The notes under the pieces: generated by a model
The model's input: the letters and a program-made list of their open reading frames with translations, nothing else
Databases searched by the model: none
What the model was told of the DNA's origin: nothing
Virus record (IMG/VR): IMGVR_UViG_3300042453_001749
DNA: 64,000 bases
Origin: an uncultured virus (IMG/VR IMGVR_UViG_3300042453_001749)
Lineage: Duplodnaviria; Heunggongvirae; Uroviricota; Caudoviricetes
Strand: one strand, 5' to 3'
Shown here: positions 1 through 64,000 of the stretch, piece by piece
Layout of the letters: each line of letters begins with the position of its first letter
Numbering within the stretch: position 1 is the first letter of the stretch
Translations under genes and position numbers: made by a program

Positions 1-288
1 GTAGTTTCTTCTGGTAAAATGGGTAAGAGAAAGTTCAAGAAAACTGTAGAGAAACTTGGAACCGAAGGTGGATTAAAGCATAAGCGTAATGTGAAAGGTT
101 CATCCAAAGACGACCAAGATTCTGTGTTGATTCAACGTAAAGGTAAAGGAGAGGCAACTCTTAAAGGAACTTCAAAAACATCTTGGCCTGGTAAGGGTAA
201 AAATGTTGGAGTTGGAAAAATGAAACCAGGAAGAACTGGTGAGTTTGATACAAAAGTCAAGAACAAAACATTTACTTATGAAAAATAA
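1..288 (+). CDS. Conserved cyanophage hypothetical protein, 5'-truncated by the window edge
   Basis: Frame is open from base 1; basic protein ending TFTYEK. Confidence 0.55.
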   Translation, partial: VVSSGKMGKRKFKKTVEKLGTEGGLKHKRNVKGSSKDDQDSVLIQRKGKGEATLKGTSKTSWPGKGKNVGVGKMKPGRTGEFDTKVKNKTFTYEK

Positions 289-463
289 ATTTCCACTAGA
301 ACATGTAGTCAAATACGATACCAAGGAAGTTTGGGTGAAGTGTGATAGCGCAATTACTGCAATGGGTGTTCCTGCTATGGTTGAAAAGTATTACCCTGGT
401 TATAAAGGTCATTGTGGTAGCAAGGAGTATCTTGATACACTCCGAAACCAGTTTCAAAACTGA
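278..463 (+). CDS. Hypothetical protein
   Basis: ATG at 278 overlaps the end of the previous gene; MKNKFPLEHVV... Confidence 0.55.
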   Translation: MKNKFPLEHVVKYDTKEVWVKCDSAITAMGVPAMVEKYYPGYKGHCGSKEYLDTLRNQFQN

Positions 464-502
464 CCACTGGGGTTCCTAGCGACCCCGTTTTTCTTCTATA
501 AT
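457..502 (+). promoter_or_regulatory. Early-type promoter region with a GGGGT/ACCCC hairpin and TATAAT -10 box
   Basis: AACTGACCAC-GGGGTTCCTAGCGACCCC...TATAAT (497-502) upstream of cobS. Confidence 0.5.
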
Positions 503-530
503 GACTACAGTTGAAACAAACCACTTCATT

Positions 531-1658
531 ATGTCCCGCATCAAAATGACCGACGATCAAATCATCAACGATCTGAAAAATACTTTCGGTAAGGAGTTTA
601 CTGCTGCAGATGTTCGGGGTTATTGTGCATCGAAAAATCTTTCATATCCCACTGTAACTAAGCGTCTTGATCAATTTAAAGTTGGCCGCGGAAAGTGGAA
701 CTTGGAAGTGACGCAACAAAAGGTTCAAGAAATTGAACGTTCTTTCCAAAGTGTATCTGTGCTGCCTGAAGTGCATCAAAATCTTATTCCTACTAAAGAT
801 GATACCTTCGTCAAGTTTGGTAACTTTAACGATATTAAAAAAATTATTCAGTCCCGTCTTTTTTATCCTACGTTTGTTACGGGTCTGTCGGGTAACGGTA
901 AAACGTTCTCTGTGGAGCAAGCGTGTGCTCAATTGGGTCGTGAGTTGATTCGTGTAAATATCACGATTGAGACTGATGAGGATGACCTGATTGGTGGTTT
1001 CCGTCTTGTGAATGGCGAAACCGCATGGCACAATGGTCCCGTTATTGAGGCACTGGAGCGTGGTGCAATTCTCCTGCTGGACGAGATTGACCTTGCTTCT
1101 AACAAGATTCTGTGTCTGCAATCTGTTCTGGAAGGTAAAGGTGTCTTCCTGAAGAAGATTGGACGTTTCGTTCAACCTGCCCCTGGTTTCAATGTGGTTG
1201 CTACTGCTAACACGAAAGGTAAGGGCAGCGATGATGGGCGCTTTATCGGCACCAACGTGCTCAATGAGGCGTTCCTGGAGCGTTTCCCTGTGACTCTGGA
1301 GCAGTCCTATCCTGCCCCTTCTGTGGAGCAGAAGATCCTTGAGGGCATCGCCCTGAACCTTGGTGTGGAGGATCGCAACTTCTGCAAGCGTCTGGTTGAT
1401 TGGGCAGACATTATTCGTAAGACTTTCTTTGATGGTGGTATTGAGGAAATCATTAGTACCCGTCGTCTGGTTCATATCATCCGCGCTTACAGCATTTTTA
1501 ACGATAAGGCAAAGGCAATTCAAGTGTGCGTCAATCGCTTTGATGATGAAACCAAGCAGGCATTCCTTGAACTGTATGATAAGGTTGATGCTGATTTCCA
1601 ACTCCCCACCAACAACATCCAAACCACTGGTCTCCTTGACGATCAACCTCCCTTTTGA
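531..1658 (+). CDS. cobS: CobS-like MoxR AAA+ ATPase (cyanophage core gene)
   Basis: Walker A GLSGNGKT, Walker B LLLDEID, NEAFLERF, STRRL; start moved to 531 because the 501 ATG overlaps the -10 box. Confidence 0.9.
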   Translation: MSRIKMTDDQIINDLKNTFGKEFTAADVRGYCASKNLSYPTVTKRLDQFKVGRGKWNLEVTQQKVQEIERSFQSVSVLPEVHQNLIPTKDDTFVKFGNFNDIKKIIQSRLFYPTFVTGLSGNGKTFSVEQACAQLGRELIRVNITIETDEDDLIGGFRLVNGETAWHNGPVIEALERGAILLLDEIDLASNKILCLQSVLEGKGVFLKKIGRFVQPAPGFNVVATANTKGKGSDDGRFIGTNVLNEAFLERFPVTLEQSYPAPSVEQKILEGIALNLGVEDRNFCKRLVDWADIIRKTFFDGGIEEIISTRRLVHIIRAYSIFNDKAKAIQVCVNRFDDETKQAFLELYDKVDADFQLPTNNIQTTGLLDDQPPF

Positions 1659-1698
1659 TATAATTGGGGAAGGTAAATTATGACCCTTCCCCTTTATT

Positions 1699-2109
1699 AT
1701 GGATGAGCATCTTTACGGAACAGAATATGTGTTCTCAATTAACTCAAACGATCAAATTACAATTGATAAAAAACAAGTACCTATGAGTGAAACTAAAAAC
1801 CATCTTTGGAAATACAACGAAGATAAAATTCTCAAGGATGTTGAAGATTATGTGACCAGCACTTACGGCAGCCACTATTGTGGACATAATCAAGATTACA
1901 AAGATATTCAAACTATTGACTTGATGGCGGCAAAAGATCTTGCGGTTGGTTTCTGTCAGTCAAATATTCTAAAGTATGGAAGTCGCTATGGTGATAAAGA
2001 TGGTCGTAACAAACGCGATTTACTTAAAGTCATTCACTACGCTATGCTCCTCCTTCACTTTGACGGGCACTATACCCGCCAAAACAATGGTCTCACCGAA
2101 TTTCGCTGA
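1699..2109 (+). CDS. DUF3310-like conserved phage protein
   Basis: TYGSHY...NILKYGSRYGDKDG...DLLKVIHYA motif. Confidence 0.7.
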   Translation: MDEHLYGTEYVFSINSNDQITIDKKQVPMSETKNHLWKYNEDKILKDVEDYVTSTYGSHYCGHNQDYKDIQTIDLMAAKDLAVGFCQSNILKYGSRYGDKDGRNKRDLLKVIHYAMLLLHFDGHYTRQNNGLTEFR

Positions 2110-2114
2110 TTATT

Positions 2115-2780
2115 ATGAAACTCTCTGATAAAACTCTCACACTTCTCAAAAATTTCTCGTCCATTAATCAGTCTATGCTCTTCAAAAAGGGTAATTCACT
2201 TCGCACAATTTCTGTGATGAAGAATATTCTTGCTGAGGCAAAGATTGAAGAAGATATTCCCAAAGACTTTGGAATATACGATCTTAATCAATTTTTGAAT
2301 GGTCTGTCTCTGCACCAAAATCCAGAGTTGGATTTTCAGAATGATGGATATGCTGTTATCCGAGAAGGCAAAATGAGGTCTAAGTATTTCTTTGCCGAAC
2401 CTAGCGTGATTGTTTCTCCGCCAGATAAAGACATTAATCTTCCCAGCGAAGATGTCTGCTTTGAATTGAATACTCAACAACTTGATAAGTTGCTTAAAGC
2501 TGCTGCAATTTATCAACTTCCTGACCTTTCTGCTATTGGTGAAGCAGGAGTTGTGAAACTAGTGGTTCGTGATAAAAAGAATGAAACTTCTAACGATTTT
2601 TCAATCGTTGTTGGGGAAACTGATTCTAACTTTGTTTTCAATTTTAAGGTTGAAAACATTAAGATTATCCCAGGAACTTATGATGTAGTTGTTTCTAGCA
2701 AACTTCTTTCTAGGTTTGAAAGTAAAAATTACGATCTTACTTATTACATTGCACTTGAACCCGATTCGACTTTCGGATGA
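2115..2780 (+). CDS. gp45: Sliding clamp (T4 gp45)
   Basis: MKLSDKTLTLLKNFSSINQS...FGIYDLNQFL...YYIALE; synteny with gp44/gp62. Confidence 0.95.
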   Translation: MKLSDKTLTLLKNFSSINQSMLFKKGNSLRTISVMKNILAEAKIEEDIPKDFGIYDLNQFLNGLSLHQNPELDFQNDGYAVIREGKMRSKYFFAEPSVIVSPPDKDINLPSEDVCFELNTQQLDKLLKAAAIYQLPDLSAIGEAGVVKLVVRDKKNETSNDFSIVVGETDSNFVFNFKVENIKIIPGTYDVVVSSKLLSRFESKNYDLTYYIALEPDSTFG

Positions 2781-2923
2781 AATATCAAGTGAGATATAAA
2801 ATTCCAGGAGACGGACGTTACTTGGAATTAGTTGTTGAAGCAGACAGTCAATCTCAAGCAAGAAAAATTGCCCAAGCGCAGATTCCTTCTGCTACTATTA
2901 TTGGTGGACCCCAACCGATTTGA
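2777..2923 (+). CDS. Small hypothetical protein (48 aa, not in ORF track)
   Basis: ATGA overlap with the gp45 stop; MKYQVRYKIPGDGRYLELVVEADSQSQARKIAQAQIPSATIIGGPQPI fills the gap. Confidence 0.6.
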   Translation: MKYQVRYKIPGDGRYLELVVEADSQSQARKIAQAQIPSATIIGGPQPI

Positions 2924-2925
2924 TT

Positions 2926-3870
2926 ATGCGAAATGATTTCCTGTGGGTTGAAAAGTATCGCCCACAAACAATTGAAGACTGCATTCTCCCAGAGAATATT
3001 AAGAAAACCTTTAGTGATTTTCTAAATAGAGGTGAAATACCAAATATGCTTCTTGCTGGTCCTCCTGGAATTGGGAAGACTACAGTAGCGAAAGCACTCT
3101 GTAATGAATTGGGAGTAGATTCTTATGTTATTAACGGATCCGACGAAGGTAGATTCCTTGATACTGTCCGAAACAATGCGAAAAACTTCGCTTCGACCGT
3201 ATCGCTTTCGTCAACTGCTAAACACAAAGTCATCATCATTGATGAGGCAGATAACACAACCTCGGACGTACAACTCCTCTTACGGGCGTCTATTGAGGAA
3301 TTTGCTAACAACTGCCGATTTATCTTCACCTGCAATTACAAAAATAAAATTATCGAACCACTACATTCCAGGTGCGCTGTGGTTGAGTTCGGTACAAAGG
3401 GTAAGGAGAAACCAAAGATTGCAGGAATCTTTTTCAAAAGACTCCAACAAATCTTGGACACGGAAAAGATTGAGTACGATGAGAAAGTTCTTGTCGAAAT
3501 TATTCAACAGCACTTTCCAGATTTTCGACGTGTCCTCAACGAATGTCAAAGATATTCGGTCGGCGGAAAAATTGACTCTGGGATTCTTGCATCTTTCTCG
3601 GACATCACTGTAAATGACCTCATTAAAAACCTCAAGGAAAAAAACTTTACGGAAGTTCGGAAGTGGGTGGTATCTAATCTGGACAACGATGCTGCTGTAC
3701 TTTTGCGTCGTGTTTACGATGCTCTTTCTGTATCCCTTGAAAACAATAGCCTTCCTGCTGCTGTGCTTATTATTGCTAAGTATCAGTATCAAATTGCCTT
3801 CGTTGCTGATCAAGAAATAAATCTTCTTGCTGCTCTAACCGAGATTATGTGTGAGTGTGAATTTCGATGA
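2926..3870 (+). CDS. gp44: Clamp loader large subunit (T4 gp44)
   Basis: LWVEKYRP, GPPGIGKTT, IIDEAD, SRC motifs. Confidence 0.95.
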   Translation: MRNDFLWVEKYRPQTIEDCILPENIKKTFSDFLNRGEIPNMLLAGPPGIGKTTVAKALCNELGVDSYVINGSDEGRFLDTVRNNAKNFASTVSLSSTAKHKVIIIDEADNTTSDVQLLLRASIEEFANNCRFIFTCNYKNKIIEPLHSRCAVVEFGTKGKEKPKIAGIFFKRLQQILDTEKIEYDEKVLVEIIQQHFPDFRRVLNECQRYSVGGKIDSGILASFSDITVNDLIKNLKEKNFTEVRKWVVSNLDNDAAVLLRRVYDALSVSLENNSLPAAVLIIAKYQYQIAFVADQEINLLAALTEIMCECEFR

Positions 3871-4085
3871 ACTTCTATAAAATCAACAAGGCATCTTTGT
3901 ACGAACCTCCTGTAAAGACAACTCCTGAAAATGTGAAAGAGGCAAATGAAGGTCTCTTTCGTGCTAAAATGACTCTTCCTGCCGCCGCAAAGCATTGTGG
4001 TATGACGCAGAAAGAAATGAAACTTACATTTTTTGAGTATTTGAAGTATCATCCTAAAGATTATGACCACTCAAAAGAGTCTTAA
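3867..4085 (+). CDS. Hypothetical protein (possible HTH)
   Basis: Coupled overlap; LPAAAKHCGMT. Confidence 0.6.
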   Translation: MNFYKINKASLYEPPVKTTPENVKEANEGLFRAKMTLPAAAKHCGMTQKEMKLTFFEYLKYHPKDYDHSKES

Positions 4086-4914
4086 AACTTGCCTCCGTTA
4101 TCCTGGTGGTAAGTCCCGTGCTTGTGAAAAGATGGGATCTTTCTTTCCAGACCTTCGTAACTATGATGAGTTCCGTGAACCATTTCTTGGTGGCGGAAGT
4201 GTTGCAATTTACATCACAAAAAAATATCCCAGCCTAGATATTTGGGTAAATGATTTATACGAACCTCTTGTAAACTTCTGGCAGCAACTCCAGATGTTTG
4301 GGAATGATTTAAAAAACGAGTTGGTTGATTGCAAACTCGCTTACAGCACTCCTGAACTCGCTAGAGAACTTTTCCTCAAGTCAAAGGAGCACATTAATGA
4401 CCAAACTCTATCAAGTCTCAATCGTGCTGTGGCTTTTTATGTTGTCAATAAGTGCTCTTTTTCTGGTCTCACAGAGAGTTCATCATTTTCTCAACAAGCC
4501 TCCATCTCCAACTTCAGTTTGCGAGGGATCGAAAAACTGCCTGCGTATTCTAAACTGATAGAGCATTGGCGTATAACTAACTATTCCTACGACTATTTGT
4601 TGGATGGAAATATGGGTGCTTTTGTGTATCTCGATCCTCCTTATGATATTAAGGATAATCTCTATGGGCGTAAGGGATCAATGCACAAAGGATTTGATCA
4701 CGATAAGTTTGCTGCTGATTGCGATGCTTGTTATATGCACCAACTAATAAGTTACAACTCAGATCAACTGGTTAAAGATCGCTTCAAGAACTGGAAGATG
4801 GGTGAGTTTGATCTAACTTATACGATGCGTTCGGTTGGTGAATATATGCGAGAGCAAAAAGAAAGAAAGGAACTTTTACTGTTTAATTATAATAAAGATT
4901 TGTTATGGAATTGA
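4063..4914 (+). CDS. dam: Dam-family DNA adenine methyltransferase
   Basis: LRYPGGKS, EPFLGGGSV, YLDPPY. Confidence 0.9.
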   Translation: MTTQKSLKTCLRYPGGKSRACEKMGSFFPDLRNYDEFREPFLGGGSVAIYITKKYPSLDIWVNDLYEPLVNFWQQLQMFGNDLKNELVDCKLAYSTPELARELFLKSKEHINDQTLSSLNRAVAFYVVNKCSFSGLTESSSFSQQASISNFSLRGIEKLPAYSKLIEHWRITNYSYDYLLDGNMGAFVYLDPPYDIKDNLYGRKGSMHKGFDHDKFAADCDACYMHQLISYNSDQLVKDRFKNWKMGEFDLTYTMRSVGEYMREQKERKELLLFNYNKDLLWN

Positions 4915-5285
4915 AGGATTGGCTTAATTCGATAAATTTCTCTAAAGAGAATTTGATTGAAGAAAATCCAAATACAATCAAAGATTATCCATCTTACATT
5001 ATTAATCGTTGTTTGAGTGGACATATTGACTGTATTCTTTTCGCAAATGAAATGAATATGAATCATCATCTAGATAAAGATCTGCAATATTCATTTTATC
5101 TAAATAGTCTGAGAAAGAGGAAAAGATTTTCTCCTTGGTTGCGGAAAGATAAAATCAAAGATTTAGAATGCGTAAAACAATACTATGGATATAGTAATGA
5201 AAAAGCATCTCAAGCTTTGAGGATCTTAAATAAATCGCAAATCGATTACATAAAACAACGACTTGAAACTGGCGGAACGAAATGA
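4905..5285 (+). CDS. gp62: Clamp loader small subunit (T4 gp62)
   Basis: YIINRCLS...ANEMN...YYGYSNEKA; synteny. Confidence 0.9.
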   Translation: MELKDWLNSINFSKENLIEENPNTIKDYPSYIINRCLSGHIDCILFANEMNMNHHLDKDLQYSFYLNSLRKRKRFSPWLRKDKIKDLECVKQYYGYSNEKASQALRILNKSQIDYIKQRLETGGTK

Positions 5286-5719
5286 CTAACCAAACAATTG
5301 AACCTCAAGTAAATTGGTCTCCTGATATGATGGTTGAGGTTATTCTCAATGAACCTGATGACTTTCTAAAAGTTCGTGAGACTTTAACTCGTATTGGAGT
5401 TGCTTCTCGGAAAGAAAAGAAACTTTACCAATCTTGCCATATTTTACATAAACAGGGTAGATATTATATTACTCACTTTAAGGAACTGTTTGCTCTTGAT
5501 GGGAAACATGCAAACCTCACTGTAAACGATGTTCAGCGTAGAAATCGCATTACGCAACTTCTTGCAGATTGGGGACTAATTACTGTTGTAACGCCAGATA
5601 AAATTAGAGATATTGCTCCACTGAATCAAATTAAAGTTTTACCTTATAAAGATAAGGGTGAATGGATTTTGGAGCAAAAATATAATATTGGTGCAAAGAA
5701 AAAAGTAGAAACCGAATAA
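5282..5719 (+). CDS. regA: Translational repressor RegA
   Basis: DDFLKVRETLTRIGVAS...LYQSCHILHKQGRYYITHFKELF. Confidence 0.95.
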   Translation: MTNQTIEPQVNWSPDMMVEVILNEPDDFLKVRETLTRIGVASRKEKKLYQSCHILHKQGRYYITHFKELFALDGKHANLTVNDVQRRNRITQLLADWGLITVVTPDKIRDIAPLNQIKVLPYKDKGEWILEQKYNIGAKKKVETE

Positions 5720-5767
5720 ATAAGTATGAGACCTTCGTGCGGTCTCTACGAAAGTCGGAACACCCTA

Positions 5768-5802
5768 AAAAGAGGTTCGGTTTTTTCCGTACCTCTTTTT
5801 TT
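5768..5802 (+). terminator. Intrinsic terminator-like hairpin after regA
   Basis: AAAAAGAGG...CCTCTTTTTTT. Confidence 0.6.
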
Positions 5803-5877
5803 CGTTTCTTGTATAATTAGTATTGGATGCCTTCGGGGTCCACAAAACACAAACTCGCTTTTAAAGGAGCTACCATA

Positions 5878-6312
5878 ATGACTAATCTCACAAGGTATAC
5901 TGCTGCGGATCTTTCTACTCTGATGGATAAGATCACTCGCAATAGTATCGGATTGGATGAATACTTTGATCGCATCTTCAGCCTTCACGAAACAACTTCT
6001 AACTATCCTCCTTATAATTTGGTTCAAGTTAGTAATGTAGAGTCACGATTGGAACTTGCACTTGCTGGTTTTAAGAAAAAAGAGGTTTATGTTTACACCC
6101 AGGATGGTAAACTCTTTATTGAGGGCCAAAAGGAAGATAAAGAAACGGAGTCCAACTACCTCCACAAAGGTTTGGCTCAACGGAGTTTTACACGTTCCTG
6201 GACGCTCAGTGACGACACGGAAGTTCGATCAGTTGATTTTGAGGATGGGCTTTTAACAATTACTCTTGGTAGGATTGTTCCAGAACATCATAGAAGAAAG
6301 GATTACCTCTAA
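5878..6312 (+). CDS. hsp20: Small heat shock protein Hsp20
   Basis: NYPPYN, LALAGF, HKGLAQRSF, DGLLTI; SD AAGGAG before ATG 5878. Confidence 0.95.
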   Translation: MTNLTRYTAADLSTLMDKITRNSIGLDEYFDRIFSLHETTSNYPPYNLVQVSNVESRLELALAGFKKKEVYVYTQDGKLFIEGQKEDKETESNYLHKGLAQRSFTRSWTLSDDTEVRSVDFEDGLLTITLGRIVPEHHRRKDYL

Positions 6313-6324
6313 ATAAAAATAAAA

Positions 6325-6471
6325 ATGAAAACTTTCCTCCAGTATCTTGAAGAATTAAAAGTGATTGGGTATAAAATGGCTAAACCAAATTTGGGATTGC
6401 CTAAAGGTAAAGCATATGCAAAAAGATCACCCTCAAGTGCTGGCGGTGATGGTGGCGATGGTGGTGAATAA
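6325..6471 (+). CDS. Small basic protein with a T4 capsid-targeting-like N-terminus (48 aa, not in ORF track)
   Basis: MKTFLQYLEE...; late-promoter-like TAAATA at 6310. Confidence 0.6.
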   Translation: MKTFLQYLEELKVIGYKMAKPNLGLPKGKAYAKRSPSSAGGDGGDGGE

Positions 6472-6503
6472 ATATAATTGAATATCGTCGGCGCTAAGCC
6501 ACG

Positions 6504-6555
6504 GAGGGGATACTGGCAAAATCCAGTTGACTCCCCTCTTTTTTTCTGCTAAAAT
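6504..6555 (+). terminator. Terminator hairpin overlapping a sigma70-type promoter
   Basis: GAGGGGA-ACTGG/CCAGT-TCCCCTC plus U-run; TTGACT(6527)-N17-TAAAAT(6550). Confidence 0.65.
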
Positions 6556-6576
6556 AAATATGATTCGGGAAAAACT

Positions 6577-6903
6577 ATGACTGTTAAACTTGTTCTTTTA
6601 AAGTCTGGAGAAGATGTAATTGCAGACGTTAAAGAAATGATCGTTGATGAAAAAGTAGTTGGTTATTTCTTTAATAAACCTTGTGTTGTAAAGTTTAAGA
6701 ATACTCCAGAAGTAACTATCGATGGAAAGGCTTCTGTAAATGTTGATATTGTCCCTTGGATTGCTCTGAGTAAGGACAGACAAATTCCAGTTACAGCTGA
6801 TTGGATTATTACGATTGTTGAACCAATCGAAAGTCTTGTAGAAATGTATGTAAACAATGTGTTAAATTATGAAAACGATCAAAGTATTAGTTCTAAACAA
6901 TAA
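6577..6903 (+). CDS. Conserved cyanophage hypothetical protein
   Basis: VKLVLLKSGEDVIA...PW...DWIITIVEP; typical position before gp43. Confidence 0.75.
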   Translation: MTVKLVLLKSGEDVIADVKEMIVDEKVVGYFFNKPCVVKFKNTPEVTIDGKASVNVDIVPWIALSKDRQIPVTADWIITIVEPIESLVEMYVNNVLNYENDQSISSKQ

Positions 6904-7141
6904 TCAAGTTCTTATTTCTCAAATTGAAGAAGTTGGATCTGAATTGGGAGAACCAGATTGTAAACTAATTGAACCATATCTAATAGTTTCTGGTACGGTT
7001 GGTGGACTGGGAGCTACGATTGAACCATGGTTGATGGAGTATACCGTCCAAAATAATTTTATGATAAGTTCTGATAAGATTTTGACTATTATCGAACCTA
7101 AAGCAATGCTTCTTGAAAAATATCAGTCTGCAACTAAATGA
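6869..7141 (+). CDS. Conserved hypothetical protein, paralog-like to the preceding gene
   Basis: IKVLVL...EPW...DKILTIIEP. Confidence 0.7.
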   Translation: MKTIKVLVLNNNQVLISQIEEVGSELGEPDCKLIEPYLIVSGTVGGLGATIEPWLMEYTVQNNFMISSDKILTIIEPKAMLLEKYQSATK

Positions 7142-9633
7142 GATTTTATACTAACGTGCAAATGATCGGTAATCAATTCCTTGTTAGAGGATTTGATAAC
7201 GGAAAACATGTGATGTTCAAAGAGGAGTACATTCCAACTTTGTTTGTACCTTCTAAAAAGAAAACCAAATATAAAACTCTTGATGGAGAGCACGTTGAAC
7301 CAATTCAACCAGGATTTGTAAGAGACTGTAGAGAATTTTATAAAAAGTACGAGGATGTAGATGGGTTTCGTATTTACGGCAATGATAGGTACATTGCTCA
7401 GTATATCTCAGACAAATATCCAGAAGATGAAATTCAATTTGATATTTCAAAAATTAAACTAACTACTATTGATATTGAGGTGGCAGCAGAACAAGGATTT
7501 CCAGATACAGAATCTTGCTGCGAAGAAATTCTCACTATCACAATCCAAGACTATACCACCAAAGAAATTGTAACCTGGGGCATTCATCCATTTGTAAACA
7601 AGCAAAAAAACGTTAAGTATATTCAGTGTAATACTGAGCATCAACTTTTGAGTAACTTTATTAACTATTGGGATGCAAATATTCCAGAAGTAATTACTGG
7701 GTGGAATATTCAAATGTATGACGTTCCTTATATTTGTGGGCGTTTGAGTAGAGTTCTTGGAGAACGTCAAATGAAAAGATTTTCTCCTTGGGGTTTGGTT
7801 ACTCAAGATGAAATTTTTGTGAATGGTAGAAAGCAAATTGTCTATGACGTTGGCGGAATTACTCAACTAGACTACCTCGATCTTTATAAGAAATTCACAT
7901 ACACCAACCAAGAATCATATCGTCTTGATCATATTGCAAATGTGGAGTTAGGTCAGAAAAAACTTGACCACTCTGAGTTTGATACGTTTAAAGATTTTTA
8001 TACTCAAAACTGGCAGAAGTTTGTGGAGTACAACATCGTTGACGTAGAACTTGTTGACCGTTTGGAAGACAAGATGAAATTGATCGAACTTGCAATTACT
8101 ATGGCGTATGACGCTAAAGTAAATTATGGTGATGTATTCTACCAAGTTCGCATGTGGGATAATATTATCTACAATTATCTCAAGAAAAGAGATATTGTTA
8201 TTCCGCCAAAGGAGAGGACATCTAAAGATGAAAAATATGCTGGTGCTTATGTAAAGGAACCTGTTCCTGGAAAATATGACTGGGTTGTATCTTTTGACCT
8301 TAACTCTCTATATCCGCACTTAATCATGCAGTATAACATCTCGCCAGAAACTCTTCTGGAAGAGAGGCATCCAACTGTAACTGTAGATAAAATTTTAAAT
8401 CAACAAATTAATTTTGAACTCTACAAAGACTATGCTGTATGTGCTAACGGAGCAATGTTCCGCAAGGATGTGCGTGGATTCCTTCCAGAATTGATGGAGA
8501 AAATCTATAAAGATCGCACCATTTATAAAAAGAAAATGCTTGCGGCAAAGCAAGAATATGAAAAGACTAAGGACAAGCAATTGGTTAAAGAGATTGCAAG
8601 ATGCAATAACATCCAAATGGCGAGGAAGATTCAACTTAACTCTGCTTATGGTGCTATCGGTAATCAGTATTTCAGGTACTATAAACTAGCAAATGCTGAA
8701 GCAATCACTTTGTCTGGTCAAGTTTCGATTCGTTGGATTGAAGACAAGATGAATGCTTATCTGAATAAGATTCTTAAAACGGATGGTGAAGATTATGTTA
8801 TTGCTTCAGATACTGACTCCATTTATCTTAATATGGGTCCTCTGGTTGAAACTGTATTCAAAGGAAGAGAGAAAACTTCTCAAAGCATTGTTTCGTTCCT
8901 TGATAAGGTCTGTACGGTGGAACTTGAAAAGTATATTGAAGGTTGCTACCAAGAACTGGCGACCTATGTGAATGCATATGACCAGAAGATGCAGATGAAG
9001 CGTGAGAATATTGCTGATCGTGGTATTTGGACTGCAAAGAAGCGATATATTCTTAACGTTTGGGATAGTGAAGGTGTTCGTTATGAAGAACCTAAACTTA
9101 AGATCATGGGTATTGAAGCAATTAAATCTTCAACTCCTGCTCCTTGCCGTAAGATGATTAAGGATGGACTTAAGTTGATGATGAATGGAACTGAAGATGA
9201 AGTGATTGAGTTCATTGATCAATGCCGAACCAAGTTTAAATCTCTTCCCCCAGAAGAAATTGCTTTTCCTAGAACTGCTTCAGACATTCGTAAATATCAA
9301 TCTTCGTCAAACATTTATGCTCCCAAAACTCCAATTCATGTTCGTGGAGCACTTTTGTTTAATCATCATGTGAAAGAGAAAAAACTTACACACAAGTATT
9401 CTCTTATCAATAATGGTGAAAAAGTTAAATACCTGTTTCTAAAAAAACCAAATATTATTCAGGAAAATGTAATTTCATTTATTCAAGACTTTCCCAAGGA
9501 ACTCGGTCTTGACAAATACATCGACTATGAACTACAATTTGAAAAGAGTTTCCTTGACCCACTTAAGTCAATTCTTGATATTATTGGGTGGAATGTAGAA
9601 AAAACTGTAAACCTTGAATTATTTTTTGCCTAA
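7138..9633 (+). CDS. gp43: Family B DNA polymerase (T4 gp43)
   Basis: DIE exonuclease motif, SFDLNSLYP, KIQLNSAYG, DTDS, KKRY. Confidence 0.97.
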   Translation: MRFYTNVQMIGNQFLVRGFDNGKHVMFKEEYIPTLFVPSKKKTKYKTLDGEHVEPIQPGFVRDCREFYKKYEDVDGFRIYGNDRYIAQYISDKYPEDEIQFDISKIKLTTIDIEVAAEQGFPDTESCCEEILTITIQDYTTKEIVTWGIHPFVNKQKNVKYIQCNTEHQLLSNFINYWDANIPEVITGWNIQMYDVPYICGRLSRVLGERQMKRFSPWGLVTQDEIFVNGRKQIVYDVGGITQLDYLDLYKKFTYTNQESYRLDHIANVELGQKKLDHSEFDTFKDFYTQNWQKFVEYNIVDVELVDRLEDKMKLIELAITMAYDAKVNYGDVFYQVRMWDNIIYNYLKKRDIVIPPKERTSKDEKYAGAYVKEPVPGKYDWVVSFDLNSLYPHLIMQYNISPETLLEERHPTVTVDKILNQQINFELYKDYAVCANGAMFRKDVRGFLPELMEKIYKDRTIYKKKMLAAKQEYEKTKDKQLVKEIARCNNIQMARKIQLNSAYGAIGNQYFRYYKLANAEAITLSGQVSIRWIEDKMNAYLNKILKTDGEDYVIASDTDSIYLNMGPLVETVFKGREKTSQSIVSFLDKVCTVELEKYIEGCYQELATYVNAYDQKMQMKRENIADRGIWTAKKRYILNVWDSEGVRYEEPKLKIMGIEAIKSSTPAPCRKMIKDGLKLMMNGTEDEVIEFIDQCRTKFKSLPPEEIAFPRTASDIRKYQSSSNIYAPKTPIHVRGALLFNHHVKEKKLTHKYSLINNGEKVKYLFLKKPNIIQENVISFIQDFPKELGLDKYIDYELQFEKSFLDPLKSILDIIGWNVEKTVNLELFFA

Positions 9634-9797
9634 TGGATTTGCCTATTAATGATGAAGAATTAAATACTATTATAAGTGCTCTAACTCTTGGCGGTAATGC
9701 AGCATTATACCAAAAACTAAAATTGGTAAGAGAACTTAGGCAACAAGGTTTACCCTATAAACAAATACTTCGTGAAGAATACGGAATGGTAGCATGA
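9633..9797 (+). CDS. Small hypothetical protein (54 aa, not in ORF track)
   Basis: TAATG coupling with gp43; MDLPINDEELNTIISAL... Confidence 0.6.
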   Translation: MDLPINDEELNTIISALTLGGNAALYQKLKLVRELRQQGLPYKQILREEYGMVA

Positions 9798-10333
9798 TGA
9801 AAAAACTAGTATCTATTTTTAACAGATTAACTGCTTGGATGAGAAAAGACACTGATGTAATGGTCAGAAACAGTGATGGATGGGGAGATGATGTCTTCTA
9901 TCAAATTAAAATGGCAACTCCTAGTCCAGAAACAAAGACAATTGTTTATATGGATAAGACTACCAATGTAATGACTCCGTATCCAGAAGTCTCTGGTTCT
10001 ACTACTGTTGGTGGTATTAGTGAAGATGTTGTTGCTGATATTGTTGATGGTATCAGTAATTGGGTGAATAGTATGGACGTTTATGTTCGTATTCAAAGAG
10101 TTACTAGTCGTGGAGATGCGATTGGTAAAGCACTTCTTATTTGTGTGACTAATCCGACAGTTGGATGTCCTTGGTTCTCTATTCAAAAAAGTGATGATAC
10201 TTACTATCAGGAATATTCTTTGTATGAAGGACATTCTGCTGGAGTGCTAGATGCTTTTGATGATGGAACTGAACTTACTATCACCAGACAAGGTGATACT
10301 GATGTAAAAAATTGGAAAATTGATATTGGTTGA
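9794..10333 (+). CDS. Hypothetical protein
   Basis: 179 aa ORF coupled on both sides. Confidence 0.6.
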
Positions 10334-10334
10334 T

Positions 10335-11339
10335 ATGGACTTTCTTAAAGATATTGTAAAAGAAATTGGTGGAGAGTACACGCAACTCGCCTCTGATATT
10401 GATGAGACTGAAAGTTATGTTGATACGGGTTCATACATTTTTAATGCACTGGTTTCAGGTAGTGTATTTGGTGGTGTATCTGGGAATAAAATTACTGCTA
10501 TTGCTGGAGAGTCTTCTACTGGAAAGACTTTTTTCTCTCTCGCCGTTGTTAAGAACTTTCTTGATACTCATTCCGATGGTTACTGCCTCTACTTTGATAC
10601 TGAGGCTGCTATTACTAAATCTCTATTAGAATCTCGTGGAATTGATACTACTCGTTTGGTTGTTGTTAATGTTGTTACTGTCGAAGAGTTTCGTACAAAG
10701 GCGCTCAAAGCAGTAGATCTTTATATGAAGAAACCTGAAGGTGAACGCAGTCCTTGTATGTTTGTGTTAGACTCTTTGGGAATGCTTTCCACAAGTAAAG
10801 AGATTAATGATGCTCTGAATGATAAGGAAGTTCGTGATATGACCAAATCACAACTTATCAAGGGCGCATTTCGTATGCTTACCTTAAAACTTGGTCAAGC
10901 AAATATTCCAATGATTGTTACTAACCACACTTATGATGTTATCGGATCTTATGTACCAACTAAAGAAATGGGCGGCGGCAGCGGACTCAAGTACGCAGCA
11001 AGTACGATCATTTATCTCAGCAAAAAGAAAGAAAAGGATGGAACGGAAGTGGTCGGAAATATTATCAAAGCTAAGACTGCTAAATCGCGTTTGAGTAAGG
11101 AGAACAAAGATGTTGAAGTCCGTCTGTATTATGATGAGCGCGGCCTTGATCGTTACTATGGTCTTCTGGAACTTGGTGAGATTGGTGGACTCTGGAAGAA
11201 TGTAGCAGGACGCTATGAGATTGATGGTAAGAAAATTTACGCTAAGCAAATTCTTTCAAATCCAGAAGAATACTTTACTGAAGAAGTAATGGAAAAATTG
11301 GATGTGATTGCTAAAGGCGAATTTTCCTATGGCTCTTGA
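10335..11339 (+). CDS. uvsX: RecA-like recombinase UvsX
   Basis: [29 protein letters not shown]. Confidence 0.95.
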
Positions 11340-11889
11340 ACTTAGAGATTTTATTAAAACCTATGATAGTGCTTTACCAGAAAACGTGTGTGATTTTTTG
11401 GTAAAGACTTTTGAATCTAACGAGAATAAACAAGAAAGAGTCGAAGAAAACAAGACTCCAAACTTTACACAGTACAATTTAACCGAAAATATATCTGACT
11501 CTCAAGATTTGAATGCAGTTCATAATTATTTGATTTCTGAAGTTTTTCACTATAGAAATTTATATTATGAACATGTTGATAAAAGATGTTTCCCACAAGA
11601 ACATAACTTTGAGGAGTTTAGAATTAAAAGGTACATGAATGATGGAAACGATATGTTTGATACTCATGTCGATGTAACTGATCATTCAAGCGCAGTTCGC
11701 TACTTATCATTTATGTGGTATTTAAACGATGTGAATGAGGGTGGAGAAACAATCTTTAGTGATGTTATAATTAAACCTCGGAAGGGAACTTTGTTAGTTT
11801 TTCCCCCCCTGTGGATATTTCCTCATAAAGGAATGCCTCCAATTAGTAACGAAAAGTATCTCTTGAGCACTTATTTGCATTATCAGTAA
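11329..11889 (+). CDS. 2OG-Fe(II) oxygenase
   Basis: HVD...[12 protein letters not shown]...FPH...KY. Confidence 0.9.
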
Positions 11890-13265
11890 TGGAAAAGATT
11901 GAATTTTTGATTCTTAGAAATTTACTTTATTTGGAGGATTATGTAAGAAAAGTTATACCGTTTATTAAACCAGAATATTTTGAAGATATTAATCAAAAAA
12001 TTGTCTTTGAAGAAATCTTTTCTTTTTTAGAGCAGTATAATGAACTTCCAACAAAAGAAGTTCTTTGTATTGAAGTAGAAAAACGTAAGGATATTAATGA
12101 TACTTCTTTTAAAGAAGTCATTCATCTTATTGATTGTCTTGAGGATATTCCTGTAGAAATAAATTGGTTAATAGATACTACTGAAAAGTGGTGCCGTGAT
12201 CGTGCAATTTATCTTGCACTGATGGAATCAATTCATATTGCTGATGGTAAAGATGATAAACGAGGAAGAGATTCAATTCCAACTATTCTATCCGATGCTC
12301 TTGCAGTATCTTTTGATACTCATATTGGCCATGATTATCTGCTAGACTACGAAAAACGTTATGAATCCTATCATAAAAAGGAAGATAAGATCGAATTTGA
12401 TCTGGAATATTTCAATAAGATTACAAAAGGTGGTCTCCCTAATAAGACTCTCAACATCGCTCTTGCTGGGACGGGCGTTGGGAAATCGCTATTCATGTGT
12501 CATGTGGCTAGTTCCGTCCTATTGCAAGGCAGGAACGTTCTCTATATCACTCTTGAAATGGCGGAAGAACGAATTGCTGAGCGAATTGATGCGAATCTTT
12601 TGAACGTTCCAATTCAAGATATTGCAGATCTTCCAAAACAGATGTTTGAGAGTAAGGTTACAAATCTTGCAAAGAAAACTCAGGGCACTCTTATAATTAA
12701 AGAATACCCAACGGCATCCGCTCATGCTGGACACTTTAAAGCACTTCTCAATGAACTTCTACTTAAGAAGTCATTTAGACCTGATATTATTTTCATTGAT
12801 TACCTTAATATTTGTGCTTCCTCTAGGTATCGCGGAAACAGTAACATTAATTCTTATACATTTGTCAAGGCAATTGCTGAAGAACTTAGAGGACTTGCAG
12901 TTGAATTCAACGTACCAATCGTATCTGCTACTCAAACCACTCGTAGCGGTTACGGTAGTAGCGATGTTGAACTTACTGATACTTCTGAGTCCTTTGGTCT
13001 CCCTGCTACTGCTGATCTTATGTTTGCCCTTATTAGCACAGAAGAGTTGGAGGGTTTGGGACAAATATTGGTAAAACAACTTAAGAATCGATATAACGAT
13101 CCAACCATTTATAAACGATTTGTTGTTGGTATTGATCGTGCAAAGATGCGACTTTATGATTGTGAACAAAGTGCTCAATCGGATATACTTGACTCTGGAC
13201 AAGAAGAAGAGTATGATAATGAAGAAAGAAAACCTAAAAAATCATTTGAGGGATTTAAGTTTTGA
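11889..13265 (+). CDS. gp41: Replicative helicase (T4 gp41)
   Basis: AGTGVGKS, TLEMAE, IDYLNI, SATQTTR, SESFG, QLKNRY. Confidence 0.95.
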   Translation: MEKIEFLILRNLLYLEDYVRKVIPFIKPEYFEDINQKIVFEEIFSFLEQYNELPTKEVLCIEVEKRKDINDTSFKEVIHLIDCLEDIPVEINWLIDTTEKWCRDRAIYLALMESIHIADGKDDKRGRDSIPTILSDALAVSFDTHIGHDYLLDYEKRYESYHKKEDKIEFDLEYFNKITKGGLPNKTLNIALAGTGVGKSLFMCHVASSVLLQGRNVLYITLEMAEERIAERIDANLLNVPIQDIADLPKQMFESKVTNLAKKTQGTLIIKEYPTASAHAGHFKALLNELLLKKSFRPDIIFIDYLNICASSRYRGNSNINSYTFVKAIAEELRGLAVEFNVPIVSATQTTRSGYGSSDVELTDTSESFGLPATADLMFALISTEELEGLGQILVKQLKNRYNDPTIYKRFVVGIDRAKMRLYDCEQSAQSDILDSGQEEEYDNEERKPKKSFEGFKF

Positions 13266-13549
13266 AGAAATATCAGTCCGATGATAACTTTTCAGTGATT
13301 GATAAAAGAACTGGAAGAAAAATTTGTGATTGTGCAGATGAACAAGATGCTCTGATGATGGTTTCTTTTGATCCTGCAAATAGAACAATTACAAGAAATC
13401 AATTTTTGATGGGGCAGGTTGTTGATATTGAAATTCCAAAACAACTTCCTACAAGTGAAGTGGTTGTTGCTAAAAAACCAACTCCTAAAAAACTTAAACC
13501 TCATCAAAATAAATTAAAAGAAAACGACTTACAAGAATTTATTGTGTAA
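13262..13549 (+). CDS. Hypothetical protein
   Basis: TTG start overlapping the gp41 stop. Confidence 0.55.
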   Translation: MKKYQSDDNFSVIDKRTGRKICDCADEQDALMMVSFDPANRTITRNQFLMGQVVDIEIPKQLPTSEVVVAKKPTPKKLKPHQNKLKENDLQEFIV

Positions 13550-13559
13550 TTAATTTACT

Positions 13560-13979
13560 ATGACTGAAACCGCAAAACAAGTTAATTTTAATAAGTATGC
13601 TGAGTTTGTGGATGCTGTGACTTCAGATGCATCCAAAGACTTTCTTGCTCTTTCTGATCGTTTGGTTGAACTTGATGAGAAAGGTGCTAACATTGAACGT
13701 CTTTTGACTGCTTCGGTTGGCATCAATGCCGAAGGCGGTGAGTTCATGGAAATCGTCAAGAAAATGGTGTTCCAGGGCAAACCTTATAATGAGGATAATC
13801 GTGAACATCTAATCATTGAACTGGGTGATATCATGTGGTATGTTGCTCAGGCATGTATTGCATTGGATACTACACTTGATGATGTAGTTGCCCGTAATGT
13901 GCAGAAACTTCTTAAGCGTTATCCTGAAGGCGCTTTTGATGTTTATTTTTCTGAAAACCGTGCTGCTGATGACCGATGA
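13560..13979 (+). CDS. mazG: MazG nucleotide pyrophosphohydrolase
   Basis: AEGGEFMEIVKK...ELGDIMWY...NVQKLLKRYP. Confidence 0.92.
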   Translation: MTETAKQVNFNKYAEFVDAVTSDASKDFLALSDRLVELDEKGANIERLLTASVGINAEGGEFMEIVKKMVFQGKPYNEDNREHLIIELGDIMWYVAQACIALDTTLDDVVARNVQKLLKRYPEGAFDVYFSENRAADDR

Positions 13980-14155
13980 CTAAAGAAAAACAAGTTACTC
14001 TTAAATTAGATTCTAAGACTGCACTTGAATTACTTCAAGTATTGGATAGTTCTGTTGCTGGGTATAGCAAAGAATATGCTCCAGAAAGAATCGTAAGATT
14101 GCGTAATCTTATGAGCAACCTTGATCAAGAACTTGAAAAAGTAATTCTTGAGTGA
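13976..14155 (+). CDS. Small hypothetical protein (59 aa, not in ORF track)
   Basis: ATGA overlap; MTKEKQVTLKLDSK... Confidence 0.55.
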   Translation: MTKEKQVTLKLDSKTALELLQVLDSSVAGYSKEYAPERIVRLRNLMSNLDQELEKVILE

Positions 14156-14159
14156 TCAG

Positions 14160-14192
14160 TATCCCCATCTTGGGGATATTTTTTTATAAATA
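14160..14192 (+). terminator. Terminator followed by a T4 late promoter
   Basis: TATCCCCA-TCT-TGGGGATA plus T-run; TATAAATA 14185-14192. Confidence 0.7.
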
Positions 14193-14213
14193 TTTGAAAA
14201 GGTTTTTAATGAA

Positions 14214-14783
14214 ATGGATCCAAAACTTTTTCAAAGTCTGAATGAAGCATATCAGCAAGTTTACTTAGATCAAGAAGAGACTGAGCAACTTGATGAGATA
14301 TCCGCGAATCTTGCTCTGACTGCATCACAAAAGGCGGATGAAATAAGAAGAAAAGCATCTATTGCTGGAGATAGAGAGACTGCTTCTAAAAAGGCACAAC
14401 AAGCATCTCGTATCTATTCCAAAGTTGGTAAGTTGAGAGCAAAGGAAAGGACTGTTAAACTAAGCAAGGAAGAGTTTGATATCTTTGATTTAGTTCTTGA
14501 GTTTCTTTGTGTTGAGGGATTTGCAGAAACTCTGGAAGAAGCACAAGAGATGATGGTTTCATTAACTAAAGAAGATATTGATACAATTGTTGAAACTCGT
14601 ATGGATCCAAGAGGTCGTCCTGCTTCAGGACCTATGAATGTTTATAAGCAATCCAAACCAAACAATGATCCTGCATTTCAGGCTGCATTGAAATCTCATA
14701 GAGAAAAGGAAGCGAAAAAGTCACCTGAGCAAAGAAAGGCAGAACTTGATGCTTACATCAAGAGACAAAGAGAAAACAAGTAA
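14214..14783 (+). CDS. Late protein, probable internal head protein family
   Basis: LNEAYQQVY...FDLVLEFL..EGFAETLEEA shared with 27044; late promoter. Confidence 0.6.
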   Translation: MDPKLFQSLNEAYQQVYLDQEETEQLDEISANLALTASQKADEIRRKASIAGDRETASKKAQQASRIYSKVGKLRAKERTVKLSKEEFDIFDLVLEFLCVEGFAETLEEAQEMMVSLTKEDIDTIVETRMDPRGRPASGPMNVYKQSKPNNDPAFQAALKSHREKEAKKSPEQRKAELDAYIKRQRENK

Positions 14784-14813
14784 TAAATAACCACGGAAGG
14801 TTGCTCTAACCCC

Positions 14814-14842
14814 TTGACTTCTTAGTTGAGGGGTTTTATAAT
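14814..14842 (+). promoter_or_regulatory. Sigma70-type promoter for tRNA-Ala
   Basis: TTGACT-N17-TATAAT. Confidence 0.75.
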
Positions 14843-14903
14843 ATATACTGATAGAGGTTAAGTCCCTGTTATATCCTTGAGGTGTATCACACTTAATCCA
14901 TCT

Positions 14904-14976
14904 GGGGAATTAGCTCAGTTGGTAGAGCATCGCCTTTGCAAGGCGGGTGTCAGGAGTTCAAGTCTCCTATTCTCCA
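14904..14976 (+). tRNA. trnA: tRNA-Ala(TGC)
   Basis: Cloverleaf: GGGGAAT/ATTCTCC, anticodon loop TT-TGC-AA, TTCAAGT T-loop. Confidence 0.93.
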
Positions 14977-15004
14977 TTCTAAATATCTAAAAGACTTTAG
15001 TTCA

Positions 15005-16678
15005 ATGTCTGCTGAAATAATAAAAGGAAACATTGATTTGGTGTTTGGGGACTTAAATAAGTTTTTTAATTCTATATCTCAAAAGGGAGGGGATAGGGAA
15101 ATAGATCCATGGGATAACAAATCCCAAGATATGGTGGTTCTTAAAAGCAAAAGCACATTACTTTTAAAACCAAGAATAAAATCAAAGAAAGAAAGAGACT
15201 GGTTGCGTGGAGAATTTAAGTCCTACATTGAAAGTATAAAAGATAATTTAGAAAAAGAAATTGTAAAATTAGTTCCACCTCAAATTGCATATCAATTTTC
15301 ATATACTGAAGAAGTTGTAGCTGGAACTGGATTAAAGTCTTTTATTATTAGAGTAGTTGAAAAAGGTAAGAACAGACCATCAATTACCATATTATTGCAG
15401 TCTAAAGGAATATCAAATGGGTCTGGAGCATCTGAAGATCCTCATGAACTTATGACTGCAGCTTTAATCAAAGAAAAGATGATTGTGAATTATGAGGTAA
15501 TTAACAATAAACCAGATGCTAAGAGATTTGCTGAGTATAAAAAAATTGTAGATAAGTTATATCAATCTGCAAGAACTGTTGTTGGTGCTGCTGGATTGAA
15601 TGGATTCTATACGGATTCGTCAAATCAAGAACCAGATCTAGTTAATCTAGCAAAGGCAATATCAGTATCAAATTATGTTGTAGAGCAAATTGGAAATGCC
15701 GATGTTCTCACTGTATGGCAGACTGGAACTAAGTGGGCAAATGAAATTAAAAAATTCAATGTAGGTCCAAAGACAATTCAAAACTATAACTCTTCAGATA
15801 TTATTGTTAAATTTAAAACTAAAGGAAAAAACGAAGCAGAACACTATTGGGGATTGTCTTTGAAAAAAAGGGGTCTGGGTGAACCAGAACCTACACTGCT
15901 CAATAAACCAGCCTTTGGATCTAAAGGATTTCTAACTAAAACTATAAAAGAAACGGGTGAACATCAAAAAATTGAACAAGCTAAGGAAAAGTTTTTTAAA
16001 CAAGCATTGGAAATTAAAACTGGAAATGTAAAGTATAAGGATAAAGTCATTCAAAAGATGAATGTTAAAGAAGTTTTGAAGGCATGTAATACTGAATTTA
16101 CAAATTCAAAAGAAAAGAGTGAGATGTTGAGGGGTCAGGGTAAATATTCTGGAAATCCAAATATTTACTTTAAAGAAATGGATCGAGTATTTTTAAAATA
16201 CTTCGATAATAATAAAGAATTTTTTGAAGAATTTTTAGATACTATTTTTAAAATAAAATTGGATTCTTATTTGGAAGATACTTCATTTCATTTTAGTTTG
16301 ATAACTGGTGAGGGTGATTATAAAAAAGGAAAAATACTTGAGGTAAAACCACCGCTAGAGAAAGAGGGTAGAACTACAGCAGAAATATTCAGAAAACTTT
16401 TTTCTGATCCAGATAATACGCAATTTAGAATTGTTAAACAAGCAGATAAGTTTCATGCTTTTGAACCACCTGCTACTGCAGCAAAATTATTTTATGAGAT
16501 GATTATTGGAAAACCTGGACAACCAGTAAGTATCGTTATGTTGGAAGTTAGATATAAAGGTGCTCTTACTGGAGAACCTCAATTTCAAGTTTTTATGTCT
16601 GTAAAACAAAATAGTTTTGCTAATCTATATAAAAAGGAGGCAGCTAAAAAAACTTGGGGATCTGCCCGCTGGGAATGA
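15005..16678 (+). CDS. Large hypothetical protein, possible PD-(D/E)xK nuclease fold
   Basis: HELMTA...SSDIIVK...WGLSLKK; start moved to 15005 because 14936 lies inside the tRNA. Confidence 0.6.
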   Translation: MSAEIIKGNIDLVFGDLNKFFNSISQKGGDREIDPWDNKSQDMVVLKSKSTLLLKPRIKSKKERDWLRGEFKSYIESIKDNLEKEIVKLVPPQIAYQFSYTEEVVAGTGLKSFIIRVVEKGKNRPSITILLQSKGISNGSGASEDPHELMTAALIKEKMIVNYEVINNKPDAKRFAEYKKIVDKLYQSARTVVGAAGLNGFYTDSSNQEPDLVNLAKAISVSNYVVEQIGNADVLTVWQTGTKWANEIKKFNVGPKTIQNYNSSDIIVKFKTKGKNEAEHYWGLSLKKRGLGEPEPTLLNKPAFGSKGFLTKTIKETGEHQKIEQAKEKFFKQALEIKTGNVKYKDKVIQKMNVKEVLKACNTEFTNSKEKSEMLRGQGKYSGNPNIYFKEMDRVFLKYFDNNKEFFEEFLDTIFKIKLDSYLEDTSFHFSLITGEGDYKKGKILEVKPPLEKEGRTTAEIFRKLFSDPDNTQFRIVKQADKFHAFEPPATAAKLFYEMIIGKPGQPVSIVMLEVRYKGALTGEPQFQVFMSVKQNSFANLYKKEAAKKTWGSARWE

Positions 16679-16712
16679 GTAGTTAATAAATATAGGTATA
16701 TCAACACAAAAT

Positions 16713-17894
16713 ATGAAAAGTTTTTCAAGATTTCTATCTGAGGCAAAAGAGTCGCTTGCTGTAACTCAAGCGAAACGTCTTGGTTTGACTGGAGATGGAC
16801 ACGGTGGGTGGTATGATAAAAATGGAGAATTTACTGCGAAAACAGTTAATGGTAAACTGAAGTTTTATAATCAAAATCAAACACCTGGAAGACAAGATCC
16901 TCCACAACAAAGAACTCAAGCAAATCAATCTCCTGTTGCGACTCAAACACAACAACCTCAGCAGCAAGATCAACAAGAACCAGAACAAGTAGAAGATAGA
17001 GGAACTCTAACAGTTGCTTTTGGTAGATTTAATCCACCAACTGTTGGCCATGAAAAACTTTTAAATCATGTTGCAAAGGTTGCTGGAAAAGGAGACTACA
17101 GAATTTATCCATCAAGATCTAATGACCCAAAGAAAAATCCATTAGATCCAGATACTAAAATTTCTGTTATGCGTCAAATGTATCCTAAGCATGGTGAAAG
17201 GATTGTAAACGATGCAAATTCAAAAACAATTTTTGATGTATTAAAACAAGCACATGCGGATGGATATTCTGGCGTAAACATTGTTGTTGGCGCAGATCGT
17301 CAAGCAGAATTTGAAAAACTTTCAAAACAATATAATGGAGAACTATATGACTTCAAAGATATTAATGTAGTTTCTGCTGGAGAAAGAGATCCCGATGCAG
17401 AAGGTGTAGAGGGAATGTCTGCATCTAAACTTCGCAAAGCAGCAGCTGAGGGAGATTTTGCTTCATTTAGATCTGGTGTACCGAAAACCTTAGACGATAA
17501 GGCAACCAAACAACTCTATAATACTCTTCGTAAGAGTATGAAAATTAAAGAAGGTTGGAGTCTTTGGGAAATTGCTCCTAAGTTTGATTGGATAAATCTC
17601 AGAGAAAATTATGTAACTGAAAATATATTTAATATTGGACAACTTGTAGAAAATTTAAACACTGGATTGATCGGCCGTATTATTCGCAGAGGTACAAATT
17701 ACTTGATTTGTGTAACTGAAGACAATATTATGTTCAAATCTTGGATTAGGGATGTAAAAGAATGGACTGAAGTTTCTGGAGTTCCTGCAGAAAAAAGGTT
17801 GGTTGGGACAGATTCTCATAGAGAATATGTTATGAAAATGACTGGAACTAAAGAAATCAAAAATTTCATAAATAAGTATAAGGCAAAAAAGTAA
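16713..17894 (+). CDS. Cytidyltransferase-like (HxGH) nucleotidyltransferase
   Basis: FGRFNPPTVGHEKL, VVGADR, MSASKLR; N-terminus MKSFSRFLSE. Confidence 0.88.
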   Translation: MKSFSRFLSEAKESLAVTQAKRLGLTGDGHGGWYDKNGEFTAKTVNGKLKFYNQNQTPGRQDPPQQRTQANQSPVATQTQQPQQQDQQEPEQVEDRGTLTVAFGRFNPPTVGHEKLLNHVAKVAGKGDYRIYPSRSNDPKKNPLDPDTKISVMRQMYPKHGERIVNDANSKTIFDVLKQAHADGYSGVNIVVGADRQAEFEKLSKQYNGELYDFKDINVVSAGERDPDAEGVEGMSASKLRKAAAEGDFASFRSGVPKTLDDKATKQLYNTLRKSMKIKEGWSLWEIAPKFDWINLRENYVTENIFNIGQLVENLNTGLIGRIIRRGTNYLICVTEDNIMFKSWIRDVKEWTEVSGVPAEKRLVGTDSHREYVMKMTGTKEIKNFINKYKAKK

Positions 17895-17908
17895 GTAACA
17901 GTATTAAA

Positions 17909-19699
17909 ATGTCGATGAATCCTCTTAACGATATCTCCTCTGTTTATCTGAAGGAGGTATTAAAACCTCAACTGGGTAAAGGCGCAGCAGCACCTGCAAA
18001 AAAGGAAGGTGGAGAAAAACCATCTGCTGAAGGTGGAGAAAAGAAAGAAGGTGATGCTTCTGCAGGTTCTGCAAAGAGAGTTCGTCAGGCAGTTTATGAT
18101 ATTCGCTATAGAGCACGTAGAGAAGAAATTCCAGTTCAACAAGCATATAACCAGTACATGTCGCATACGACCATGACTGGTCCAGAAAAATCTGAAGTTA
18201 AATCAAAACTTGGTGAAGAAAGAGTTGTTGAAGAAGTAGAAGAGAAAAAGTTTCAAGTTCGCGTAACTGATAAAAATTCTGGTAAGTCATATGTTCGTAT
18301 GGCTACCCGTGAAAAGATCAATCAACTTCGTGCAAATCCAAATATTTCTTCAGTTGAAATGACGAAATATGGATCACCTTATGAGGGTGAAAAGAGAAAA
18401 GGTGAGCAAACCGCAGCAGTTAAATCGGGTAAAGGTCTTTCTAAAAAGGATTATGATGGTGATGGTAAAGTAGAAAGCGGTGCTAAAGAGTATCGCGGTG
18501 CAGTCCATAACGCTATTCAGCGTAAGAAAGGTGGAAAGGCAGATGGTCAGGATACTTCAAGCGTAAAGGAAGGTTTTTCAAACTGGAGACAGGATTTAGT
18601 TGAGATTGTTGATGAAATTAAAAGTGAAAACGGAAAAAAGATTAAAGAGAAAAATGTAAAAAATAAAATTACAATTAACCCACCATTAAAAGAAGCAGTT
18701 GAAAATCTTGGTGGAGAATTACTTGAAGTCGAAGAAGTTCAACTTGATGAAGTATCCCCACCATCTGCTAAAGCAGAGCGTATGGTTAAGCATATTAAGA
18801 AAGGATATGCTAAAGATGGAAAACTAACTAAGAAAGAAAAGTCAATTGCTTATGCTACTGCTTGGAAGCAATATAATAAAGAGGACTTTGAAATTGAAGA
18901 GGCAAAGCAAACTTTCCCCGCAAAGAAAGTTGCAAAGCAAATGGAAAAGGCAAGAAAAGGTTCTGTCTATGGTAGAGAGACTAAGAATGTACCTTCTCCT
19001 CAAGTAAGTGATTCTGAAAAGAAAAATACCACTCGTTTCAGTAAGATGTTCCATGCATCTGAAAAGGCAAAGAGAGAAAAACAGGATGCTGCTAAAGCAT
19101 CAAGATCTTCAACTTTCTACAAAGACACTCATCCAGCAAGTCCTGCTAAGATGAAGAAGGCAAACGAAGAAATTGAATTTGTTGAGCAAAATCTCCCATC
19201 AAATACTGGAGTAACAAAACAACCAACTGGGTCTACAAAATCAACTTCAAAAACTCAGTCAACTGCACAGGATGCTCAAAGAAAGCAACAAGTTCAACAG
19301 TTGAGAACTATGATTATGAAGAAGCGTCAACTTCAAAATCAAGAACTTGCACTTCAAAAACAAGGAAAACTTCCAGTTGATACTCATGCAACCGAAGAGT
19401 TTCACCTAGATGAACTTAATCGTTATGAAAAAGAAACTGGTAAATCTTCTGGTTCTCTGAATATGCCTAAAGGTCGCCCTACAAAAAAAGGTGGAGAAAC
19501 TGATCCTGTGATGAGATCGGTTAGACAGTCAATGCGTAAACAATCAGGAACACCAGTAGGTCAACAGAAAAAGGAGAAGGGTAAAAAACCACCTGTAGCG
19601 GGTGAATATGGCGCTCCAGCATCTCCTGCTCAAAAAGTTGCAAAACGTCGTGCTGCTGCTCAAAGATCACAGGACATGATGCATTCAAGGTTTGATTGA
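17909..19699 (+). CDS. Large low-complexity late protein (probable virion internal protein)
   Basis: K/E-rich, many (L/I/V)xE sites, DYDGDGK motif. Confidence 0.6.
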   Translation: MSMNPLNDISSVYLKEVLKPQLGKGAAAPAKKEGGEKPSAEGGEKKEGDASAGSAKRVRQAVYDIRYRARREEIPVQQAYNQYMSHTTMTGPEKSEVKSKLGEERVVEEVEEKKFQVRVTDKNSGKSYVRMATREKINQLRANPNISSVEMTKYGSPYEGEKRKGEQTAAVKSGKGLSKKDYDGDGKVESGAKEYRGAVHNAIQRKKGGKADGQDTSSVKEGFSNWRQDLVEIVDEIKSENGKKIKEKNVKNKITINPPLKEAVENLGGELLEVEEVQLDEVSPPSAKAERMVKHIKKGYAKDGKLTKKEKSIAYATAWKQYNKEDFEIEEAKQTFPAKKVAKQMEKARKGSVYGRETKNVPSPQVSDSEKKNTTRFSKMFHASEKAKREKQDAAKASRSSTFYKDTHPASPAKMKKANEEIEFVEQNLPSNTGVTKQPTGSTKSTSKTQSTAQDAQRKQQVQQLRTMIMKKRQLQNQELALQKQGKLPVDTHATEEFHLDELNRYEKETGKSSGSLNMPKGRPTKKGGETDPVMRSVRQSMRKQSGTPVGQQKKEKGKKPPVAGEYGAPASPAQKVAKRRAAAQRSQDMMHSRFD

Positions 19700-19737
19700 T
19701 CTAAATAGGACAGGATACTCTTCACACGGAGGTCATT

Positions 19738-19917
19738 ATGTCTGCACTAGTCGCTTGGTGTCTTGCTAATCAGGCTCTGATTGCAACAGTTCTGTTTGCA
19801 GTTTCAGAGGCATTGGGAGCAAACCCAAAGGTAAAATCAAACGGTATTCTTTCACTCATTCTTATTCAAGCTCAAGCAGCACTTAAGAAGAAAGGCGCTA
19901 CAGATTTAACTCCTTGA
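19738..19917 (+). CDS. Small membrane protein (59 aa, not in ORF track)
   Basis: SD GGAGG; MSALVAWCLANQALIATVLFAVSEALGANPKVKSNG... Confidence 0.65.
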   Translation: MSALVAWCLANQALIATVLFAVSEALGANPKVKSNGILSLILIQAQAALKKKGATDLTP

Positions 19918-19941
19918 ACTAAAAAATAAAAATGCATTTCT

Positions 19942-19975
19942 AGGAGAAGTGAGAACTTCTCCTTTTTTATAAATA
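19942..19975 (+). terminator. Terminator plus late promoter
   Basis: AGGAGAAGT-GAGA-ACTTCTCCT plus T-run; TATAAATA 19968-19975. Confidence 0.7.
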
Positions 19976-20009
19976 TTCTTAGATTAACTATTCGTGTAGG
20001 GTAAACAAA

Positions 20010-20888
20010 ATGGCACTCTGGGGCAAAGCGGACGACATTTATTCTCCTGGTTCCGTAACCGTAAATTATGAAAATAAAACAATTACTGGTACTGGTACTT
20101 CATTCACCTCTGCATCTGAAGGTGATGTTATCAGCATTGGAACTGGAAAGACTTTTGGTTCTGCAGTAATCTCAGGAATTACTTCAAATACTGTGATTTC
20201 AATTGCTTCAACTGATACCTTAAATGGTGAAGCAATTTCTGCAGTAAGTGTATATACAATTTCTCAGATGCCTAAGTATGCACTACTTGATTCTAATTAT
20301 ACCGACGCGCAGATTTTTGGAGCAGACAGCAATATTGAAGTAGACGCAAATACTGGAACTCAATACGCTCTAACTCATGCTGGTTGGGTTGGAATTAAGA
20401 CTTATGTTGATACTGATGGAAATCTGAGAGTAAAGACTGAAACTCTTGTAGCGATGTCTGGTATTTCCACAGGAACTGCGGATTATATCAATACTGCAAC
20501 AGCAACTGATTATGAGGACATTGTTACTGCTGCTGGTGATGCAGCGGATGATGCTACACTTCAGGATGTGAAGATTACAATCAATACTCAACCATCTAAT
20601 GCTGTTGGTGTTGCTACAACTACGCTTACCTTTACAGTTGCTGCTATTTCTGATCCCCCAGGAAATGCTTCAGCACTTAGCTACCTCTGGCAGGTATCTA
20701 CTAATAGTGGAACATCCTGGTCCGATCTTTCTAACGGTGGTGATTATAGCAATACAACGACTGCAACAGTTAGTGTTGCTAATACCAACGCTGTTAAGAA
20801 TGGTTACCAGTATCGTGTACTTCTCTCCGCAACTGGAGCACGTATAGTTGCTTCAAATGCTGCAACACTAGGAGTAACTACCGTTTGA
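20010..20888 (+). CDS. Virion structural protein with a C-terminal Ig-like domain
   Basis: MALWG, HAGWVG, ETLVAM; ITINTQP...LSYLWQ...NGYQYRV. Confidence 0.75.
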   Translation: MALWGKADDIYSPGSVTVNYENKTITGTGTSFTSASEGDVISIGTGKTFGSAVISGITSNTVISIASTDTLNGEAISAVSVYTISQMPKYALLDSNYTDAQIFGADSNIEVDANTGTQYALTHAGWVGIKTYVDTDGNLRVKTETLVAMSGISTGTADYINTATATDYEDIVTAAGDAADDATLQDVKITINTQPSNAVGVATTTLTFTVAAISDPPGNASALSYLWQVSTNSGTSWSDLSNGGDYSNTTTATVSVANTNAVKNGYQYRVLLSATGARIVASNAATLGVTTV

Positions 20889-20894
20889 TAGAAT

Positions 20895-21287
20895 ATGATT
20901 TTTAATGAATTGACGAATGATAATTTCCTTCTTTTTGCGATTAAAAATTATGAAAATCCTCAAGCGGTTACGAAGGAAGATTTTGATAAAGATTTAAATT
21001 ATTTTAAATATATCAAAAGACTATTGAAACGATATAAAAGTACGGGTGAGTTAAAAACTCACCTTCTACTTAATCATTTTATTGTTCTATACAATATCTT
21101 TGGCGAAGCAACGACTCCGATGCTTTTTTTTAAGATAGAAAAAGATTTATGGTCGGTGATGAAAACTTTTATTATGTTTCTGGGAAAACTCCCAGAATAT
21201 CCAAAATGTTATATACATGATATACCTGTGGATATGAACTGTTTGCACGAACTTCAGAAAATTTTCAATGGAAAACACAAAGCTTGA
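20895..21287 (+). CDS. Conserved T4-like hypothetical protein
   Basis: NFLLFAIKNYENP...FKYIKRLL...LLLNH...LFFKI. Confidence 0.8.
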   Translation: MIFNELTNDNFLLFAIKNYENPQAVTKEDFDKDLNYFKYIKRLLKRYKSTGELKTHLLLNHFIVLYNIFGEATTPMLFFKIEKDLWSVMKTFIMFLGKLPEYPKCYIHDIPVDMNCLHELQKIFNGKHKA

Positions 21288-21486
21288 TTGGATTATTTCT
21301 ATAGTTCGCACTCTTAAAGAGGAAGGTGGAATGGTCGTAGGTGCAGGTGGATTTACAAATGCAGCAGATCCAAAGGGTCCAGTTGCTGGTTTTGATCCCG
21401 TTATCGGTTCTTCTAGAAGAAAAAAGATAATTGGTCTTGGAAAAAATTCCCGAAATCGTTGGGATCCCAAAAAACAAAACAGGTAA
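21268..21486 (+). CDS. Hypothetical protein
   Basis: Coupled ORF; GPVAGFDP. Confidence 0.55.
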   Translation: MENTKLDWIISIVRTLKEEGGMVVGAGGFTNAADPKGPVAGFDPVIGSSRRKKIIGLGKNSRNRWDPKKQNR

Positions 21487-21491
21487 GGGTC

Positions 21492-21839
21492 ATGTTTGGT
21501 CAAGAATCAAAAATTAAAGTTGCAGTTCTTGAAGAAAGAGTAAAAATTCATGAAGAAATGGTAGAGCGCGTAGATGCCGCCATTCAAACCCTAAGTGAAA
21601 CTAATCAAAACATTTGTAAAATGCTCGCAGTGCATGATGAAAGAATAGTTAATTGCGCTAGAAGTGATGAAGATACAAATGAAAAACTTGGAAAACTTGA
21701 AGTAAAAGTTGATGAACTTTCAAAATTTAGATGGATGGTTGCTGGAGTAGTTGCTATTACTCTATTGTTTGTTCCATTTGTAACAGATTTTATACAGACT
21801 TCTTTAAATTCATTCTCAGAACAAGTTAAAAATAAATAA
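21492..21839 (+). CDS. Coiled-coil protein with a C-terminal TM helix
   Basis: KMLAVHDERI...KFRWMVAGVVAITLLFV. Confidence 0.65.
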   Translation: MFGQESKIKVAVLEERVKIHEEMVERVDAAIQTLSETNQNICKMLAVHDERIVNCARSDEDTNEKLGKLEVKVDELSKFRWMVAGVVAITLLFVPFVTDFIQTSLNSFSEQVKNK

Positions 21840-22023
21840 GTTTAGAGTTGGCTTAATAGCCACAATGAAAACTAAAGACAAACCTGTAACCCTATATAAA
21901 CTTCAAAAGTTCACCAACTCTGTTGTAAAATGGACTGGAATCTTAGCAAGTGCTTGCCGTGAATACAGTCGTTGACGATACCAGTATTTTTTGCTAGAGT
22001 AGTAAATATCTGTACGAATTATT

Positions 22024-22992
22024 ATGGACTTTGTTGATGTTAAATACATCAATTTGATTTCTCATAGACTTCAAAAATTTAAAAGAATTAAGACGAGTCT
22101 TTACAATTTTCGCTGCCCAATTTGTGGAGATTCTCAAAAGAATAAAAATAAAGCAAGGGGATATCTGTATCAAGTTAAAAGCAACACCAACTTTAAGTGC
22201 CATAATTGCGGAATTAATGTTTCTTTCAATAATTTTTTAAAAAGTATTGATGCTAATATTCACAAACAATATACGTTTGAGAAATTTAAAGAGGGTCATA
22301 CTGGTAGAAACTTTACTGTAGAGGACCCTGAATTTAATTTTGAGGAACCTAAGTTTAAACCTAAACTAAATTTGCCCAAAGCATCTGAAAATCTGGATGC
22401 AAAAAAATATCTTGAAAATAGAAAATTAAATCCAGATAAATTTTATTATACCGACAAATTTAAAGAGTGGACCAACTCTCTTCAACCAACATTCGACAGC
22501 ACTAGTAAAGATGAACCTAGGATAATTATTCCTTTGTTTTATCAAAATACGTTAGTCGGATTTCAGGGAAGATCTCTTGGACCAAACAAGGTTAAATACA
22601 TTACCATAATGCTTGATGATAATGCCCCAAAAATTTATGGTCTCGATGAAGTACAAAAAGATCAAACTGTCTACGTCACAGAAGGACCCTTCGATTCAAC
22701 TTTCGTTCGCAACGCGATTGCTCTTTGCGGAGCTGACGGTGATATTAGTAAGTGGGGTATTAGCGATTGTGTGTGGATCTATGATAACGAACCACGTAAT
22801 GCAGAAATCCACCGCCGAATCGAACACTGCATTAGTAAAGGAGATAAGGTCGTAATTTGGCCTTCAAACATTCAACAAAAAGACATTAATGAAATGATGC
22901 TATCTGGACTGAATGTTCAGTCTGTGATAGAATCAAACACATATTCTGGATTAGAAGCAAAACTAAAATTTACTACTTGGAAGAAAATATGA
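22024..22992 (+). CDS. gp61: DNA primase (T4 gp61)
   Basis: CPICGDS...CHNC zinc finger; TOPRIM EGPFDS, DNEPRN, KDIN. Confidence 0.95.
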   Translation: MDFVDVKYINLISHRLQKFKRIKTSLYNFRCPICGDSQKNKNKARGYLYQVKSNTNFKCHNCGINVSFNNFLKSIDANIHKQYTFEKFKEGHTGRNFTVEDPEFNFEEPKFKPKLNLPKASENLDAKKYLENRKLNPDKFYYTDKFKEWTNSLQPTFDSTSKDEPRIIIPLFYQNTLVGFQGRSLGPNKVKYITIMLDDNAPKIYGLDEVQKDQTVYVTEGPFDSTFVRNAIALCGADGDISKWGISDCVWIYDNEPRNAEIHRRIEHCISKGDKVVIWPSNIQQKDINEMMLSGLNVQSVIESNTYSGLEAKLKFTTWKKI

Positions 22993-25286
22993 GCAACGGA
23001 ACCAAAGTAAAAAAGCGTGATGGGCGAATTGAGTCCCTTGACCTGGATAAGATGCATCTGATGGTTGAGGAGGCATGTAGGGGTCTTGCAGGCGTCTCTG
23101 CGAGTCAAGTTGAGATGACTTCGGGCATTCAATTTTATGATGGAATTACCACAGCAGAGATTCAGGAAATTCTGATTCGTTCGGCTTCAGATTTAATTGA
23201 CTTGGACCATCCAAATTATCAATATGTTGCAGCAAGACTCTTGTTATTTGCTCTTCGTAAAAGTTTATTTGGAAAAATGATCGAACTTCCTCACCTGGAA
23301 GAACACATCATTAATTGTGTTCAAAGAGAAATATATGATAATGATATTTTTAACAAATATTCAAAAGAAGAAATTGATAAGGTAAATACATTTATTGATC
23401 ATGATCGTGATTTTCTGTTTACCTATGCTGGACTTCGACAAGTAGTTGATAAGTATCTTGTTCAAGATAGAAGTTCTGGAAAAGTATATGAAACTCCTCA
23501 GTTCATGTACATGATGATTGCATTAACTATTTTTGCGGAATACCCCAAAGAAACTAGACTTTCATACGTCAAAAAGTATTATGACGCAATCTCCAAACAC
23601 AAAATCAACATTCCCACACCTATCATGGCGGGAGTGCGAACTCCACTTCGACAATTTGCTAGCTGTGTTCTTGTTGATGTTGATGACACCCTCGATAGCA
23701 TCTTTAGTTCTGATATGGCTATCGGCAGATATGTTGCACAAAGGGCGGGCATCGGTATCAACGCAGGTCGCATCCGTGGTATCAACAGCAAAATCAGAGG
23801 TGGAGAGGTACAACACACAGGCGTTGTCCCCTTCCTTAAAAAGTTTGAAGCAACTGTACGATGCTGCACTCAAAACGGGATCCGAGGTGGTTCGGCTACA
23901 GTCCACTTTCCTATCTGGCACCAAGAAATAGAAGATATCTTAGTATTGAAAAATAATAAGGGAACTGAAGATAATCGTGTTCGTAAGTTAGACTACAGTA
24001 TCCAAATCTCCAAACTCTTCTATGAACGATTCATCCGCAACGAAGAAATTTCACTCTTTAGTCCCCACGACGTTCCTGAGCTTAGTACTAATTTTGGGCT
24101 TGATGGATTTGACGATCTTTATTTGGCTGCAGAACGAAATGAGTCTATTCCAAGAAAAACTATTGGCGCTCAAGAACTCATTCTCAGTCTTTTAAAAGAG
24201 AGGGCTGAGACTGGTCGAATCTATATCATGAATATTGATCACTGCAATTCTCACTCATCTTTCAAAGACAAAATTGAAATGAGTAACTTATGTCAGGAAA
24301 TTACTCTACCAACTTATCCTATTCAACATATTGATGACGAAAATGGAGAAATTGCACTTTGCATCCTCTCCGCAATTAATGTTGGTAAAGTCAAGTCTGA
24401 TGAAGAACTTGAAGAACTTTGTGATCTTTCTGTTCGTGGATTGGAAGAACTAATTGATTATCAAAAGTATCCTGTTGCGGCAGCAGAACTTGCTACCAAG
24501 GCAAGGAGATCTCTTGGAATTGGGTATATTGGATTAGCACACTATTTGGCGAAACTTGGATTTAAGTATGACTCTCAAGAAGCGTGGGATGCGGTTCATG
24601 GTCTTTCTGAATCTTTCCAGTTTTATCTTTTGAAGGCATCTAATCAACTTGCTAAAGAGAAGGGTTATTGTGACTACTTTGGTCGTACTAAGTATGCGGA
24701 CGGAATTCTTCCCGTTGATACATACAAAAAAGATGTAGACGAAATTTCAGCAACTCCACTACAACATGATTGGGAATCACTTAGAGCATCCATCTTGGCT
24801 CACGGTCTCAGGCACTCAACACTGTCCGCACAGATGCCATCGGAGAGCAGTTCCGTTGTGTCAAACGCAACCAATGGAATCGAGCCGCCTCGTGGATTCT
24901 TGTCCATTAAGAAATCAAAGAAAGGACCTCTTAAGCAGATTGTCCCCCAGTATCAAACACTTAAGAACAATTATACGCTTCTGTGGGATATGCCTAGCAA
25001 TCGCGGGTACATCAATATTGTTGCTGTTATGCAAAAATTCTTCGATCAAGCGATTTCTGGAAACTGGTCCTATAATCCAGAGAATTATGAAAATAATGAA
25101 GTTCCTGTTAGCGTGATGGCGAATGACTTCTTGACTACATACAAGTATGGGTGGAAAACTTCTTATTATCAAAATACTTACGATATTAAGACTGATGAAG
25201 TGGTAGAAGAGAAACCCAATCTTCAAGATTTACTAAGTGAATTAAGTTCAATAGAGGAGGGCGAGTGTGAATCCTGTGCAGTTTAA
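22989..25286 (+). CDS. nrdA: Ribonucleotide reductase class Ia alpha subunit
   Basis: ATP cone, PTPIMAG, SNLCQEI, C-terminal CESC. Confidence 0.97.
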   Translation: MSNGTKVKKRDGRIESLDLDKMHLMVEEACRGLAGVSASQVEMTSGIQFYDGITTAEIQEILIRSASDLIDLDHPNYQYVAARLLLFALRKSLFGKMIELPHLEEHIINCVQREIYDNDIFNKYSKEEIDKVNTFIDHDRDFLFTYAGLRQVVDKYLVQDRSSGKVYETPQFMYMMIALTIFAEYPKETRLSYVKKYYDAISKHKINIPTPIMAGVRTPLRQFASCVLVDVDDTLDSIFSSDMAIGRYVAQRAGIGINAGRIRGINSKIRGGEVQHTGVVPFLKKFEATVRCCTQNGIRGGSATVHFPIWHQEIEDILVLKNNKGTEDNRVRKLDYSIQISKLFYERFIRNEEISLFSPHDVPELSTNFGLDGFDDLYLAAERNESIPRKTIGAQELILSLLKERAETGRIYIMNIDHCNSHSSFKDKIEMSNLCQEITLPTYPIQHIDDENGEIALCILSAINVGKVKSDEELEELCDLSVRGLEELIDYQKYPVAAAELATKARRSLGIGYIGLAHYLAKLGFKYDSQEAWDAVHGLSESFQFYLLKASNQLAKEKGYCDYFGRTKYADGILPVDTYKKDVDEISATPLQHDWESLRASILAHGLRHSTLSAQMPSESSSVVSNATNGIEPPRGFLSIKKSKKGPLKQIVPQYQTLKNNYTLLWDMPSNRGYINIVAVMQKFFDQAISGNWSYNPENYENNEVPVSVMANDFLTTYKYGWKTSYYQNTYDIKTDEVVEEKPNLQDLLSELSSIEEGECESCAV

Positions 25287-26454
25287 AGTTTCTTCAACTG
25301 AAGATCAGACCCAAATTAAAGGGATGACCGTATTTAATACTGAGAAAGTGGACACCAAAAAGCAACCAATGTTTTTTGGAAAACCGCTCGGAGTTCAAAG
25401 ATATGACTCGTACAAATATCCTATCTTTGATAAATTAACAACTCAACAACTCGGATATTTTTGGAGACCTGAAGAGGTATCTCTTCAAAAAGACCGAGGA
25501 GACTATCACACTCTTCGCCCAGAACAAAAACACATTTATACTTCTAATTTAAAATACCAGATTATGCTCGACTCTGTTCAAGGTCGTGGTCCTGGTATGG
25601 CGTTTATTCCCTATTGTTCCCTTCCAGAACTGGAGGCATGTATGGAAGTGTGGGGTTTCATGGAAATGATTCACTCACGCTCATACACATACATTATTAA
25701 AAATGTTTATTCAGATCCATCTGAGGTGTTTGATACTATCATCCATGATAAGCGTATTCTAGAGCGTTCTAGGAGCGTTACAGAATCATATGATGACTTT
25801 ATTCAATCCGCTCAATCTTATAGTACATCCAAAGATTGGATGTTTAGACTTGAAGGAGTCACAAACGCAAAGGAAACACTCAACGATGTTAAAAGAAAAC
25901 TCTACAGAGCAGTCGCTAATGTTAACATTCTTGAAGGTATTCGGTTCTACGTTAGTTTTGCTTGTTCTTTCGCCTTCGGTGAACTTAAGCTTATGGAAGG
26001 ATCAGCTAAGATCATCTCTCTCATCGCAAGAGACGAAAATCAACACCTAGCAATTACTCAGAATATTCTGAATAAGTGGAGAGATGGTGATGATCCAGAA
26101 ATGAAGCAAATTGCAAAAGAGGAGGAAGAGTGGGTTTATGCAATGTTTGATCGTGCTGTGAATGAAGAAAAGAAATGGGCAGATTATCTGTTCAAAGATG
26201 GAAGCATGATTGGATTAAATGATAAACTTTTACAACAATATGTTGAATGGATTGCTAATCGTAGATTAAAATCAATTGGACTTAAACCTCAATATGATAT
26301 TTCAGCAAACAATAATCCCCTTCCTTGGACTCAGCATTGGATCTCCTCTAAAGGTCTCCAGGTTGCTCCCCAGGAAACGGAAATCGAAAGTTATGTGATT
26401 GGTGGAATCAAACAAGATGTAAAAAAAGACACATTTAGTGGGTTTAAACTATGA
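25267..26454 (+). CDS. nrdB: Ribonucleotide reductase class Ia beta subunit
   Basis: FWRPEE, EMIHSRSY, EGIRFY, RDENQH, APQETEI. Confidence 0.97.
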   Translation: MNPVQFKVSSTEDQTQIKGMTVFNTEKVDTKKQPMFFGKPLGVQRYDSYKYPIFDKLTTQQLGYFWRPEEVSLQKDRGDYHTLRPEQKHIYTSNLKYQIMLDSVQGRGPGMAFIPYCSLPELEACMEVWGFMEMIHSRSYTYIIKNVYSDPSEVFDTIIHDKRILERSRSVTESYDDFIQSAQSYSTSKDWMFRLEGVTNAKETLNDVKRKLYRAVANVNILEGIRFYVSFACSFAFGELKLMEGSAKIISLIARDENQHLAITQNILNKWRDGDDPEMKQIAKEEEEWVYAMFDRAVNEEKKWADYLFKDGSMIGLNDKLLQQYVEWIANRRLKSIGLKPQYDISANNNPLPWTQHWISSKGLQVAPQETEIESYVIGGIKQDVKKDTFSGFKL

Positions 26455-26510
26455 TTTAAGACTGAAGTTGAATGTTGTATAAATAAATATAACTCCACTT
26501 CAGTCTTAAA
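26455..26510 (+). promoter_or_regulatory. Long hairpin with a late promoter at its apex, ending at the endonuclease start
   Basis: TTTAAGACTGAAGT(26455-68)/ACTTCAGTCTTAAA(26497-510); TATAAATA 26478-85. Confidence 0.8.
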
Positions 26511-27029
26511 ATGAATAACTATATTCTTTACTATTACTTGAGGGAGGACTTTAGTTCTCCCTTTTATGTTGGTTATGGAAAACCAAGAAGAATACACGCA
26601 AAACATTTAAGGAGTAATGGAGCAAACTTATTACCATCAAGAGAAAGAAGGTGGATTGTAAAATCTGGATTAACTAAAGAAGAAGCAATAGAACTTGAAA
26701 TAAAACATATAGCACTTTGGAAAAGAGAGTGTGATGGTGGAGTTTTATTAAACCAAAATCTTGGTGGAGAAGGAAAACCAGGAGGACAAAAAACCAGAGG
26801 ATTTAGTGGGAAAAAACATAGTGAAGAAAGTAAAAAGAAAACATCATTAAAAGTTGCTGGTAAAAACAATCCAAAAGCAAAAAAATATATCTTCATTTCT
26901 CCAGATGGTAAAAAACATATTGTAGAAGGTGGAGTTAAAAAGTTCTGTAAAGAAATAGGAATAACTTATGATGCGGTTTTGGGAAAGAAAAGCAAGAACA
27001 CAAAAGGTTGGACTATAATAAATAACTAA
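26511..27029 (+). mobile_element. Free-standing GIY-YIG-type homing endonuclease with NUMOD3
   Basis: YYYLRE..PFYVGYG..R, LLN..LGGEG, GKKHSEESKKK; AT-rich insert after nrdB. Confidence 0.82.
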
Positions 27030-27043
27030 AAAGTATTCATAAA

Positions 27044-27589
27044 ATGGACGCACAGGAACTTCGCAATCTCCAAGAAGCTTATAGTCAGGTTTATGAACTT
27101 GATGAAGCAATCAGAAATCCTGAAAGCAGAAAGAAACTTCGTGCTATAATGGATACTGATAAAGGAAGAAAAGGTGACGCCTCAAAGGGAGAAAATCCAC
27201 GTAGCAAGTATCCTTCGGAAAGGAGTAAGCAAGCATTTCATCTCCTTCATGGAAGTGGTGAAACTGGGTCAAAGGGAAATCCAGTAAGAAGTCGTGGTGG
27301 AACAAATGCTCCTGCTGACGAAAGAGTTGGAAAAGGTCCTAATCGTGCTAAAAACGCAGCATATTGGGCGGGCAATGCTGGTCCAACTAGAGATAGGGGA
27401 GCAGGAAACAAAGCAGCAAGAAGAGCAGGTAAGTCTGTTCCAAATACAAGAGATGTTGATGAAAGTTATGACCTCTACGACATCATTCTCTCGCATCTTC
27501 TTGATGAAGGTTATGCTGATACTCAAGAAGCAGCAGAAGTCATTATGGTGAATATGAGTGAAGAGTGGAGAAACTCTATTATCGGTTAA
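27044..27589 (+). CDS. Late protein, paralog of 14214 (probable internal head protein)
   Basis: LQEAYSQVY...YDIILSHLLDEGYADTQEAA..IMVNMSEEW. Confidence 0.65.
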   Translation: MDAQELRNLQEAYSQVYELDEAIRNPESRKKLRAIMDTDKGRKGDASKGENPRSKYPSERSKQAFHLLHGSGETGSKGNPVRSRGGTNAPADERVGKGPNRAKNAAYWAGNAGPTRDRGAGNKAARRAGKSVPNTRDVDESYDLYDIILSHLLDEGYADTQEAAEVIMVNMSEEWRNSIIG

Positions 27590-27607
27590 TCTATTTTAGT
27601 TTTTATT

Positions 27608-27763
27608 ATGAAACCAAAAATACTTTCGCAGGATTCCAATTATGATGAATGGTGTGAGCAAGAACTTTTAAATGCTTTTAAAGAAGCAGCAGAATATGAT
27701 GATTATTTGTTCGGAGATCATGACTATTCTTATATTTGGATAAGTAAAAATACCGAAGAGTAG
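27608..27763 (+). CDS. Small acidic hypothetical protein (51 aa)
   Basis: MKPKILSQDSNYDEWCEQE...; followed by a terminator at 27771-27797. Confidence 0.55.
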   Translation: MKPKILSQDSNYDEWCEQELLNAFKEAAEYDDYLFGDHDYSYIWISKNTEE

Positions 27764-27797
27764 CATACATAGAGGAGGAATTGCCTCCTCTTTTTTT

Positions 27798-27959
27798 ATG
27801 GCTAAAAATCAAATAACAAAGGAAGAACTTAAGGTTCGCATTTTAAGATTGAAACATCAACTTAATATAGAGCACATTCGTCCAGAAATGGATATGAAAG
27901 GACTTGCTCATAAATATCTCAACGAAGTTCTTGATATTCTTGATGAGTATAGATATTGA
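27798..27959 (+). CDS. Small hypothetical protein (53 aa)
   Basis: MAKNQITKEELKVRIL...AHKYLNEVLDILDEYRY. Confidence 0.55.
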   Translation: MAKNQITKEELKVRILRLKHQLNIEHIRPEMDMKGLAHKYLNEVLDILDEYRY

Positions 27960-28386
27960 CTATGAAAATCCTTGGACGTATAAGGGAAAATATTTTAATT
28001 CAGATGATATTCAAGATTATTTTGGTTTTGTTTATCACATTCACTGCAATCAAACTGGGCGTGATTACATTGGTAGAAAATATTTCTGGAGTTTCCGAAC
28101 ACCGAAGGGAAAATCTAGAAAGGTTAAAGCAGAGTCTGACTGGAAATGCTATTATGGATCTTGTCCAGAACTCAAAGAAGATGTGAAAAAATATGGTAGG
28201 GAGAATTTTACGCGCACTATTTTATCATTACATAAAACAAAGGGCAAAACTAACTTTGAAGAAACAAGACAACTCTTTGCCCACAACGTCCTTACAGAAT
28301 CTCTTGACGACGGAAGACCAAGGTACTACAATAGCAACATCCTTAACAGGTACTTCCGAAAAGATTATTATGACTGTAACGACTGA
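27943..28386 (+). CDS. GIY-YIG nuclease, conserved T4-like type
   Basis: GFVY...YIGRK...ESDWKCYYGS...YYNSNI. Confidence 0.8.
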   Translation: MSIDIDYENPWTYKGKYFNSDDIQDYFGFVYHIHCNQTGRDYIGRKYFWSFRTPKGKSRKVKAESDWKCYYGSCPELKEDVKKYGRENFTRTILSLHKTKGKTNFEETRQLFAHNVLTESLDDGRPRYYNSNILNRYFRKDYYDCND

Positions 28387-28546
28387 GGATATTGTTTCAG
28401 ATATCCGTGATTGGTCTATTGAAACAATTAGTTTGATTAAACCTATTAATAGTGCTAATGCTAAAGCAATTTACGATGAGTTTCGTGAATGGATTGAACC
28501 TGAAAGTGACGAGATCAACATCTTGTCTTTGGAACCAGAGGACTGA
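28370..28546 (+). CDS. Small hypothetical protein
   Basis: MTVTTEDIVSDIRDW...AIYDEFREWIEP. Confidence 0.55.
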   Translation: MTVTTEDIVSDIRDWSIETISLIKPINSANAKAIYDEFREWIEPESDEINILSLEPED

Positions 28547-28550
28547 TTTC

Positions 28551-28579
28551 TTGACAAATCCTAAATATTAACTTATTAT
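28551..28579 (+). promoter_or_regulatory. Sigma70-type promoter
   Basis: TTGACA-N17-TATTAT. Confidence 0.65.
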
Positions 28580-28637
28580 GTACATAACCCATCGAATTCG
28601 GTGGGTTTTTTAATAATGAGTCATTGAAGTGACATTT

Positions 28638-28702
28638 AGAGCCTAGGAGATTGCCCCTTGAGAAAGGGGAAGTGCGCTTTCTCTATTAGGATGTAGAGTT
28701 CA
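28638..28702 (+). ncRNA. Candidate structured 5'-leader RNA (three-way junction) upstream of the cell-wall hydrolase
   Basis: CCTA/TAGG and GAGA/TCTC enclose CCCCTT-GAGA-AAGGGG and AAG-TGCG-CTT. Confidence 0.45.
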
Positions 28703-28712
28703 ATCGGAGTTA

Positions 28713-29366
28713 ATGCAAAATTTCTTTACAGTAGCCCTGCCTCTTATGGCAACGGTTACAACCAGTACGGCAACACTGCCTTCAGTGTTTCCTCCTCCAC
28801 CTGTGAATAATCCACCTTTCGCAATTATTCAGGAGGAGCCTACATCAAAGACAGCAATCCGCGAGGTTGCTCCCGAAAAGCCAAAAGAGAAAAGGCTAAT
28901 TTGTAAAGGGTGTAATGAACATGAGAATGCTACCCTGGTATTTTTCCAGGATCGTGGTATTAAAGACAGAAACGCCCTTGCTACCATCATGGGTAACATT
29001 CGTCAGGAATCAACTTTTATTCCTAACATTTGTGAAGGTGGTAGCAGAACCAGTTGGAGTAACTGCGGCCGCGGTTACGGACTGATTCAATGGACATCTG
29101 CCGACCGTTATTATGGATTGGGTGATTTTGCTAAGAAGTATGGTGGTTCGCCATCATCACTTCATACGCAACTTCGTTATCTAACGACTGAGGTTCAATG
29201 GCAACGAATTGAAGATAGGATGAAAACTCCTGGTAAGTCTATCAATCGTTACATGGACTATGCGTATAGTTGGATTGGTTGGGGGTATCATGGTGCCCGC
29301 ACTTCGTATGCTCATGATTATGCGTCCCGACTGATCACGGTAGAGGTTGAAACTAAAAATTCCTAA
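28713..29366 (+). CDS. Phage tail lysozyme-like (Phage_lysozyme2) cell-wall hydrolase
   Basis: IMGNIRQES...GYGLIQWT...QLRYL. Confidence 0.8.
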   Translation: MQNFFTVALPLMATVTTSTATLPSVFPPPPVNNPPFAIIQEEPTSKTAIREVAPEKPKEKRLICKGCNEHENATLVFFQDRGIKDRNALATIMGNIRQESTFIPNICEGGSRTSWSNCGRGYGLIQWTSADRYYGLGDFAKKYGGSPSSLHTQLRYLTTEVQWQRIEDRMKTPGKSINRYMDYAYSWIGWGYHGARTSYAHDYASRLITVEVETKNS

Positions 29367-29401
29367 TCTAGGATAAATACGGGGGAGTGCATAACTCCCC
29401 T

Positions 29402-29815
29402 ATGTTTAACTTTAACTTTGGTAAAAAGAAACCAGATATAAAACAATACGCAATTATAGGGATTGTATTATCTTCTATTATTGCAGCACTCTCACAATGT
29501 ACTGGAGTATCTGAAAATGGACTTTGGGATTTACTGGACGAGATTCAAAGAAAATATTTCCCGCAAACGATTCTTAATGAGTTTGTACTTAAAGATCCTG
29601 AGAAATTAGAGAGGAGAATTAAGAGAGATGTAGATCGAGCACTGAATGAAGTGACTCCAGAATATGATCGTATCATTCGTGAAGCAGATAAAAAATATAA
29701 ACCAAGATATTCTGAGAAACCGATAGACTCTAATCTTCAAACTGGAGAATCGAGATTACTTGGTGGAGAAATGAGAATCTGTGCTGTATGGGTTGACGAT
29801 TGCCCAAAGGATTGA
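29402..29815 (+). CDS. Hypothetical membrane-anchored protein
   Basis: N-terminal TM helix YAIIGIVLSSIIAALS. Confidence 0.6.
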   Translation: MFNFNFGKKKPDIKQYAIIGIVLSSIIAALSQCTGVSENGLWDLLDEIQRKYFPQTILNEFVLKDPEKLERRIKRDVDRALNEVTPEYDRIIREADKKYKPRYSEKPIDSNLQTGESRLLGGEMRICAVWVDDCPKD

Positions 29816-29830
29816 TACAATAAAGACATC

Positions 29831-29912
29831 GGGTAGGTTTCCGAGTGGTTAAAGGAATCTGACTGTAAATCAGACGGCTCTGCCTTCACTGGTTCAAATC
29901 CAGTCCTGCCCA
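29831..29912 (+). tRNA. trnY: tRNA-Tyr(GTA)
   Basis: Cloverleaf with long variable arm, CT-GTA-AA. Confidence 0.93.
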
Positions 29913-29914
29913 CC

Positions 29915-29943
29915 TTGACGATCAAACCACCGTCTGCTATGAT
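29915..29943 (+). promoter_or_regulatory. Sigma70-type promoter
   Basis: TTGACG-N17-TATGAT with TG extension. Confidence 0.7.
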
Positions 29944-29960
29944 ATGAGAGTTGAAAATCA

Positions 29961-30013
29961 ACTGCGGTACTCCCCTTCAGTAGGTTCAGGAGTGGCGGCG
30001 ATAGGAACCTACT
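29961..30013 (+). ncRNA. Candidate pseudoknotted small RNA in the tRNA-Arg leader
   Basis: AGTAGGTTC/GAACCTACT stem; loop GGAGT pairs with upstream ACTCC. Confidence 0.5.
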
Positions 30014-30016
30014 TAT

Positions 30017-30090
30017 GGGCTAGTAACTCAGTGGAATAGAGTAACGCTCTTCTAAAGCGTGAGTCGCTGGTTCGAATCCAGCCTAGCCCG
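30017..30090 (+). tRNA. trnR: tRNA-Arg(TCT)
   Basis: Cloverleaf, CT-TCT-AA. Confidence 0.93.
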
Positions 30091-30129
30091 TTGGATAGTA
30101 TAAATAATATTATCCAAATATAAAATAAA

Positions 30130-30483
30130 ATGTCAACCTGTTCTACTTGCAAAATTGAATTAAACGAAGACAATGCTTATAAAAAGGGCAAACGACTTCA
30201 ATCATATTGCAAGACTTGTATGAATAGAATATTTCAAGATCGTTGGAAACAACGAAAACTTGATGCTATTCAATACAAAGGTGGAAAGTGTCAAGTATGT
30301 GGTTATTCCAAATACTATGGTGCTTTAGAATTTCATCATAGAAATCCCAAAGAAAAAGAATTTGTTTGGCAAAAAATGCGATTAGTTTCAAAAGATAAGT
30401 TAACTGCAGAACTTGATAAATGTGATTTACTCTGTGCCAATTGTCATAGAGAAATACATCACGAAATACTTATTCCACAATAG
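30130..30483 (+). mobile_element. HNH homing endonuclease within the tRNA cluster
   Basis: CxxC...CQVCGY...LEFHH...LLCANCHREIH; stop codon lies inside tRNA-Asn. Confidence 0.82.
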
Positions 30484-30545
30484 CTCAGCGGTAGAGCATT
30501 CGACTGTTAATCGACTGGTCCCTGGTTCGATCCCAGGTTGTGGAG
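30474..30545 (+). tRNA. trnN: tRNA-Asn(GTT)
   Basis: TCCACAA/TTGTGGA acceptor stem, CT-GTT-AA. Confidence 0.92.
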
Positions 30546-30676
30546 TTGGAAGGACTGGAAATGTCTGGGACTTCCTCTAAATCCTAAGTTTACTTAGGTC
30601 GGGGACTTGATCACCCCCGTTCGTTGCCTAGTTCTGGGGTCCTCCGTTGGTTGAGGGTTACCCTTCCTAGGCATTT

Positions 30677-30748
30677 GGGCGATTAACTCAGCGGTAGAGT
30701 GCCTCGTTTACACCGAGTATGTCGGCGGTTCGATCCCGTCATCGCCCA
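30677..30748 (+). tRNA. trnV: tRNA-Val(TAC)
   Basis: GGGCGAT/ATCGCCC, TT-TAC-AC. Confidence 0.92.
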
Positions 30749-30776
30749 CTTGCATAAATACTCAAAAAAGAGTATA

Positions 30777-31211
30777 ATGGAAAAATTATTCAAACTCTTA
30801 AGTGATGCTCAGTCATCACTTTTTGTGTTGTTTCATAAAACTTGGGCGTTTCATTGGAATGTAGTTGGTGAAGATTTTACCCAACTACATCAACTTTTTG
30901 GTGGACAATATGAAACTATGTTTGAAGAGATTGATAGACTCTCTGAACACATGAGATACTTAAATGTTAAACCTCTGAGTTCTCTTTCAAGAATGCTTGA
31001 GGTTACGCAAATTAAAGAAGCGGCAAGTTCAACTGGTGCAAAAGAAATGCTCCAAGAACTTCTTGAAAATAATACTAAATTTTGTGAGTTAATGTCTGAG
31101 ATTTCAGAAGAAGCAGAAGAGCAAAAATCGTATGCAACTGCGAATTTAGTTCAAGATTTAATGGAGTCTCATGGTAAATTTGTATGGATGTTAAGATCAC
31201 ATTTACAGTGA
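30777..31211 (+). CDS. dps: Dps / DNA-binding ferritin-like protein
   Basis: FHWNVVG.DF..LH.LF...IDRLSEH...H.K..WML; start 30777 (30699 is inside the tRNA). Confidence 0.9.
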   Translation: MEKLFKLLSDAQSSLFVLFHKTWAFHWNVVGEDFTQLHQLFGGQYETMFEEIDRLSEHMRYLNVKPLSSLSRMLEVTQIKEAASSTGAKEMLQELLENNTKFCELMSEISEEAEEQKSYATANLVQDLMESHGKFVWMLRSHLQ

Positions 31212-31226
31212 TAAGGATGAAGAACA

Positions 31227-31478
31227 ATGATTTCAGTAAGATGCAAGGATTGCAATAGAGAATTAACTGGAAATTCCACAAAGACGGTAACTTGTGGATG
31301 TTCTAATATGACTACTATTCGTGGCGGAATTATTTCTGCTGTTGACTTATCTCGTGTAGTCATGTTAAACTCAATAAATACGAATACAAAAACAGGTATT
31401 CTTTCTAACGAAGATCTTGCCTTTCAAGAAGCGAGACGTAAGCGTAAAGTCAGAAAACTTGATTTTGAAATTCGTTAA
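31227..31478 (+). CDS. Zinc-ribbon hypothetical protein
   Basis: CKDC...CGC. Confidence 0.65.
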   Translation: MISVRCKDCNRELTGNSTKTVTCGCSNMTTIRGGIISAVDLSRVVMLNSINTNTKTGILSNEDLAFQEARRKRKVRKLDFEIR

Positions 31479-31483
31479 AACCT

Positions 31484-31568
31484 GGAAGCGTGGCCGAGTG
31501 GTTTAAGGCACCTGTCTTGAAAACAGGCAATGTGAAAGCATTCGTGGGTTCAAATCCTACCGCTTCCG
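31484..31568 (+). tRNA. trnS: tRNA-Ser(TGA)
   Basis: Long variable arm, CT-TGA-AA. Confidence 0.93.
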
Positions 31569-31680
31569 TTACAAATATTACAGAATTTAAGATTGTCTTA
31601 AACACTTTCTTGAAACCAACACAAACTTGACAGTCTAAGAACACTCACTAGCATAACTAGTAGTATTCAACCTCAACCCC

Positions 31681-31830
31681 ATGGATCAGCACACCTACGA
31701 TAATTGGGTGAAGATCAAGGAGACTTTTGAAGCCTCTGGGAACACAAATAATATGTTCTACAAGAGAGCAGTTGAAATAGTCAAAACCCACAAAGATCCT
31801 CTTGCAAAGTTTCTTGGAGATGAGAAATGA
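31681..31830 (+). CDS. Small hypothetical protein (49 aa)
   Basis: MDQHTYDNWVKIKETFEASGNTNNMFYKRA... Confidence 0.65.
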   Translation: MDQHTYDNWVKIKETFEASGNTNNMFYKRAVEIVKTHKDPLAKFLGDEK

Positions 31831-32033
31831 TGGAACCATTTGATGATGATTATGCAACACATTCTGAAGTTCAGGAGATGATTGATGCCGCAATACGACG
31901 ACACAACCGTAATGCTTCTATCATTAGTATGTGCGTTGGTTGGGTGGTTCTTGCTTTATTTGCTGAGGGACTTTTGAGGTTGATTGGAGTTATTCCACCA
32001 CTTCTACCATGGCTCAACATTACCCTGAAATAA
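31827..32033 (+). CDS. Small membrane protein
   Basis: MIDAAIRRHNRNASIIS plus TM helix. Confidence 0.65.
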   Translation: MMEPFDDDYATHSEVQEMIDAAIRRHNRNASIISMCVGWVVLALFAEGLLRLIGVIPPLLPWLNITLK

Positions 32034-32188
32034 TAGGCATCGTCCTACTATTGGTATTTGCCGCCACAATGTTCTATCAAGGAACTTGTATCATAAGAAA
32101 TCAGCGTGGTTATTCTTTACGTGACTATATGAAACAAGATAGCACAACAATGCGTAAAAGAATAGAGGAACTACTTAGAGACAAATGA
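32009..32188 (+). CDS. Small membrane protein (59 aa)
   Basis: EIIGIVLLLVFAATMFYQG...MRKRIEELL. Confidence 0.55.
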   Translation: MAQHYPEIIGIVLLLVFAATMFYQGTCIIRNQRGYSLRDYMKQDSTTMRKRIEELLRDK

Positions 32189-32298
32189 TAACGATTACAG
32201 AAGAAGACTTACAAGAATTACGAGAAATAGTTTTAAGACAAAAAATGGATGAGTTATTTGAAGAACCATCTACCTATGAGGACGAAGAAAATGACTAA
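32185..32298 (+). CDS. Small acidic protein (37 aa)
   Basis: ATGA coupling; ...QKMDELFEEPSTYEDE. Confidence 0.5.
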   Translation: MITITEEDLQELREIVLRQKMDELFEEPSTYEDEEND

Positions 32299-32383
32299 AA
32301 CATTCATATCGTCAATTTTACTTTTCGGTGCGATTGGAACCTTTATTTACTGGGGTCTTACACACGCATATCCACAACATTAG
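32291..32383 (+). CDS. ndhQ: NdhQ-like NDH-1L small subunit (30 aa, N-terminally shortened)
   Basis: MTKTFISSILLFGAIGTFIYWGLTHAYPQH matches the recalled NdhQ TM/C-terminus IAISAVLILGFIAGLIWWALHTAYA. Confidence 0.6.
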   Translation: MTKTFISSILLFGAIGTFIYWGLTHAYPQH

Positions 32384-32391
32384 GAGACATT

Positions 32392-32559
32392 ATGGAAAGA
32401 TTCAAAGATTTTTCAGAGTATGAATTGCGTCTCCTTGCAGATGCAGTATGGGTAAGACAAAGACATCATATTGCTGGAGACCGAAAGTTTAAAGAGTATG
32501 GAGCACTTCTTGGTGAGATTCAGAAATTGGTCGATTACAAACCAGGAGTATTCCTATGA
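32392..32559 (+). CDS. Small hypothetical protein (55 aa)
   Basis: SD AGGAG; ATGA overlap with PTOX. Confidence 0.6.
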   Translation: MERFKDFSEYELRLLADAVWVRQRHHIAGDRKFKEYGALLGEIQKLVDYKPGVFL

Positions 32560-33056
32560 GAAAGTTTAATGATGTAGTTCTATCAATCACGGTAGCCATC
32601 ATTGACTTTCTTTACCGTGATCTACCAATCCAAAGATTCTGGGTTCTGGAAACAATCGCCAGAGCACCTTACTTCGCGTTTCTCAGTGTTCTTCATCTCA
32701 GAGAATCACTAGGTCTCCGAACAGAAGAACACTACTACCTGATGAAAGAACACTTTGCTCAAACAATCAATGAAACCGAACACCTCAGAGAAATGGAGTC
32801 GCGTGGCGGAGCAGACCGCTGGGTTGATCGTTTTTTCGCTTATCATTTGGTTCTCATCTATTATTGGATTATGGTGGGTTATTATTTTCTTGCTCCTGTT
32901 TTCGCTTATCATCTGAACTCAGGTATTGAGTTTCATGCAACAGAAACATACCTAGATTACTTCTGGGATCATCAGGATGATGCGAAGATTGTAGAGATCG
33001 CAGTGGATGAAATGAATCATTATATTGAACTAGAACGAGCAATGGAGATGATCTGA
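32556..33056 (+). CDS. ptoX: Plastoquinol terminal oxidase (PTOX)
   Basis: RFWVLETIARAPYFAF, NETEHL, EFHATETY, DEMNH di-iron motifs. Confidence 0.92.
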   Translation: MRKFNDVVLSITVAIIDFLYRDLPIQRFWVLETIARAPYFAFLSVLHLRESLGLRTEEHYYLMKEHFAQTINETEHLREMESRGGADRWVDRFFAYHLVLIYYWIMVGYYFLAPVFAYHLNSGIEFHATETYLDYFWDHQDDAKIVEIAVDEMNHYIELERAMEMI

Positions 33057-33178
33057 TGTTATTAGCAAAAGCACTTTTATTTGTTTCAGTTCCTTTCATA
33101 TTAACAACTCTTTATTTCGGAACAAAAGGGGGGTATTATGATACCGAAAAGTATAAAGGAAACGGAACCGCACATTAG
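33056..33178 (+). CDS. ndhP: NdhP-like NDH-1L small subunit (40 aa)
   Basis: TM helix plus FGTKGGYYDTEKYKGNGTAH, matching the recalled NdhP signature FFGT.NGFYD.D.Y.GNG(S/T)AH; TGATG coupling to PTOX. Confidence 0.85.
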   Translation: MLLAKALLFVSVPFILTTLYFGTKGGYYDTEKYKGNGTAH

Positions 33179-33359
33179 ACAGCGGTATCATTTTGCCGCA
33201 TCAGCATTTGTAAGAATGTGGGGACATAGTTCTTTACATGATCGTCGTATCGTAGAATTCTGTGAAGTATGGGCATATAGAACTGAAAATGCTCCGTTAG
33301 ACAGCATGACTTTAGACCAATATTTTTATTACGAATTTAAAACTTGGAGAGGATACTAG
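33138..33359 (+). CDS. Hypothetical protein
   Basis: 73 aa ORF. Confidence 0.55.
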   Translation: MIPKSIKETEPHIRQRYHFAASAFVRMWGHSSLHDRRIVEFCEVWAYRTENAPLDSMTLDQYFYYEFKTWRGY

Positions 33360-33449
33360 TGACTAATTTGCTCATTTCTAGTTTAGAGAATTAGTAATGC
33401 ATATCCAAACTAAATACGTTAAATAATTGTTAAATTAAAAGATTAACCA

Positions 33450-33707
33450 ATGACTTTATTATCAGAAGTACCTATTTTTAATCTTGCTCTTGCTGCAGAG
33501 AAAAAGCACGGAGAGCATACTCATATGGTTATTGAAGCAATTCCCAAAGATGAAAATGCAAATACTGATATTAATAATGTTTCAGTAAATGATGTAGTTT
33601 GGTGGGTGGAGTTTGAAGATCAGGTGAAAACATTTAATACATTTGATGAAGTAAGTCGTTTCTTTATGGAAGAAGCGGTTGCAAGTTCACCCGCCACTGT
33701 GGTATAA
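33450..33707 (+). CDS. Hypothetical protein
   Basis: 85 aa ORF. Confidence 0.5.
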   Translation: MTLLSEVPIFNLALAAEKKHGEHTHMVIEAIPKDENANTDINNVSVNDVVWWVEFEDQVKTFNTFDEVSRFFMEEAVASSPATVV

Positions 33708-33725
33708 TAATCAAGTCAACAAAAA

Positions 33726-33799
33726 CGGGGTGTAGCGCAGTTTGGTAGCGCATCCGCTTTGGGAGCGGGCGGTCGTAGGTTCAAATCCTATCACCCCGA
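33726..33799 (+). tRNA. trnP: tRNA-Pro(TGG)
   Basis: CGGGGTG/CACCCCG, TT-TGG-GA. Confidence 0.93.
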
Positions 33800-33819
33800 C
33801 TTACATTTTATTTTTTTAA

Positions 33820-33999
33820 ATGGAAAAATTTACTGTAGAAGAATTTCAATCTAATTTCGATAACCTCATGGACAGAGTAGAAAACGGAGAATCTTTTTTG
33901 ATTACTAGTGAATATGGTGATGCAGTAATAGTTCCACATAACGAAGAAGTTGAAGAAGTCATACGAATACACACCGAACTAAACAATGATGCCCCATAA
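33820..33999 (+). CDS. Phd/YefM antitoxin-like small protein (59 aa, not in ORF track)
   Basis: MEKFTVEEFQSNFDNLMDRVENGESFLITSEYGDAVIVP pattern. Confidence 0.6.
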   Translation: MEKFTVEEFQSNFDNLMDRVENGESFLITSEYGDAVIVPHNEEVEEVIRIHTELNNDAP

Positions 34000-34005
34000 T
34001 TTTTT

Positions 34006-34077
34006 GGGACTGTCGCCTATGGGTTAAGGCCCACTGCTTATAACGGTGTGAACGGAGTTCAATTCTCCGCAGTCCTA
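34006..34077 (+). tRNA. trnI: tRNA-Ile(TAT)
   Basis: GGGACTG/CAGTCCT; anticodon arm CACTG-CT-TAT-AA-CGGTG. Confidence 0.82.
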
Positions 34078-34151
34078 TTGGAGGTTCCGTGCCTGTGAAG
34101 AGAAATCTGAGGCTGGGTAAATCCTCCATTCGCTATTTGCGAATAGCGAAT

Positions 34152-34224
34152 GCTCCTTTAGCAATCTGGTGAATGCAGCGAACTCATAATTCGCCTAAGG
34201 CGTGTTCGATCCACGCAAGGAGCA
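34152..34224 (+). tRNA. tRNA with CAT anticodon (elongator Met or Ile2)
   Basis: GCTCCTT/AAGGAGC; GCGAA-CT-CAT-AA-TTCGC. Confidence 0.85.
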
Positions 34225-34249
34225 CTGGACAGATCCGAAACTGTCCTAC

Positions 34250-34278
34250 TTGACTTTCATAAGTCAAACCCTTATAAT
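34250..34278 (+). promoter_or_regulatory. Sigma70-type promoter
   Basis: TTGACT-N17-TATAAT. Confidence 0.75.
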
Positions 34279-34300
34279 AACAAGGTCAACATTCAAAACA

Positions 34301-34516
34301 ATGACTCTTACAGCAAAATTCAAGAAAGATGTTCAAACCCTTAAGGGTGCTGCAAACGGCGAATTTTATCTTGATGTAAAGAATCCGAAACTTTATAAAA
34401 AAGTTCGTCGCTTTTATGAAAATGAAGGTGTAGTATTCTCTGGTGATCCTCTTGATGACTATGAAATGCTCCTCGATTACATTGCTGCAGATCTTGAATC
34501 AGTTGAAGTTGCATGA
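34301..34516 (+). CDS. Conserved cyanophage hypothetical protein
   Basis: LDVKNPKLYKKVRRFYENEGVVFSGDPLDDY. Confidence 0.7.
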   Translation: MTLTAKFKKDVQTLKGAANGEFYLDVKNPKLYKKVRRFYENEGVVFSGDPLDDYEMLLDYIAADLESVEVA

Positions 34517-34761
34517 CTAAAATTCTTCTAGAGCGTGAAGGGTATCGCTTTATTGAAGCGGGTATTCTTGAAATTAACGGTAAACCCGATTATCGCTTGC
34601 AAAAGCAAAATGAATACACTAAACGCTGGAATGACATTTATCTTTTTGATAACGGTCTACAATGCACTACTGCAATGGAAGATATTGAATATGCGAAATG
34701 GTTAGATCCTGATCGTGTTCCTTGTTATGTCGATCCTGATGATCTTCAGGATTGGGATTAG
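34513..34761 (+). CDS. Conserved cyanophage hypothetical protein
   Basis: NGKPDYRLQK...DIYLFDN..QC..AMED. Confidence 0.7.
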   Translation: MTKILLEREGYRFIEAGILEINGKPDYRLQKQNEYTKRWNDIYLFDNGLQCTTAMEDIEYAKWLDPDRVPCYVDPDDLQDWD

Positions 34762-34767
34762 TTAAAT

Positions 34768-35170
34768 AGTCTCGGAATGACTTAAAACTTGCCCTGGTCG
34801 GGAGCAAACCCCTTATGTCTAAAACAAGTGTCTTAAGATATCTTGGAAATATTCTTCTCATAGTTGGTTATCAAATCATGTTATGGGGGGATTTTAAATA
34901 TGGGTTATTGGTAAAGTTTGTTGGTGGCGCACTCACAATACCATTTGCAATCAAATTAAAACTCTATGATGTTCTAATTTTATGTGCTTTCTTTTCTGTT
35001 AATGAGTTTGCAAAATTATCCCAACTTTTCCTAGTTCAGTCAAACTAGGTGGTGGAGTCAAAACGACCCCTTTTGGTTTCTTGCCTTCCCATTAAAAGGC
35101 AAGTGGTGCGGATGGGACTCTCTCCCGCCTGGTTTCCAATTTCCAGTCAAAGAATTGGTGGCGAGCCTGA
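34768..35170 (+). ncRNA. manA-like structured RNA, apparently interrupted by ORF 34815-35048
   Basis: 5' part GTCTCGGAATGAC...CTGGTCGGGA; 3' part three TTTC-stem-loop-GTGG modules; located between tRNAs and sugar genes. Confidence 0.6.
34815..35048 (+). CDS. Small multi-TM membrane protein
   Basis: LRYLGNILLIVGYQIMLWG...LTIPFAIKLKLYDV. Confidence 0.6.
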   Translation: MSKTSVLRYLGNILLIVGYQIMLWGDFKYGLLVKFVGGALTIPFAIKLKLYDVLILCAFFSVNEFAKLSQLFLVQSN

Positions 35171-35177
35171 GTTACCC

Positions 35178-35207
35178 AAGGGAGGTTTACAAAACCTCCC
35201 TTTTTTA
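35178..35207 (+). terminator. Intrinsic terminator
   Basis: AAGGGAGGTTT-ACA-AAACCTCCCTT plus T-run. Confidence 0.75.
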
Positions 35208-35248
35208 GTAGAATATATAATAAGAAGATTATTTACTTGATTGCTTTT

Positions 35249-36325
35249 ATGAGTCAATATACGAAAACAGCACTTGTACTTGGTGCTGGTGGTTTCATTG
35301 GAAGTCACATGGTAAAAAGACTGCGCTCCGAAGGATATTGGGTTCGTGGTGTAGATCTTAAACTTCCTGAGTTTTCAGAAAGTGAAGCACATGAATTTAT
35401 TGTAGGAGACCTAAGAGATCTTACTTTTGTTGAAAGAGTTCTCCAATATAAAGGTCCTTACAGAAATTTCTATAACTTTGTTCCTTCAAGATATATTGAT
35501 ACCTTTGATGAGGTATATCAATTTGCTGCTGATATGGGTGGAGCAGGTTTCGTCTTTACTGGCGAAAACGACGCTGATATTATGCATAACTCGTCACAAA
35601 TTAACCTTAATGTTCTTGAGGCACAGCGTCAATTAAATGACTTTAAGAGCGTAAATAAGACTAAAATTTTCTATTCTGGATCTGCTTGCATGTATCCAGA
35701 ACATAATCAATTGGATCCCGATAATCCAGACTGTCGTGAAGAATCAGCATATCCAGCAAACCCAGATTCCGAATATGGATGGGAAAAACTCTTCAGTGAA
35801 AGACTCTATTTTGCGTACTATCGTAACTATGGGATTCCTGTTAGGGTCGCTCGTTATCACAACATCTTTGGCCCAGAAGGAACATGGGAAGGTGGAAGAG
35901 AAAAGGCACCTGCAGCAATCTGTCGCAAAGTCGCCTACCTCCCAGAAGAAGGAGGAACTATTGATGTGTGGGGTGATGGAAAACAAACTCGGTCGTTCTT
36001 GTATATTGATGAATGCATTGAGGCAACCCGCAGATTAATGGATTCTGATTTTATTGGACCAGTGAATATTGGATCAGAAGAAATGGTTACTATCAATCAA
36101 CTTGTAGAAACTGCAGCAAGAGTTTCTGGAAAAACTGTAGAAAGGAATCATATCGATGGACCTCTTGGAGTTCGCGGACGTAATTCCAACAATGATCTTA
36201 TCCGTGAAAAACTGGGATGGGATTATTCTCAGACTCTTGAGGAAGGAATTCGTAAGACTTATAATTGGATTGAGTCCCAAATCCTAATTAAAGAAACAAC
36301 TGATAATTTATTGCAAACAGTATGA
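35249..36325 (+). CDS. NAD-dependent epimerase, GDP-mannose 3,5-epimerase-like
   Basis: GAGGFIG, AADMGGAGF, SACMYP, YGWEKL, GGREKAPAA.CRK, GVRGRNS. Confidence 0.9.
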   Translation: MSQYTKTALVLGAGGFIGSHMVKRLRSEGYWVRGVDLKLPEFSESEAHEFIVGDLRDLTFVERVLQYKGPYRNFYNFVPSRYIDTFDEVYQFAADMGGAGFVFTGENDADIMHNSSQINLNVLEAQRQLNDFKSVNKTKIFYSGSACMYPEHNQLDPDNPDCREESAYPANPDSEYGWEKLFSERLYFAYYRNYGIPVRVARYHNIFGPEGTWEGGREKAPAAICRKVAYLPEEGGTIDVWGDGKQTRSFLYIDECIEATRRLMDSDFIGPVNIGSEEMVTINQLVETAARVSGKTVERNHIDGPLGVRGRNSNNDLIREKLGWDYSQTLEEGIRKTYNWIESQILIKETTDNLLQTV

Positions 36326-37179
36326 AAATTACTATTCTTGGTTCCAGTGGGCAGATTGGTGCCTACCTTACAGATTACTTGCGCGAAAAAGGTCATTATG
36401 TTTATGAGTTTGATGTCGTAAATAATCCTCATGAGGATATGACCTTGATTCCCAATCTTCTTCTTGAAGAAAGAATTGCAGATTCAGACTTTGTGTTCTT
36501 CCTTGCATTTGATGTTGGTGGATCTCGTTATCTTAAAAAGTATCAACACACTTTCCAATTCATTGATAACAATGGTCGTTTGATGGTCAATGCATTTGGA
36601 CTTCTTAAAAAGTATAATAAGAGGTTCATCTTTGCATCATCTCAGATGAGTAATATGAGTTACTCTCCATATGGAGTTCTCAAGAATGTTGGTGAACTTT
36701 ATACTAAGTCATTGAATGGACTTATCGTTAAGTTCTGGAATGTTTATGGTATTGAAAAAGATCATGAGAAGGCTCATGTAATCACTGACTTTATTCGTAA
36801 GGGATTTGAAACTGGTGTTATTGATATGATGACTGATGGACAAGAAGAAAGAGAATTTCTTTATGCTGAGGATTGCTGTGAAGCACTTGAATCAATCATG
36901 GAAAATTATAATGACTTTACCTCAGAGGATAATCTTCACATTACAAGTTTTCATTCTACAAAAATTATTGATATCGCAAGTATAATTTGTGGTCAATTTA
37001 ATTTGATTGGAAGGCATGATGTTAAGGTTCAACCTTCTGCTGAAAAGGATAGTGTTCAGATGGACAAGAGAAATAAACCAGATACTTACCTGATGAAATG
37101 GTGGCAACCTAAGACTACAATTGAGCAAGGAATTGCACAGATTTTTAAGAGTATGAGGGAAGACTATGCTGGCGTTTAA
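36322..37179 (+). CDS. NAD-dependent epimerase/dehydratase
   Basis: GSSGQIG, YGVLK, NVYG. Confidence 0.85.
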   Translation: MKITILGSSGQIGAYLTDYLREKGHYVYEFDVVNNPHEDMTLIPNLLLEERIADSDFVFFLAFDVGGSRYLKKYQHTFQFIDNNGRLMVNAFGLLKKYNKRFIFASSQMSNMSYSPYGVLKNVGELYTKSLNGLIVKFWNVYGIEKDHEKAHVITDFIRKGFETGVIDMMTDGQEEREFLYAEDCCEALESIMENYNDFTSEDNLHITSFHSTKIIDIASIICGQFNLIGRHDVKVQPSAEKDSVQMDKRNKPDTYLMKWWQPKTTIEQGIAQIFKSMREDYAGV

Positions 37180-38020
37180 TCAAATTGGAAACCTTGGAAG
37201 ACTTGGAAACCAAATGTTTGAATATGCAGCATTAAGAGGTATTGCTGCTAAACATGAATATGATTGGTGTATTCCTCCAACACATCTGACTGGTATTGAA
37301 AACTACAGTCTTCATAAGTGTTTCAAGATGGAGGACGTGCAAGAAGAAAATCTTCAAATTTTAGAAGTCCAATATCTATCTGAAAGATTTTTTCACTTTG
37401 ATGAAGAGTTGTTTGAGAAATGTCCAGACAATGTAAGTCTTCATGGATTTTTTCAATCTGAGAAATATTTCTCACATGTTGAAAATGTTATAAGAAAAGA
37501 ATACACGTTTCATGATGAGCACATAGAACCATGTAAAGAGTTTATGTCTGAGTTTGAAGGGCAAGAACCAATCATGCTTCATGTTCGTAGGGGAGATCCA
37601 AATTTAATGGATCCTCGTGGTTTTAAGTGGTCTTATACTCAGTGTGGTGATCAGCATCCTGTTCAACCACTTGATTATTATGAACGTGCTTTAGAGGTAT
37701 TTGATGATAATCAACCAGTGATTGTGTTTTCTGATTCTCCCGAATGGGTCGAAGAGCAAGAATTTTTCTCTGGAGATAGATTTTTTCAATCAGTCCCTCA
37801 ACAAAAATATGCGGATGGTTCCTATACACCATATGCAGATTTGTGTTTGATGTCCCTGTGTTCTCATGCTATTATTGCTAACAGTTCTATGAGCTGGTGG
37901 GGTGCTTGGTTGCAATCAAATCCAAATAAAAAAGTAATCACCCCAAAGAATTGGTTTGGACCAGCATATGCTGATAAGGATACTAAAGATTTGTATTGCA
38001 GTGAATGGGAGATTTTATGA
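37166..38020 (+). CDS. GT11 alpha-1,2-fucosyltransferase-like
   Basis: GRLGNQMF, GFFQSEKYF, HVRRGD, IIANSSMSWWGAWL. Confidence 0.9.
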   Translation: MLAFNQIGNLGRLGNQMFEYAALRGIAAKHEYDWCIPPTHLTGIENYSLHKCFKMEDVQEENLQILEVQYLSERFFHFDEELFEKCPDNVSLHGFFQSEKYFSHVENVIRKEYTFHDEHIEPCKEFMSEFEGQEPIMLHVRRGDPNLMDPRGFKWSYTQCGDQHPVQPLDYYERALEVFDDNQPVIVFSDSPEWVEEQEFFSGDRFFQSVPQQKYADGSYTPYADLCLMSLCSHAIIANSSMSWWGAWLQSNPNKKVITPKNWFGPAYADKDTKDLYCSEWEIL

Positions 38021-38763
38021 AAATAACAGAAAGAGAACATGTAATACATGCTTTAACCAATCCATACTGTGATCTGGGGGTCAATGGTCTAAGATTATTT
38101 TCTTTGATAGAACCATGTGATAATTTAATTTGCGTTGATCTGGGTGTTAGACACGGAGTTTCTTCTGCAATTCTCTCTTATCGTGCGGAAGAAAAAAACA
38201 CCCATATCTTTGGGTGTGATATTACATTCAATGTGCTTGATGAATGGTACGATAGAACTTCTAATTACCACAAAATTGCTGCTGATAGCGTTACTCTTGG
38301 AAAAATGTGGGGTGAAGGTTTAGTAGATTTAGTATTTGTAGATACTCTTCACGTTAGAGAACAAGTCCTTGCCGAACTTTATTTTTGGACAGATTATATT
38401 AAACCAAATGGATTTTTTGTTTTTCATGATACGGAATGGGAGGATGGTATTTGCGAAATATATGATGGAAGAGAGACTAAAACTGTTAATCATGCAGTTA
38501 TGGATTTCTTTGGATTGAAGGAGTTGGATGGGGAATATGAAGATGACCATATTGCAGTAAGGCATTTTAAAGAAAGTTATGGTATGACCTTCGTACAAAT
38601 TAAAGACGTATCTTATATTCCAGAATATAAAAAAAATATTGATTGGGAAGAAGTTTTTGAGATGCGTAACTTCTTAACGAATATATATTTTAATAGATCT
38701 TCTCCATATTATATCGAGGAAATTGATCCCAATTGTTTAAATGAAATGGTAATTACTGTATGA
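38017..38763 (+). CDS. Class I SAM methyltransferase (Methyltransf_24-like)
   Basis: VDLGVRHGVS, LVFVDTLH, VFHDT. Confidence 0.8.
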   Translation: MKITEREHVIHALTNPYCDLGVNGLRLFSLIEPCDNLICVDLGVRHGVSSAILSYRAEEKNTHIFGCDITFNVLDEWYDRTSNYHKIAADSVTLGKMWGEGLVDLVFVDTLHVREQVLAELYFWTDYIKPNGFFVFHDTEWEDGICEIYDGRETKTVNHAVMDFFGLKELDGEYEDDHIAVRHFKESYGMTFVQIKDVSYIPEYKKNIDWEEVFEMRNFLTNIYFNRSSPYYIEEIDPNCLNEMVITV

Positions 38764-39752
38764 AGATTTTTGTAACTGGATGTGCTGGACTTCTTGGGTC
38801 CAATTATACTAGGCATCTTCTTAAGAATGGTCATGATGTAATTGGTATTGATGATCTTTCTGGGGGATATAAAGCGTTTCTTCCTAAAGATGAACACTTT
38901 ACTTTTGCTAAATTGAATCTAGAGAAAAGAAAAAAACTTATAGATTTATTTGATGAACATAAACCAGATGTAGTAGTACATTTTGCTGCTTATGCTGCCG
39001 AAGGACTTTCTCCTTTTATTAGGAATTTTAACTATAGGAACAATCTTATTTGCTCTGCAAATTTGATTAATGAGTGCATTAAACACGATGCTAAGATGAT
39101 TTTTACATCAAGCATGGCTGTTTATGGTGCTCAGGAACCTCCTTTTACTGAAGATAAGAGACCACAACCTATCGATCCTTATGGCGTTGCAAAGTATGCC
39201 GTAGAGGTTGATCTTGAATTAGCTCGTAAGCAATTTGGGTTAAGGTATAATATCGTTCGTCCACACAACGTTTTGGGTAAGTACCAAAATATTTGGGATC
39301 GTTATAGAAACGTAATTGGAATTTTTATTAGAAAAACTCTAAATGGAATTCCTATTCTTGTGTATGGTGATGGTGAGCAGACAAGAGCTTTTTCAGATAT
39401 CAAATATTATATGGAACCATTCGATAAACTTCTAACAGAGTACGATGGTGAAATTTTTAATATTGGTGCTGATAAGTATTTTTCACTTAATGAAGTTGCT
39501 CAAACAGTTCAAAAGATTGGGCGAAAATATGGATATGATGTTCCTATCGAGCATGGGGAAGCTAGGCATGAAGTAAAACACGCTTATTGTGATCATACAA
39601 AAGCAAAGACTATATTAGAATTTGTGGATAACACAAACCTTGAAGATCTCATTGAAGATGTTTTTGTTTGGGCTATGAAGCAACCAAATAGAAAAGTTAA
39701 AGATATGGATTATGAAGTTACTAAAAATATTTACGAATACTGGAAAGACTGA
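38760..39752 (+). CDS. NAD-dependent epimerase (UDP-glucose 4-epimerase-like)
   Basis: TGCAGLLG, SSMAVYG, YGVAK, GDGEQTRAF. Confidence 0.88.
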   Translation: MKIFVTGCAGLLGSNYTRHLLKNGHDVIGIDDLSGGYKAFLPKDEHFTFAKLNLEKRKKLIDLFDEHKPDVVVHFAAYAAEGLSPFIRNFNYRNNLICSANLINECIKHDAKMIFTSSMAVYGAQEPPFTEDKRPQPIDPYGVAKYAVEVDLELARKQFGLRYNIVRPHNVLGKYQNIWDRYRNVIGIFIRKTLNGIPILVYGDGEQTRAFSDIKYYMEPFDKLLTEYDGEIFNIGADKYFSLNEVAQTVQKIGRKYGYDVPIEHGEARHEVKHAYCDHTKAKTILEFVDNTNLEDLIEDVFVWAMKQPNRKVKDMDYEVTKNIYEYWKD

Positions 39753-40429
39753 TGCAAGAACCAATCAAAGGATTAACGACGGATAGGGATGAATTTTTAT
39801 CAAGGGAAGAATTAAAAGAATATGATTATGATTTCTTGAATAAACTTTATGTAATGTTTTTAGATGACGAGGGTGCTTTATTTAATTGGTTGGGTTGTAA
39901 TGGATTAGTGGAACAATTGGATTTTCATAAAAAATATGTGGATCAAATCAAACCTAAAAATGTTTTAGAGGTTGGAACTCATAAAGGATATTATTCATAT
40001 TTTATGAAAAAGTTAATTCCAGATGTTAAAATTTGGACATTCGGCATAAATGAAGAAAGTCAACTTTGCGTTGATGAAATTCACAAGTATTTTGGTGAAG
40101 AATTTATTACTTTCTTTCCTGGAAATTCTGTAGAGACTTTAAGTAATTTTGAGAATCCAGAACAAATTAAATTTGATCTTGCTTGGGTTGATGGTGGGCA
40201 CGATTACGAATGTGCATATTCAGATTTAAAAAATTGTGCTAGACTGGGAATTGATAATATATTAATTGATGATTGTGATAATGGGCTTGTGAGTAAATCT
40301 GTACAAAATTTTGTGAATGATAATCAACCAAAATACGTTATTATGGAAGAAAGTCCTTTTGAAAGAAAGATCACATACATTGGAAATTCATCTCATTGGA
40401 AACCAATTTCATCGGAAACCTTAAATTAA
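39752..40429 (+). CDS. SAM methyltransferase
   Basis: LEVGTHKGYY, WVDGGHDY, IDD. Confidence 0.8.
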   Translation: MQEPIKGLTTDRDEFLSREELKEYDYDFLNKLYVMFLDDEGALFNWLGCNGLVEQLDFHKKYVDQIKPKNVLEVGTHKGYYSYFMKKLIPDVKIWTFGINEESQLCVDEIHKYFGEEFITFFPGNSVETLSNFENPEQIKFDLAWVDGGHDYECAYSDLKNCARLGIDNILIDDCDNGLVSKSVQNFVNDNQPKYVIMEESPFERKITYIGNSSHWKPISSETLN

Positions 40430-40442
40430 ATTAATTAAAATT

Positions 40443-41114
40443 ATGAGAAATTCAAAAGTTCTTGTCTATCAACCAAAGAATAGACCTGCTAAAGTCGCTA
40501 AACCATTTAGTATTCAAGACATCTATGAAGATGCATGTGCATGTGAAGTATCTGATATTTACATGCATCTTCCTGTTTTGTATGAATACGCTAAGAAGTG
40601 TGATCATGTAACCGAAATGGGGGCAAGATCTGGAAATAGTACATCTGCATTTTTATATGCTAATCCTAAAAAATTTGTCTCTTATGATTATCAATATGAA
40701 AATCCAGAACCACACCTCGCTAGAGAAGTTAACGCTCTAATTAAAGTCTTTCATCAAGCACAAGAATTGGGTGTGAATTGTGAATATATTGGTGCCGATG
40801 TTCTTACAGTAGAAATTGAAGAAACTGATATGCTTTTCATTGATACGTGGCACTGCTACGATCAACTTAAAAAAGAACTAGAACTTCATGCTGGTAAAGT
40901 TAGAAAGTATATTGCTTTTCACGATACCTATACATTTGGTGAGCGTGGTGAAGGTTATCCATCCATGGATCCAAACCATCCACAAAGAGATACTCTTGAT
41001 GGATCAGGTGGAATTAGACTAGCAATTGATGAATTCTTGGAAGAAAATCCCGAATGGGAAATTGAATATGAGACTGAAGAAAATAACGGACTAATCATTA
41101 TTACTAAGAACTGA
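40443..41114 (+). CDS. SAM methyltransferase
   Basis: EMGARSGNST, LFIDTWH, IAFHDT, NNGL. Confidence 0.8.
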   Translation: MRNSKVLVYQPKNRPAKVAKPFSIQDIYEDACACEVSDIYMHLPVLYEYAKKCDHVTEMGARSGNSTSAFLYANPKKFVSYDYQYENPEPHLAREVNALIKVFHQAQELGVNCEYIGADVLTVEIEETDMLFIDTWHCYDQLKKELELHAGKVRKYIAFHDTYTFGERGEGYPSMDPNHPQRDTLDGSGGIRLAIDEFLEENPEWEIEYETEENNGLIIITKN

Positions 41115-41115
41115 T

Positions 41116-41976
41116 ATGAAAATTTTTGATTCGTTTCGATTCTTTAATGAGTTGGAACTTTTAGAAATTAGATTTAATCTACTTTATGATGTTGTAGACT
41201 ATTTTGTAATCACTGAATGTCCATATACAATTAGTGGACATGAAAAGCCATTACTTTATCTGGAAAATAAAGATCAGTTTTCAAAGTTTAATGATAAAGT
41301 GATTCATGATATTACGGAAGAAATTCCTAATGACTTCTCGGATTATGTAGAGAAGAAAAAATATCATACTGCCTATGGGGATATTGATAATAACTGCGGG
41401 CAGAGATTTATTGATATTCCTGTTAGGTATCAAAGAGATATCTACGCTAGAAATTGTACAGCGTTTTCTTTAGAAAAGGCAGGAGTTTCTGATGAGGATA
41501 TTGTTATTACCAGTGATGCTGATGAAATTGTTAATCCATTAATTCTTAAGAATGTGGATTGGTTCGATGCTTCAAATCATTATGCATGTCTTCAAAGATC
41601 ATTTTATTATAAACTCAACATTCTTTATCAAGAAAATTGGGCAGGATCTAGAATTTGTTCTTGGAAAACTCTTAAGGAGATTAGTGTTGATAAACTGAGA
41701 CAGAGTTTAAGTGAATCTCATTTAATCGAGTCTGCTGGTTGGCATTGGAGTTATTTTGGTGATGCTGATAAATTCAAACAAAAGTTAGCAGCGTCTGCAG
41801 ACTGCCATCACAATACACCAGATGTAATTGATAATGCAGAAGAAAAAATTGAAAACGGATTAGATCCTCTCAATCGCGGAAATGTTTATCCTACAGTTCC
41901 TATCGATGATTCTTTCCCAGAATACATTTTGAATAATCAAGATAAGTTTACTCAGTACATTAAACCATGGAATTGA
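41116..41976 (+). CDS. GT17 family glycosyltransferase (GlcNAc-transferase-like)
   Basis: FFNELELLEIR...VDYFVITE, SDADEI, GWHWSY. Confidence 0.85.
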   Translation: MKIFDSFRFFNELELLEIRFNLLYDVVDYFVITECPYTISGHEKPLLYLENKDQFSKFNDKVIHDITEEIPNDFSDYVEKKKYHTAYGDIDNNCGQRFIDIPVRYQRDIYARNCTAFSLEKAGVSDEDIVITSDADEIVNPLILKNVDWFDASNHYACLQRSFYYKLNILYQENWAGSRICSWKTLKEISVDKLRQSLSESHLIESAGWHWSYFGDADKFKQKLAASADCHHNTPDVIDNAEEKIENGLDPLNRGNVYPTVPIDDSFPEYILNNQDKFTQYIKPWN

Positions 41977-42914
41977 TTGAAGGCGTAGCATTATCTAAAC
42001 TTTGCGATTACTCTTTCGGTGATCAATCTGGACAATGGGGTAATATTTTTACCTCTTTTATGAAAGATGCTAATTTAACAAATGTTGAATTTGTTTCTAA
42101 AGTTTTTGAACTAAAGAAACAAAGAAACTATATGACTTTGTTTATTGATAATATCAGACTGTATAAGAGAGATATTGAAGAAGTAAAACCAGAAGATAAA
42201 GATTATGTTTGGTCTTTAATGGATAGAAGCGATCTTTTAAAATTGTGTTCTAACTTTAAAGATATAAACTTTATCATCTTTACTAATCTTGAAGATACCC
42301 CAATTGATCAATATATCTTTGATGCTATCCCAGAAAATGTCCTTTGTATTTCTGCTGTAAACGCTGCTTCTTGGGGTGGTAAAGTTATTCCAGCACCATA
42401 TGGATTACAAAGGCAAATGCATCCTGGAGATAATAGAAATGAGATTCTGAATAAAGTGATGTTAGATTCTGATATCACTCCAACCAATCTCTTATACATA
42501 AATCATAGCACTCATACAAATCCAAAAGAGAGATCTGGTATTAATGAAATCTTTGAAGATAAGTATTGGGTATTGGTAGATAAAGAACGTGTTGGGTATG
42601 AAGAGTTTTTGAAGAAAATCAAAAATCACAAATTTATGATTTGTCCTATCGGTAACGCTTTAGACTGTCACCGAAATTGGGAAGTGTTATACCTCAAAAG
42701 AGTTCCAGTGATGAAGAGACATCCTTATCTTGAGGAACTGTATAAGAATTATCCTGTTCTTTTTGTAGACAACTATGAAGATGTTACTGAAGAACTTTTA
42801 GTTCAAAATGAACATCTTTATAATGAGGTAAAACAAATAGATTTTACCACATTGACCCTACCATATTTCTATGATAACATTGTAAGTAAAGCTATTAAGG
42901 AGATTTCATGCTAG
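41967..42914 (+). CDS. Exostosin/GT47-like protein
   Basis: KFMICPIGNALDCHRNWEVLYL. Confidence 0.65.
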   Translation: MELIEGVALSKLCDYSFGDQSGQWGNIFTSFMKDANLTNVEFVSKVFELKKQRNYMTLFIDNIRLYKRDIEEVKPEDKDYVWSLMDRSDLLKLCSNFKDINFIIFTNLEDTPIDQYIFDAIPENVLCISAVNAASWGGKVIPAPYGLQRQMHPGDNRNEILNKVMLDSDITPTNLLYINHSTHTNPKERSGINEIFEDKYWVLVDKERVGYEEFLKKIKNHKFMICPIGNALDCHRNWEVLYLKRVPVMKRHPYLEELYKNYPVLFVDNYEDVTEELLVQNEHLYNEVKQIDFTTLTLPYFYDNIVSKAIKEISC

Positions 42915-43891
42915 TTAATGAAATGTATCTTGGATCTGGAATTGGAAACCAGATCTGGGGCGCTGTTGTGGTTAGAATCATCGCAGAAAAGTTAGGATAT
43001 GATTATGGTATTATGGGAAAGCACCTTTGGAAAGGTGCTGGTTGGATGCCTTTTTTCTGGGGTAATGAAGTAATTGGTGGGTCTGGTCCTGATGGAGGAC
43101 CACCTGATTCTCTTCCGCAAGGAATCGAATACTGGTATAAAGAATGTCAGTATCGACATCCAAAAAGTGGTCATGATTATAATCCTGTTGACCCAATGTT
43201 GTTTTTTCTCCCAGATAACACAAAAGTTGATGGAACATTTCAAAACATGATCTTTATTGAAGATCGTCGTGATGATATTAGAGAATGGTGTAAACTTGAT
43301 GAAGATAAAATTATTAGAGATTATTCTCAAGATAATATTTGTGTAGTTCACTTTAGGGGTGGAGATTATTCTACTGGACATTCTTTCTTGCCTCCCGAGT
43401 ATTATCAGATGGCGATGAAAGCAATGCAAGAAGAAAATCCTGATATTAAGTTTGTTGTTGTGACTGATGATCCAAATCTAGCTAGAAGACATATTCCAAA
43501 CGCTGAAGTTGTTGGTGCAGCAGTTTCTGATGAACCAGGGGGTCCAGATTATAAAATTGGATGGTATCAGATGGGTGGAGGCCCTCTTTCTATTGATTAC
43601 ACTATTTTGAATACTGCAAAATATGTTATCATGTCTGCATCTACATTTTCTTTCTGGCCTGTTTGGTTATCTACAGAAGTTAAGAAAGTAATCGCACCAA
43701 TGTATTGGTTTGATTGGAACATCTCTGATGGATTTTGGAGACCTGCAGATTCCATCGTTATGGATTGGAATTACATGGATAAAAACGGAACAGTAAAGAC
43801 TGCTGCTCAGTGTTGGGAAGAATACGAGAATTATAAGGGCGTACAAAACTTTGGACTTTCGGGTATCATTACAAAATATGAAAACGATTAA
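42908..43891 (+). CDS. GT11-like glycosyltransferase
   Basis: GIGNQIW, HFRGGDY, VVTDD, SASTFSFW. Confidence 0.8.
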   Translation: MLVNEMYLGSGIGNQIWGAVVVRIIAEKLGYDYGIMGKHLWKGAGWMPFFWGNEVIGGSGPDGGPPDSLPQGIEYWYKECQYRHPKSGHDYNPVDPMLFFLPDNTKVDGTFQNMIFIEDRRDDIREWCKLDEDKIIRDYSQDNICVVHFRGGDYSTGHSFLPPEYYQMAMKAMQEENPDIKFVVVTDDPNLARRHIPNAEVVGAAVSDEPGGPDYKIGWYQMGGGPLSIDYTILNTAKYVIMSASTFSFWPVWLSTEVKKVIAPMYWFDWNISDGFWRPADSIVMDWNYMDKNGTVKTAAQCWEEYENYKGVQNFGLSGIITKYEND

Positions 43892-44735
43892 TAAAAAGAA
43901 AAATTTCTACGGATGGATTGCCGCAGAAAATGAAACTCTTTCTGATTATACTTCTGCATGTCTTGAAGCAGTGGAATATGATAATGAATTTTCTAACTTC
44001 AGGAAGAATGAAAAATACAGAACAATTTTAGAAGGTGCTCCAAAACTTTTTTCTGATTATTATGTTCAGAAAATTAATTCTCATTTAAAGAAAAATTTGT
44101 TTTACAGCAATCTTGAAAAGTTTAAAGAGAATGATAAGATTGGTAATCCAGACTTATACGATGAGAGTGAAATTGGTTTAATTTCTCCAAGTACTCTTAA
44201 GTTTGCATTTAACGCTATTGATATTGTTTGTTTTCTTGAACAACAATCGCAACCTCTTTCTTTAAAAAATATTATTGAGATTGGTGGTGGGTATGGTGGA
44301 CTTTGTTTACTATTATCTAATCTAATTGAATTTGAGTCTTATACTCTAATAGATTTACCTGAGGCTTGTAAACTTGCTCAAAAGTATATTTCAAATTTCG
44401 AGCATTTAAAAGATAAAGTCAATTTCGTTCCATGCGATAAACTTTCTTCAATAAAGAAAAAAGATTTTGATTTAGTTATTGCTGTAAATTCTCTTTCAGA
44501 GTGTAATCTTGAAACTCAATTAGATTACTTTGATAAGTTTGTATCTAAATCAAATTTTTCATACATTGTTCGTAATCCAGACACTCAAGAAAGATTTGAG
44601 CATCATGTAAAGACTATTGATTCTCTTCCAGAAAACTTTTTAGTTGATGATACAAATAAGGTAGAAGAGTGGTATAGTAGTAATATTATTGTGTATATCA
44701 AGCGAGGTGATGAAACTAATGATCAATCTACCTAA
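43878..44735 (+). CDS. Putative sugar O-methyltransferase
   Basis: ND.IGNP, IIEIGGGYGG, YTLIDLPE, SLSE. Confidence 0.75.
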   Translation: MKTINKKKNFYGWIAAENETLSDYTSACLEAVEYDNEFSNFRKNEKYRTILEGAPKLFSDYYVQKINSHLKKNLFYSNLEKFKENDKIGNPDLYDESEIGLISPSTLKFAFNAIDIVCFLEQQSQPLSLKNIIEIGGGYGGLCLLLSNLIEFESYTLIDLPEACKLAQKYISNFEHLKDKVNFVPCDKLSSIKKKDFDLVIAVNSLSECNLETQLDYFDKFVSKSNFSYIVRNPDTQERFEHHVKTIDSLPENFLVDDTNKVEEWYSSNIIVYIKRGDETNDQST

Positions 44736-45393
44736 TGTAACTTTATTCTGCATATCTTCAAATAATATTCCTGGAGCACTCTTTGCTCTACAGCATAGTA
44801 TGAAGGGAATTAATTTTGGTGCAGTAAAGTTGATTACTCACGAAGATCCAGGTAATCTTCCCGAGGGAATTGAGTTTTCTAAATGCTATGAGATTAAGTC
44901 AATTCATGATTACAATTATTATTGCATTTACAACCTGAGCAAACATATTGATACTGATTATTGTCTTCTTGTTCAACCAGATGGGTTTGTAATTAATCCA
45001 GATAAATGGGATAATGAGTTCTTTAATTATGATTATATTGGTGCTCCTTGGGAGCAAGTTCCTCATTCTTATCTGGATCCTTGGGGAAAACCTCATAGAG
45101 TTGGAAATGGGGGATTCTCTTTTAGAAGTAAAAAACTTTTAGATGTACCCAAGAGAGCTTATATTCACTTTGATGTAAATTGGGGAGACTTTTATAAGCA
45201 TTTTGGATATGGTAATACTGGAGAGGATGGAAATATCTGCGTTCACAATCGCCATATCTACGAAGCATTGGGGTGTAAGTTTGCCCCAGTGGAAGTTGCC
45301 GCTAAATTTTCTCACGAAAAACCACTTCCAGAAACTCAGGGAATTGTTCCCTTTGGATTCCATTATCATTTACCACCAGGAACTGTACTATGA
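44710..45393 (+). CDS. DUF5672-like glycosyltransferase-related protein
   Basis: LLVQPDGF, YDYIGAPW, VGNGGFSFRS, FGFH. Confidence 0.8.
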   Translation: MKLMINLPNVTLFCISSNNIPGALFALQHSMKGINFGAVKLITHEDPGNLPEGIEFSKCYEIKSIHDYNYYCIYNLSKHIDTDYCLLVQPDGFVINPDKWDNEFFNYDYIGAPWEQVPHSYLDPWGKPHRVGNGGFSFRSKKLLDVPKRAYIHFDVNWGDFYKHFGYGNTGEDGNICVHNRHIYEALGCKFAPVEVAAKFSHEKPLPETQGIVPFGFHYHLPPGTVL

Positions 45394-46181
45394 TCGGACA
45401 TAATCACTTAGGAAAGAATGGTCGTTTTGGAAATCAAATGTTCCAATACGCTGCTACTAGAGGAATTGCTGCTAATCGAGGATTTGATTGGTGTATTCCC
45501 CCTGGTCCTAAAACTTATGATGAATTCAACGATGAAGAAAATCAGCATAAGTTATTCATGGCTTTTAATCTTCCTCATGTAAAGGAGGTTAATCTTTTTC
45601 CAGCACCTTATGTGGAAGAGGAAACATTTAGATTTAATGAAAATCTTTTTAATAACTGCGAAGATAACGTAAATCTTTATGGGTATTTTCAATCACCAAA
45701 ATACTTTAATCATATTGCTGATGAAATTCGTGAAGACTTTACTTTCGTAGATGATATTCTCAAACCATGTAAAGAGATGTTCTCATTTGGAGTTGATGCA
45801 ATTTCTCTTCATATTCGTAGAACAGATCATCTAATTAAACCACAATATCATCCAGTTCTCCCTCTTGAATACTACGAAGCAGCACTGGAAAAACTACCAG
45901 AAAATCTTCCAGTTATGATTTTTTCTGATGATCCAAAGTGGTGTAAGACTCAATCTTTATTTGAGAGTGATAGATTTTTGATCTCGGAATCTGATGATAA
46001 TATAATTGATATGTGCCTTATGACTCTTTGCTCATATCATATCATTGCTAATAGTACTTATAGTTGGTGGGGAGCATGGTTGGCTAATTCTAAAAAAATT
46101 ATTGCACCCAAAGTTTGGTTTGGACCTGCTGCTACAATTGATGAAGTTGATTTAGTACCTGAGGATTGGGAAAGAATTTAA
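45390..46181 (+). CDS. GT11 alpha-1,2-fucosyltransferase-like
   Basis: GRFGNQMFQ, GYFQS.KYF, HIRRTD, IIANSTYSWWGAWL. Confidence 0.9.
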   Translation: MIGHNHLGKNGRFGNQMFQYAATRGIAANRGFDWCIPPGPKTYDEFNDEENQHKLFMAFNLPHVKEVNLFPAPYVEEETFRFNENLFNNCEDNVNLYGYFQSPKYFNHIADEIREDFTFVDDILKPCKEMFSFGVDAISLHIRRTDHLIKPQYHPVLPLEYYEAALEKLPENLPVMIFSDDPKWCKTQSLFESDRFLISESDDNIIDMCLMTLCSYHIIANSTYSWWGAWLANSKKIIAPKVWFGPAATIDEVDLVPEDWERI

Positions 46182-46939
46182 TGACTGAATTTTCTATTGC
46201 AATTCCATCTCATGATAGGGGAGAGAATGGACCAATTTGGATGAGACAATTGCTCGATTCTCTTAAGGTTCAAACGTTTCAAGATTTTGATATTGTTGTT
46301 TCTGATCAAAGTAAAAATGATTTAATCTTGGATGTTTGTAAAGAATATTCTGATGATTTTGAATTTACTTTTGTTAGATATTCTGGTACTAATGCATGTG
46401 AAAATATTAATGTTGCTTTAGATAATTGTGCTGGTAAAATAATTAAAATCATGTTCTCCGATGATGTTTTTGTTTCACCGAAAGCATTAGAAATTATTTC
46501 CGAGGAATACAAAACATCTAATTGTAAATGGGCATTTAGTGGATTTTGCGGAACTAAAGACGGAGTTTCTTTCTATGATCAAAAAGTTCCAAAATGGGTT
46601 GACTACACTCTTGAGGGAAGAAATCTTCTGAGCAGTCCATCCGTAGTTTCATTTTTAAATGATTGCAAAGTTAACTTTGATTTAAATCTAAAACTATTAC
46701 TCGACACCGATTTTTATCATAGAATGAGGTGGAATAATGGACTTCCAAATATTATTCCTGATATTCTAGTTGCAAATAGAGATCATGATAATCGAATAAG
46801 CAGTCAAGCAACTTCTCAATATGATTGTGTTGTAGAGCATCCAGAAGGTGGATGGATGATGAATAGTAAAGAATTAAAATATATTCAAGAAAAATATTCA
46901 GAATTTATACAAACTAGAAAGTATCCAGATGAAAACTGA
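46181..46939 (+). CDS. GT2 family glycosyltransferase
   Basis: SIAIP, IVVSDQS, MFSDD, LLDTDFY. Confidence 0.8.
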   Translation: MTEFSIAIPSHDRGENGPIWMRQLLDSLKVQTFQDFDIVVSDQSKNDLILDVCKEYSDDFEFTFVRYSGTNACENINVALDNCAGKIIKIMFSDDVFVSPKALEIISEEYKTSNCKWAFSGFCGTKDGVSFYDQKVPKWVDYTLEGRNLLSSPSVVSFLNDCKVNFDLNLKLLLDTDFYHRMRWNNGLPNIIPDILVANRDHDNRISSQATSQYDCVVEHPEGGWMMNSKELKYIQEKYSEFIQTRKYPDEN

Positions 46940-47741
46940 TTTATCAAAAGCGACTTTTATCATTCCAGTCAGAATAGAATCTGATGATAGACTTAGGAAT
47001 GTTATTACATCTCTATGCTTTTTATTGGAAAATTTTGAAACAAATATAATCTTAAAGGAGGTTGATTCTACTTCAGTATTTCGTAATCAAGCACTTCCTC
47101 AGATTTCAGAATTTCTGGGAAATGTTCCAGATATTGATCATATCTTTGAAGAAAGTGATGGTGGAACTTTTCATAGGCAAAGAATTCTGAATGAAATGCT
47201 ATGGGTTTCCAATACTGAGGTTGTTGTAAATTATGATTGTGATGTTATTCTCCCATTCAATTCTTATCTAGAGGCATATAATTCTATTATTGATCATACT
47301 TATGATATTGTATATCCATACGGTCAAGGGATGTATCAGAAGCAAGTTGCTGCTACTGATGAACTAGTCTCTGATTTTCTATCTAACGATTTTGATTTTT
47401 CAGTTTTAGATAAAAATTCAAATACTCACACCTCCGATTTTGGGTGGGCTCAGTTCTTTAACCGTAAAGTTTATATTGAAGGTGGAATGGAAAATGAAAA
47501 CTTTGTAGCATATGCACCAGAAGATAAAGAAAGATTTTACAGATTTACTACATTGGGGTATAATGTAGGACGTATTAATGATTATGTCTATCATCTAGAA
47601 CATAAAAGAGGTCCTAATTCATGGTTCAGTAATCCCCATATGAATCAGAATAATGATGAATGGGAAAAGGTCCAATCAATGAGTGTGGAAGAATTAAAAA
47701 ATTATTATTTACAACAGTCGTATCTTAAAAAATACCAATGA
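46929..47741 (+). CDS. GT2/GT7-type galactosyltransferase-like protein
   Basis: YDCD, GGMENENF.AYAPED, YHLEH. Confidence 0.8.
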   Translation: MKTDLSKATFIIPVRIESDDRLRNVITSLCFLLENFETNIILKEVDSTSVFRNQALPQISEFLGNVPDIDHIFEESDGGTFHRQRILNEMLWVSNTEVVVNYDCDVILPFNSYLEAYNSIIDHTYDIVYPYGQGMYQKQVAATDELVSDFLSNDFDFSVLDKNSNTHTSDFGWAQFFNRKVYIEGGMENENFVAYAPEDKERFYRFTTLGYNVGRINDYVYHLEHKRGPNSWFSNPHMNQNNDEWEKVQSMSVEELKNYYLQQSYLKKYQ

Positions 47742-48532
47742 ATCGAATTTCAGATTACGAACAATTAAAAAATAGAATTGTTAAATGGTTGGGTGACTAT
47801 GTACTAGAAAACCCTAGCATCAAATCTCTTGTTGTAGGAGTTTCTGGAGGAATTGACTCTGCTGTAGTCTCAACTCTTTGTGCAGAAACTGGACTACCAA
47901 CATATGTCTTGTCTATGCCTCTACTTTCAAATGTAGATAATGATAGACTTTCAGATGATCATACAAAAGCATTGGAAGCAAAATATCCTAATGTTACTAG
48001 AATTCGTGTAGAACTTTCTAGTGTGTATGATAAATTCGTTCATAGTTTGAATTGGTGGACTAACAGTTCTCAGTACACAAGCAATCAACTTGCAAATGCA
48101 AATACAAAATCACGCATTCGCATGGTTACTTTGTATCAAATTGCTGGATCTGTTGGTGGTATTGTTGTCGGTACTGGAAATAAAGTTGAAGATTACGGTG
48201 TGGGATTTTATACTAAATATGGTGATGGTGGAGTTGATATTGCTCCTATCGCAGACCTTTATAAAACTGAGGTATGGGAACTTGGAAAATATCTTGGAGT
48301 AGATCAACGTATTGTTGATGCTCCTCCCACAGATGGACTTTGGGAAGATGGTAGATCTGATGAGGATCAGATTGGAACATCTTATGAAATGCTTGAGTGG
48401 GTTATGGAAACTGGATTGAGTGAAGATCCAATGTTTCTTAACGAAAATCAACTAAAAGCAATCGAAGTCTATAAAAAATTTAACACCCAAAATAAACATA
48501 AAATGTTGTCTATTCCTACATTTAAACTATGA
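47738..48532 (+). CDS. nadE: NH3-dependent NAD+ synthetase
   Basis: SGGIDSA, NTKSRIRM, GTGNKVE, FYTKYGDG, PTDGLW. Confidence 0.93.
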   Translation: MNRISDYEQLKNRIVKWLGDYVLENPSIKSLVVGVSGGIDSAVVSTLCAETGLPTYVLSMPLLSNVDNDRLSDDHTKALEAKYPNVTRIRVELSSVYDKFVHSLNWWTNSSQYTSNQLANANTKSRIRMVTLYQIAGSVGGIVVGTGNKVEDYGVGFYTKYGDGGVDIAPIADLYKTEVWELGKYLGVDQRIVDAPPTDGLWEDGRSDEDQIGTSYEMLEWVMETGLSEDPMFLNENQLKAIEVYKKFNTQNKHKMLSIPTFKL

Positions 48533-49692
48533 AGATTGGAGTTATCGGAGCAGGAAGACTTGGTATTTGCTTTGCTCTTCTTGCAGAAAAATCTGGATAT
48601 GATGTTATCGTATCTGATTGTCGTGAGGATTATGTTATTTCCCTAAACAATCGAATCATCAATACCAACGAACCAGAAGTAGCGGATCTTTTAGATGATG
48701 CTAAAAACTTCGTAGCGACTATTGATAATATTGAGGTTGTAAAGCAATCCGATATCATCTACACTTTGGTAGCAACTCCTTCTGCTGCAGATGGATCTTA
48801 CGATGTAACTGCTGTTTGGAAAGTAGTTGAAGATATTCAAAAAGCATCTGAGTATGGTATTGATTTAAATGGAAAAGTTTTTGTAGTTGGATGCACTACA
48901 AATCCTGGAGATTGTGAAAAGTTTAAAGAAAAACTTTCTCCATATGGAGTAGACGTTTTTTATAACCCAGAATTTATTGCTCAGGGATCTATTATTCATG
49001 ATCTGAGATATGCTGATATGGTTCTTATTGGAGGGGAAGATCCTAATGTAAGATCTAAGATTGCTACGATTTATAGCAGAATTCAATGGATTGAAGCAAA
49101 TCCTTGTTTTATGTCTACTACTGCAGCAGAGATTGTAAAACTAGCACTTAATTGTTACCTTACAACTAAAATCAGTTACGCAAATATGGTCGGTGAAGTT
49201 TTAACTTTATCTGGTCTAGAAAACGAAATCGAACAGGTTTTAGATGCTATCGGATCTGATAGTAGAGTTGGTAAAAAATATATGAGATATGGATTTGGAT
49301 ATGGTGGTCCATGTCTACCTAGAGACAATCGTTCTTTTGCTGCATATGCTCAAAAGGTTGGATTGAAGTATAATCTTGGATCGGTTACTGATGCTTTTAA
49401 TGAGCAACATTCAAAATTCTTATTTGAATATTTTGCTTCAATTAATAATGAAGGTCTTCCTTATTACTTCCCACATGTTTCTTATAAGAAAGGAACGGAC
49501 ATCTTAACTGAAAGTCGCCAATATAAACTTTGTATCGATCTTTTAGATGCTGGATATAAAGTTTATATTGGTGATAACCAAACAATCCTTGATCAAATTC
49601 AGCAACCAATGCTAGAATACTATGGTGATAGAGTTGTTTTTGTCTCTGAGCAATCTGAAATTAAAGAAGATTTTATTCTGGTTGGGTTATGA
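48529..49692 (+). CDS. UDP-glucose/GDP-mannose 6-dehydrogenase
   Basis: GAGRLG, NPEF, AEIVKL, GYGGPCLPRD. Confidence 0.9.
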   Translation: MKIGVIGAGRLGICFALLAEKSGYDVIVSDCREDYVISLNNRIINTNEPEVADLLDDAKNFVATIDNIEVVKQSDIIYTLVATPSAADGSYDVTAVWKVVEDIQKASEYGIDLNGKVFVVGCTTNPGDCEKFKEKLSPYGVDVFYNPEFIAQGSIIHDLRYADMVLIGGEDPNVRSKIATIYSRIQWIEANPCFMSTTAAEIVKLALNCYLTTKISYANMVGEVLTLSGLENEIEQVLDAIGSDSRVGKKYMRYGFGYGGPCLPRDNRSFAAYAQKVGLKYNLGSVTDAFNEQHSKFLFEYFASINNEGLPYYFPHVSYKKGTDILTESRQYKLCIDLLDAGYKVYIGDNQTILDQIQQPMLEYYGDRVVFVSEQSEIKEDFILVGL

Positions 49693-50495
49693 ATGAATTA
49701 TTAGATAAAAATAAATCAGCATATAAGCTGAGGGGAATTGGTCCAATTTATTATCTTAATCTGGATGGTCAACCAGAGAGAGCTCAATATATGGAAGACC
49801 AATTTAAATATTGGGAAATTGAAAACTATACTCGTATCTCTGCGTATGATGGTAGACAAGATGACCTTAGTGATATTCTTACTGGTAGATATCCAGAAAT
49901 GATGACCTCTGGGGAAATTGGTTGCACGACATCACATCTTAAAGCAATCAAACATTGGATGGAAACATCTGATAGTCCATATGCAGTTATTATGGAAGAT
50001 GATTGTAATTTGGATTTGGTTAGATTTTGGAATTTTACTTGGTTAGATTTTTATTCTAGAATTCCATATGATTGGGATGTAGTTCAAACTGCTATTATTT
50101 GTACTGGTGATTTGCATGTGAAACTTCATAAAAGATTTGTAAATGATTTTTCTACAGCTTGTTATATTATCAACAGGCATCATGCAGAAAAGCTTCTTAA
50201 ATTTCATGTGAAGGGAGAAGACAAATATCGATTGGATAATGGTGTTAAACCACGTCCTGTTGCTGATGACTTAATTTATAATTCGGGAAATACTTACTCC
50301 ATTCCACTCTTCTTATACAAGATTCAATTGGGATCATCTATTCATCCAGAACACGTTGATATTTTTCATCGTCAAAGTCATGATGGACTTAAAAACTTTT
50401 GGGAACAGACTGGGGCTCAGTTAACCATTGCGGACTTAATGGAATATGATCCGTATCTAGGGAGAATCACAGAACCATCTCAACCAAAAGCTTGA
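49689..50495 (+). CDS. GT25 family glycosyltransferase
   Basis: YYLNLD..PER, GEIGCTTSH, IMEDD. Confidence 0.85.
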   Translation: MNELLDKNKSAYKLRGIGPIYYLNLDGQPERAQYMEDQFKYWEIENYTRISAYDGRQDDLSDILTGRYPEMMTSGEIGCTTSHLKAIKHWMETSDSPYAVIMEDDCNLDLVRFWNFTWLDFYSRIPYDWDVVQTAIICTGDLHVKLHKRFVNDFSTACYIINRHHAEKLLKFHVKGEDKYRLDNGVKPRPVADDLIYNSGNTYSIPLFLYKIQLGSSIHPEHVDIFHRQSHDGLKNFWEQTGAQLTIADLMEYDPYLGRITEPSQPKA

Positions 50496-50566
50496 CGAAT
50501 TGTAAAAAAAATGTTAAAGTAAATTCATTGAATAACCATGCCGCAACTATTTGCATGGTTATTCGA
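50492..50566 (+). promoter_or_regulatory. Promoter plus 5'-UTR hairpin of the porin gene
   Basis: TTGACG-N17-TAAAGT; perfect 12-bp stem GAATAACCATGC/GCATGGTTATTC. Confidence 0.6.
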
Positions 50567-50594
50567 TATGTCGTTTAGTACTAAAAACAACTTT

Positions 50595-52043
50595 ATGAAA
50601 CTCAAACAACTGATGCTTGCACCTGTTGCTCTGGGAATGGTTGCTCCTGTTGCTGCGAATGCCGCAGACCTTAATATGGCGGCAGTCAATCAATATGCTA
50701 CAGCAGAACAAGTCTCAAGTATCAATCAACTGTCTGATGTTCAACCTACCGATTGGGCATATCAGGCACTCAGCAACCTCGTTGAGCGTTATGGTTGCGT
50801 TGCTGGTTATCCTAACGGGACCTATGGTGGTGGTCGTTCGATGAGTCGTTACGAAGCCGCTGCTCTTCTGAACGCTTGTCTGGATCGTGTAACGGAAGTT
50901 ACCGATGAACTTCAGCGTCTTATTGCTGAATTCAAAACTGAACTTGGTGTTCTTAAGGGTCGTGTAAATGGCCTTGAAGCAAAAGTTGGTGAACTTGAGG
51001 CAACTCAATTCTCCACTACTACCAAACTCAAGGGTGAAGCAATCTTTGCTTTGGGTGGAGTTCCTGGTCTTGAAACGAATGATGGTGGAAACGTTGGAAA
51101 CACCGCATTCAACTATGATCTCCGTCTGAACTTTGATACTTCATTCACTGGTAAGGATCTGCTCCGCACTCGTCTTCGTGCTGGTAACTTCAATGATAAT
51201 CCTTTCGGTTCTTCTTCATCACTCTTCAAACTTGATAAGGCAGAAACCACTGCTAATAGTGTAGAGATTGATCGCCTGTATTATCAGTTCCCTGTTGCTC
51301 AGAATGTAACTCTGACTGCTGGACCTCTGGTTCGTAACACTGAGATGTCTTGGGTTCCTACCGCTTATCGTTCGGAAATTCTTGACTTCTTCACCACTGC
51401 TGGTGCTCCTGGTGTCTATAACAAGGCAACTGGTGCTGGTTTCGGTGCTCAGTATGTTGGTAAAACTGGATTCGTTGCTGGTCTGAACTACGTTGCTCAA
51501 AACGGTAGCGATAGTGAGACTGGTGTATTCAATGCCGATGGTGCTCTAAACCTGCTTGCTCAAGTTGGTTACAAGGCATCTAACTGGGGTGTTGGTGTTG
51601 GTTATCGTTATGGTACTGAGGGCACCCGTCCTCGTTCCTTCAACGGTCCTCTTGGGTTCAATGGAACTCTTGCTACTGGTCAAGAATCAAATAGCGTTGC
51701 TGTAAATGGTTACTGGCAACCTACTGAGTCTGGTTTTGTTCCTTCAATCAGTGCTGGTTACGGTTACAATGCCGTAAGTGGCGGTGATGATTACAACACC
51801 GATTCTTGGTTCGTCGGTCTTCAGTGGAGCGATGTGTTCGCCAAGGGCAACTCTGCTGGAGTTGCTTATGGTGCAGCACCTACCACTGACGTAGAAGACG
51901 CTCAACTTCTGGAAATCTTCTACAAGTTCCAAGTGTCTGATAACATCAGCATCACTCCTGCTCTCTTCTATGTGACGAACAATCAAAGGTTCGATGACTC
52001 CTCCAAGTGGGGCGGCGTCGTTCAGACTAAGTTCACCTTCTGA
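50595..52043 (+). CDS. som: Cyanobacterial SomA/SomB-type outer-membrane porin with SLH domain
   Basis: Signal peptide, SDVQPTDWAYQAL..LVERYGC, FSTTTKL.GE, LNFDTSFTGKD.L, C-terminal F. Confidence 0.92.
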   Translation: MKLKQLMLAPVALGMVAPVAANAADLNMAAVNQYATAEQVSSINQLSDVQPTDWAYQALSNLVERYGCVAGYPNGTYGGGRSMSRYEAAALLNACLDRVTEVTDELQRLIAEFKTELGVLKGRVNGLEAKVGELEATQFSTTTKLKGEAIFALGGVPGLETNDGGNVGNTAFNYDLRLNFDTSFTGKDLLRTRLRAGNFNDNPFGSSSSLFKLDKAETTANSVEIDRLYYQFPVAQNVTLTAGPLVRNTEMSWVPTAYRSEILDFFTTAGAPGVYNKATGAGFGAQYVGKTGFVAGLNYVAQNGSDSETGVFNADGALNLLAQVGYKASNWGVGVGYRYGTEGTRPRSFNGPLGFNGTLATGQESNSVAVNGYWQPTESGFVPSISAGYGYNAVSGGDDYNTDSWFVGLQWSDVFAKGNSAGVAYGAAPTTDVEDAQLLEIFYKFQVSDNISITPALFYVTNNQRFDDSSKWGGVVQTKFTF

Positions 52044-52065
52044 TAATCACTCACATAATGAGTGG

Positions 52066-52091
52066 AACCACCCCCAAAAGGGGTGGTTTTT
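52066..52091 (+). terminator. Intrinsic terminator
   Basis: AACCACCCC-CAAAA-GGGGTGGTT plus T-run. Confidence 0.75.
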
Positions 52092-52137
52092 ATTTTCATT
52101 TCCTAACAAAATAAGTATAAATGCTTACCAAAGGTAC

Positions 52138-52186
52138 TTGACTCTTTTTTATTTTTCCTATATAATTGTGTAACAATTCGTAATAA
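52138..52186 (+). promoter_or_regulatory. Sigma70 promoter of hli with an HLR1-like repeat
   Basis: TTGACT-N17-TATAAT; minus strand ATTACGAA-TT-GTTACACA. Confidence 0.6.
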
Positions 52187-52193
52187 AACGAAA

Positions 52194-52403
52194 ATGACTG
52201 TAACAACTAATGAGCGCGGACAAATGAACATGTTCGCTAAAGAACCTACAATGTGGATGTCGAAAGAAGACATCGAACGTTATGGGTTTGAACCTTATGC
52301 AGTAAAAGCGGAGAAAGCAAATGGACGTTGGGCTATGGTCGGCATTGTTGCTGGTTTCCTTTCTTATGCTATCACAGGTAAATTCTTCTTTGGATTGATT
52401 TGA
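52194..52403 (+). CDS. hli: High-light inducible protein
   Basis: AEKANGRWAMVG...TG. Confidence 0.92.
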   Translation: MTVTTNERGQMNMFAKEPTMWMSKEDIERYGFEPYAVKAEKANGRWAMVGIVAGFLSYAITGKFFFGLI

Positions 52404-52619
52404 TATTGGAGTTGATTTTCTACGCATTTAGTGATAAATTATTTTAAAGATCTTTTCGATTTAATCGTAAATGCTAGATTCAAATAAAAAACCAGAAATT
52501 TGGGCAGAGATTAAATTTGTTCCTGCTGACCCAAATCAAAAACCAGCCTTTCTTTCGACTAAAAAAACAAAACGTCAAAAAATTATTCAAAAATTAAAAG
52601 AAATTTGGAGGATTCTAAA

Positions 52620-52727
52620 ATGAACGAACGCGCAGAACGTATTAATGGTTGGGCAGCAATGATCGGTATTGTTGCCGCTATGGGCAGTTATGCTTTTACT
52701 GGTCAAATCATTCCAGGTATTTGGTGA
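52620..52727 (+). CDS. hli: High-light inducible protein (35 aa, not in ORF track)
   Basis: MNERAERINGWAAMIGIVAAMGSYAFTGQIIPGIW; SD GGAGG. Confidence 0.92.
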   Translation: MNERAERINGWAAMIGIVAAMGSYAFTGQIIPGIW

Positions 52728-52813
52728 TGATCGAATTACTTTGGACAGTAACAGCTGTTGCCTTTTTAACACTTTTAGGTTATAGTGTAGAGAAAGTATT
52801 AGAAACGTATTGA
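52727..52813 (+). CDS. Single-TM micro-protein (28 aa)
   Basis: TGATG coupling to hli; MIELLWTVTAVAFLTLLGYSVEKVLETY. Confidence 0.5.
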   Translation: MIELLWTVTAVAFLTLLGYSVEKVLETY

Positions 52814-52818
52814 AAATT

Positions 52819-53325
52819 ATGCTTATTCCTTCAGTTGATTTAATGTTCCGTGAGAGCGGAAAGTTTGTTGCTCGCAGCACAGAAGAACTTTTTACTGGAA
52901 AGCGAGTAGTTATTTTTTCACTTCCTGGAGCATTTACCCCTACTTGCAGTTCATATCAATTACCTGGGTATGAAGAAAAGTTTGTTGAATTCATTCAGCA
53001 AGGAATTGATGACGTATATTGTATTTCTATGAACGATGCATTCGTTATGAATGCATGGGCAAAATCTCTAGGAGTTTCAAAAGTCAAACTTCTTCCTGAT
53101 GGTAATGGAGAATTTACCAAAGGTATGGATATGCTTGTAAAGAAATTTAATCTAGGATTTGCTTACCGTTCGTGGCGATATGCTGCTGTTATTGATAATT
53201 GTTTGATTGAGAAACTGTTCATCGAGTCTGGTAAATGTGATAATGCAGAAGATGATCCTTATGAGGAAACCACACCAGAAAAAGTTTTGGGATACCTAAA
53301 AAGTAAATCCTGTGTAAATTGCTGA
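52819..53325 (+). CDS. Type II peroxiredoxin (Prx5-like)
   Basis: SLPGAFTPTCS, NDAFVM.AW, PDGNGEFT, RSWRY. Confidence 0.92.
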   Translation: MLIPSVDLMFRESGKFVARSTEELFTGKRVVIFSLPGAFTPTCSSYQLPGYEEKFVEFIQQGIDDVYCISMNDAFVMNAWAKSLGVSKVKLLPDGNGEFTKGMDMLVKKFNLGFAYRSWRYAAVIDNCLIEKLFIESGKCDNAEDDPYEETTPEKVLGYLKSKSCVNC

Positions 53326-53340
53326 AAATATAATCTTTGT

Positions 53341-53372
53341 AAGCACCTTAATAGGTGCTTTTTTTATAAATA
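53341..53372 (+). terminator. Terminator plus late promoter for the lysis cassette
   Basis: AAGCACCT-TAAT-AGGTGCTT plus T-run; TATAAATA 53365-72. Confidence 0.7.
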
Positions 53373-53396
53373 CCTCAGTGTTTATAGAAAAACGAG

Positions 53397-54068
53397 ATGA
53401 CGTTAGATCTTCATAACTTTTTCAAATATTATGATGATGGTAACGCGAATCACGTAGCAGCAGTTCAATGGTTAGAAGATAACCTTCCTGCTGAGTTTAT
53501 GGACGATTCAGAAACCGAGTGGATTGGTATTTTTAGAACAAAACCTCCAACTCCAGCAGTTCTTAACGTTCCATACTTCAATCAAGTAGATAACTATCGA
53601 GATGCACATAGAACTTGTAACAGTTCATCGTGCGCTATGTGCCTTGCTTTCCTCAAGCCAGGAAGCATCAAAGGCGACGATGAATACGTTAAGAAAGTAT
53701 TTGCGATTGGCGACACTACTGACCATGCGGTACAGACGAAAGTTCTCGCAGGTTATGGAGTTAAGTCTCACTTTAGCTATAATCTTTCTTTTGCTGATAT
53801 TGATAAGAGTCTTGATGCTGGGAAACCTGTTGTTATTGGTATCTTGCATCGCGGTTCTTTATCTGCTCCTACTGGTGGTCACATGTGTGTAGTGATTGGT
53901 AAGACTCCAGATGGAAAGGGATATTTCGTTAATGATCCTTATGGTTCTTTGAATGATAATTACACTGGTCCCGTAACAAATGGTAAGAAGACCATTTATA
54001 CAAAGGCAGTCCTGAAGCATCGTTGGTGTCCAGGAGGTAATGATGGGTGGGGAAGGATCTTCGACTGA
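53397..54068 (+). CDS. C39-like cysteine peptidase (putative endolysin)
   Basis: VPYFNQ.DN...TCNSSSCAM...GGHM...NDPYG. Confidence 0.82.
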   Translation: MTLDLHNFFKYYDDGNANHVAAVQWLEDNLPAEFMDDSETEWIGIFRTKPPTPAVLNVPYFNQVDNYRDAHRTCNSSSCAMCLAFLKPGSIKGDDEYVKKVFAIGDTTDHAVQTKVLAGYGVKSHFSYNLSFADIDKSLDAGKPVVIGILHRGSLSAPTGGHMCVVIGKTPDGKGYFVNDPYGSLNDNYTGPVTNGKKTIYTKAVLKHRWCPGGNDGWGRIFD

Positions 54069-54189
54069 GTTTAAAAAGAAAATTCTGGAAGAAGTGAAGA
54101 AACTCACAAATCAAGGAAAACACAAAGAAGCAAACGAATTATTTGAAATTTACTTTCCAAATATAGGAGGAACAAATGGCAAGAATTGA
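54040..54189 (+). CDS. Small hypothetical protein (49 aa)
   Basis: SD AGGAGG; ...EFKKKILEEVKKLTNQGKHKEA. Confidence 0.45.
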   Translation: MMGGEGSSTEFKKKILEEVKKLTNQGKHKEANELFEIYFPNIGGTNGKN

Positions 54190-54847
54190 TCTACACAACT
54201 TTTTCAAGTTCTATGATGAGAAGAATCCTAATCACGTTAAAGCCGTACAGTGGTTAGAAGATAACTTACCAGTTAAGTATCTAGAAGATAACGTAGATTG
54301 GGCGGAGATTTTTAGAGGAAAAAAGGGTAATGCTGCACCAGCCCCTGCTGCTGCAGCTCCTGCTTCTGTAGTTGGTGGTGATGATGTTCCACAAATGGGC
54401 ATCAAATTAGTTAAAGAATTTGAAGGATGCAGATTGAATGCCTATCCAGATCCTCTTTCTGGTGGACTTCCAATCACTATTGGTTGGGGTTCTACTAGAA
54501 ATAAGAATGGGCAACCATTCAAGATGGGAGACAAAATTACTCAAGCAGAAGCAGATGAGCTACTGATTGAAGAAGCGAAGCATCACTTTCTCCCAGCACT
54601 TCGTAAGATTCCACATTGGAATGAAATGAGTGATGGTAAAAGAGGAGCTTTGCTCAGCTTTGCTTATAATCTCGGCGCTGGTTTTTACGGTGGTGATAAT
54701 TTTAATACTATAACTAGAGTACTGAAGAATAAAGAGTGGGACAAAGTTCCCGATGCGCTCTATCTCTACAGAAATCCTGGTTCAAATGTAGAAGCAGGTT
54801 TAGCACGTAGAAGAAAGGCGGAAGGTGAAGCTTGGAAAAAAGGTTAA
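54176..54847 (+). CDS. GH24 lysozyme (endolysin)
   Basis: KEFEG.RL.AY.D...TIGWG, SFAYNLG, GLARRRKAE. Confidence 0.9.
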   Translation: MARIDLHNFFKFYDEKNPNHVKAVQWLEDNLPVKYLEDNVDWAEIFRGKKGNAAPAPAAAAPASVVGGDDVPQMGIKLVKEFEGCRLNAYPDPLSGGLPITIGWGSTRNKNGQPFKMGDKITQAEADELLIEEAKHHFLPALRKIPHWNEMSDGKRGALLSFAYNLGAGFYGGDNFNTITRVLKNKEWDKVPDALYLYRNPGSNVEAGLARRRKAEGEAWKKG

Positions 54848-54868
54848 CCTCACTCTCAATCAAGGACA

Positions 54869-55237
54869 ATGGCTGAACCACAACAGAAAAAGGAAAGATG
54901 TATGAGCACTATCGTTAGAATTACTGTTTTGAGTTGGAGTGCTGCTCTACTCACAGCATCATATGCGGGTCTACTTGCTAAAATGGATCCAACCTTTATT
55001 GCTACAGTGTTTACTGCAGCAGCTGCTACCTTTGGAGTTGATACTCTAAAAAAAGGAGACGATAAGGATGGAGATCAACCAAATAGACAACCTGGGATCA
55101 CCTCAGTTGAACCAACTCCAGAACCAGAACCTCCAGCAGAACTCGTTGCCGATGCTTCAGCAACCACAGGTTGCCCAAACTGCGATCCAGGGGATTCCCC
55201 AGACTACAGTAGAGCGTCTGCCCGCCCCGAAGCTTGA
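54869..55237 (+). CDS. Two-TM membrane protein (holin candidate)
   Basis: Two hydrophobic helices directly after the endolysin. Confidence 0.55.
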   Translation: MAEPQQKKERCMSTIVRITVLSWSAALLTASYAGLLAKMDPTFIATVFTAAAATFGVDTLKKGDDKDGDQPNRQPGITSVEPTPEPEPPAELVADASATTGCPNCDPGDSPDYSRASARPEA

Positions 55238-55961
55238 AGTTCCAGTAACACAAGGTCTAGGACTTCCTATTATAGACTTTCCTAGACCTTCTATAAAATA
55301 TCCTGTGATCAATGTTCCAACACAGGAAGAGTTTGATGCAGCTGTAAAAGCAGATCAGAAAAAACAAGAGGAACAGGCAGATAAGAACAGGAGTTTACCT
55401 AATAGTACTCCCCCACCTCAAGTGCCTCAAGTTTTTCAAACTCCCCCCACTCAAGCGCCTATTGCTGAAATACCAGCAGATAAACCTCAACCAACCTTTA
55501 CAGTTCTTGGTGCAGATATTAATCTACCTGATCCTTCTCTTGTTGCTACGGCTGGTGCTGTCGCAGTAGTAACTACTGCCGCTACGATAGCGTCTACAAC
55601 TGTTCTTAATGCATTAAAGAACGCAGCAGAACCAATCATTAAAGAAGCAACTAAAAATAAATTTAAAATCAAAATCAAACAAGTTAAACCTGTTTTACAC
55701 TATGTCTTAGCAGAAGAAGGGCACGTTGATATTTTTGAATATTCTGAAAATGGGACAAAACTTGTAGAACAAGTTACTAATGTAGAGCAATATATTCGGG
55801 ATCAAGTTGAGATTAATGCTCTTTACGAAATAGACAATAAGATTATTATTGATGATATTATCAAAGATAAGTTTACAAAAGAGGGCAAAGAAAGATTTAA
55901 ATCTCTCTTTGCCCCCGCTAAAAAAATTGCTAAAAAATTGTCTGCTAAATTATCTATCTGA
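55068..55961 (+). CDS. Pro-rich hypothetical protein with a hydrophobic segment
   Basis: 297 aa; LVATAGAVAVVTTAATI. Confidence 0.6.
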   Translation: MEINQIDNLGSPQLNQLQNQNLQQNSLPMLQQPQVAQTAIQGIPQTTVERLPAPKLEVPVTQGLGLPIIDFPRPSIKYPVINVPTQEEFDAAVKADQKKQEEQADKNRSLPNSTPPPQVPQVFQTPPTQAPIAEIPADKPQPTFTVLGADINLPDPSLVATAGAVAVVTTAATIASTTVLNALKNAAEPIIKEATKNKFKIKIKQVKPVLHYVLAEEGHVDIFEYSENGTKLVEQVTNVEQYIRDQVEINALYEIDNKIIIDDIIKDKFTKEGKERFKSLFAPAKKIAKKLSAKLSI

Positions 55962-56083
55962 TGTGAATTGTGTAATAATCCACCCAATTACTAAGACTGG
56001 TAATTGAATTGAAACGTTGTAAAGAATTTCAAGAAAGATATTATCTTTCTCTTCCTTACGCTTTTCTTTTACTGGTGCAGCAG

Positions 56084-56518
56084 TCATTTTTGCCTCCTAG
56101 ATTCCAATAAAGCAAAGTCCTTTTTCTTTGTACCACCATCATATTCCCAAGCATAACCTTCATCAATCATTTGTTGATTGATGGATTTCTTTTTATTCAC
56201 TGCTGATACTTCTTTGTCCCCAATAAAAAGATGTCCCAGAATTCTTCCGTATTTTTCGGTCGAATCTGGGAGTTCTGTTTTTACAATAATATCAGTCTGA
56301 CCTTCTAATTTCTTTTTAAGCCACTCTTTAACTTCAAGACCAAGTTTCTTTTCATACGCATTAGTTGTTCTGCTCTCTGGGGTATCGACACCAGCAAGAC
56401 GAATTCGCTTAGTAAGGGAGATATCAAAACCCAAATCAATATCAGCGTCAATAGTGTCGCCATCTACTACCTTATGAACTGAACGTATTCTATAGATGTA
56501 TGGATCTTTGTCTGACAT
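56084..56518 (-). CDS. Thermonuclease (SNase-like) family protein
   Basis: VVDGDTID...RIRLAGVDTPE...KYGRILG. Confidence 0.88.
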   Translation of the reverse strand: MSDKDPYIYRIRSVHKVVDGDTIDADIDLGFDISLTKRIRLAGVDTPESRTTNAYEKKLGLEVKEWLKKKLEGQTDIIVKTELPDSTEKYGRILGHLFIGDKEVSAVNKKKSINQQMIDEGYAWEYDGGTKKKDFALLESRRQK

Positions 56519-56521
56519 TCT

Positions 56522-56731
56522 TCAGAATAGTTTAAACTTCTCAGTATTTAGTTTAGGAATAGGTAGTTTTTCAAATGCTTTATTAACTTGTTTTTCAACA
56601 ACAGCACCAACAAACTCTTCTGGATTATTCAGAATATTCTGTGCCTTTTGATAAGTCACATAAGCACCATAACAAAGTGCTCCACTAATCGCTAGACTTG
56701 TTGCTGATAGAATGAGTGCTAGGTTCTTCAT
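56522..56731 (-). CDS. Small membrane protein
   Basis: N-terminal TM helix. Confidence 0.55.
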   Translation of the reverse strand: MKNLALILSATSLAISGALCYGAYVTYQKAQNILNNPEEFVGAVVEKQVNKAFEKLPIPKLNTEKFKLF

Positions 56732-56936
56732 CTTGCATCTCCATATATGCTAATCTTAATATGTAGTAAATGATGTATCCTGTGAACGCAAGTCCGCAAG
56801 ATAATATTATAACAACTCCCCAGGGAAAATCATTTATGGACATACCAAATACCCACAATAGGAAAAATTACTAAACAAAAACAAAGTATCCCTAAAGTTA
56901 TTGGATTGTTTAATATCCAAACAACAGCATGAGACA

Positions 56937-57683
56937 TTAGTATTTACCCTCCACACAATACTCTGATTTTTGATTTGGAGTATATTCTTTGTAACCTTCT
57001 TGTGGTTTCATCCATCCGCAACCGATTAACCATTCCATCGTCATTGGTGTTGGACGAATCTGTTCCCACAATGGACCTTTCGCACACATTTCTAACTTCT
57101 GTGCGGTTACATTTGACTGCTCTTCTGCCCAGTTAGCATCTGCCTCCCAAGGAACTGCACGACTTTGCATCATTGATTCATATGCAAGTCTCGTGCTCTT
57201 CATTACCCAAGATGGAATCTCAGAATCTTGATGAACCTGAGCCATAAAAGATGTTTCAATTCCACCACCCATACAGTCTTGGACGACATGCCAACCCTCA
57301 TGTCTCATTGTTCCCAGAAATTCTCTAGGATCTTTTAAAAGATTTTCATTAACAAAGAAACGATTATACTTTGGTTTGTAAAGTCCGACTGTTCTTGGAG
57401 TAAAGTATCTACTCTGCCCAACATATACAGGGACGTTAACTTTATTCAAAGCAGTTAAAATACTTTTAATTTCTTCTCTGAATGGATCAAAAGATGCGCT
57501 TTTAAGTATATCAGACTCTGGTGTAAGTTGTTCAACCCCTTCTGTACATTCTCTGAGTATCATACAACCCATCGCTGCTACGCTATATGCGGGAACAGTT
57601 GGTTGAGTCTTTTCTAATTTATTTGCATTAACTGGAAATGAAAAGGTTAATGATAACCCGATTGCTGTGAGGATCTTTTTCAT
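56937..57683 (-). CDS. Secreted zincin-like hypothetical protein
   Basis: Signal peptide; RHEGWHVVQDC...E. Confidence 0.65.
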   Translation of the reverse strand: MKKILTAIGLSLTFSFPVNANKLEKTQPTVPAYSVAAMGCMILRECTEGVEQLTPESDILKSASFDPFREEIKSILTALNKVNVPVYVGQSRYFTPRTVGLYKPKYNRFFVNENLLKDPREFLGTMRHEGWHVVQDCMGGGIETSFMAQVHQDSEIPSWVMKSTRLAYESMMQSRAVPWEADANWAEEQSNVTAQKLEMCAKGPLWEQIRPTPMTMEWLIGCGWMKPQEGYKEYTPNQKSEYCVEGKY

Positions 57684-57880
57684 TCATCCCACCATCCTTC
57701 TTGTTTATGAATCCAGACTTTCAAATCTTTTACATACTTTCTCAAGATCTGGGCCTGTTCTTCATGCCAATAGTCACCCGTCTCCATCCAAAGACGAGTG
57801 TGATTGTCTATAGCTTTGAGAATCTGATGGATTGGAGCATTCCAACACTCCCTCTTTGGAGTGTTCCATTCTCTTGGCAC
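57680..57880 (-). CDS. Conserved hypothetical protein
   Basis: WNAPIHQILKAIDNH. Confidence 0.6.
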   Translation of the reverse strand: MPREWNTPKRECWNAPIHQILKAIDNHTRLWMETGDYWHEEQAQILRKYVKDLKVWIHKQEGWWDE

Positions 57881-58065
57881 GGTACTACTAGTGAGTGTAT
57901 TTCGTTATATCTAAAATATTCTAAAGTGCATTGACCAGGATTTGTTTCAATGTAACCAACTATCATAAAAGCGATGAACTCCATCACTTCTTCTTACCAC
58001 CATTCTTTGCTTTTTTCGCTGTAGCATTACCAGAATTCTGCTTGGCGTTAGCAGACTTACTTTTT

Positions 58066-58707
58066 TTATTTTTGGGTTTGCCCATTGACTTGCTTAGGAG
58101 GTGTCTTTATATTTAGAGATCCAACAGGGTCAATTGTAACAATTTTTGGTGGTTGTATTATTACATCAGCACAAACACTTGCATATGGACTATTTGGATG
58201 AAAGTCGATACCTGATTTTTTTGCTTCACCGCATTTCAATAACCTAACTAATTCAAAATCGAGACGTGCTTTATCCGCTTCTGCGTTTTGTCTTTTTATT
58301 TCTGTTCTTGCTCTTTCTTTACAAAGTTCTTGTAATGAACCATCGAGGGGGAAATTAAATCCTAGACTTACACCAAAATTCCCATTATAAGATTGATAAG
58401 ACTCTGGATCTTGACTCCCATTAAAATTTCCTAATGCAAATGGAGCAACGCTCATTGTTGGACCTTGGCAACTAACCCCACCACCATAAGTATTCATTGC
58501 ATAAGGACCCTGAAGCACCTGAACTGCCTGGTTAGTTACGTTACCAGTCGCAGATGCTGAGGGTCCTGCAATATTAGTATTGCTCGGTGCTTGCTGAGCT
58601 TTACTTTTTGTCGAACCTGCAAGAGATAGTAATAATATTCCTGTTACTGTGTAAAGACAGATACCGAGTTTGTAACCGAATTTGTTTCTGTACTGCGATC
58701 TATCCAT
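58066..58707 (-). CDS. Conserved cyanophage hypothetical protein (exported/structural)
   Basis: A.ATGNVTNQAVQ, GGGVSCQG, LDFELVRLLKC. Confidence 0.7.
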   Translation of the reverse strand: MDRSQYRNKFGYKLGICLYTVTGILLLSLAGSTKSKAQQAPSNTNIAGPSASATGNVTNQAVQVLQGPYAMNTYGGGVSCQGPTMSVAPFALGNFNGSQDPESYQSYNGNFGVSLGFNFPLDGSLQELCKERARTEIKRQNAEADKARLDFELVRLLKCGEAKKSGIDFHPNSPYASVCADVIIQPPKIVTIDPVGSLNIKTPPKQVNGQTQK

Positions 58708-59003
58708 GTTTCCTTAGCCACTCCTGGGCCGAGATAAGTTTCGCTGAACTGGAATGGAGCGCCTTGATTCATAATAGTATAATTGGCTCCAGGTGTTGGA
58801 TTACCAGGAATATTGATGTTTGTTCCAGTTACAGTGTAAGATGTGCCAGTTGTATATTCAACTTGGCGAATTGTTTCTACAATCTTTGTAGTCGATTCTG
58901 TGGTTGCAGTGATTGTTCCTCTAGTAAAATTAGGAACAACTTGTTCAGCTAGGGCAGGACAAGAAAACCCTAGCAGGAGCAACCCTGCTAGGATACTTTT
59001 CAT
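58644..59003 (-). CDS. Conserved cyanophage hypothetical protein (exported/structural)
   Basis: Signal peptide; VVPNFTRG...FQFSETY.GPG. Confidence 0.7.
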   Translation of the reverse strand: MKSILAGLLLLGFSCPALAEQVVPNFTRGTITATTESTTKIVETIRQVEYTTGTSYTVTGTNINIPGNPTPGANYTIMNQGAPFQFSETYLGPGVAKETWIDRSTETNSVTNSVSVFTQ

Positions 59004-59461
59004 TTGAATACGCTCAATTCAACGCTACGTTGTGCTGTTGCTGTAGTACCAGGACCACCAGCAGTAACAGTAGGAACACCTGTAGGTGATAATGTACCAG
59101 CGAGAGAACCTTTGTCTCCTGCTAACTGAGTAACACTATCCCCATAAAGGTTGGGAGAAGCAATAACTCCACCAGAGACCGACTGAGTGGTGACGATTGA
59201 ATCAGCAGCATTGAAACTTTCTGAGAAAGTAAATGCTTGACCTGCCGTATTAATATCGTAAGTTCCAGCGCCACTTACACCACCGAATGAAGTTGCTTGA
59301 ATATTTGTACCTGAGGCAGAATATGATGCCCCAATTCTTGTTGACTGAACCGCCGCGCCCTGTACACCTAATTGAACAGAATCAGTAATTCTTGATGTAA
59401 TTTCAGCAGCACTTACAGGAGTGATAAAGAATAACGAAAAGGCTAAAAGAAGTCTTTTCAT
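59000..59461 (-). CDS. Conserved cyanophage hypothetical protein (exported/structural)
   Basis: Signal peptide; SVQL...FTFSES...AGGPGT. Confidence 0.7.
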   Translation of the reverse strand: MKRLLLAFSLFFITPVSAAEITSRITDSVQLGVQGAAVQSTRIGASYSASGTNIQATSFGGVSGAGTYDINTAGQAFTFSESFNAADSIVTTQSVSGGVIASPNLYGDSVTQLAGDKGSLAGTLSPTGVPTVTAGGPGTTATAQRSVELSVFK

Positions 59462-59528
59462 TTTTTCTTAGTAATAAACACTACTATTATTTAGCAAAGT
59501 GTCCCCACATTGGGGCTCATATTGGGGC

Positions 59529-59589
59529 TTGACTCTTACGGCAAACCGTAGTATGATAAATACATCAACAAGTTAAGAACCGTTACAGA
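59529..59589 (+). promoter_or_regulatory. psbA promoter: sigma70 boxes, overlapping late motif and HLR1-like repeat
   Basis: TTGACT-N17-TATGAT; ATAAATA; GTTAAGAA-CC-GTTACAGA. Confidence 0.7.
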
Positions 59590-59601
59590 TTCTTAATGTT
59601 G

Positions 59602-59700
59602 ACTTCTCAAACCGAGATCACGAGAAGTAAAGTATCTCTCATATCCCCGCTGAGGGTGCGGGGAACATAGTAACTCCACCATTTCCCCGATGGTCTTACT
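59602..59700 (+). ncRNA. PhotoRC-II-like structured leader of psbA
   Basis: ACTTCTC/GAGAAGT with GAGAT/ATCTC pseudoknot; TCCCCGC/GCGGGGA; AGTAA..ACCAT/ATGGT..TTACT. Confidence 0.7.
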
Positions 59701-59714
59701 ACCTTTTAAAACAA

Positions 59715-60794
59715 ATGACTGCTACAATTGCTCAACAACGTTCCACAAATACCTGGAACCAATTCTGTGAGTGGGTTACTTCCACTAACAACCGTATCTA
59801 TGTTGGTTGGTTCGGAGTCCTTATGATTCCTTGCCTTCTTGCTGCTACGACTTGCTTCATTATCGCATTCGTCGGTGCTCCTCCTGTGGACATTGACGGC
59901 ATTCGTGAACCAGTTGCTGGTTCTCTCATGTACGGAAACAACATCATCTCTGGTGCTGTTGTTCCTTCTTCTAATGCTATTGGACTTCACTTCTATCCTA
60001 TCTGGGAAGCTGCTTCTCTGGATGAATGGTTGTACAATGGTGGACCTTTCCAACTTGTTGTTTTCCACTTCCTCATCGGCATCTATGCCTATATGGGTCG
60101 TGAGTGGGAATTGTCGTATCGCCTGGGGATGCGCCCCTGGATTTGTGTTGCATATTCCGCACCCGTTGCTGCCGCTTCTGCAGTATTCTTGGTCTATCCT
60201 TTCGGACAAGGATCGTTCTCTGATGCTATGCCTCTCGGTATTTCGGGCACGTTTAACTACATGCTCGTCTTCCAAGCAGAACATAACATTCTTATGCATC
60301 CCTTCCATATGCTTGGAGTTGCGGGAGTATTTGGCGGATCACTCTTCAGTGCAATGCACGGTTCTTTGGTCACTTCATCTTTAGTTCGTGAAACTACTGA
60401 AACCGAATCTCAGAACTATGGTTATAAGTTCGGTCAAGAAGAAGAGACCTACAACATTGTTGCTGCTCATGGTTATTTTGGTCGCCTTATTTTTCAATAT
60501 GCTTCGTTCAATAACTCCCGTTCGCTGCACTTCTTCCTTGCTGCCTGGCCTGTTGTAGGTATCTGGTTCACCGCTCTTGGTGTGAGCACTATGGCTTTTA
60601 ATCTCAACGGTCTGAATTTCAATCAGAGTATCCTGGACAGTCAGGGTCGTGTGCTCAATACTTGGGCAGATGTCCTGAATCGTGCTGGACTCGGAATGGA
60701 AGTGATGCATGAGAGAAATGCACATAATTTTCCTTTGGACCTCGCTGCTGCCGAAGCAACTCCTGTTGCCTTGACTGCTCCTGCGATTGGTTGA
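59715..60794 (+). CDS. psbA: Photosystem II D1 protein
   Basis: Full D1 sequence ending [13 protein letters not shown] plus C-terminal extension; no intron. Confidence 0.99.
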
Positions 60795-60815
60795 TAAGTT
60801 AGAGTTTTCTAACAG

Positions 60816-60838
60816 AGACCCCGAAAGGGGTCTTTTTT
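60816..60838 (+). terminator. psbA terminator
   Basis: AGACCCC-GAAA-GGGGTCT plus T-run. Confidence 0.8.
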
Positions 60839-60890
60839 ATTGCTAAATACTTAAAGTTATGGTATAATAACTTTAACAACTAAACCGATT

Positions 60891-61325
60891 ATGAAAACTT
60901 GTAAAATCTGCAACCAGTTAAAGCCACTTACAGAGTTCTATCAAACTGTAAGAAACGGTAGTCCATATGGGCATCACGGAAAATGTAAAAAGTGTTATGT
61001 GAAAAAACAACAAGAAAATTACGACCCAGTAAAAAAGAGGGATGAAAATTTGAAAAGAGTTTATGGTATTGGTATTGAGGAATATAATACTCTTTTAGAA
61101 AAGCAAGGGTATAAATGTGCTATTTGTAATTCCACTGACCCGAAAGGTAGAAAATCTGGTAGAGGTGGTGGAGTAGATGTTTTTTATGTTGACCACAATC
61201 ATAAAACTGGTGAGGTTCGTGGACTTCTCTGTAATGTCTGCAATAGAACTATTGGTTATGTAAATGAAGATGTTGAGTTGATTAAGAGTATGATTGATTA
61301 TGTTAAAAGGCATAGAGGTGAGTAG
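60891..61325 (+). mobile_element. Endonuclease VII-family homing endonuclease (F-CphI-like)
   Basis: CAIC...VDHNH.TG.VRGLLC..CN; located between psbA and psbD. Confidence 0.85.
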
Positions 61326-61334
61326 AAATTCCTA

Positions 61335-61363
61335 TTGACCTATTTTGTAAAGTATTGTAAACT
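61335..61363 (+). promoter_or_regulatory. psbD promoter with a consensus HLR1 (RpaB) site
   Basis: TTGACC-N17-TAAACT; minus strand TTTACAAT-AC-TTTACAAA (61344-61361). Confidence 0.7.
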
Positions 61364-61391
61364 AAATATGAGAAACGATAATGGAGGATTG

Positions 61392-62453
61392 ATGGTATCA
61401 TCTACGCTTACAAAACCTATTCAACAAAAAGGTTGGTTTGATTTATTAGATGATTGGTTGAAAAGGGACAGATTTGTGTTTGTTGGATGGAGTGGATTAC
61501 TACTATTCCCAACTGCTTATCTTGCTCTTGGTGGATGGTTGACTGGAACAACATTCGTCACAAGTTTTTATACACACGGTTTAGCATCAAGTTATTTGGA
61601 AGGTTGCAATTTTTTAACGTCTGCGGTAAGCACCCCAGCAGACGCTATGGGTCATTCTCTTCTTCTACTTTGGGGTCCTGAGGCTCAAGGGGATATCGTC
61701 AGGTGGTTCCAACTTGGGGGACTCTGGACTTTTGTGGCGCTCCACGGGGCCTTTAGTCTGATTGGTTTTATGCTTCGCCAGTTTGAGATTGCACGACTCG
61801 TAGGAATTAGACCGTACAATGCTATCGCGTTTTCTGGGCCTATTGCTGTTTTTGTCAGTGTGTTTCTCATGTATCCACTCGGACAATCGAGTTGGTTCTT
61901 TGCGCCGAGTTTTGGTGTTGCAGCGATTTTTAGGTTCCTCCTATTCCTACAAGGTTTTCATAATTGGACACTCAACCCCTTTCACATGATGGGAGTTGCT
62001 GGTATACTGGGAGGAGCACTGCTCTGTGCAATTCATGGTGCTACCGTAGAAAACACACTATTTGAAGACAGTGACCAATCAAACACCTTTAAAGCATTCG
62101 AACCAACCCAAGAAGAAGAGACCTATTCGATGGTCACTGCTAATCGGTTCTGGTCTCAAATATTCGGTATTGCTTTTTCTAACAAGCGTTGGCTTCACTT
62201 CTTTATGCTCTTTGTTCCCGTCATGGGACTCTGGACAAGTTCCATTGGAATCATTGGTCTTGCCCTCAATCTTCGTGCTTACGACTTTGTATCTCAGGAA
62301 ATTCGTGCGGCAGAAGATCCAGAGTTTGAAACATTTTACACGAAAAATATTCTTCTGAATGAAGGTCTTCGTGCTTGGATGGCTCCAGTAGACCAACCTC
62401 ATGAGAACTTTGTCTTTCCTGAAGAAATTTTGCCGAGAGGGAATGCCCTATAA
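61392..62453 (+). CDS. psbD: Photosystem II D2 protein
   Basis: [22 protein letters not shown]...[17 protein letters not shown]. Confidence 0.99.
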
Positions 62454-62460
62454 ACTTACC

Positions 62461-62482
62461 AAGACCCTTCGGGGTCTTTTTT
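62461..62482 (+). terminator. psbD terminator
   Basis: AAGACCC-TTCG-GGGTCTT plus T-run. Confidence 0.8.
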
Positions 62483-62485
62483 CTT

Positions 62486-62698
62486 ATGAATAACTTTTTA
62501 GTAATAATCTACTTCACATTCTTCGCAGTCATCGCAGGAGGTGCTTTTGCGATGATGTGGGCAAATGTCCAGTCCATCAATGAGGAAATGAGAAGACCAA
62601 AGAAACCTCAACATCCAGAAGCACCAAAAGAAGGTGATGAACTTTTATATGTTGACCTCACCAAAGAAAGACTAGAAAATCTTTATAACGATAAGTAA
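62486..62698 (+). CDS. DUF2973-like membrane protein
   Basis: TM helix plus HPE...GDELL. Confidence 0.65.
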   Translation: MNNFLVIIYFTFFAVIAGGAFAMMWANVQSINEEMRRPKKPQHPEAPKEGDELLYVDLTKERLENLYNDK

Positions 62699-62763
62699 TG
62701 CTAACAATCCTCACAGCCTTCATAGCATTCGGAGTGCTCCTCTTTCTAATGTCTCTGATATAA
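62698..62763 (+). repeat. Micro-ORF copy 1 (MLTILTAFIAFGVLLFLMSLI)
   Basis: Diverged direct repeat of 63763-63828. Confidence 0.6.
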
Positions 62764-62796
62764 TAGAATATAAATATCTAAGAAATATAATTTTTG

Positions 62797-63750
62797 ATGG
62801 AAGAACTTTCAGAATTATTTAAAATAGTTGCAGAAGAAAATAAAAAGAAAAAACTAGAGATAGAATCTTTAGTTGGTGATTCTTTTGAGACACTTTTTAT
62901 TGAGCAACTGAAACCCAAAAAGAAAAAAATTATTCAAAAGAAAATACAAGAACCTCAAATTGTTGAAATAGTAGAAGTAAAAAAAGATACTTTAATAGAA
63001 AAATCATTAGGTTTATTATCTGAACCATCAGATACCAAACATAAGAATGATCCACTCACACCACTCAATCAAAAGTTTGCAACACTTGATGATTTACAAA
63101 AACATTACAGCACTTTCCTTTCTCGTATTCAGCAACAACTCTCTACATTAGGTGGAGGTGGTGAAACTCAAATAAGATACTTGGACGATGTTGTAGGTGT
63201 TGCAACAAACTCAAGTGCTTATAATTCAAAATTTTTACAATGGGATTCTTCATCAAACAAGGCAGAGTTTGTTAATATCAATTCAGGAAATATTGTTGGT
63301 ATTGTTACAGGATATTATGGAAGTTTTTATGATACCACAACACAAAATGTAGTAGGCGTCAATACATATCAACCATTTACAATCAATACGACTGATATAT
63401 CAAATCAAGTATCAATAGCAAATAGTTCTCATATTGTCATTGCAAACTCTGGAATATATAATATTCAATTTTCTTTACAAATTGATAAGTCACAAGGTTC
63501 TCAAGCACACGTTTATATTTGGTTGAAAAAAAATGGGACAGATGTCCCAAATAGTGCAGGAGAAGTTTCAGTTCAGGGAACATCATCAGAAGCAATTGCT
63601 GCTTGGAATTATGTAGTATCTGCTTCTGCGAATGATTATTATGAACTTATGTGGAGTTCTACTGATATTCACGTTGAAATCAAAGCAAGGACTGCAAGTG
63701 GAGTTGTTCCTGCTATTCCATCAATCATTCTCACAGTAGTCTCTGTATAA
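62797..63750 (+). CDS. Late structural protein with a C1q/BclA-like C-terminus
   Basis: TATAAATA 62769; LGGGGE...LDDV; SGIYNIQFSLQ...WLKKNG. Confidence 0.65.
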   Translation: MEELSELFKIVAEENKKKKLEIESLVGDSFETLFIEQLKPKKKKIIQKKIQEPQIVEIVEVKKDTLIEKSLGLLSEPSDTKHKNDPLTPLNQKFATLDDLQKHYSTFLSRIQQQLSTLGGGGETQIRYLDDVVGVATNSSAYNSKFLQWDSSSNKAEFVNINSGNIVGIVTGYYGSFYDTTTQNVVGVNTYQPFTINTTDISNQVSIANSSHIVIANSGIYNIQFSLQIDKSQGSQAHVYIWLKKNGTDVPNSAGEVSVQGTSSEAIAAWNYVVSASANDYYELMWSSTDIHVEIKARTASGVVPAIPSIILTVVSV

Positions 63751-63762
63751 TACACAAGATAA

Positions 63763-63828
63763 ATGCTCACAATCCTCGCAGCATTCATAAGTTTCGGAGT
63801 GTTCCTCTTTCTGATGTCCCTACTATAA
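63763..63828 (+). repeat. Micro-ORF copy 2 (MLTILAAFISFGVFLFLMSLL)
   Basis: Diverged direct repeat of 62698-62763. Confidence 0.6.
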
Positions 63829-63849
63829 AACCTCAAGGAGTATTACAAA

Positions 63850-64000
63850 ATGTCTTATTTGAATCATAACTTACCTGATTGGAGTTGTTATATTCGCAAC
63901 GAATTTCTATATAATCACAAAAAAGGGCAAGGTGAAGTTACGAAATGTGATGTTCACTCTGTCGCAAGTATGGAGAAACGAGTTCCATTATTCGAATGTT
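63850..64000 (+). CDS. Conserved phage hypothetical protein, 3'-truncated by the window edge
   Basis: SD AAGGAG; MSYLNHNLP....YIRNEFLYNHKKG. Confidence 0.65.
   Translation, partial: MSYLNHNLPDWSCYIRNEFLYNHKKGQGEVTKCDVHSVASMEKRVPLFEC

Follow-up and report, generated by a model that had tools for sequence, protein, structure and literature searches.

The window analysed here, a stretch of 64,000 nucleotides from a T4-like cyanomyovirus of lake water origin, encodes a 30-residue peptide that, judged by sequence comparison, is an N-terminally shortened form of NdhQ, a one-helix subunit of the cyanobacterial NDH-1L complex. Further along the same strand lies a predicted full-length copy of the host protein NdhP, with the gene of a plastoquinol terminal oxidase (PTOX) between the two. 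The ndhQ reading frame represents an evidently coding, conserved gene family that is widespread in cyanomyoviruses and unannotated. Phage ndhP and PTOX are known already, while phage NdhQ appears to be undescribed; no description of it was found in the searchable literature, in keeping with the original prediction, which knew of none.

The open reading frames around ptoX follow one another on the + strand with overlaps or very short gaps, and their neighbourhoods were compared in two biased sets of contig pieces, namely 78 NdhQ-anchored viral loci and the 80 closest relatives of the window PTOX. The small hydrophobic protein encoded by orf59 (32009..32188; phrog_1953, E 9.3e-21) has no assigned function and is a frequent upstream neighbour, lying ahead of NdhQ in 22 of the 78 loci and in 39 of the 80 PTOX loci. 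It is followed by orf37 (32185..32298), coding for an acidic protein of 37 aa (phrog_2505), the stop end of which overlaps the NdhQ ATG by 8 nt; this gene is directly 5' of NdhQ in 53 of the 78 viral loci and likewise precedes it in DSL-LC03 and S-SRM01. A Shine-Dalgarno-like GAGGA, read from the sequence at 32278..32282, is located 8 nt 5' of the NdhQ ATG. The putative ndhQ gene (32291..32383, +) comprises 30 codons and a stop, and its translation, MTKTFISSILLFGAIGTFIYWGLTHAYPQH, contains one transmembrane helix and the C-terminal motif WGLTHAYP. Eight nucleotides past its stop begins orf55 (32392..32559), which encodes a soluble protein of 55 aa with no assigned function (phrog_2064, E 3.6e-17; no match in Pfam and NCBIfam scans), is present in 44 of the 80 PTOX-anchored and 11 of the 78 NdhQ-anchored loci, and overlaps ptoX (32556..33056) by the sequence ATGA. 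The last base of the PTOX stop codon TGA (33054-33056) is also the first of the ndhP ATG at 33056, so that the TGATG coupling of these two genes proposed earlier is real. The ndhP gene (33056..33178, +; 40 codons and a stop) is translated as MLLAKALLFVSVPFILTTLYFGTKGGYYDTEKYKGNGTAH, and its end is overlapped by 41 nt by orf73 (33138..33359), the usual neighbour 3' of NdhP or of NdhQ (37 of 78 NdhQ loci, 48 of 80 PTOX loci), which codes for a soluble 73-aa protein of unassigned function (phrog_593, E 1.6e-13) with no PDB or Pfam match and, in the Atlas, only unnamed viral clusters (best score 0.84). Both micro-ORFs were thus found where the original prediction had placed them and with the same translations. 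Its picture of a tightly packed operon in which they flank PTOX holds for the one-strand chain and for NdhP, which abuts PTOX, but not for NdhQ, which is separated from it by orf55. Promoter-like sites number 9, as against 7.2 +/- 3.0 in shuffled sequences, and no + strand terminator was found between 31400 and 33900. The nearest record, G001, is identical across 32150-33400. Phage psbA/psbD genes are located at 59715-60791 and 61335-62450 of the same window.

The assignment of the 30-aa peptide to NdhQ rests on an intermediate host profile, because the direct match to the solved protein is not significant: in a phmmer search of the PDB only NdhQ chains were matched, weakly, at E 0.34 and 0.73. 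A profile of the phage peptides identified a chromosomal 38-aa ORF of a Synechococcus genome (E 1.4e-8), which itself matches NdhQ chains alone in the PDB (E 1.7e-5). Of the 81 genomes in this host family, 69 contain it at E <= 1e-5 and 71 at E <= 1. A host profile built from 30 chromosomal picocyanobacterial peptides, with no phage sequences, recovers 6khi_Q (E 1.9e-8), 6l7o_Q (4.1e-7) and 6hum_Q (1.5e-5), and nothing in the PDB but NdhQ is significant. Applied to the 2367 stop-to-stop frames of at least 15 aa in the window, the same profile selects frame 32237-32380 with 46.0 bits (E 3.4e-13), the runner-up scoring 4.8 bits (E 2.5), and in an hhalign comparison the phage profile aligns to the host profile with a probability of 98.4% (E 5.6e-15; 58% identity across 26 columns). 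No variation occurs at F18, W21, G22, A26, Y27 and P28 among 38 phage sequences, nor in the same columns among the 30 host sequences. The phage peptides carry a single hydrophobic helix followed by W-[G/A]-L-x-x-A-Y, the protein ending a few residues further on. This organisation is shared with cyanobacterial NdhQ, both in Thermosynechococcus elongatus (chain Q of 6KHI/6KHJ, 6L7O, 6NBY and 6HUM) and in picocyanobacteria (36-45 aa), and the last eight residues of the motif, WGLTHAYP in the window peptide, recur unchanged in many host sequences. The profile comparison thus bears out the proposal that this frame encodes NdhQ.

Phage NdhQ (26-35 aa) differs from its host counterparts in lacking the N-terminal segment. 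The missing segment contains the host-conserved D-x-P-M, including the nearly invariant D7 and M10; the host profile aligns from its position 12 onward only, and the in-frame residues upstream of the window NdhQ show no likeness to the host segment. All 70 unique phage forms begin 3-12 residues ahead of the helix. The absence of about 17 N-terminal residues noted in the original prediction agrees with the comparison to the 45-aa T. elongatus chain, the difference from picocyanobacterial NdhQ being about 8 residues.

Another one-helix protein, PetM (cytochrome b6f subunit 7), headed the first profile search of the PDB with E 0.15, NdhQ following with E 0.46, and was rejected as a candidate, since a PetM profile from 20 host genomes gives the window peptide -0.7 bits, compared to 47.1 for the host NdhQ profile. 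Across 87 phage peptides the PetM profile reaches 5.4 bits at most, while the host NdhQ profile never falls below 20.5. No PetM match appeared in a Pfam scan of the peptide at E up to 10, and in hosts PetM is encoded at a separate locus. By these comparisons the early rank of PetM is a chance likeness around F-V-x-W-G-L. Pfam and NCBIfam scans returned nothing for either micro-peptide, and these libraries seem to contain no NdhP or NdhQ model.

Conservation of the small ndhQ frame in related phages, which the original prediction called for, was found. Nine isolate phages carry NdhQ, unannotated, inside gaps between annotated genes, and a motif scan of viral contigs recovered at least 119 stretches, in which the micro-ORF was matched by the host profile in 78 of 80 examined, a rate that is high partly by construction since the census loci were picked by their C-terminal motif. 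In the part coding for the helix, column entropy at codon positions 1, 2 and 3 is 1.41, 0.86 and 1.57 bits, and T accounts for 58% of second positions. A stop codon occurs 0-5 codons past AYP in 73 of 75 unique phage sequences, and 53 of 70 unique ORFs have GGAG, GAGG or AGGA 4-18 nt ahead of their predicted ATG. A tblastn search with the window peptide matched 28 phage records at E <= 10 and undercounts the family, as it missed ACG-2014f, while a tblastn of host NdhQ into phages gave no match, probably due to low-complexity masking of the helix. Five phage NdhQ sequences looked up in a collection of 15 billion proteins were absent from it. Contigs from RNA libraries cover the locus: one from X23 spans 32248-32397 and so the whole NdhQ ORF, one from X22 spans 32311-32489, and further ones lie over the junction of PTOX with NdhP and over NdhP-orf73. 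In another X22 contig, position 32359 is followed directly by 33056, as in a form with NdhQ next to NdhP and without orf55 and PTOX. All of these contigs come from relatives (85-99% alike) and may reflect DNA carry-over, so that they are a weak hint rather than proof of transcription.

The 40-aa peptide is, by homology, NdhP, as originally proposed: it matches chain P of NDH-1L in the PDB (6khi_P from T. elongatus, E 2e-9; 6hum_P, E 1.9e-8) over residues 6-40, including the C-terminal motif, as well as phrog_2173 (E 2e-20), and is 63-76% identical to NdhP of 78 picocyanobacterial loci. Cyanophage NdhP, as in P-TIM68, is the same 40-aa protein with a C-terminus of the FGT-GGYYD-Y-GNGTAH type, and the window copy is nothing new in kind. 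The earlier belief that phage ndhP had been noticed before is correct, for it is published, for example as an annotated gene of P-TIM68, and cyanophage NdhP was reportedly noted in the paper of Nowaczyk et al. in 2011 that described the discovery of NdhP. A tblastn search for NdhP hit 390 phage records (E <= 1), in most of which it is labelled hypothetical or lacks annotation. Phage ndhP is therefore far commoner than the 2025 paper PMC12801897 states, which describes it as uncommon and known from P-TIM68 alone.

The 166-aa product of ptoX matches phrog_4235 over its full length (1-166, E 7.4e-79) and the Pfam AOX family PF01786 with 48.6 bits (cut-off 22.7), and is annotated as PTOX in related phages. 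LET, one ETEH and one EMNH can be read in the sequence by eye, as candidates for the glutamate and E-x-x-H iron ligands of PTOX and alternative oxidases, the di-iron carboxylate quinol oxidases. The protein is the same short PTOX as in other cyanophages, and its gene is of note solely for its position between ndhQ and ndhP. According to a review (PMC10452541), PTOX is common in cyanomyoviruses, occurring in 35 of 153 genomes.

Phage ndhQ lies among phage genes and often near ndhP, and in hosts this proximity was not found within 1.5-3 kb: NdhQ is within 3 kb in none of 80 host NdhP loci, and NdhP within 1.5 kb in none of 30 host NdhQ loci. NdhP is encoded on the same strand within the flanks examined in 33 of the 78 phage NdhQ loci, the two genes being adjacent in two of them. 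Among 13 isolate genomes, 4 carry both genes and 9 carry one alone, NdhQ not being found in 4 of 5 genomes selected by NdhP, nor NdhP in 5 of 8 selected by NdhQ. Phage ndhQ and ndhP are thus often close together but are not obligate partners.

In a strong form of the original prediction, all three genes would make up one co-evolved module that was selected jointly to rewire plastoquinone flow, with NdhQ and NdhP serving plastoquinone reduction and PTOX its oxidation. The ORFs are translationally coupled in the window, all three proteins act on the same quinone pool (PMC6992706 and PMC10452541), and among the 80 close PTOX relatives, which include NdhQ in 64, NdhP in 48 and both in 44, the order NdhQ..PTOX-NdhP occurs in 42 and PTOX-NdhQ-NdhP in 2 more. 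Such a co-evolved trio is nevertheless unlikely, since PTOX is present, between NdhQ and NdhP, in only 7 of the 78 NdhQ-anchored loci and NdhQ-NdhP without PTOX is commoner (26 of 78), while 11 of the 80 PTOX loci have NdhQ and PTOX without the other tracked genes. In other phages NdhP is found between zwf and gnd or beside ndhI, and variable islands gather cyanophage accessory genes anyway. The linkage proposed earlier is therefore real as a frequent proximity of NdhP and NdhQ, and the trio is a swappable arrangement and no fixed cassette; the core is the NdhQ and NdhP pair.

In the solved NDH-1L structures, as described in PMC6992706 and PMC7021789, NdhD1 is flanked by the one-helix subunits NdhQ and NdhP, one on either side. 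Both contact NdhD1 and NdhF1, and each is required for attachment of the NDH-1L-specific distal module; NdhQ loss leads to disassembly of NDH-1L (PMC6992706). Host NdhD1 was identified by its match to 6hum_D (E 1.5e-246). On balance, we consider it probable that the shortened NdhQ and the full-length NdhP, as copies of host proteins, insert beside host NdhD1 and keep NDH-1L assembled or favour it, PTOX being a separate neighbour. Both peptides would be produced during infection and, by analogy with psbA, would take their places next to NdhD1; NDH-1L would then stay assembled as host protein synthesis declines, or be favoured over other NDH-1 forms, and sustained plastoquinone reduction with proton pumping would follow. 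PTOX would be a swappable neighbour able to drain the same quinol pool.

The truncation could have the opposite consequence if the shortened NdhQ were a competitor that occupies the NdhQ site and loosens or alters the NdhD1/NdhF1 module, thereby remodelling or weakening NDH-1L. The host segment with its nearly invariant residues is missing in all 70 unique phage forms, so that phage NdhQ may bind differently or not at all, and the disassembly of the complex on NdhQ loss is consistent with such an effect. This is quite unlikely, however, as N-terminal length varies among hosts too (36-45 aa), the phage retains the whole helix and the invariant C-terminal motif, and the pairing with full-length NdhP, to which one phage adds ndhD (PMC12801897, accessible text), reads as building the module. 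It is very unlikely that NdhQ and NdhP, though host-derived, have a membrane role in another thylakoid complex or a phage process unrelated to NDH-1L. The occurrence of one of them alone in 9 of 13 isolates, and the conserved neighbours orf37, orf55 and orf73 without assigned function, could be read in this way, but the host residues F..WGL..AYP, invariant or nearly so in 38 diverse phage sequences, argue for the same binding surface, and so does the repeated linkage in phages of two subunits that both attach to NdhD1. Finally, it is hardly credible that the 30-codon ORF exists by chance, is a remnant without translation or is related to a different one-helix protein such as PetM, despite the initial PetM rank, the empty Pfam and NCBIfam scans and the absence of the peptide from the protein collection, given the failure of the PetM profile, the separate host PetM locus and the coding signature, stop placement and SD-like motifs of a translated gene.

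The insertion of phage NdhQ and NdhP into host NDH-1L would have parallels in other phage genes. Phage psbA and psbD likewise encode host-derived subunits of thylakoid complexes that are thought to replace the host copies in infection. For psbA, replacement of host D1 by the phage protein during infection is established by experiment, and for NdhQ and NdhP replacement is an analogy. P-TIM40 also encodes a copy of a host NDH-1 subunit, ndhI, which ndhP abuts. For S-SCSM2R, ndhD and ndhP have been reported, ndhD also being found in metagenomes (PMC12801897), and an unannotated NdhQ was found besides. As NdhQ adds to ndhD and ndhP, this phage has genes for three of the four proteins that PMC7021789 names for the NDH-1L-specific module. 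Relative to the reports of phage ndhI and ndhD, NdhQ is a further subunit, absent from the lists in those papers. A wider reading, which we offer only tentatively, is that cyanomyoviruses widely carry parts of the NDH-1L distal module (NdhQ and NdhP; in some NdhD and NdhI), so that the NDH-1L of infected cells might be specified in part by the phage. It would be supplied by pentose-phosphate enzymes of the phage (ndhP is often flanked by zwf and gnd), with phage PTOX or plastocyanin as the drain, and would offer the phage a proton-pumping, ATP-yielding route independent of carbon fixation.

With about 30 codons, NdhQ escapes standard annotation and is unannotated in all nine isolate genomes inspected. 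Counting NdhP as well, many phages possess genes for both of the small subunits that clamp NdhD1 into NDH-1L, and the vague notion of a phage boost to cyclic or respiratory electron flow thereby becomes a claim on one complex that can be tested. Cultured phages with both genes exist, namely S-CAM9, S-MbCM7/ACG-2014h and S-SCSM2R on Synechococcus WH7803-type hosts. Cyanophage photosynthesis genes of host origin shape the carbon and energy processed by infected picocyanobacteria, and NdhQ would add one to their number.

The window is a T4-like cyanomyovirus that carries cobS, gp45, gp44/62, gp43, uvsX, gp41, mazG and nrdAB, together with psbA, psbD, nine tRNA genes and a sugar-modification cluster, and its DNA is present in lake-water metagenome runs. 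The large sugar-modification cluster (35237-50492) includes genes for nucleotide-sugar epimerase, glycosyltransferase, methyltransferase and UDP-glucose dehydrogenase; several of its members have no PHROG match. Two short plus-strand ORFs resemble high-light-inducible proteins, one (52194-52400) with a Pfam chlorophyll a/b-binding score of 17.3 bits, below threshold, and the other (52620-52724) as judged by eye, and they are followed by a peroxiredoxin gene (52810-53322). A plus-strand endonuclease VII/HNH-type gene (60891-61322) lies between psbA (59715-60791) and psbD (61335-62450).

The ORFs of the locus form one plus-strand chain in which neighbours overlap or almost abut. The first, orf37 (phrog_2505, 32185-32298), overlaps by 8 nt the ATG of the NdhQ-like ORF (32291-32383), which codes for 30 aa and is preceded by GAGGA 8 nt 5' of the ATG. 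The 55-aa orf55 (phrog_2064, 32392-32559) starts 8 nt past the NdhQ stop and overlaps PTOX (32556-33056) at ATGA. The NdhP ORF (33056-33178; 40 aa) has one base in common with the PTOX stop (TGATG), and its end overlaps orf73 (phrog_593, 33138-33359) by 41 nt. The original prediction had placed two micro-ORFs on the flanks of PTOX; the coordinates and translations of both were confirmed, as was the TGATG coupling, but direct flanking holds on the NdhP side only, since orf55 intervenes on the other. Eight of the nine tRNA genes are located on either side of the chain within 29831-34225 (Tyr, Arg, Asn, Val and Ser 5'; Pro, Ile and Met 3').

PTOX matches phrog_4235 over its full length (E 7.4e-79) and clears the Pfam AOX threshold. 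The 40-aa peptide is NdhP, as proposed: it matches chain P of the solved T. elongatus NDH-1L (E 2e-9) and phrog_2173, and shares 63-76% identity with picocyanobacterial NdhP. Phage ndhP had been thought to be known already, and indeed it appears in print (passages of PMC10452541, PMC6596454 and PMC12801897). By tblastn the window NdhP retrieved 390 phage records at E ≤1, mostly hypothetical or unannotated and often between zwf and gnd; among the matches listed, P-TIM68 alone bears the NdhP label, and in P-TIM40 the ORF abuts ndhI. These records contradict a passage of PMC12801897 which describes ndhP as uncommon in cyanophages and known from P-TIM68 only. Phage-type NdhP was also seen on 40% G+C DNA in a 188-kb contig titled Nonlabens xiamenensis (L085) and in a MAG titled Polynucleobacter (L015), one of the two contigs being as large as a whole cyanomyovirus genome; both are probably phage contigs within non-cyanobacterial assemblies.

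The identity of the 30-aa ORF was less direct. Against the PDB (E up to 10) the peptide had two matches only, both NdhQ chains (E 0.34 and 0.73), which is suggestive, not significant. A profile of nine sequences, namely the window peptide and eight homologous micro-ORFs of isolate phages, placed PetM, a subunit of cytochrome b6f, at the top (E 0.15) with NdhQ next (E 0.46), so that two candidates remained. In picocyanobacterial genomes, reached through an NdhP alignment, the phage profile matched a chromosomal 38-aa ORF of a Synechococcus genome (E 1.4e-8, 37 bits), situated between thiamine and riboflavin genes, whose peptide has no PDB matches other than NdhQ chains (E 1.7e-5). Of the 81 genomes in this family, 69 contain the host peptide at E ≤1e-5 and 71 at E ≤1. 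The profile of 30 host peptides finds 6khi_Q (E 1.9e-8), 6l7o_Q (4.1e-7) and 6hum_Q (1.5e-5), the next-best matches being PsbX (E 0.18), and aligns with the phage profile over 26 columns at 98.4% probability (E 5.6e-15, 58% identity). Among the 2367 stop-to-stop frames of at least 15 aa in the window, it gives 46.0 bits (E 3.4e-13) to the frame 32237-32380 and at most 4.8 bits to any other. PetM is rejected: 29 of 31 host genomes carry PetM at a locus of its own, and a PetM profile of 20 host sequences scores the window peptide at -0.7 bits and 87 phage peptides at no more than 5.4 bits, against 20.5 to 47.1 bits with the host NdhQ profile. The proposed NdhQ likeness, suggestive but short of significance in the direct search, was borne out through the host profile: the ORF is an NdhQ homologue. 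The phage protein retains the helix and the C-terminal WGLTHAYP and lacks the host N-terminal segment; the predicted loss of about 17 residues is correct relative to the 45-aa T. elongatus chain, but relative to picocyanobacteria it is about 8. Of 41 host cluster members examined, none is named NdhQ; those of Candidatus Synechococcus spongiarum and related MAGs (P0011, P0014, P0015, P0018) are publicly named 'RNA polymerase subunit sigma' and other copies 'hypothetical protein'.

Nine isolate phages have the NdhQ homologue without annotation, where two annotated genes leave a gap or where it overlaps them slightly. With the C-terminal motif written as a degenerate DNA pattern, at least 119 viral contig stretches matched, and in 78 of 80 loci retrieved the host profile matches a micro-ORF at E ≤1e-3; the pattern itself selects the motif and accounts for part of this rate. 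Outside the pattern, in the helix part, column entropy at codon positions 1, 2 and 3 is 1.41, 0.86 and 1.57 bits, and 58% of second positions are T. A stop follows 0-5 codons past AYP in 73 of 75 unique sequences, and 53 of 70 unique ORFs have GGAG, GAGG or AGGA 4-18 nt 5' of the predicted ATG. Five exact phage sequences were absent from 15 billion called proteins. RNA-library contigs of relatives cover the ORF, which is no more than a weak hint. In one viral contig (L143:5911-6138) the frame continues past AYP for about 35 more residues instead of terminating; it has either lost its stop or become a fusion.

Among 78 NdhQ-anchored viral loci, whose flanks reach 6 kb at most and are often shortened by contig ends, 33 contain NdhP on the same strand (27 downstream, 6 upstream; adjacent in 2), 53 have orf37 directly upstream, and 7 contain PTOX, always between NdhQ and NdhP. 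The PTOX-anchored loci are a biased sample, the 80 closest of 169 confirmed relatives, all at least 81% identical to the window PTOX: NdhQ is found in 64 (53 of the 63 whose sequence extends 2 kb or more on the upstream side of PTOX), NdhP in 48, both in 44 and neither in 12, the order being NdhQ..PTOX-NdhP in 42 and PTOX-NdhQ-NdhP in 2. No NdhQ was found within 3 kb of 80 host NdhP loci (two of them on phage-like contigs), nor NdhP within 1.5 kb of 30 host NdhQ loci. The 13 whole isolate genomes, selected through NdhQ or NdhP, contain NdhQ in 9 and NdhP in 8; only ACG-2014h, S-CAM9, S-SCSM2R and ACG-2014f have both, so each gene also occurs alone. We read NdhQ and NdhP as a recurrent, phage-made linkage, in which PTOX and orf55 are swappable inserts and the three genes make no fixed unit. 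The proposed three-gene linkage recurs among close PTOX relatives, but is weakened as a fixed unit by the PTOX count in NdhQ loci. One IMG/VR contig piece (L322) has two NdhQ-profile matches, about 300 nt to either side of PTOX, and may carry a duplicated ndhQ. The soluble orf73 product (~70 aa) is encoded in 37 of the 78 NdhQ-anchored and 48 of the 80 PTOX-anchored loci, after NdhP or beside NdhQ, with relatives in L002, L003 and L007-L009; it matched nothing in the PDB, Pfam or named Atlas entries, and may be the fourth member of this island.

The full texts searched, with few subscription journals among them, contained no phage NdhQ; in the review PMC10452541 the name occurs once, in a reference title, and the one other match listed is an unrelated review. 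The Synechococcus phage S-SCSM2R (PQ898602.1), published in 2025, is reported to carry ndhD and ndhP (PMC12801897); an unannotated NdhQ ORF (L006:1489-1590; 41.2 bits to the phage profile) lies just upstream of its talC. With all three it would encode all but one of the four proteins of the NDH-1L-specific module.

According to PMC6992706 and PMC7021789, that module consists of NdhP, NdhQ, NdhD1 and NdhF1; NdhP and NdhQ sandwich NdhD1 from either side and contact NdhD1, NdhF1, lipids and carotenoids, and deletion of either disassembles NDH-1L, a complex that couples proton pumping to electron transfer from ferredoxin to plastoquinone. A phage supplying both NdhD1 clamps during infection would keep NDH-1L assembled as host synthesis fades, or would favour it over other NDH-1 forms with the same core. 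Since the N-terminal segment is missing, phage NdhQ may instead act as a competitor. PTOX is usually regarded, according to a review, as a safety valve that relieves an over-reduced quinone pool; it could oxidise the quinol produced by NDH-1L, and the two may act jointly as a proton-pumping bypass. The window ndhQ adds to the photosynthetic electron-transport genes of host origin that cyanophages carry.
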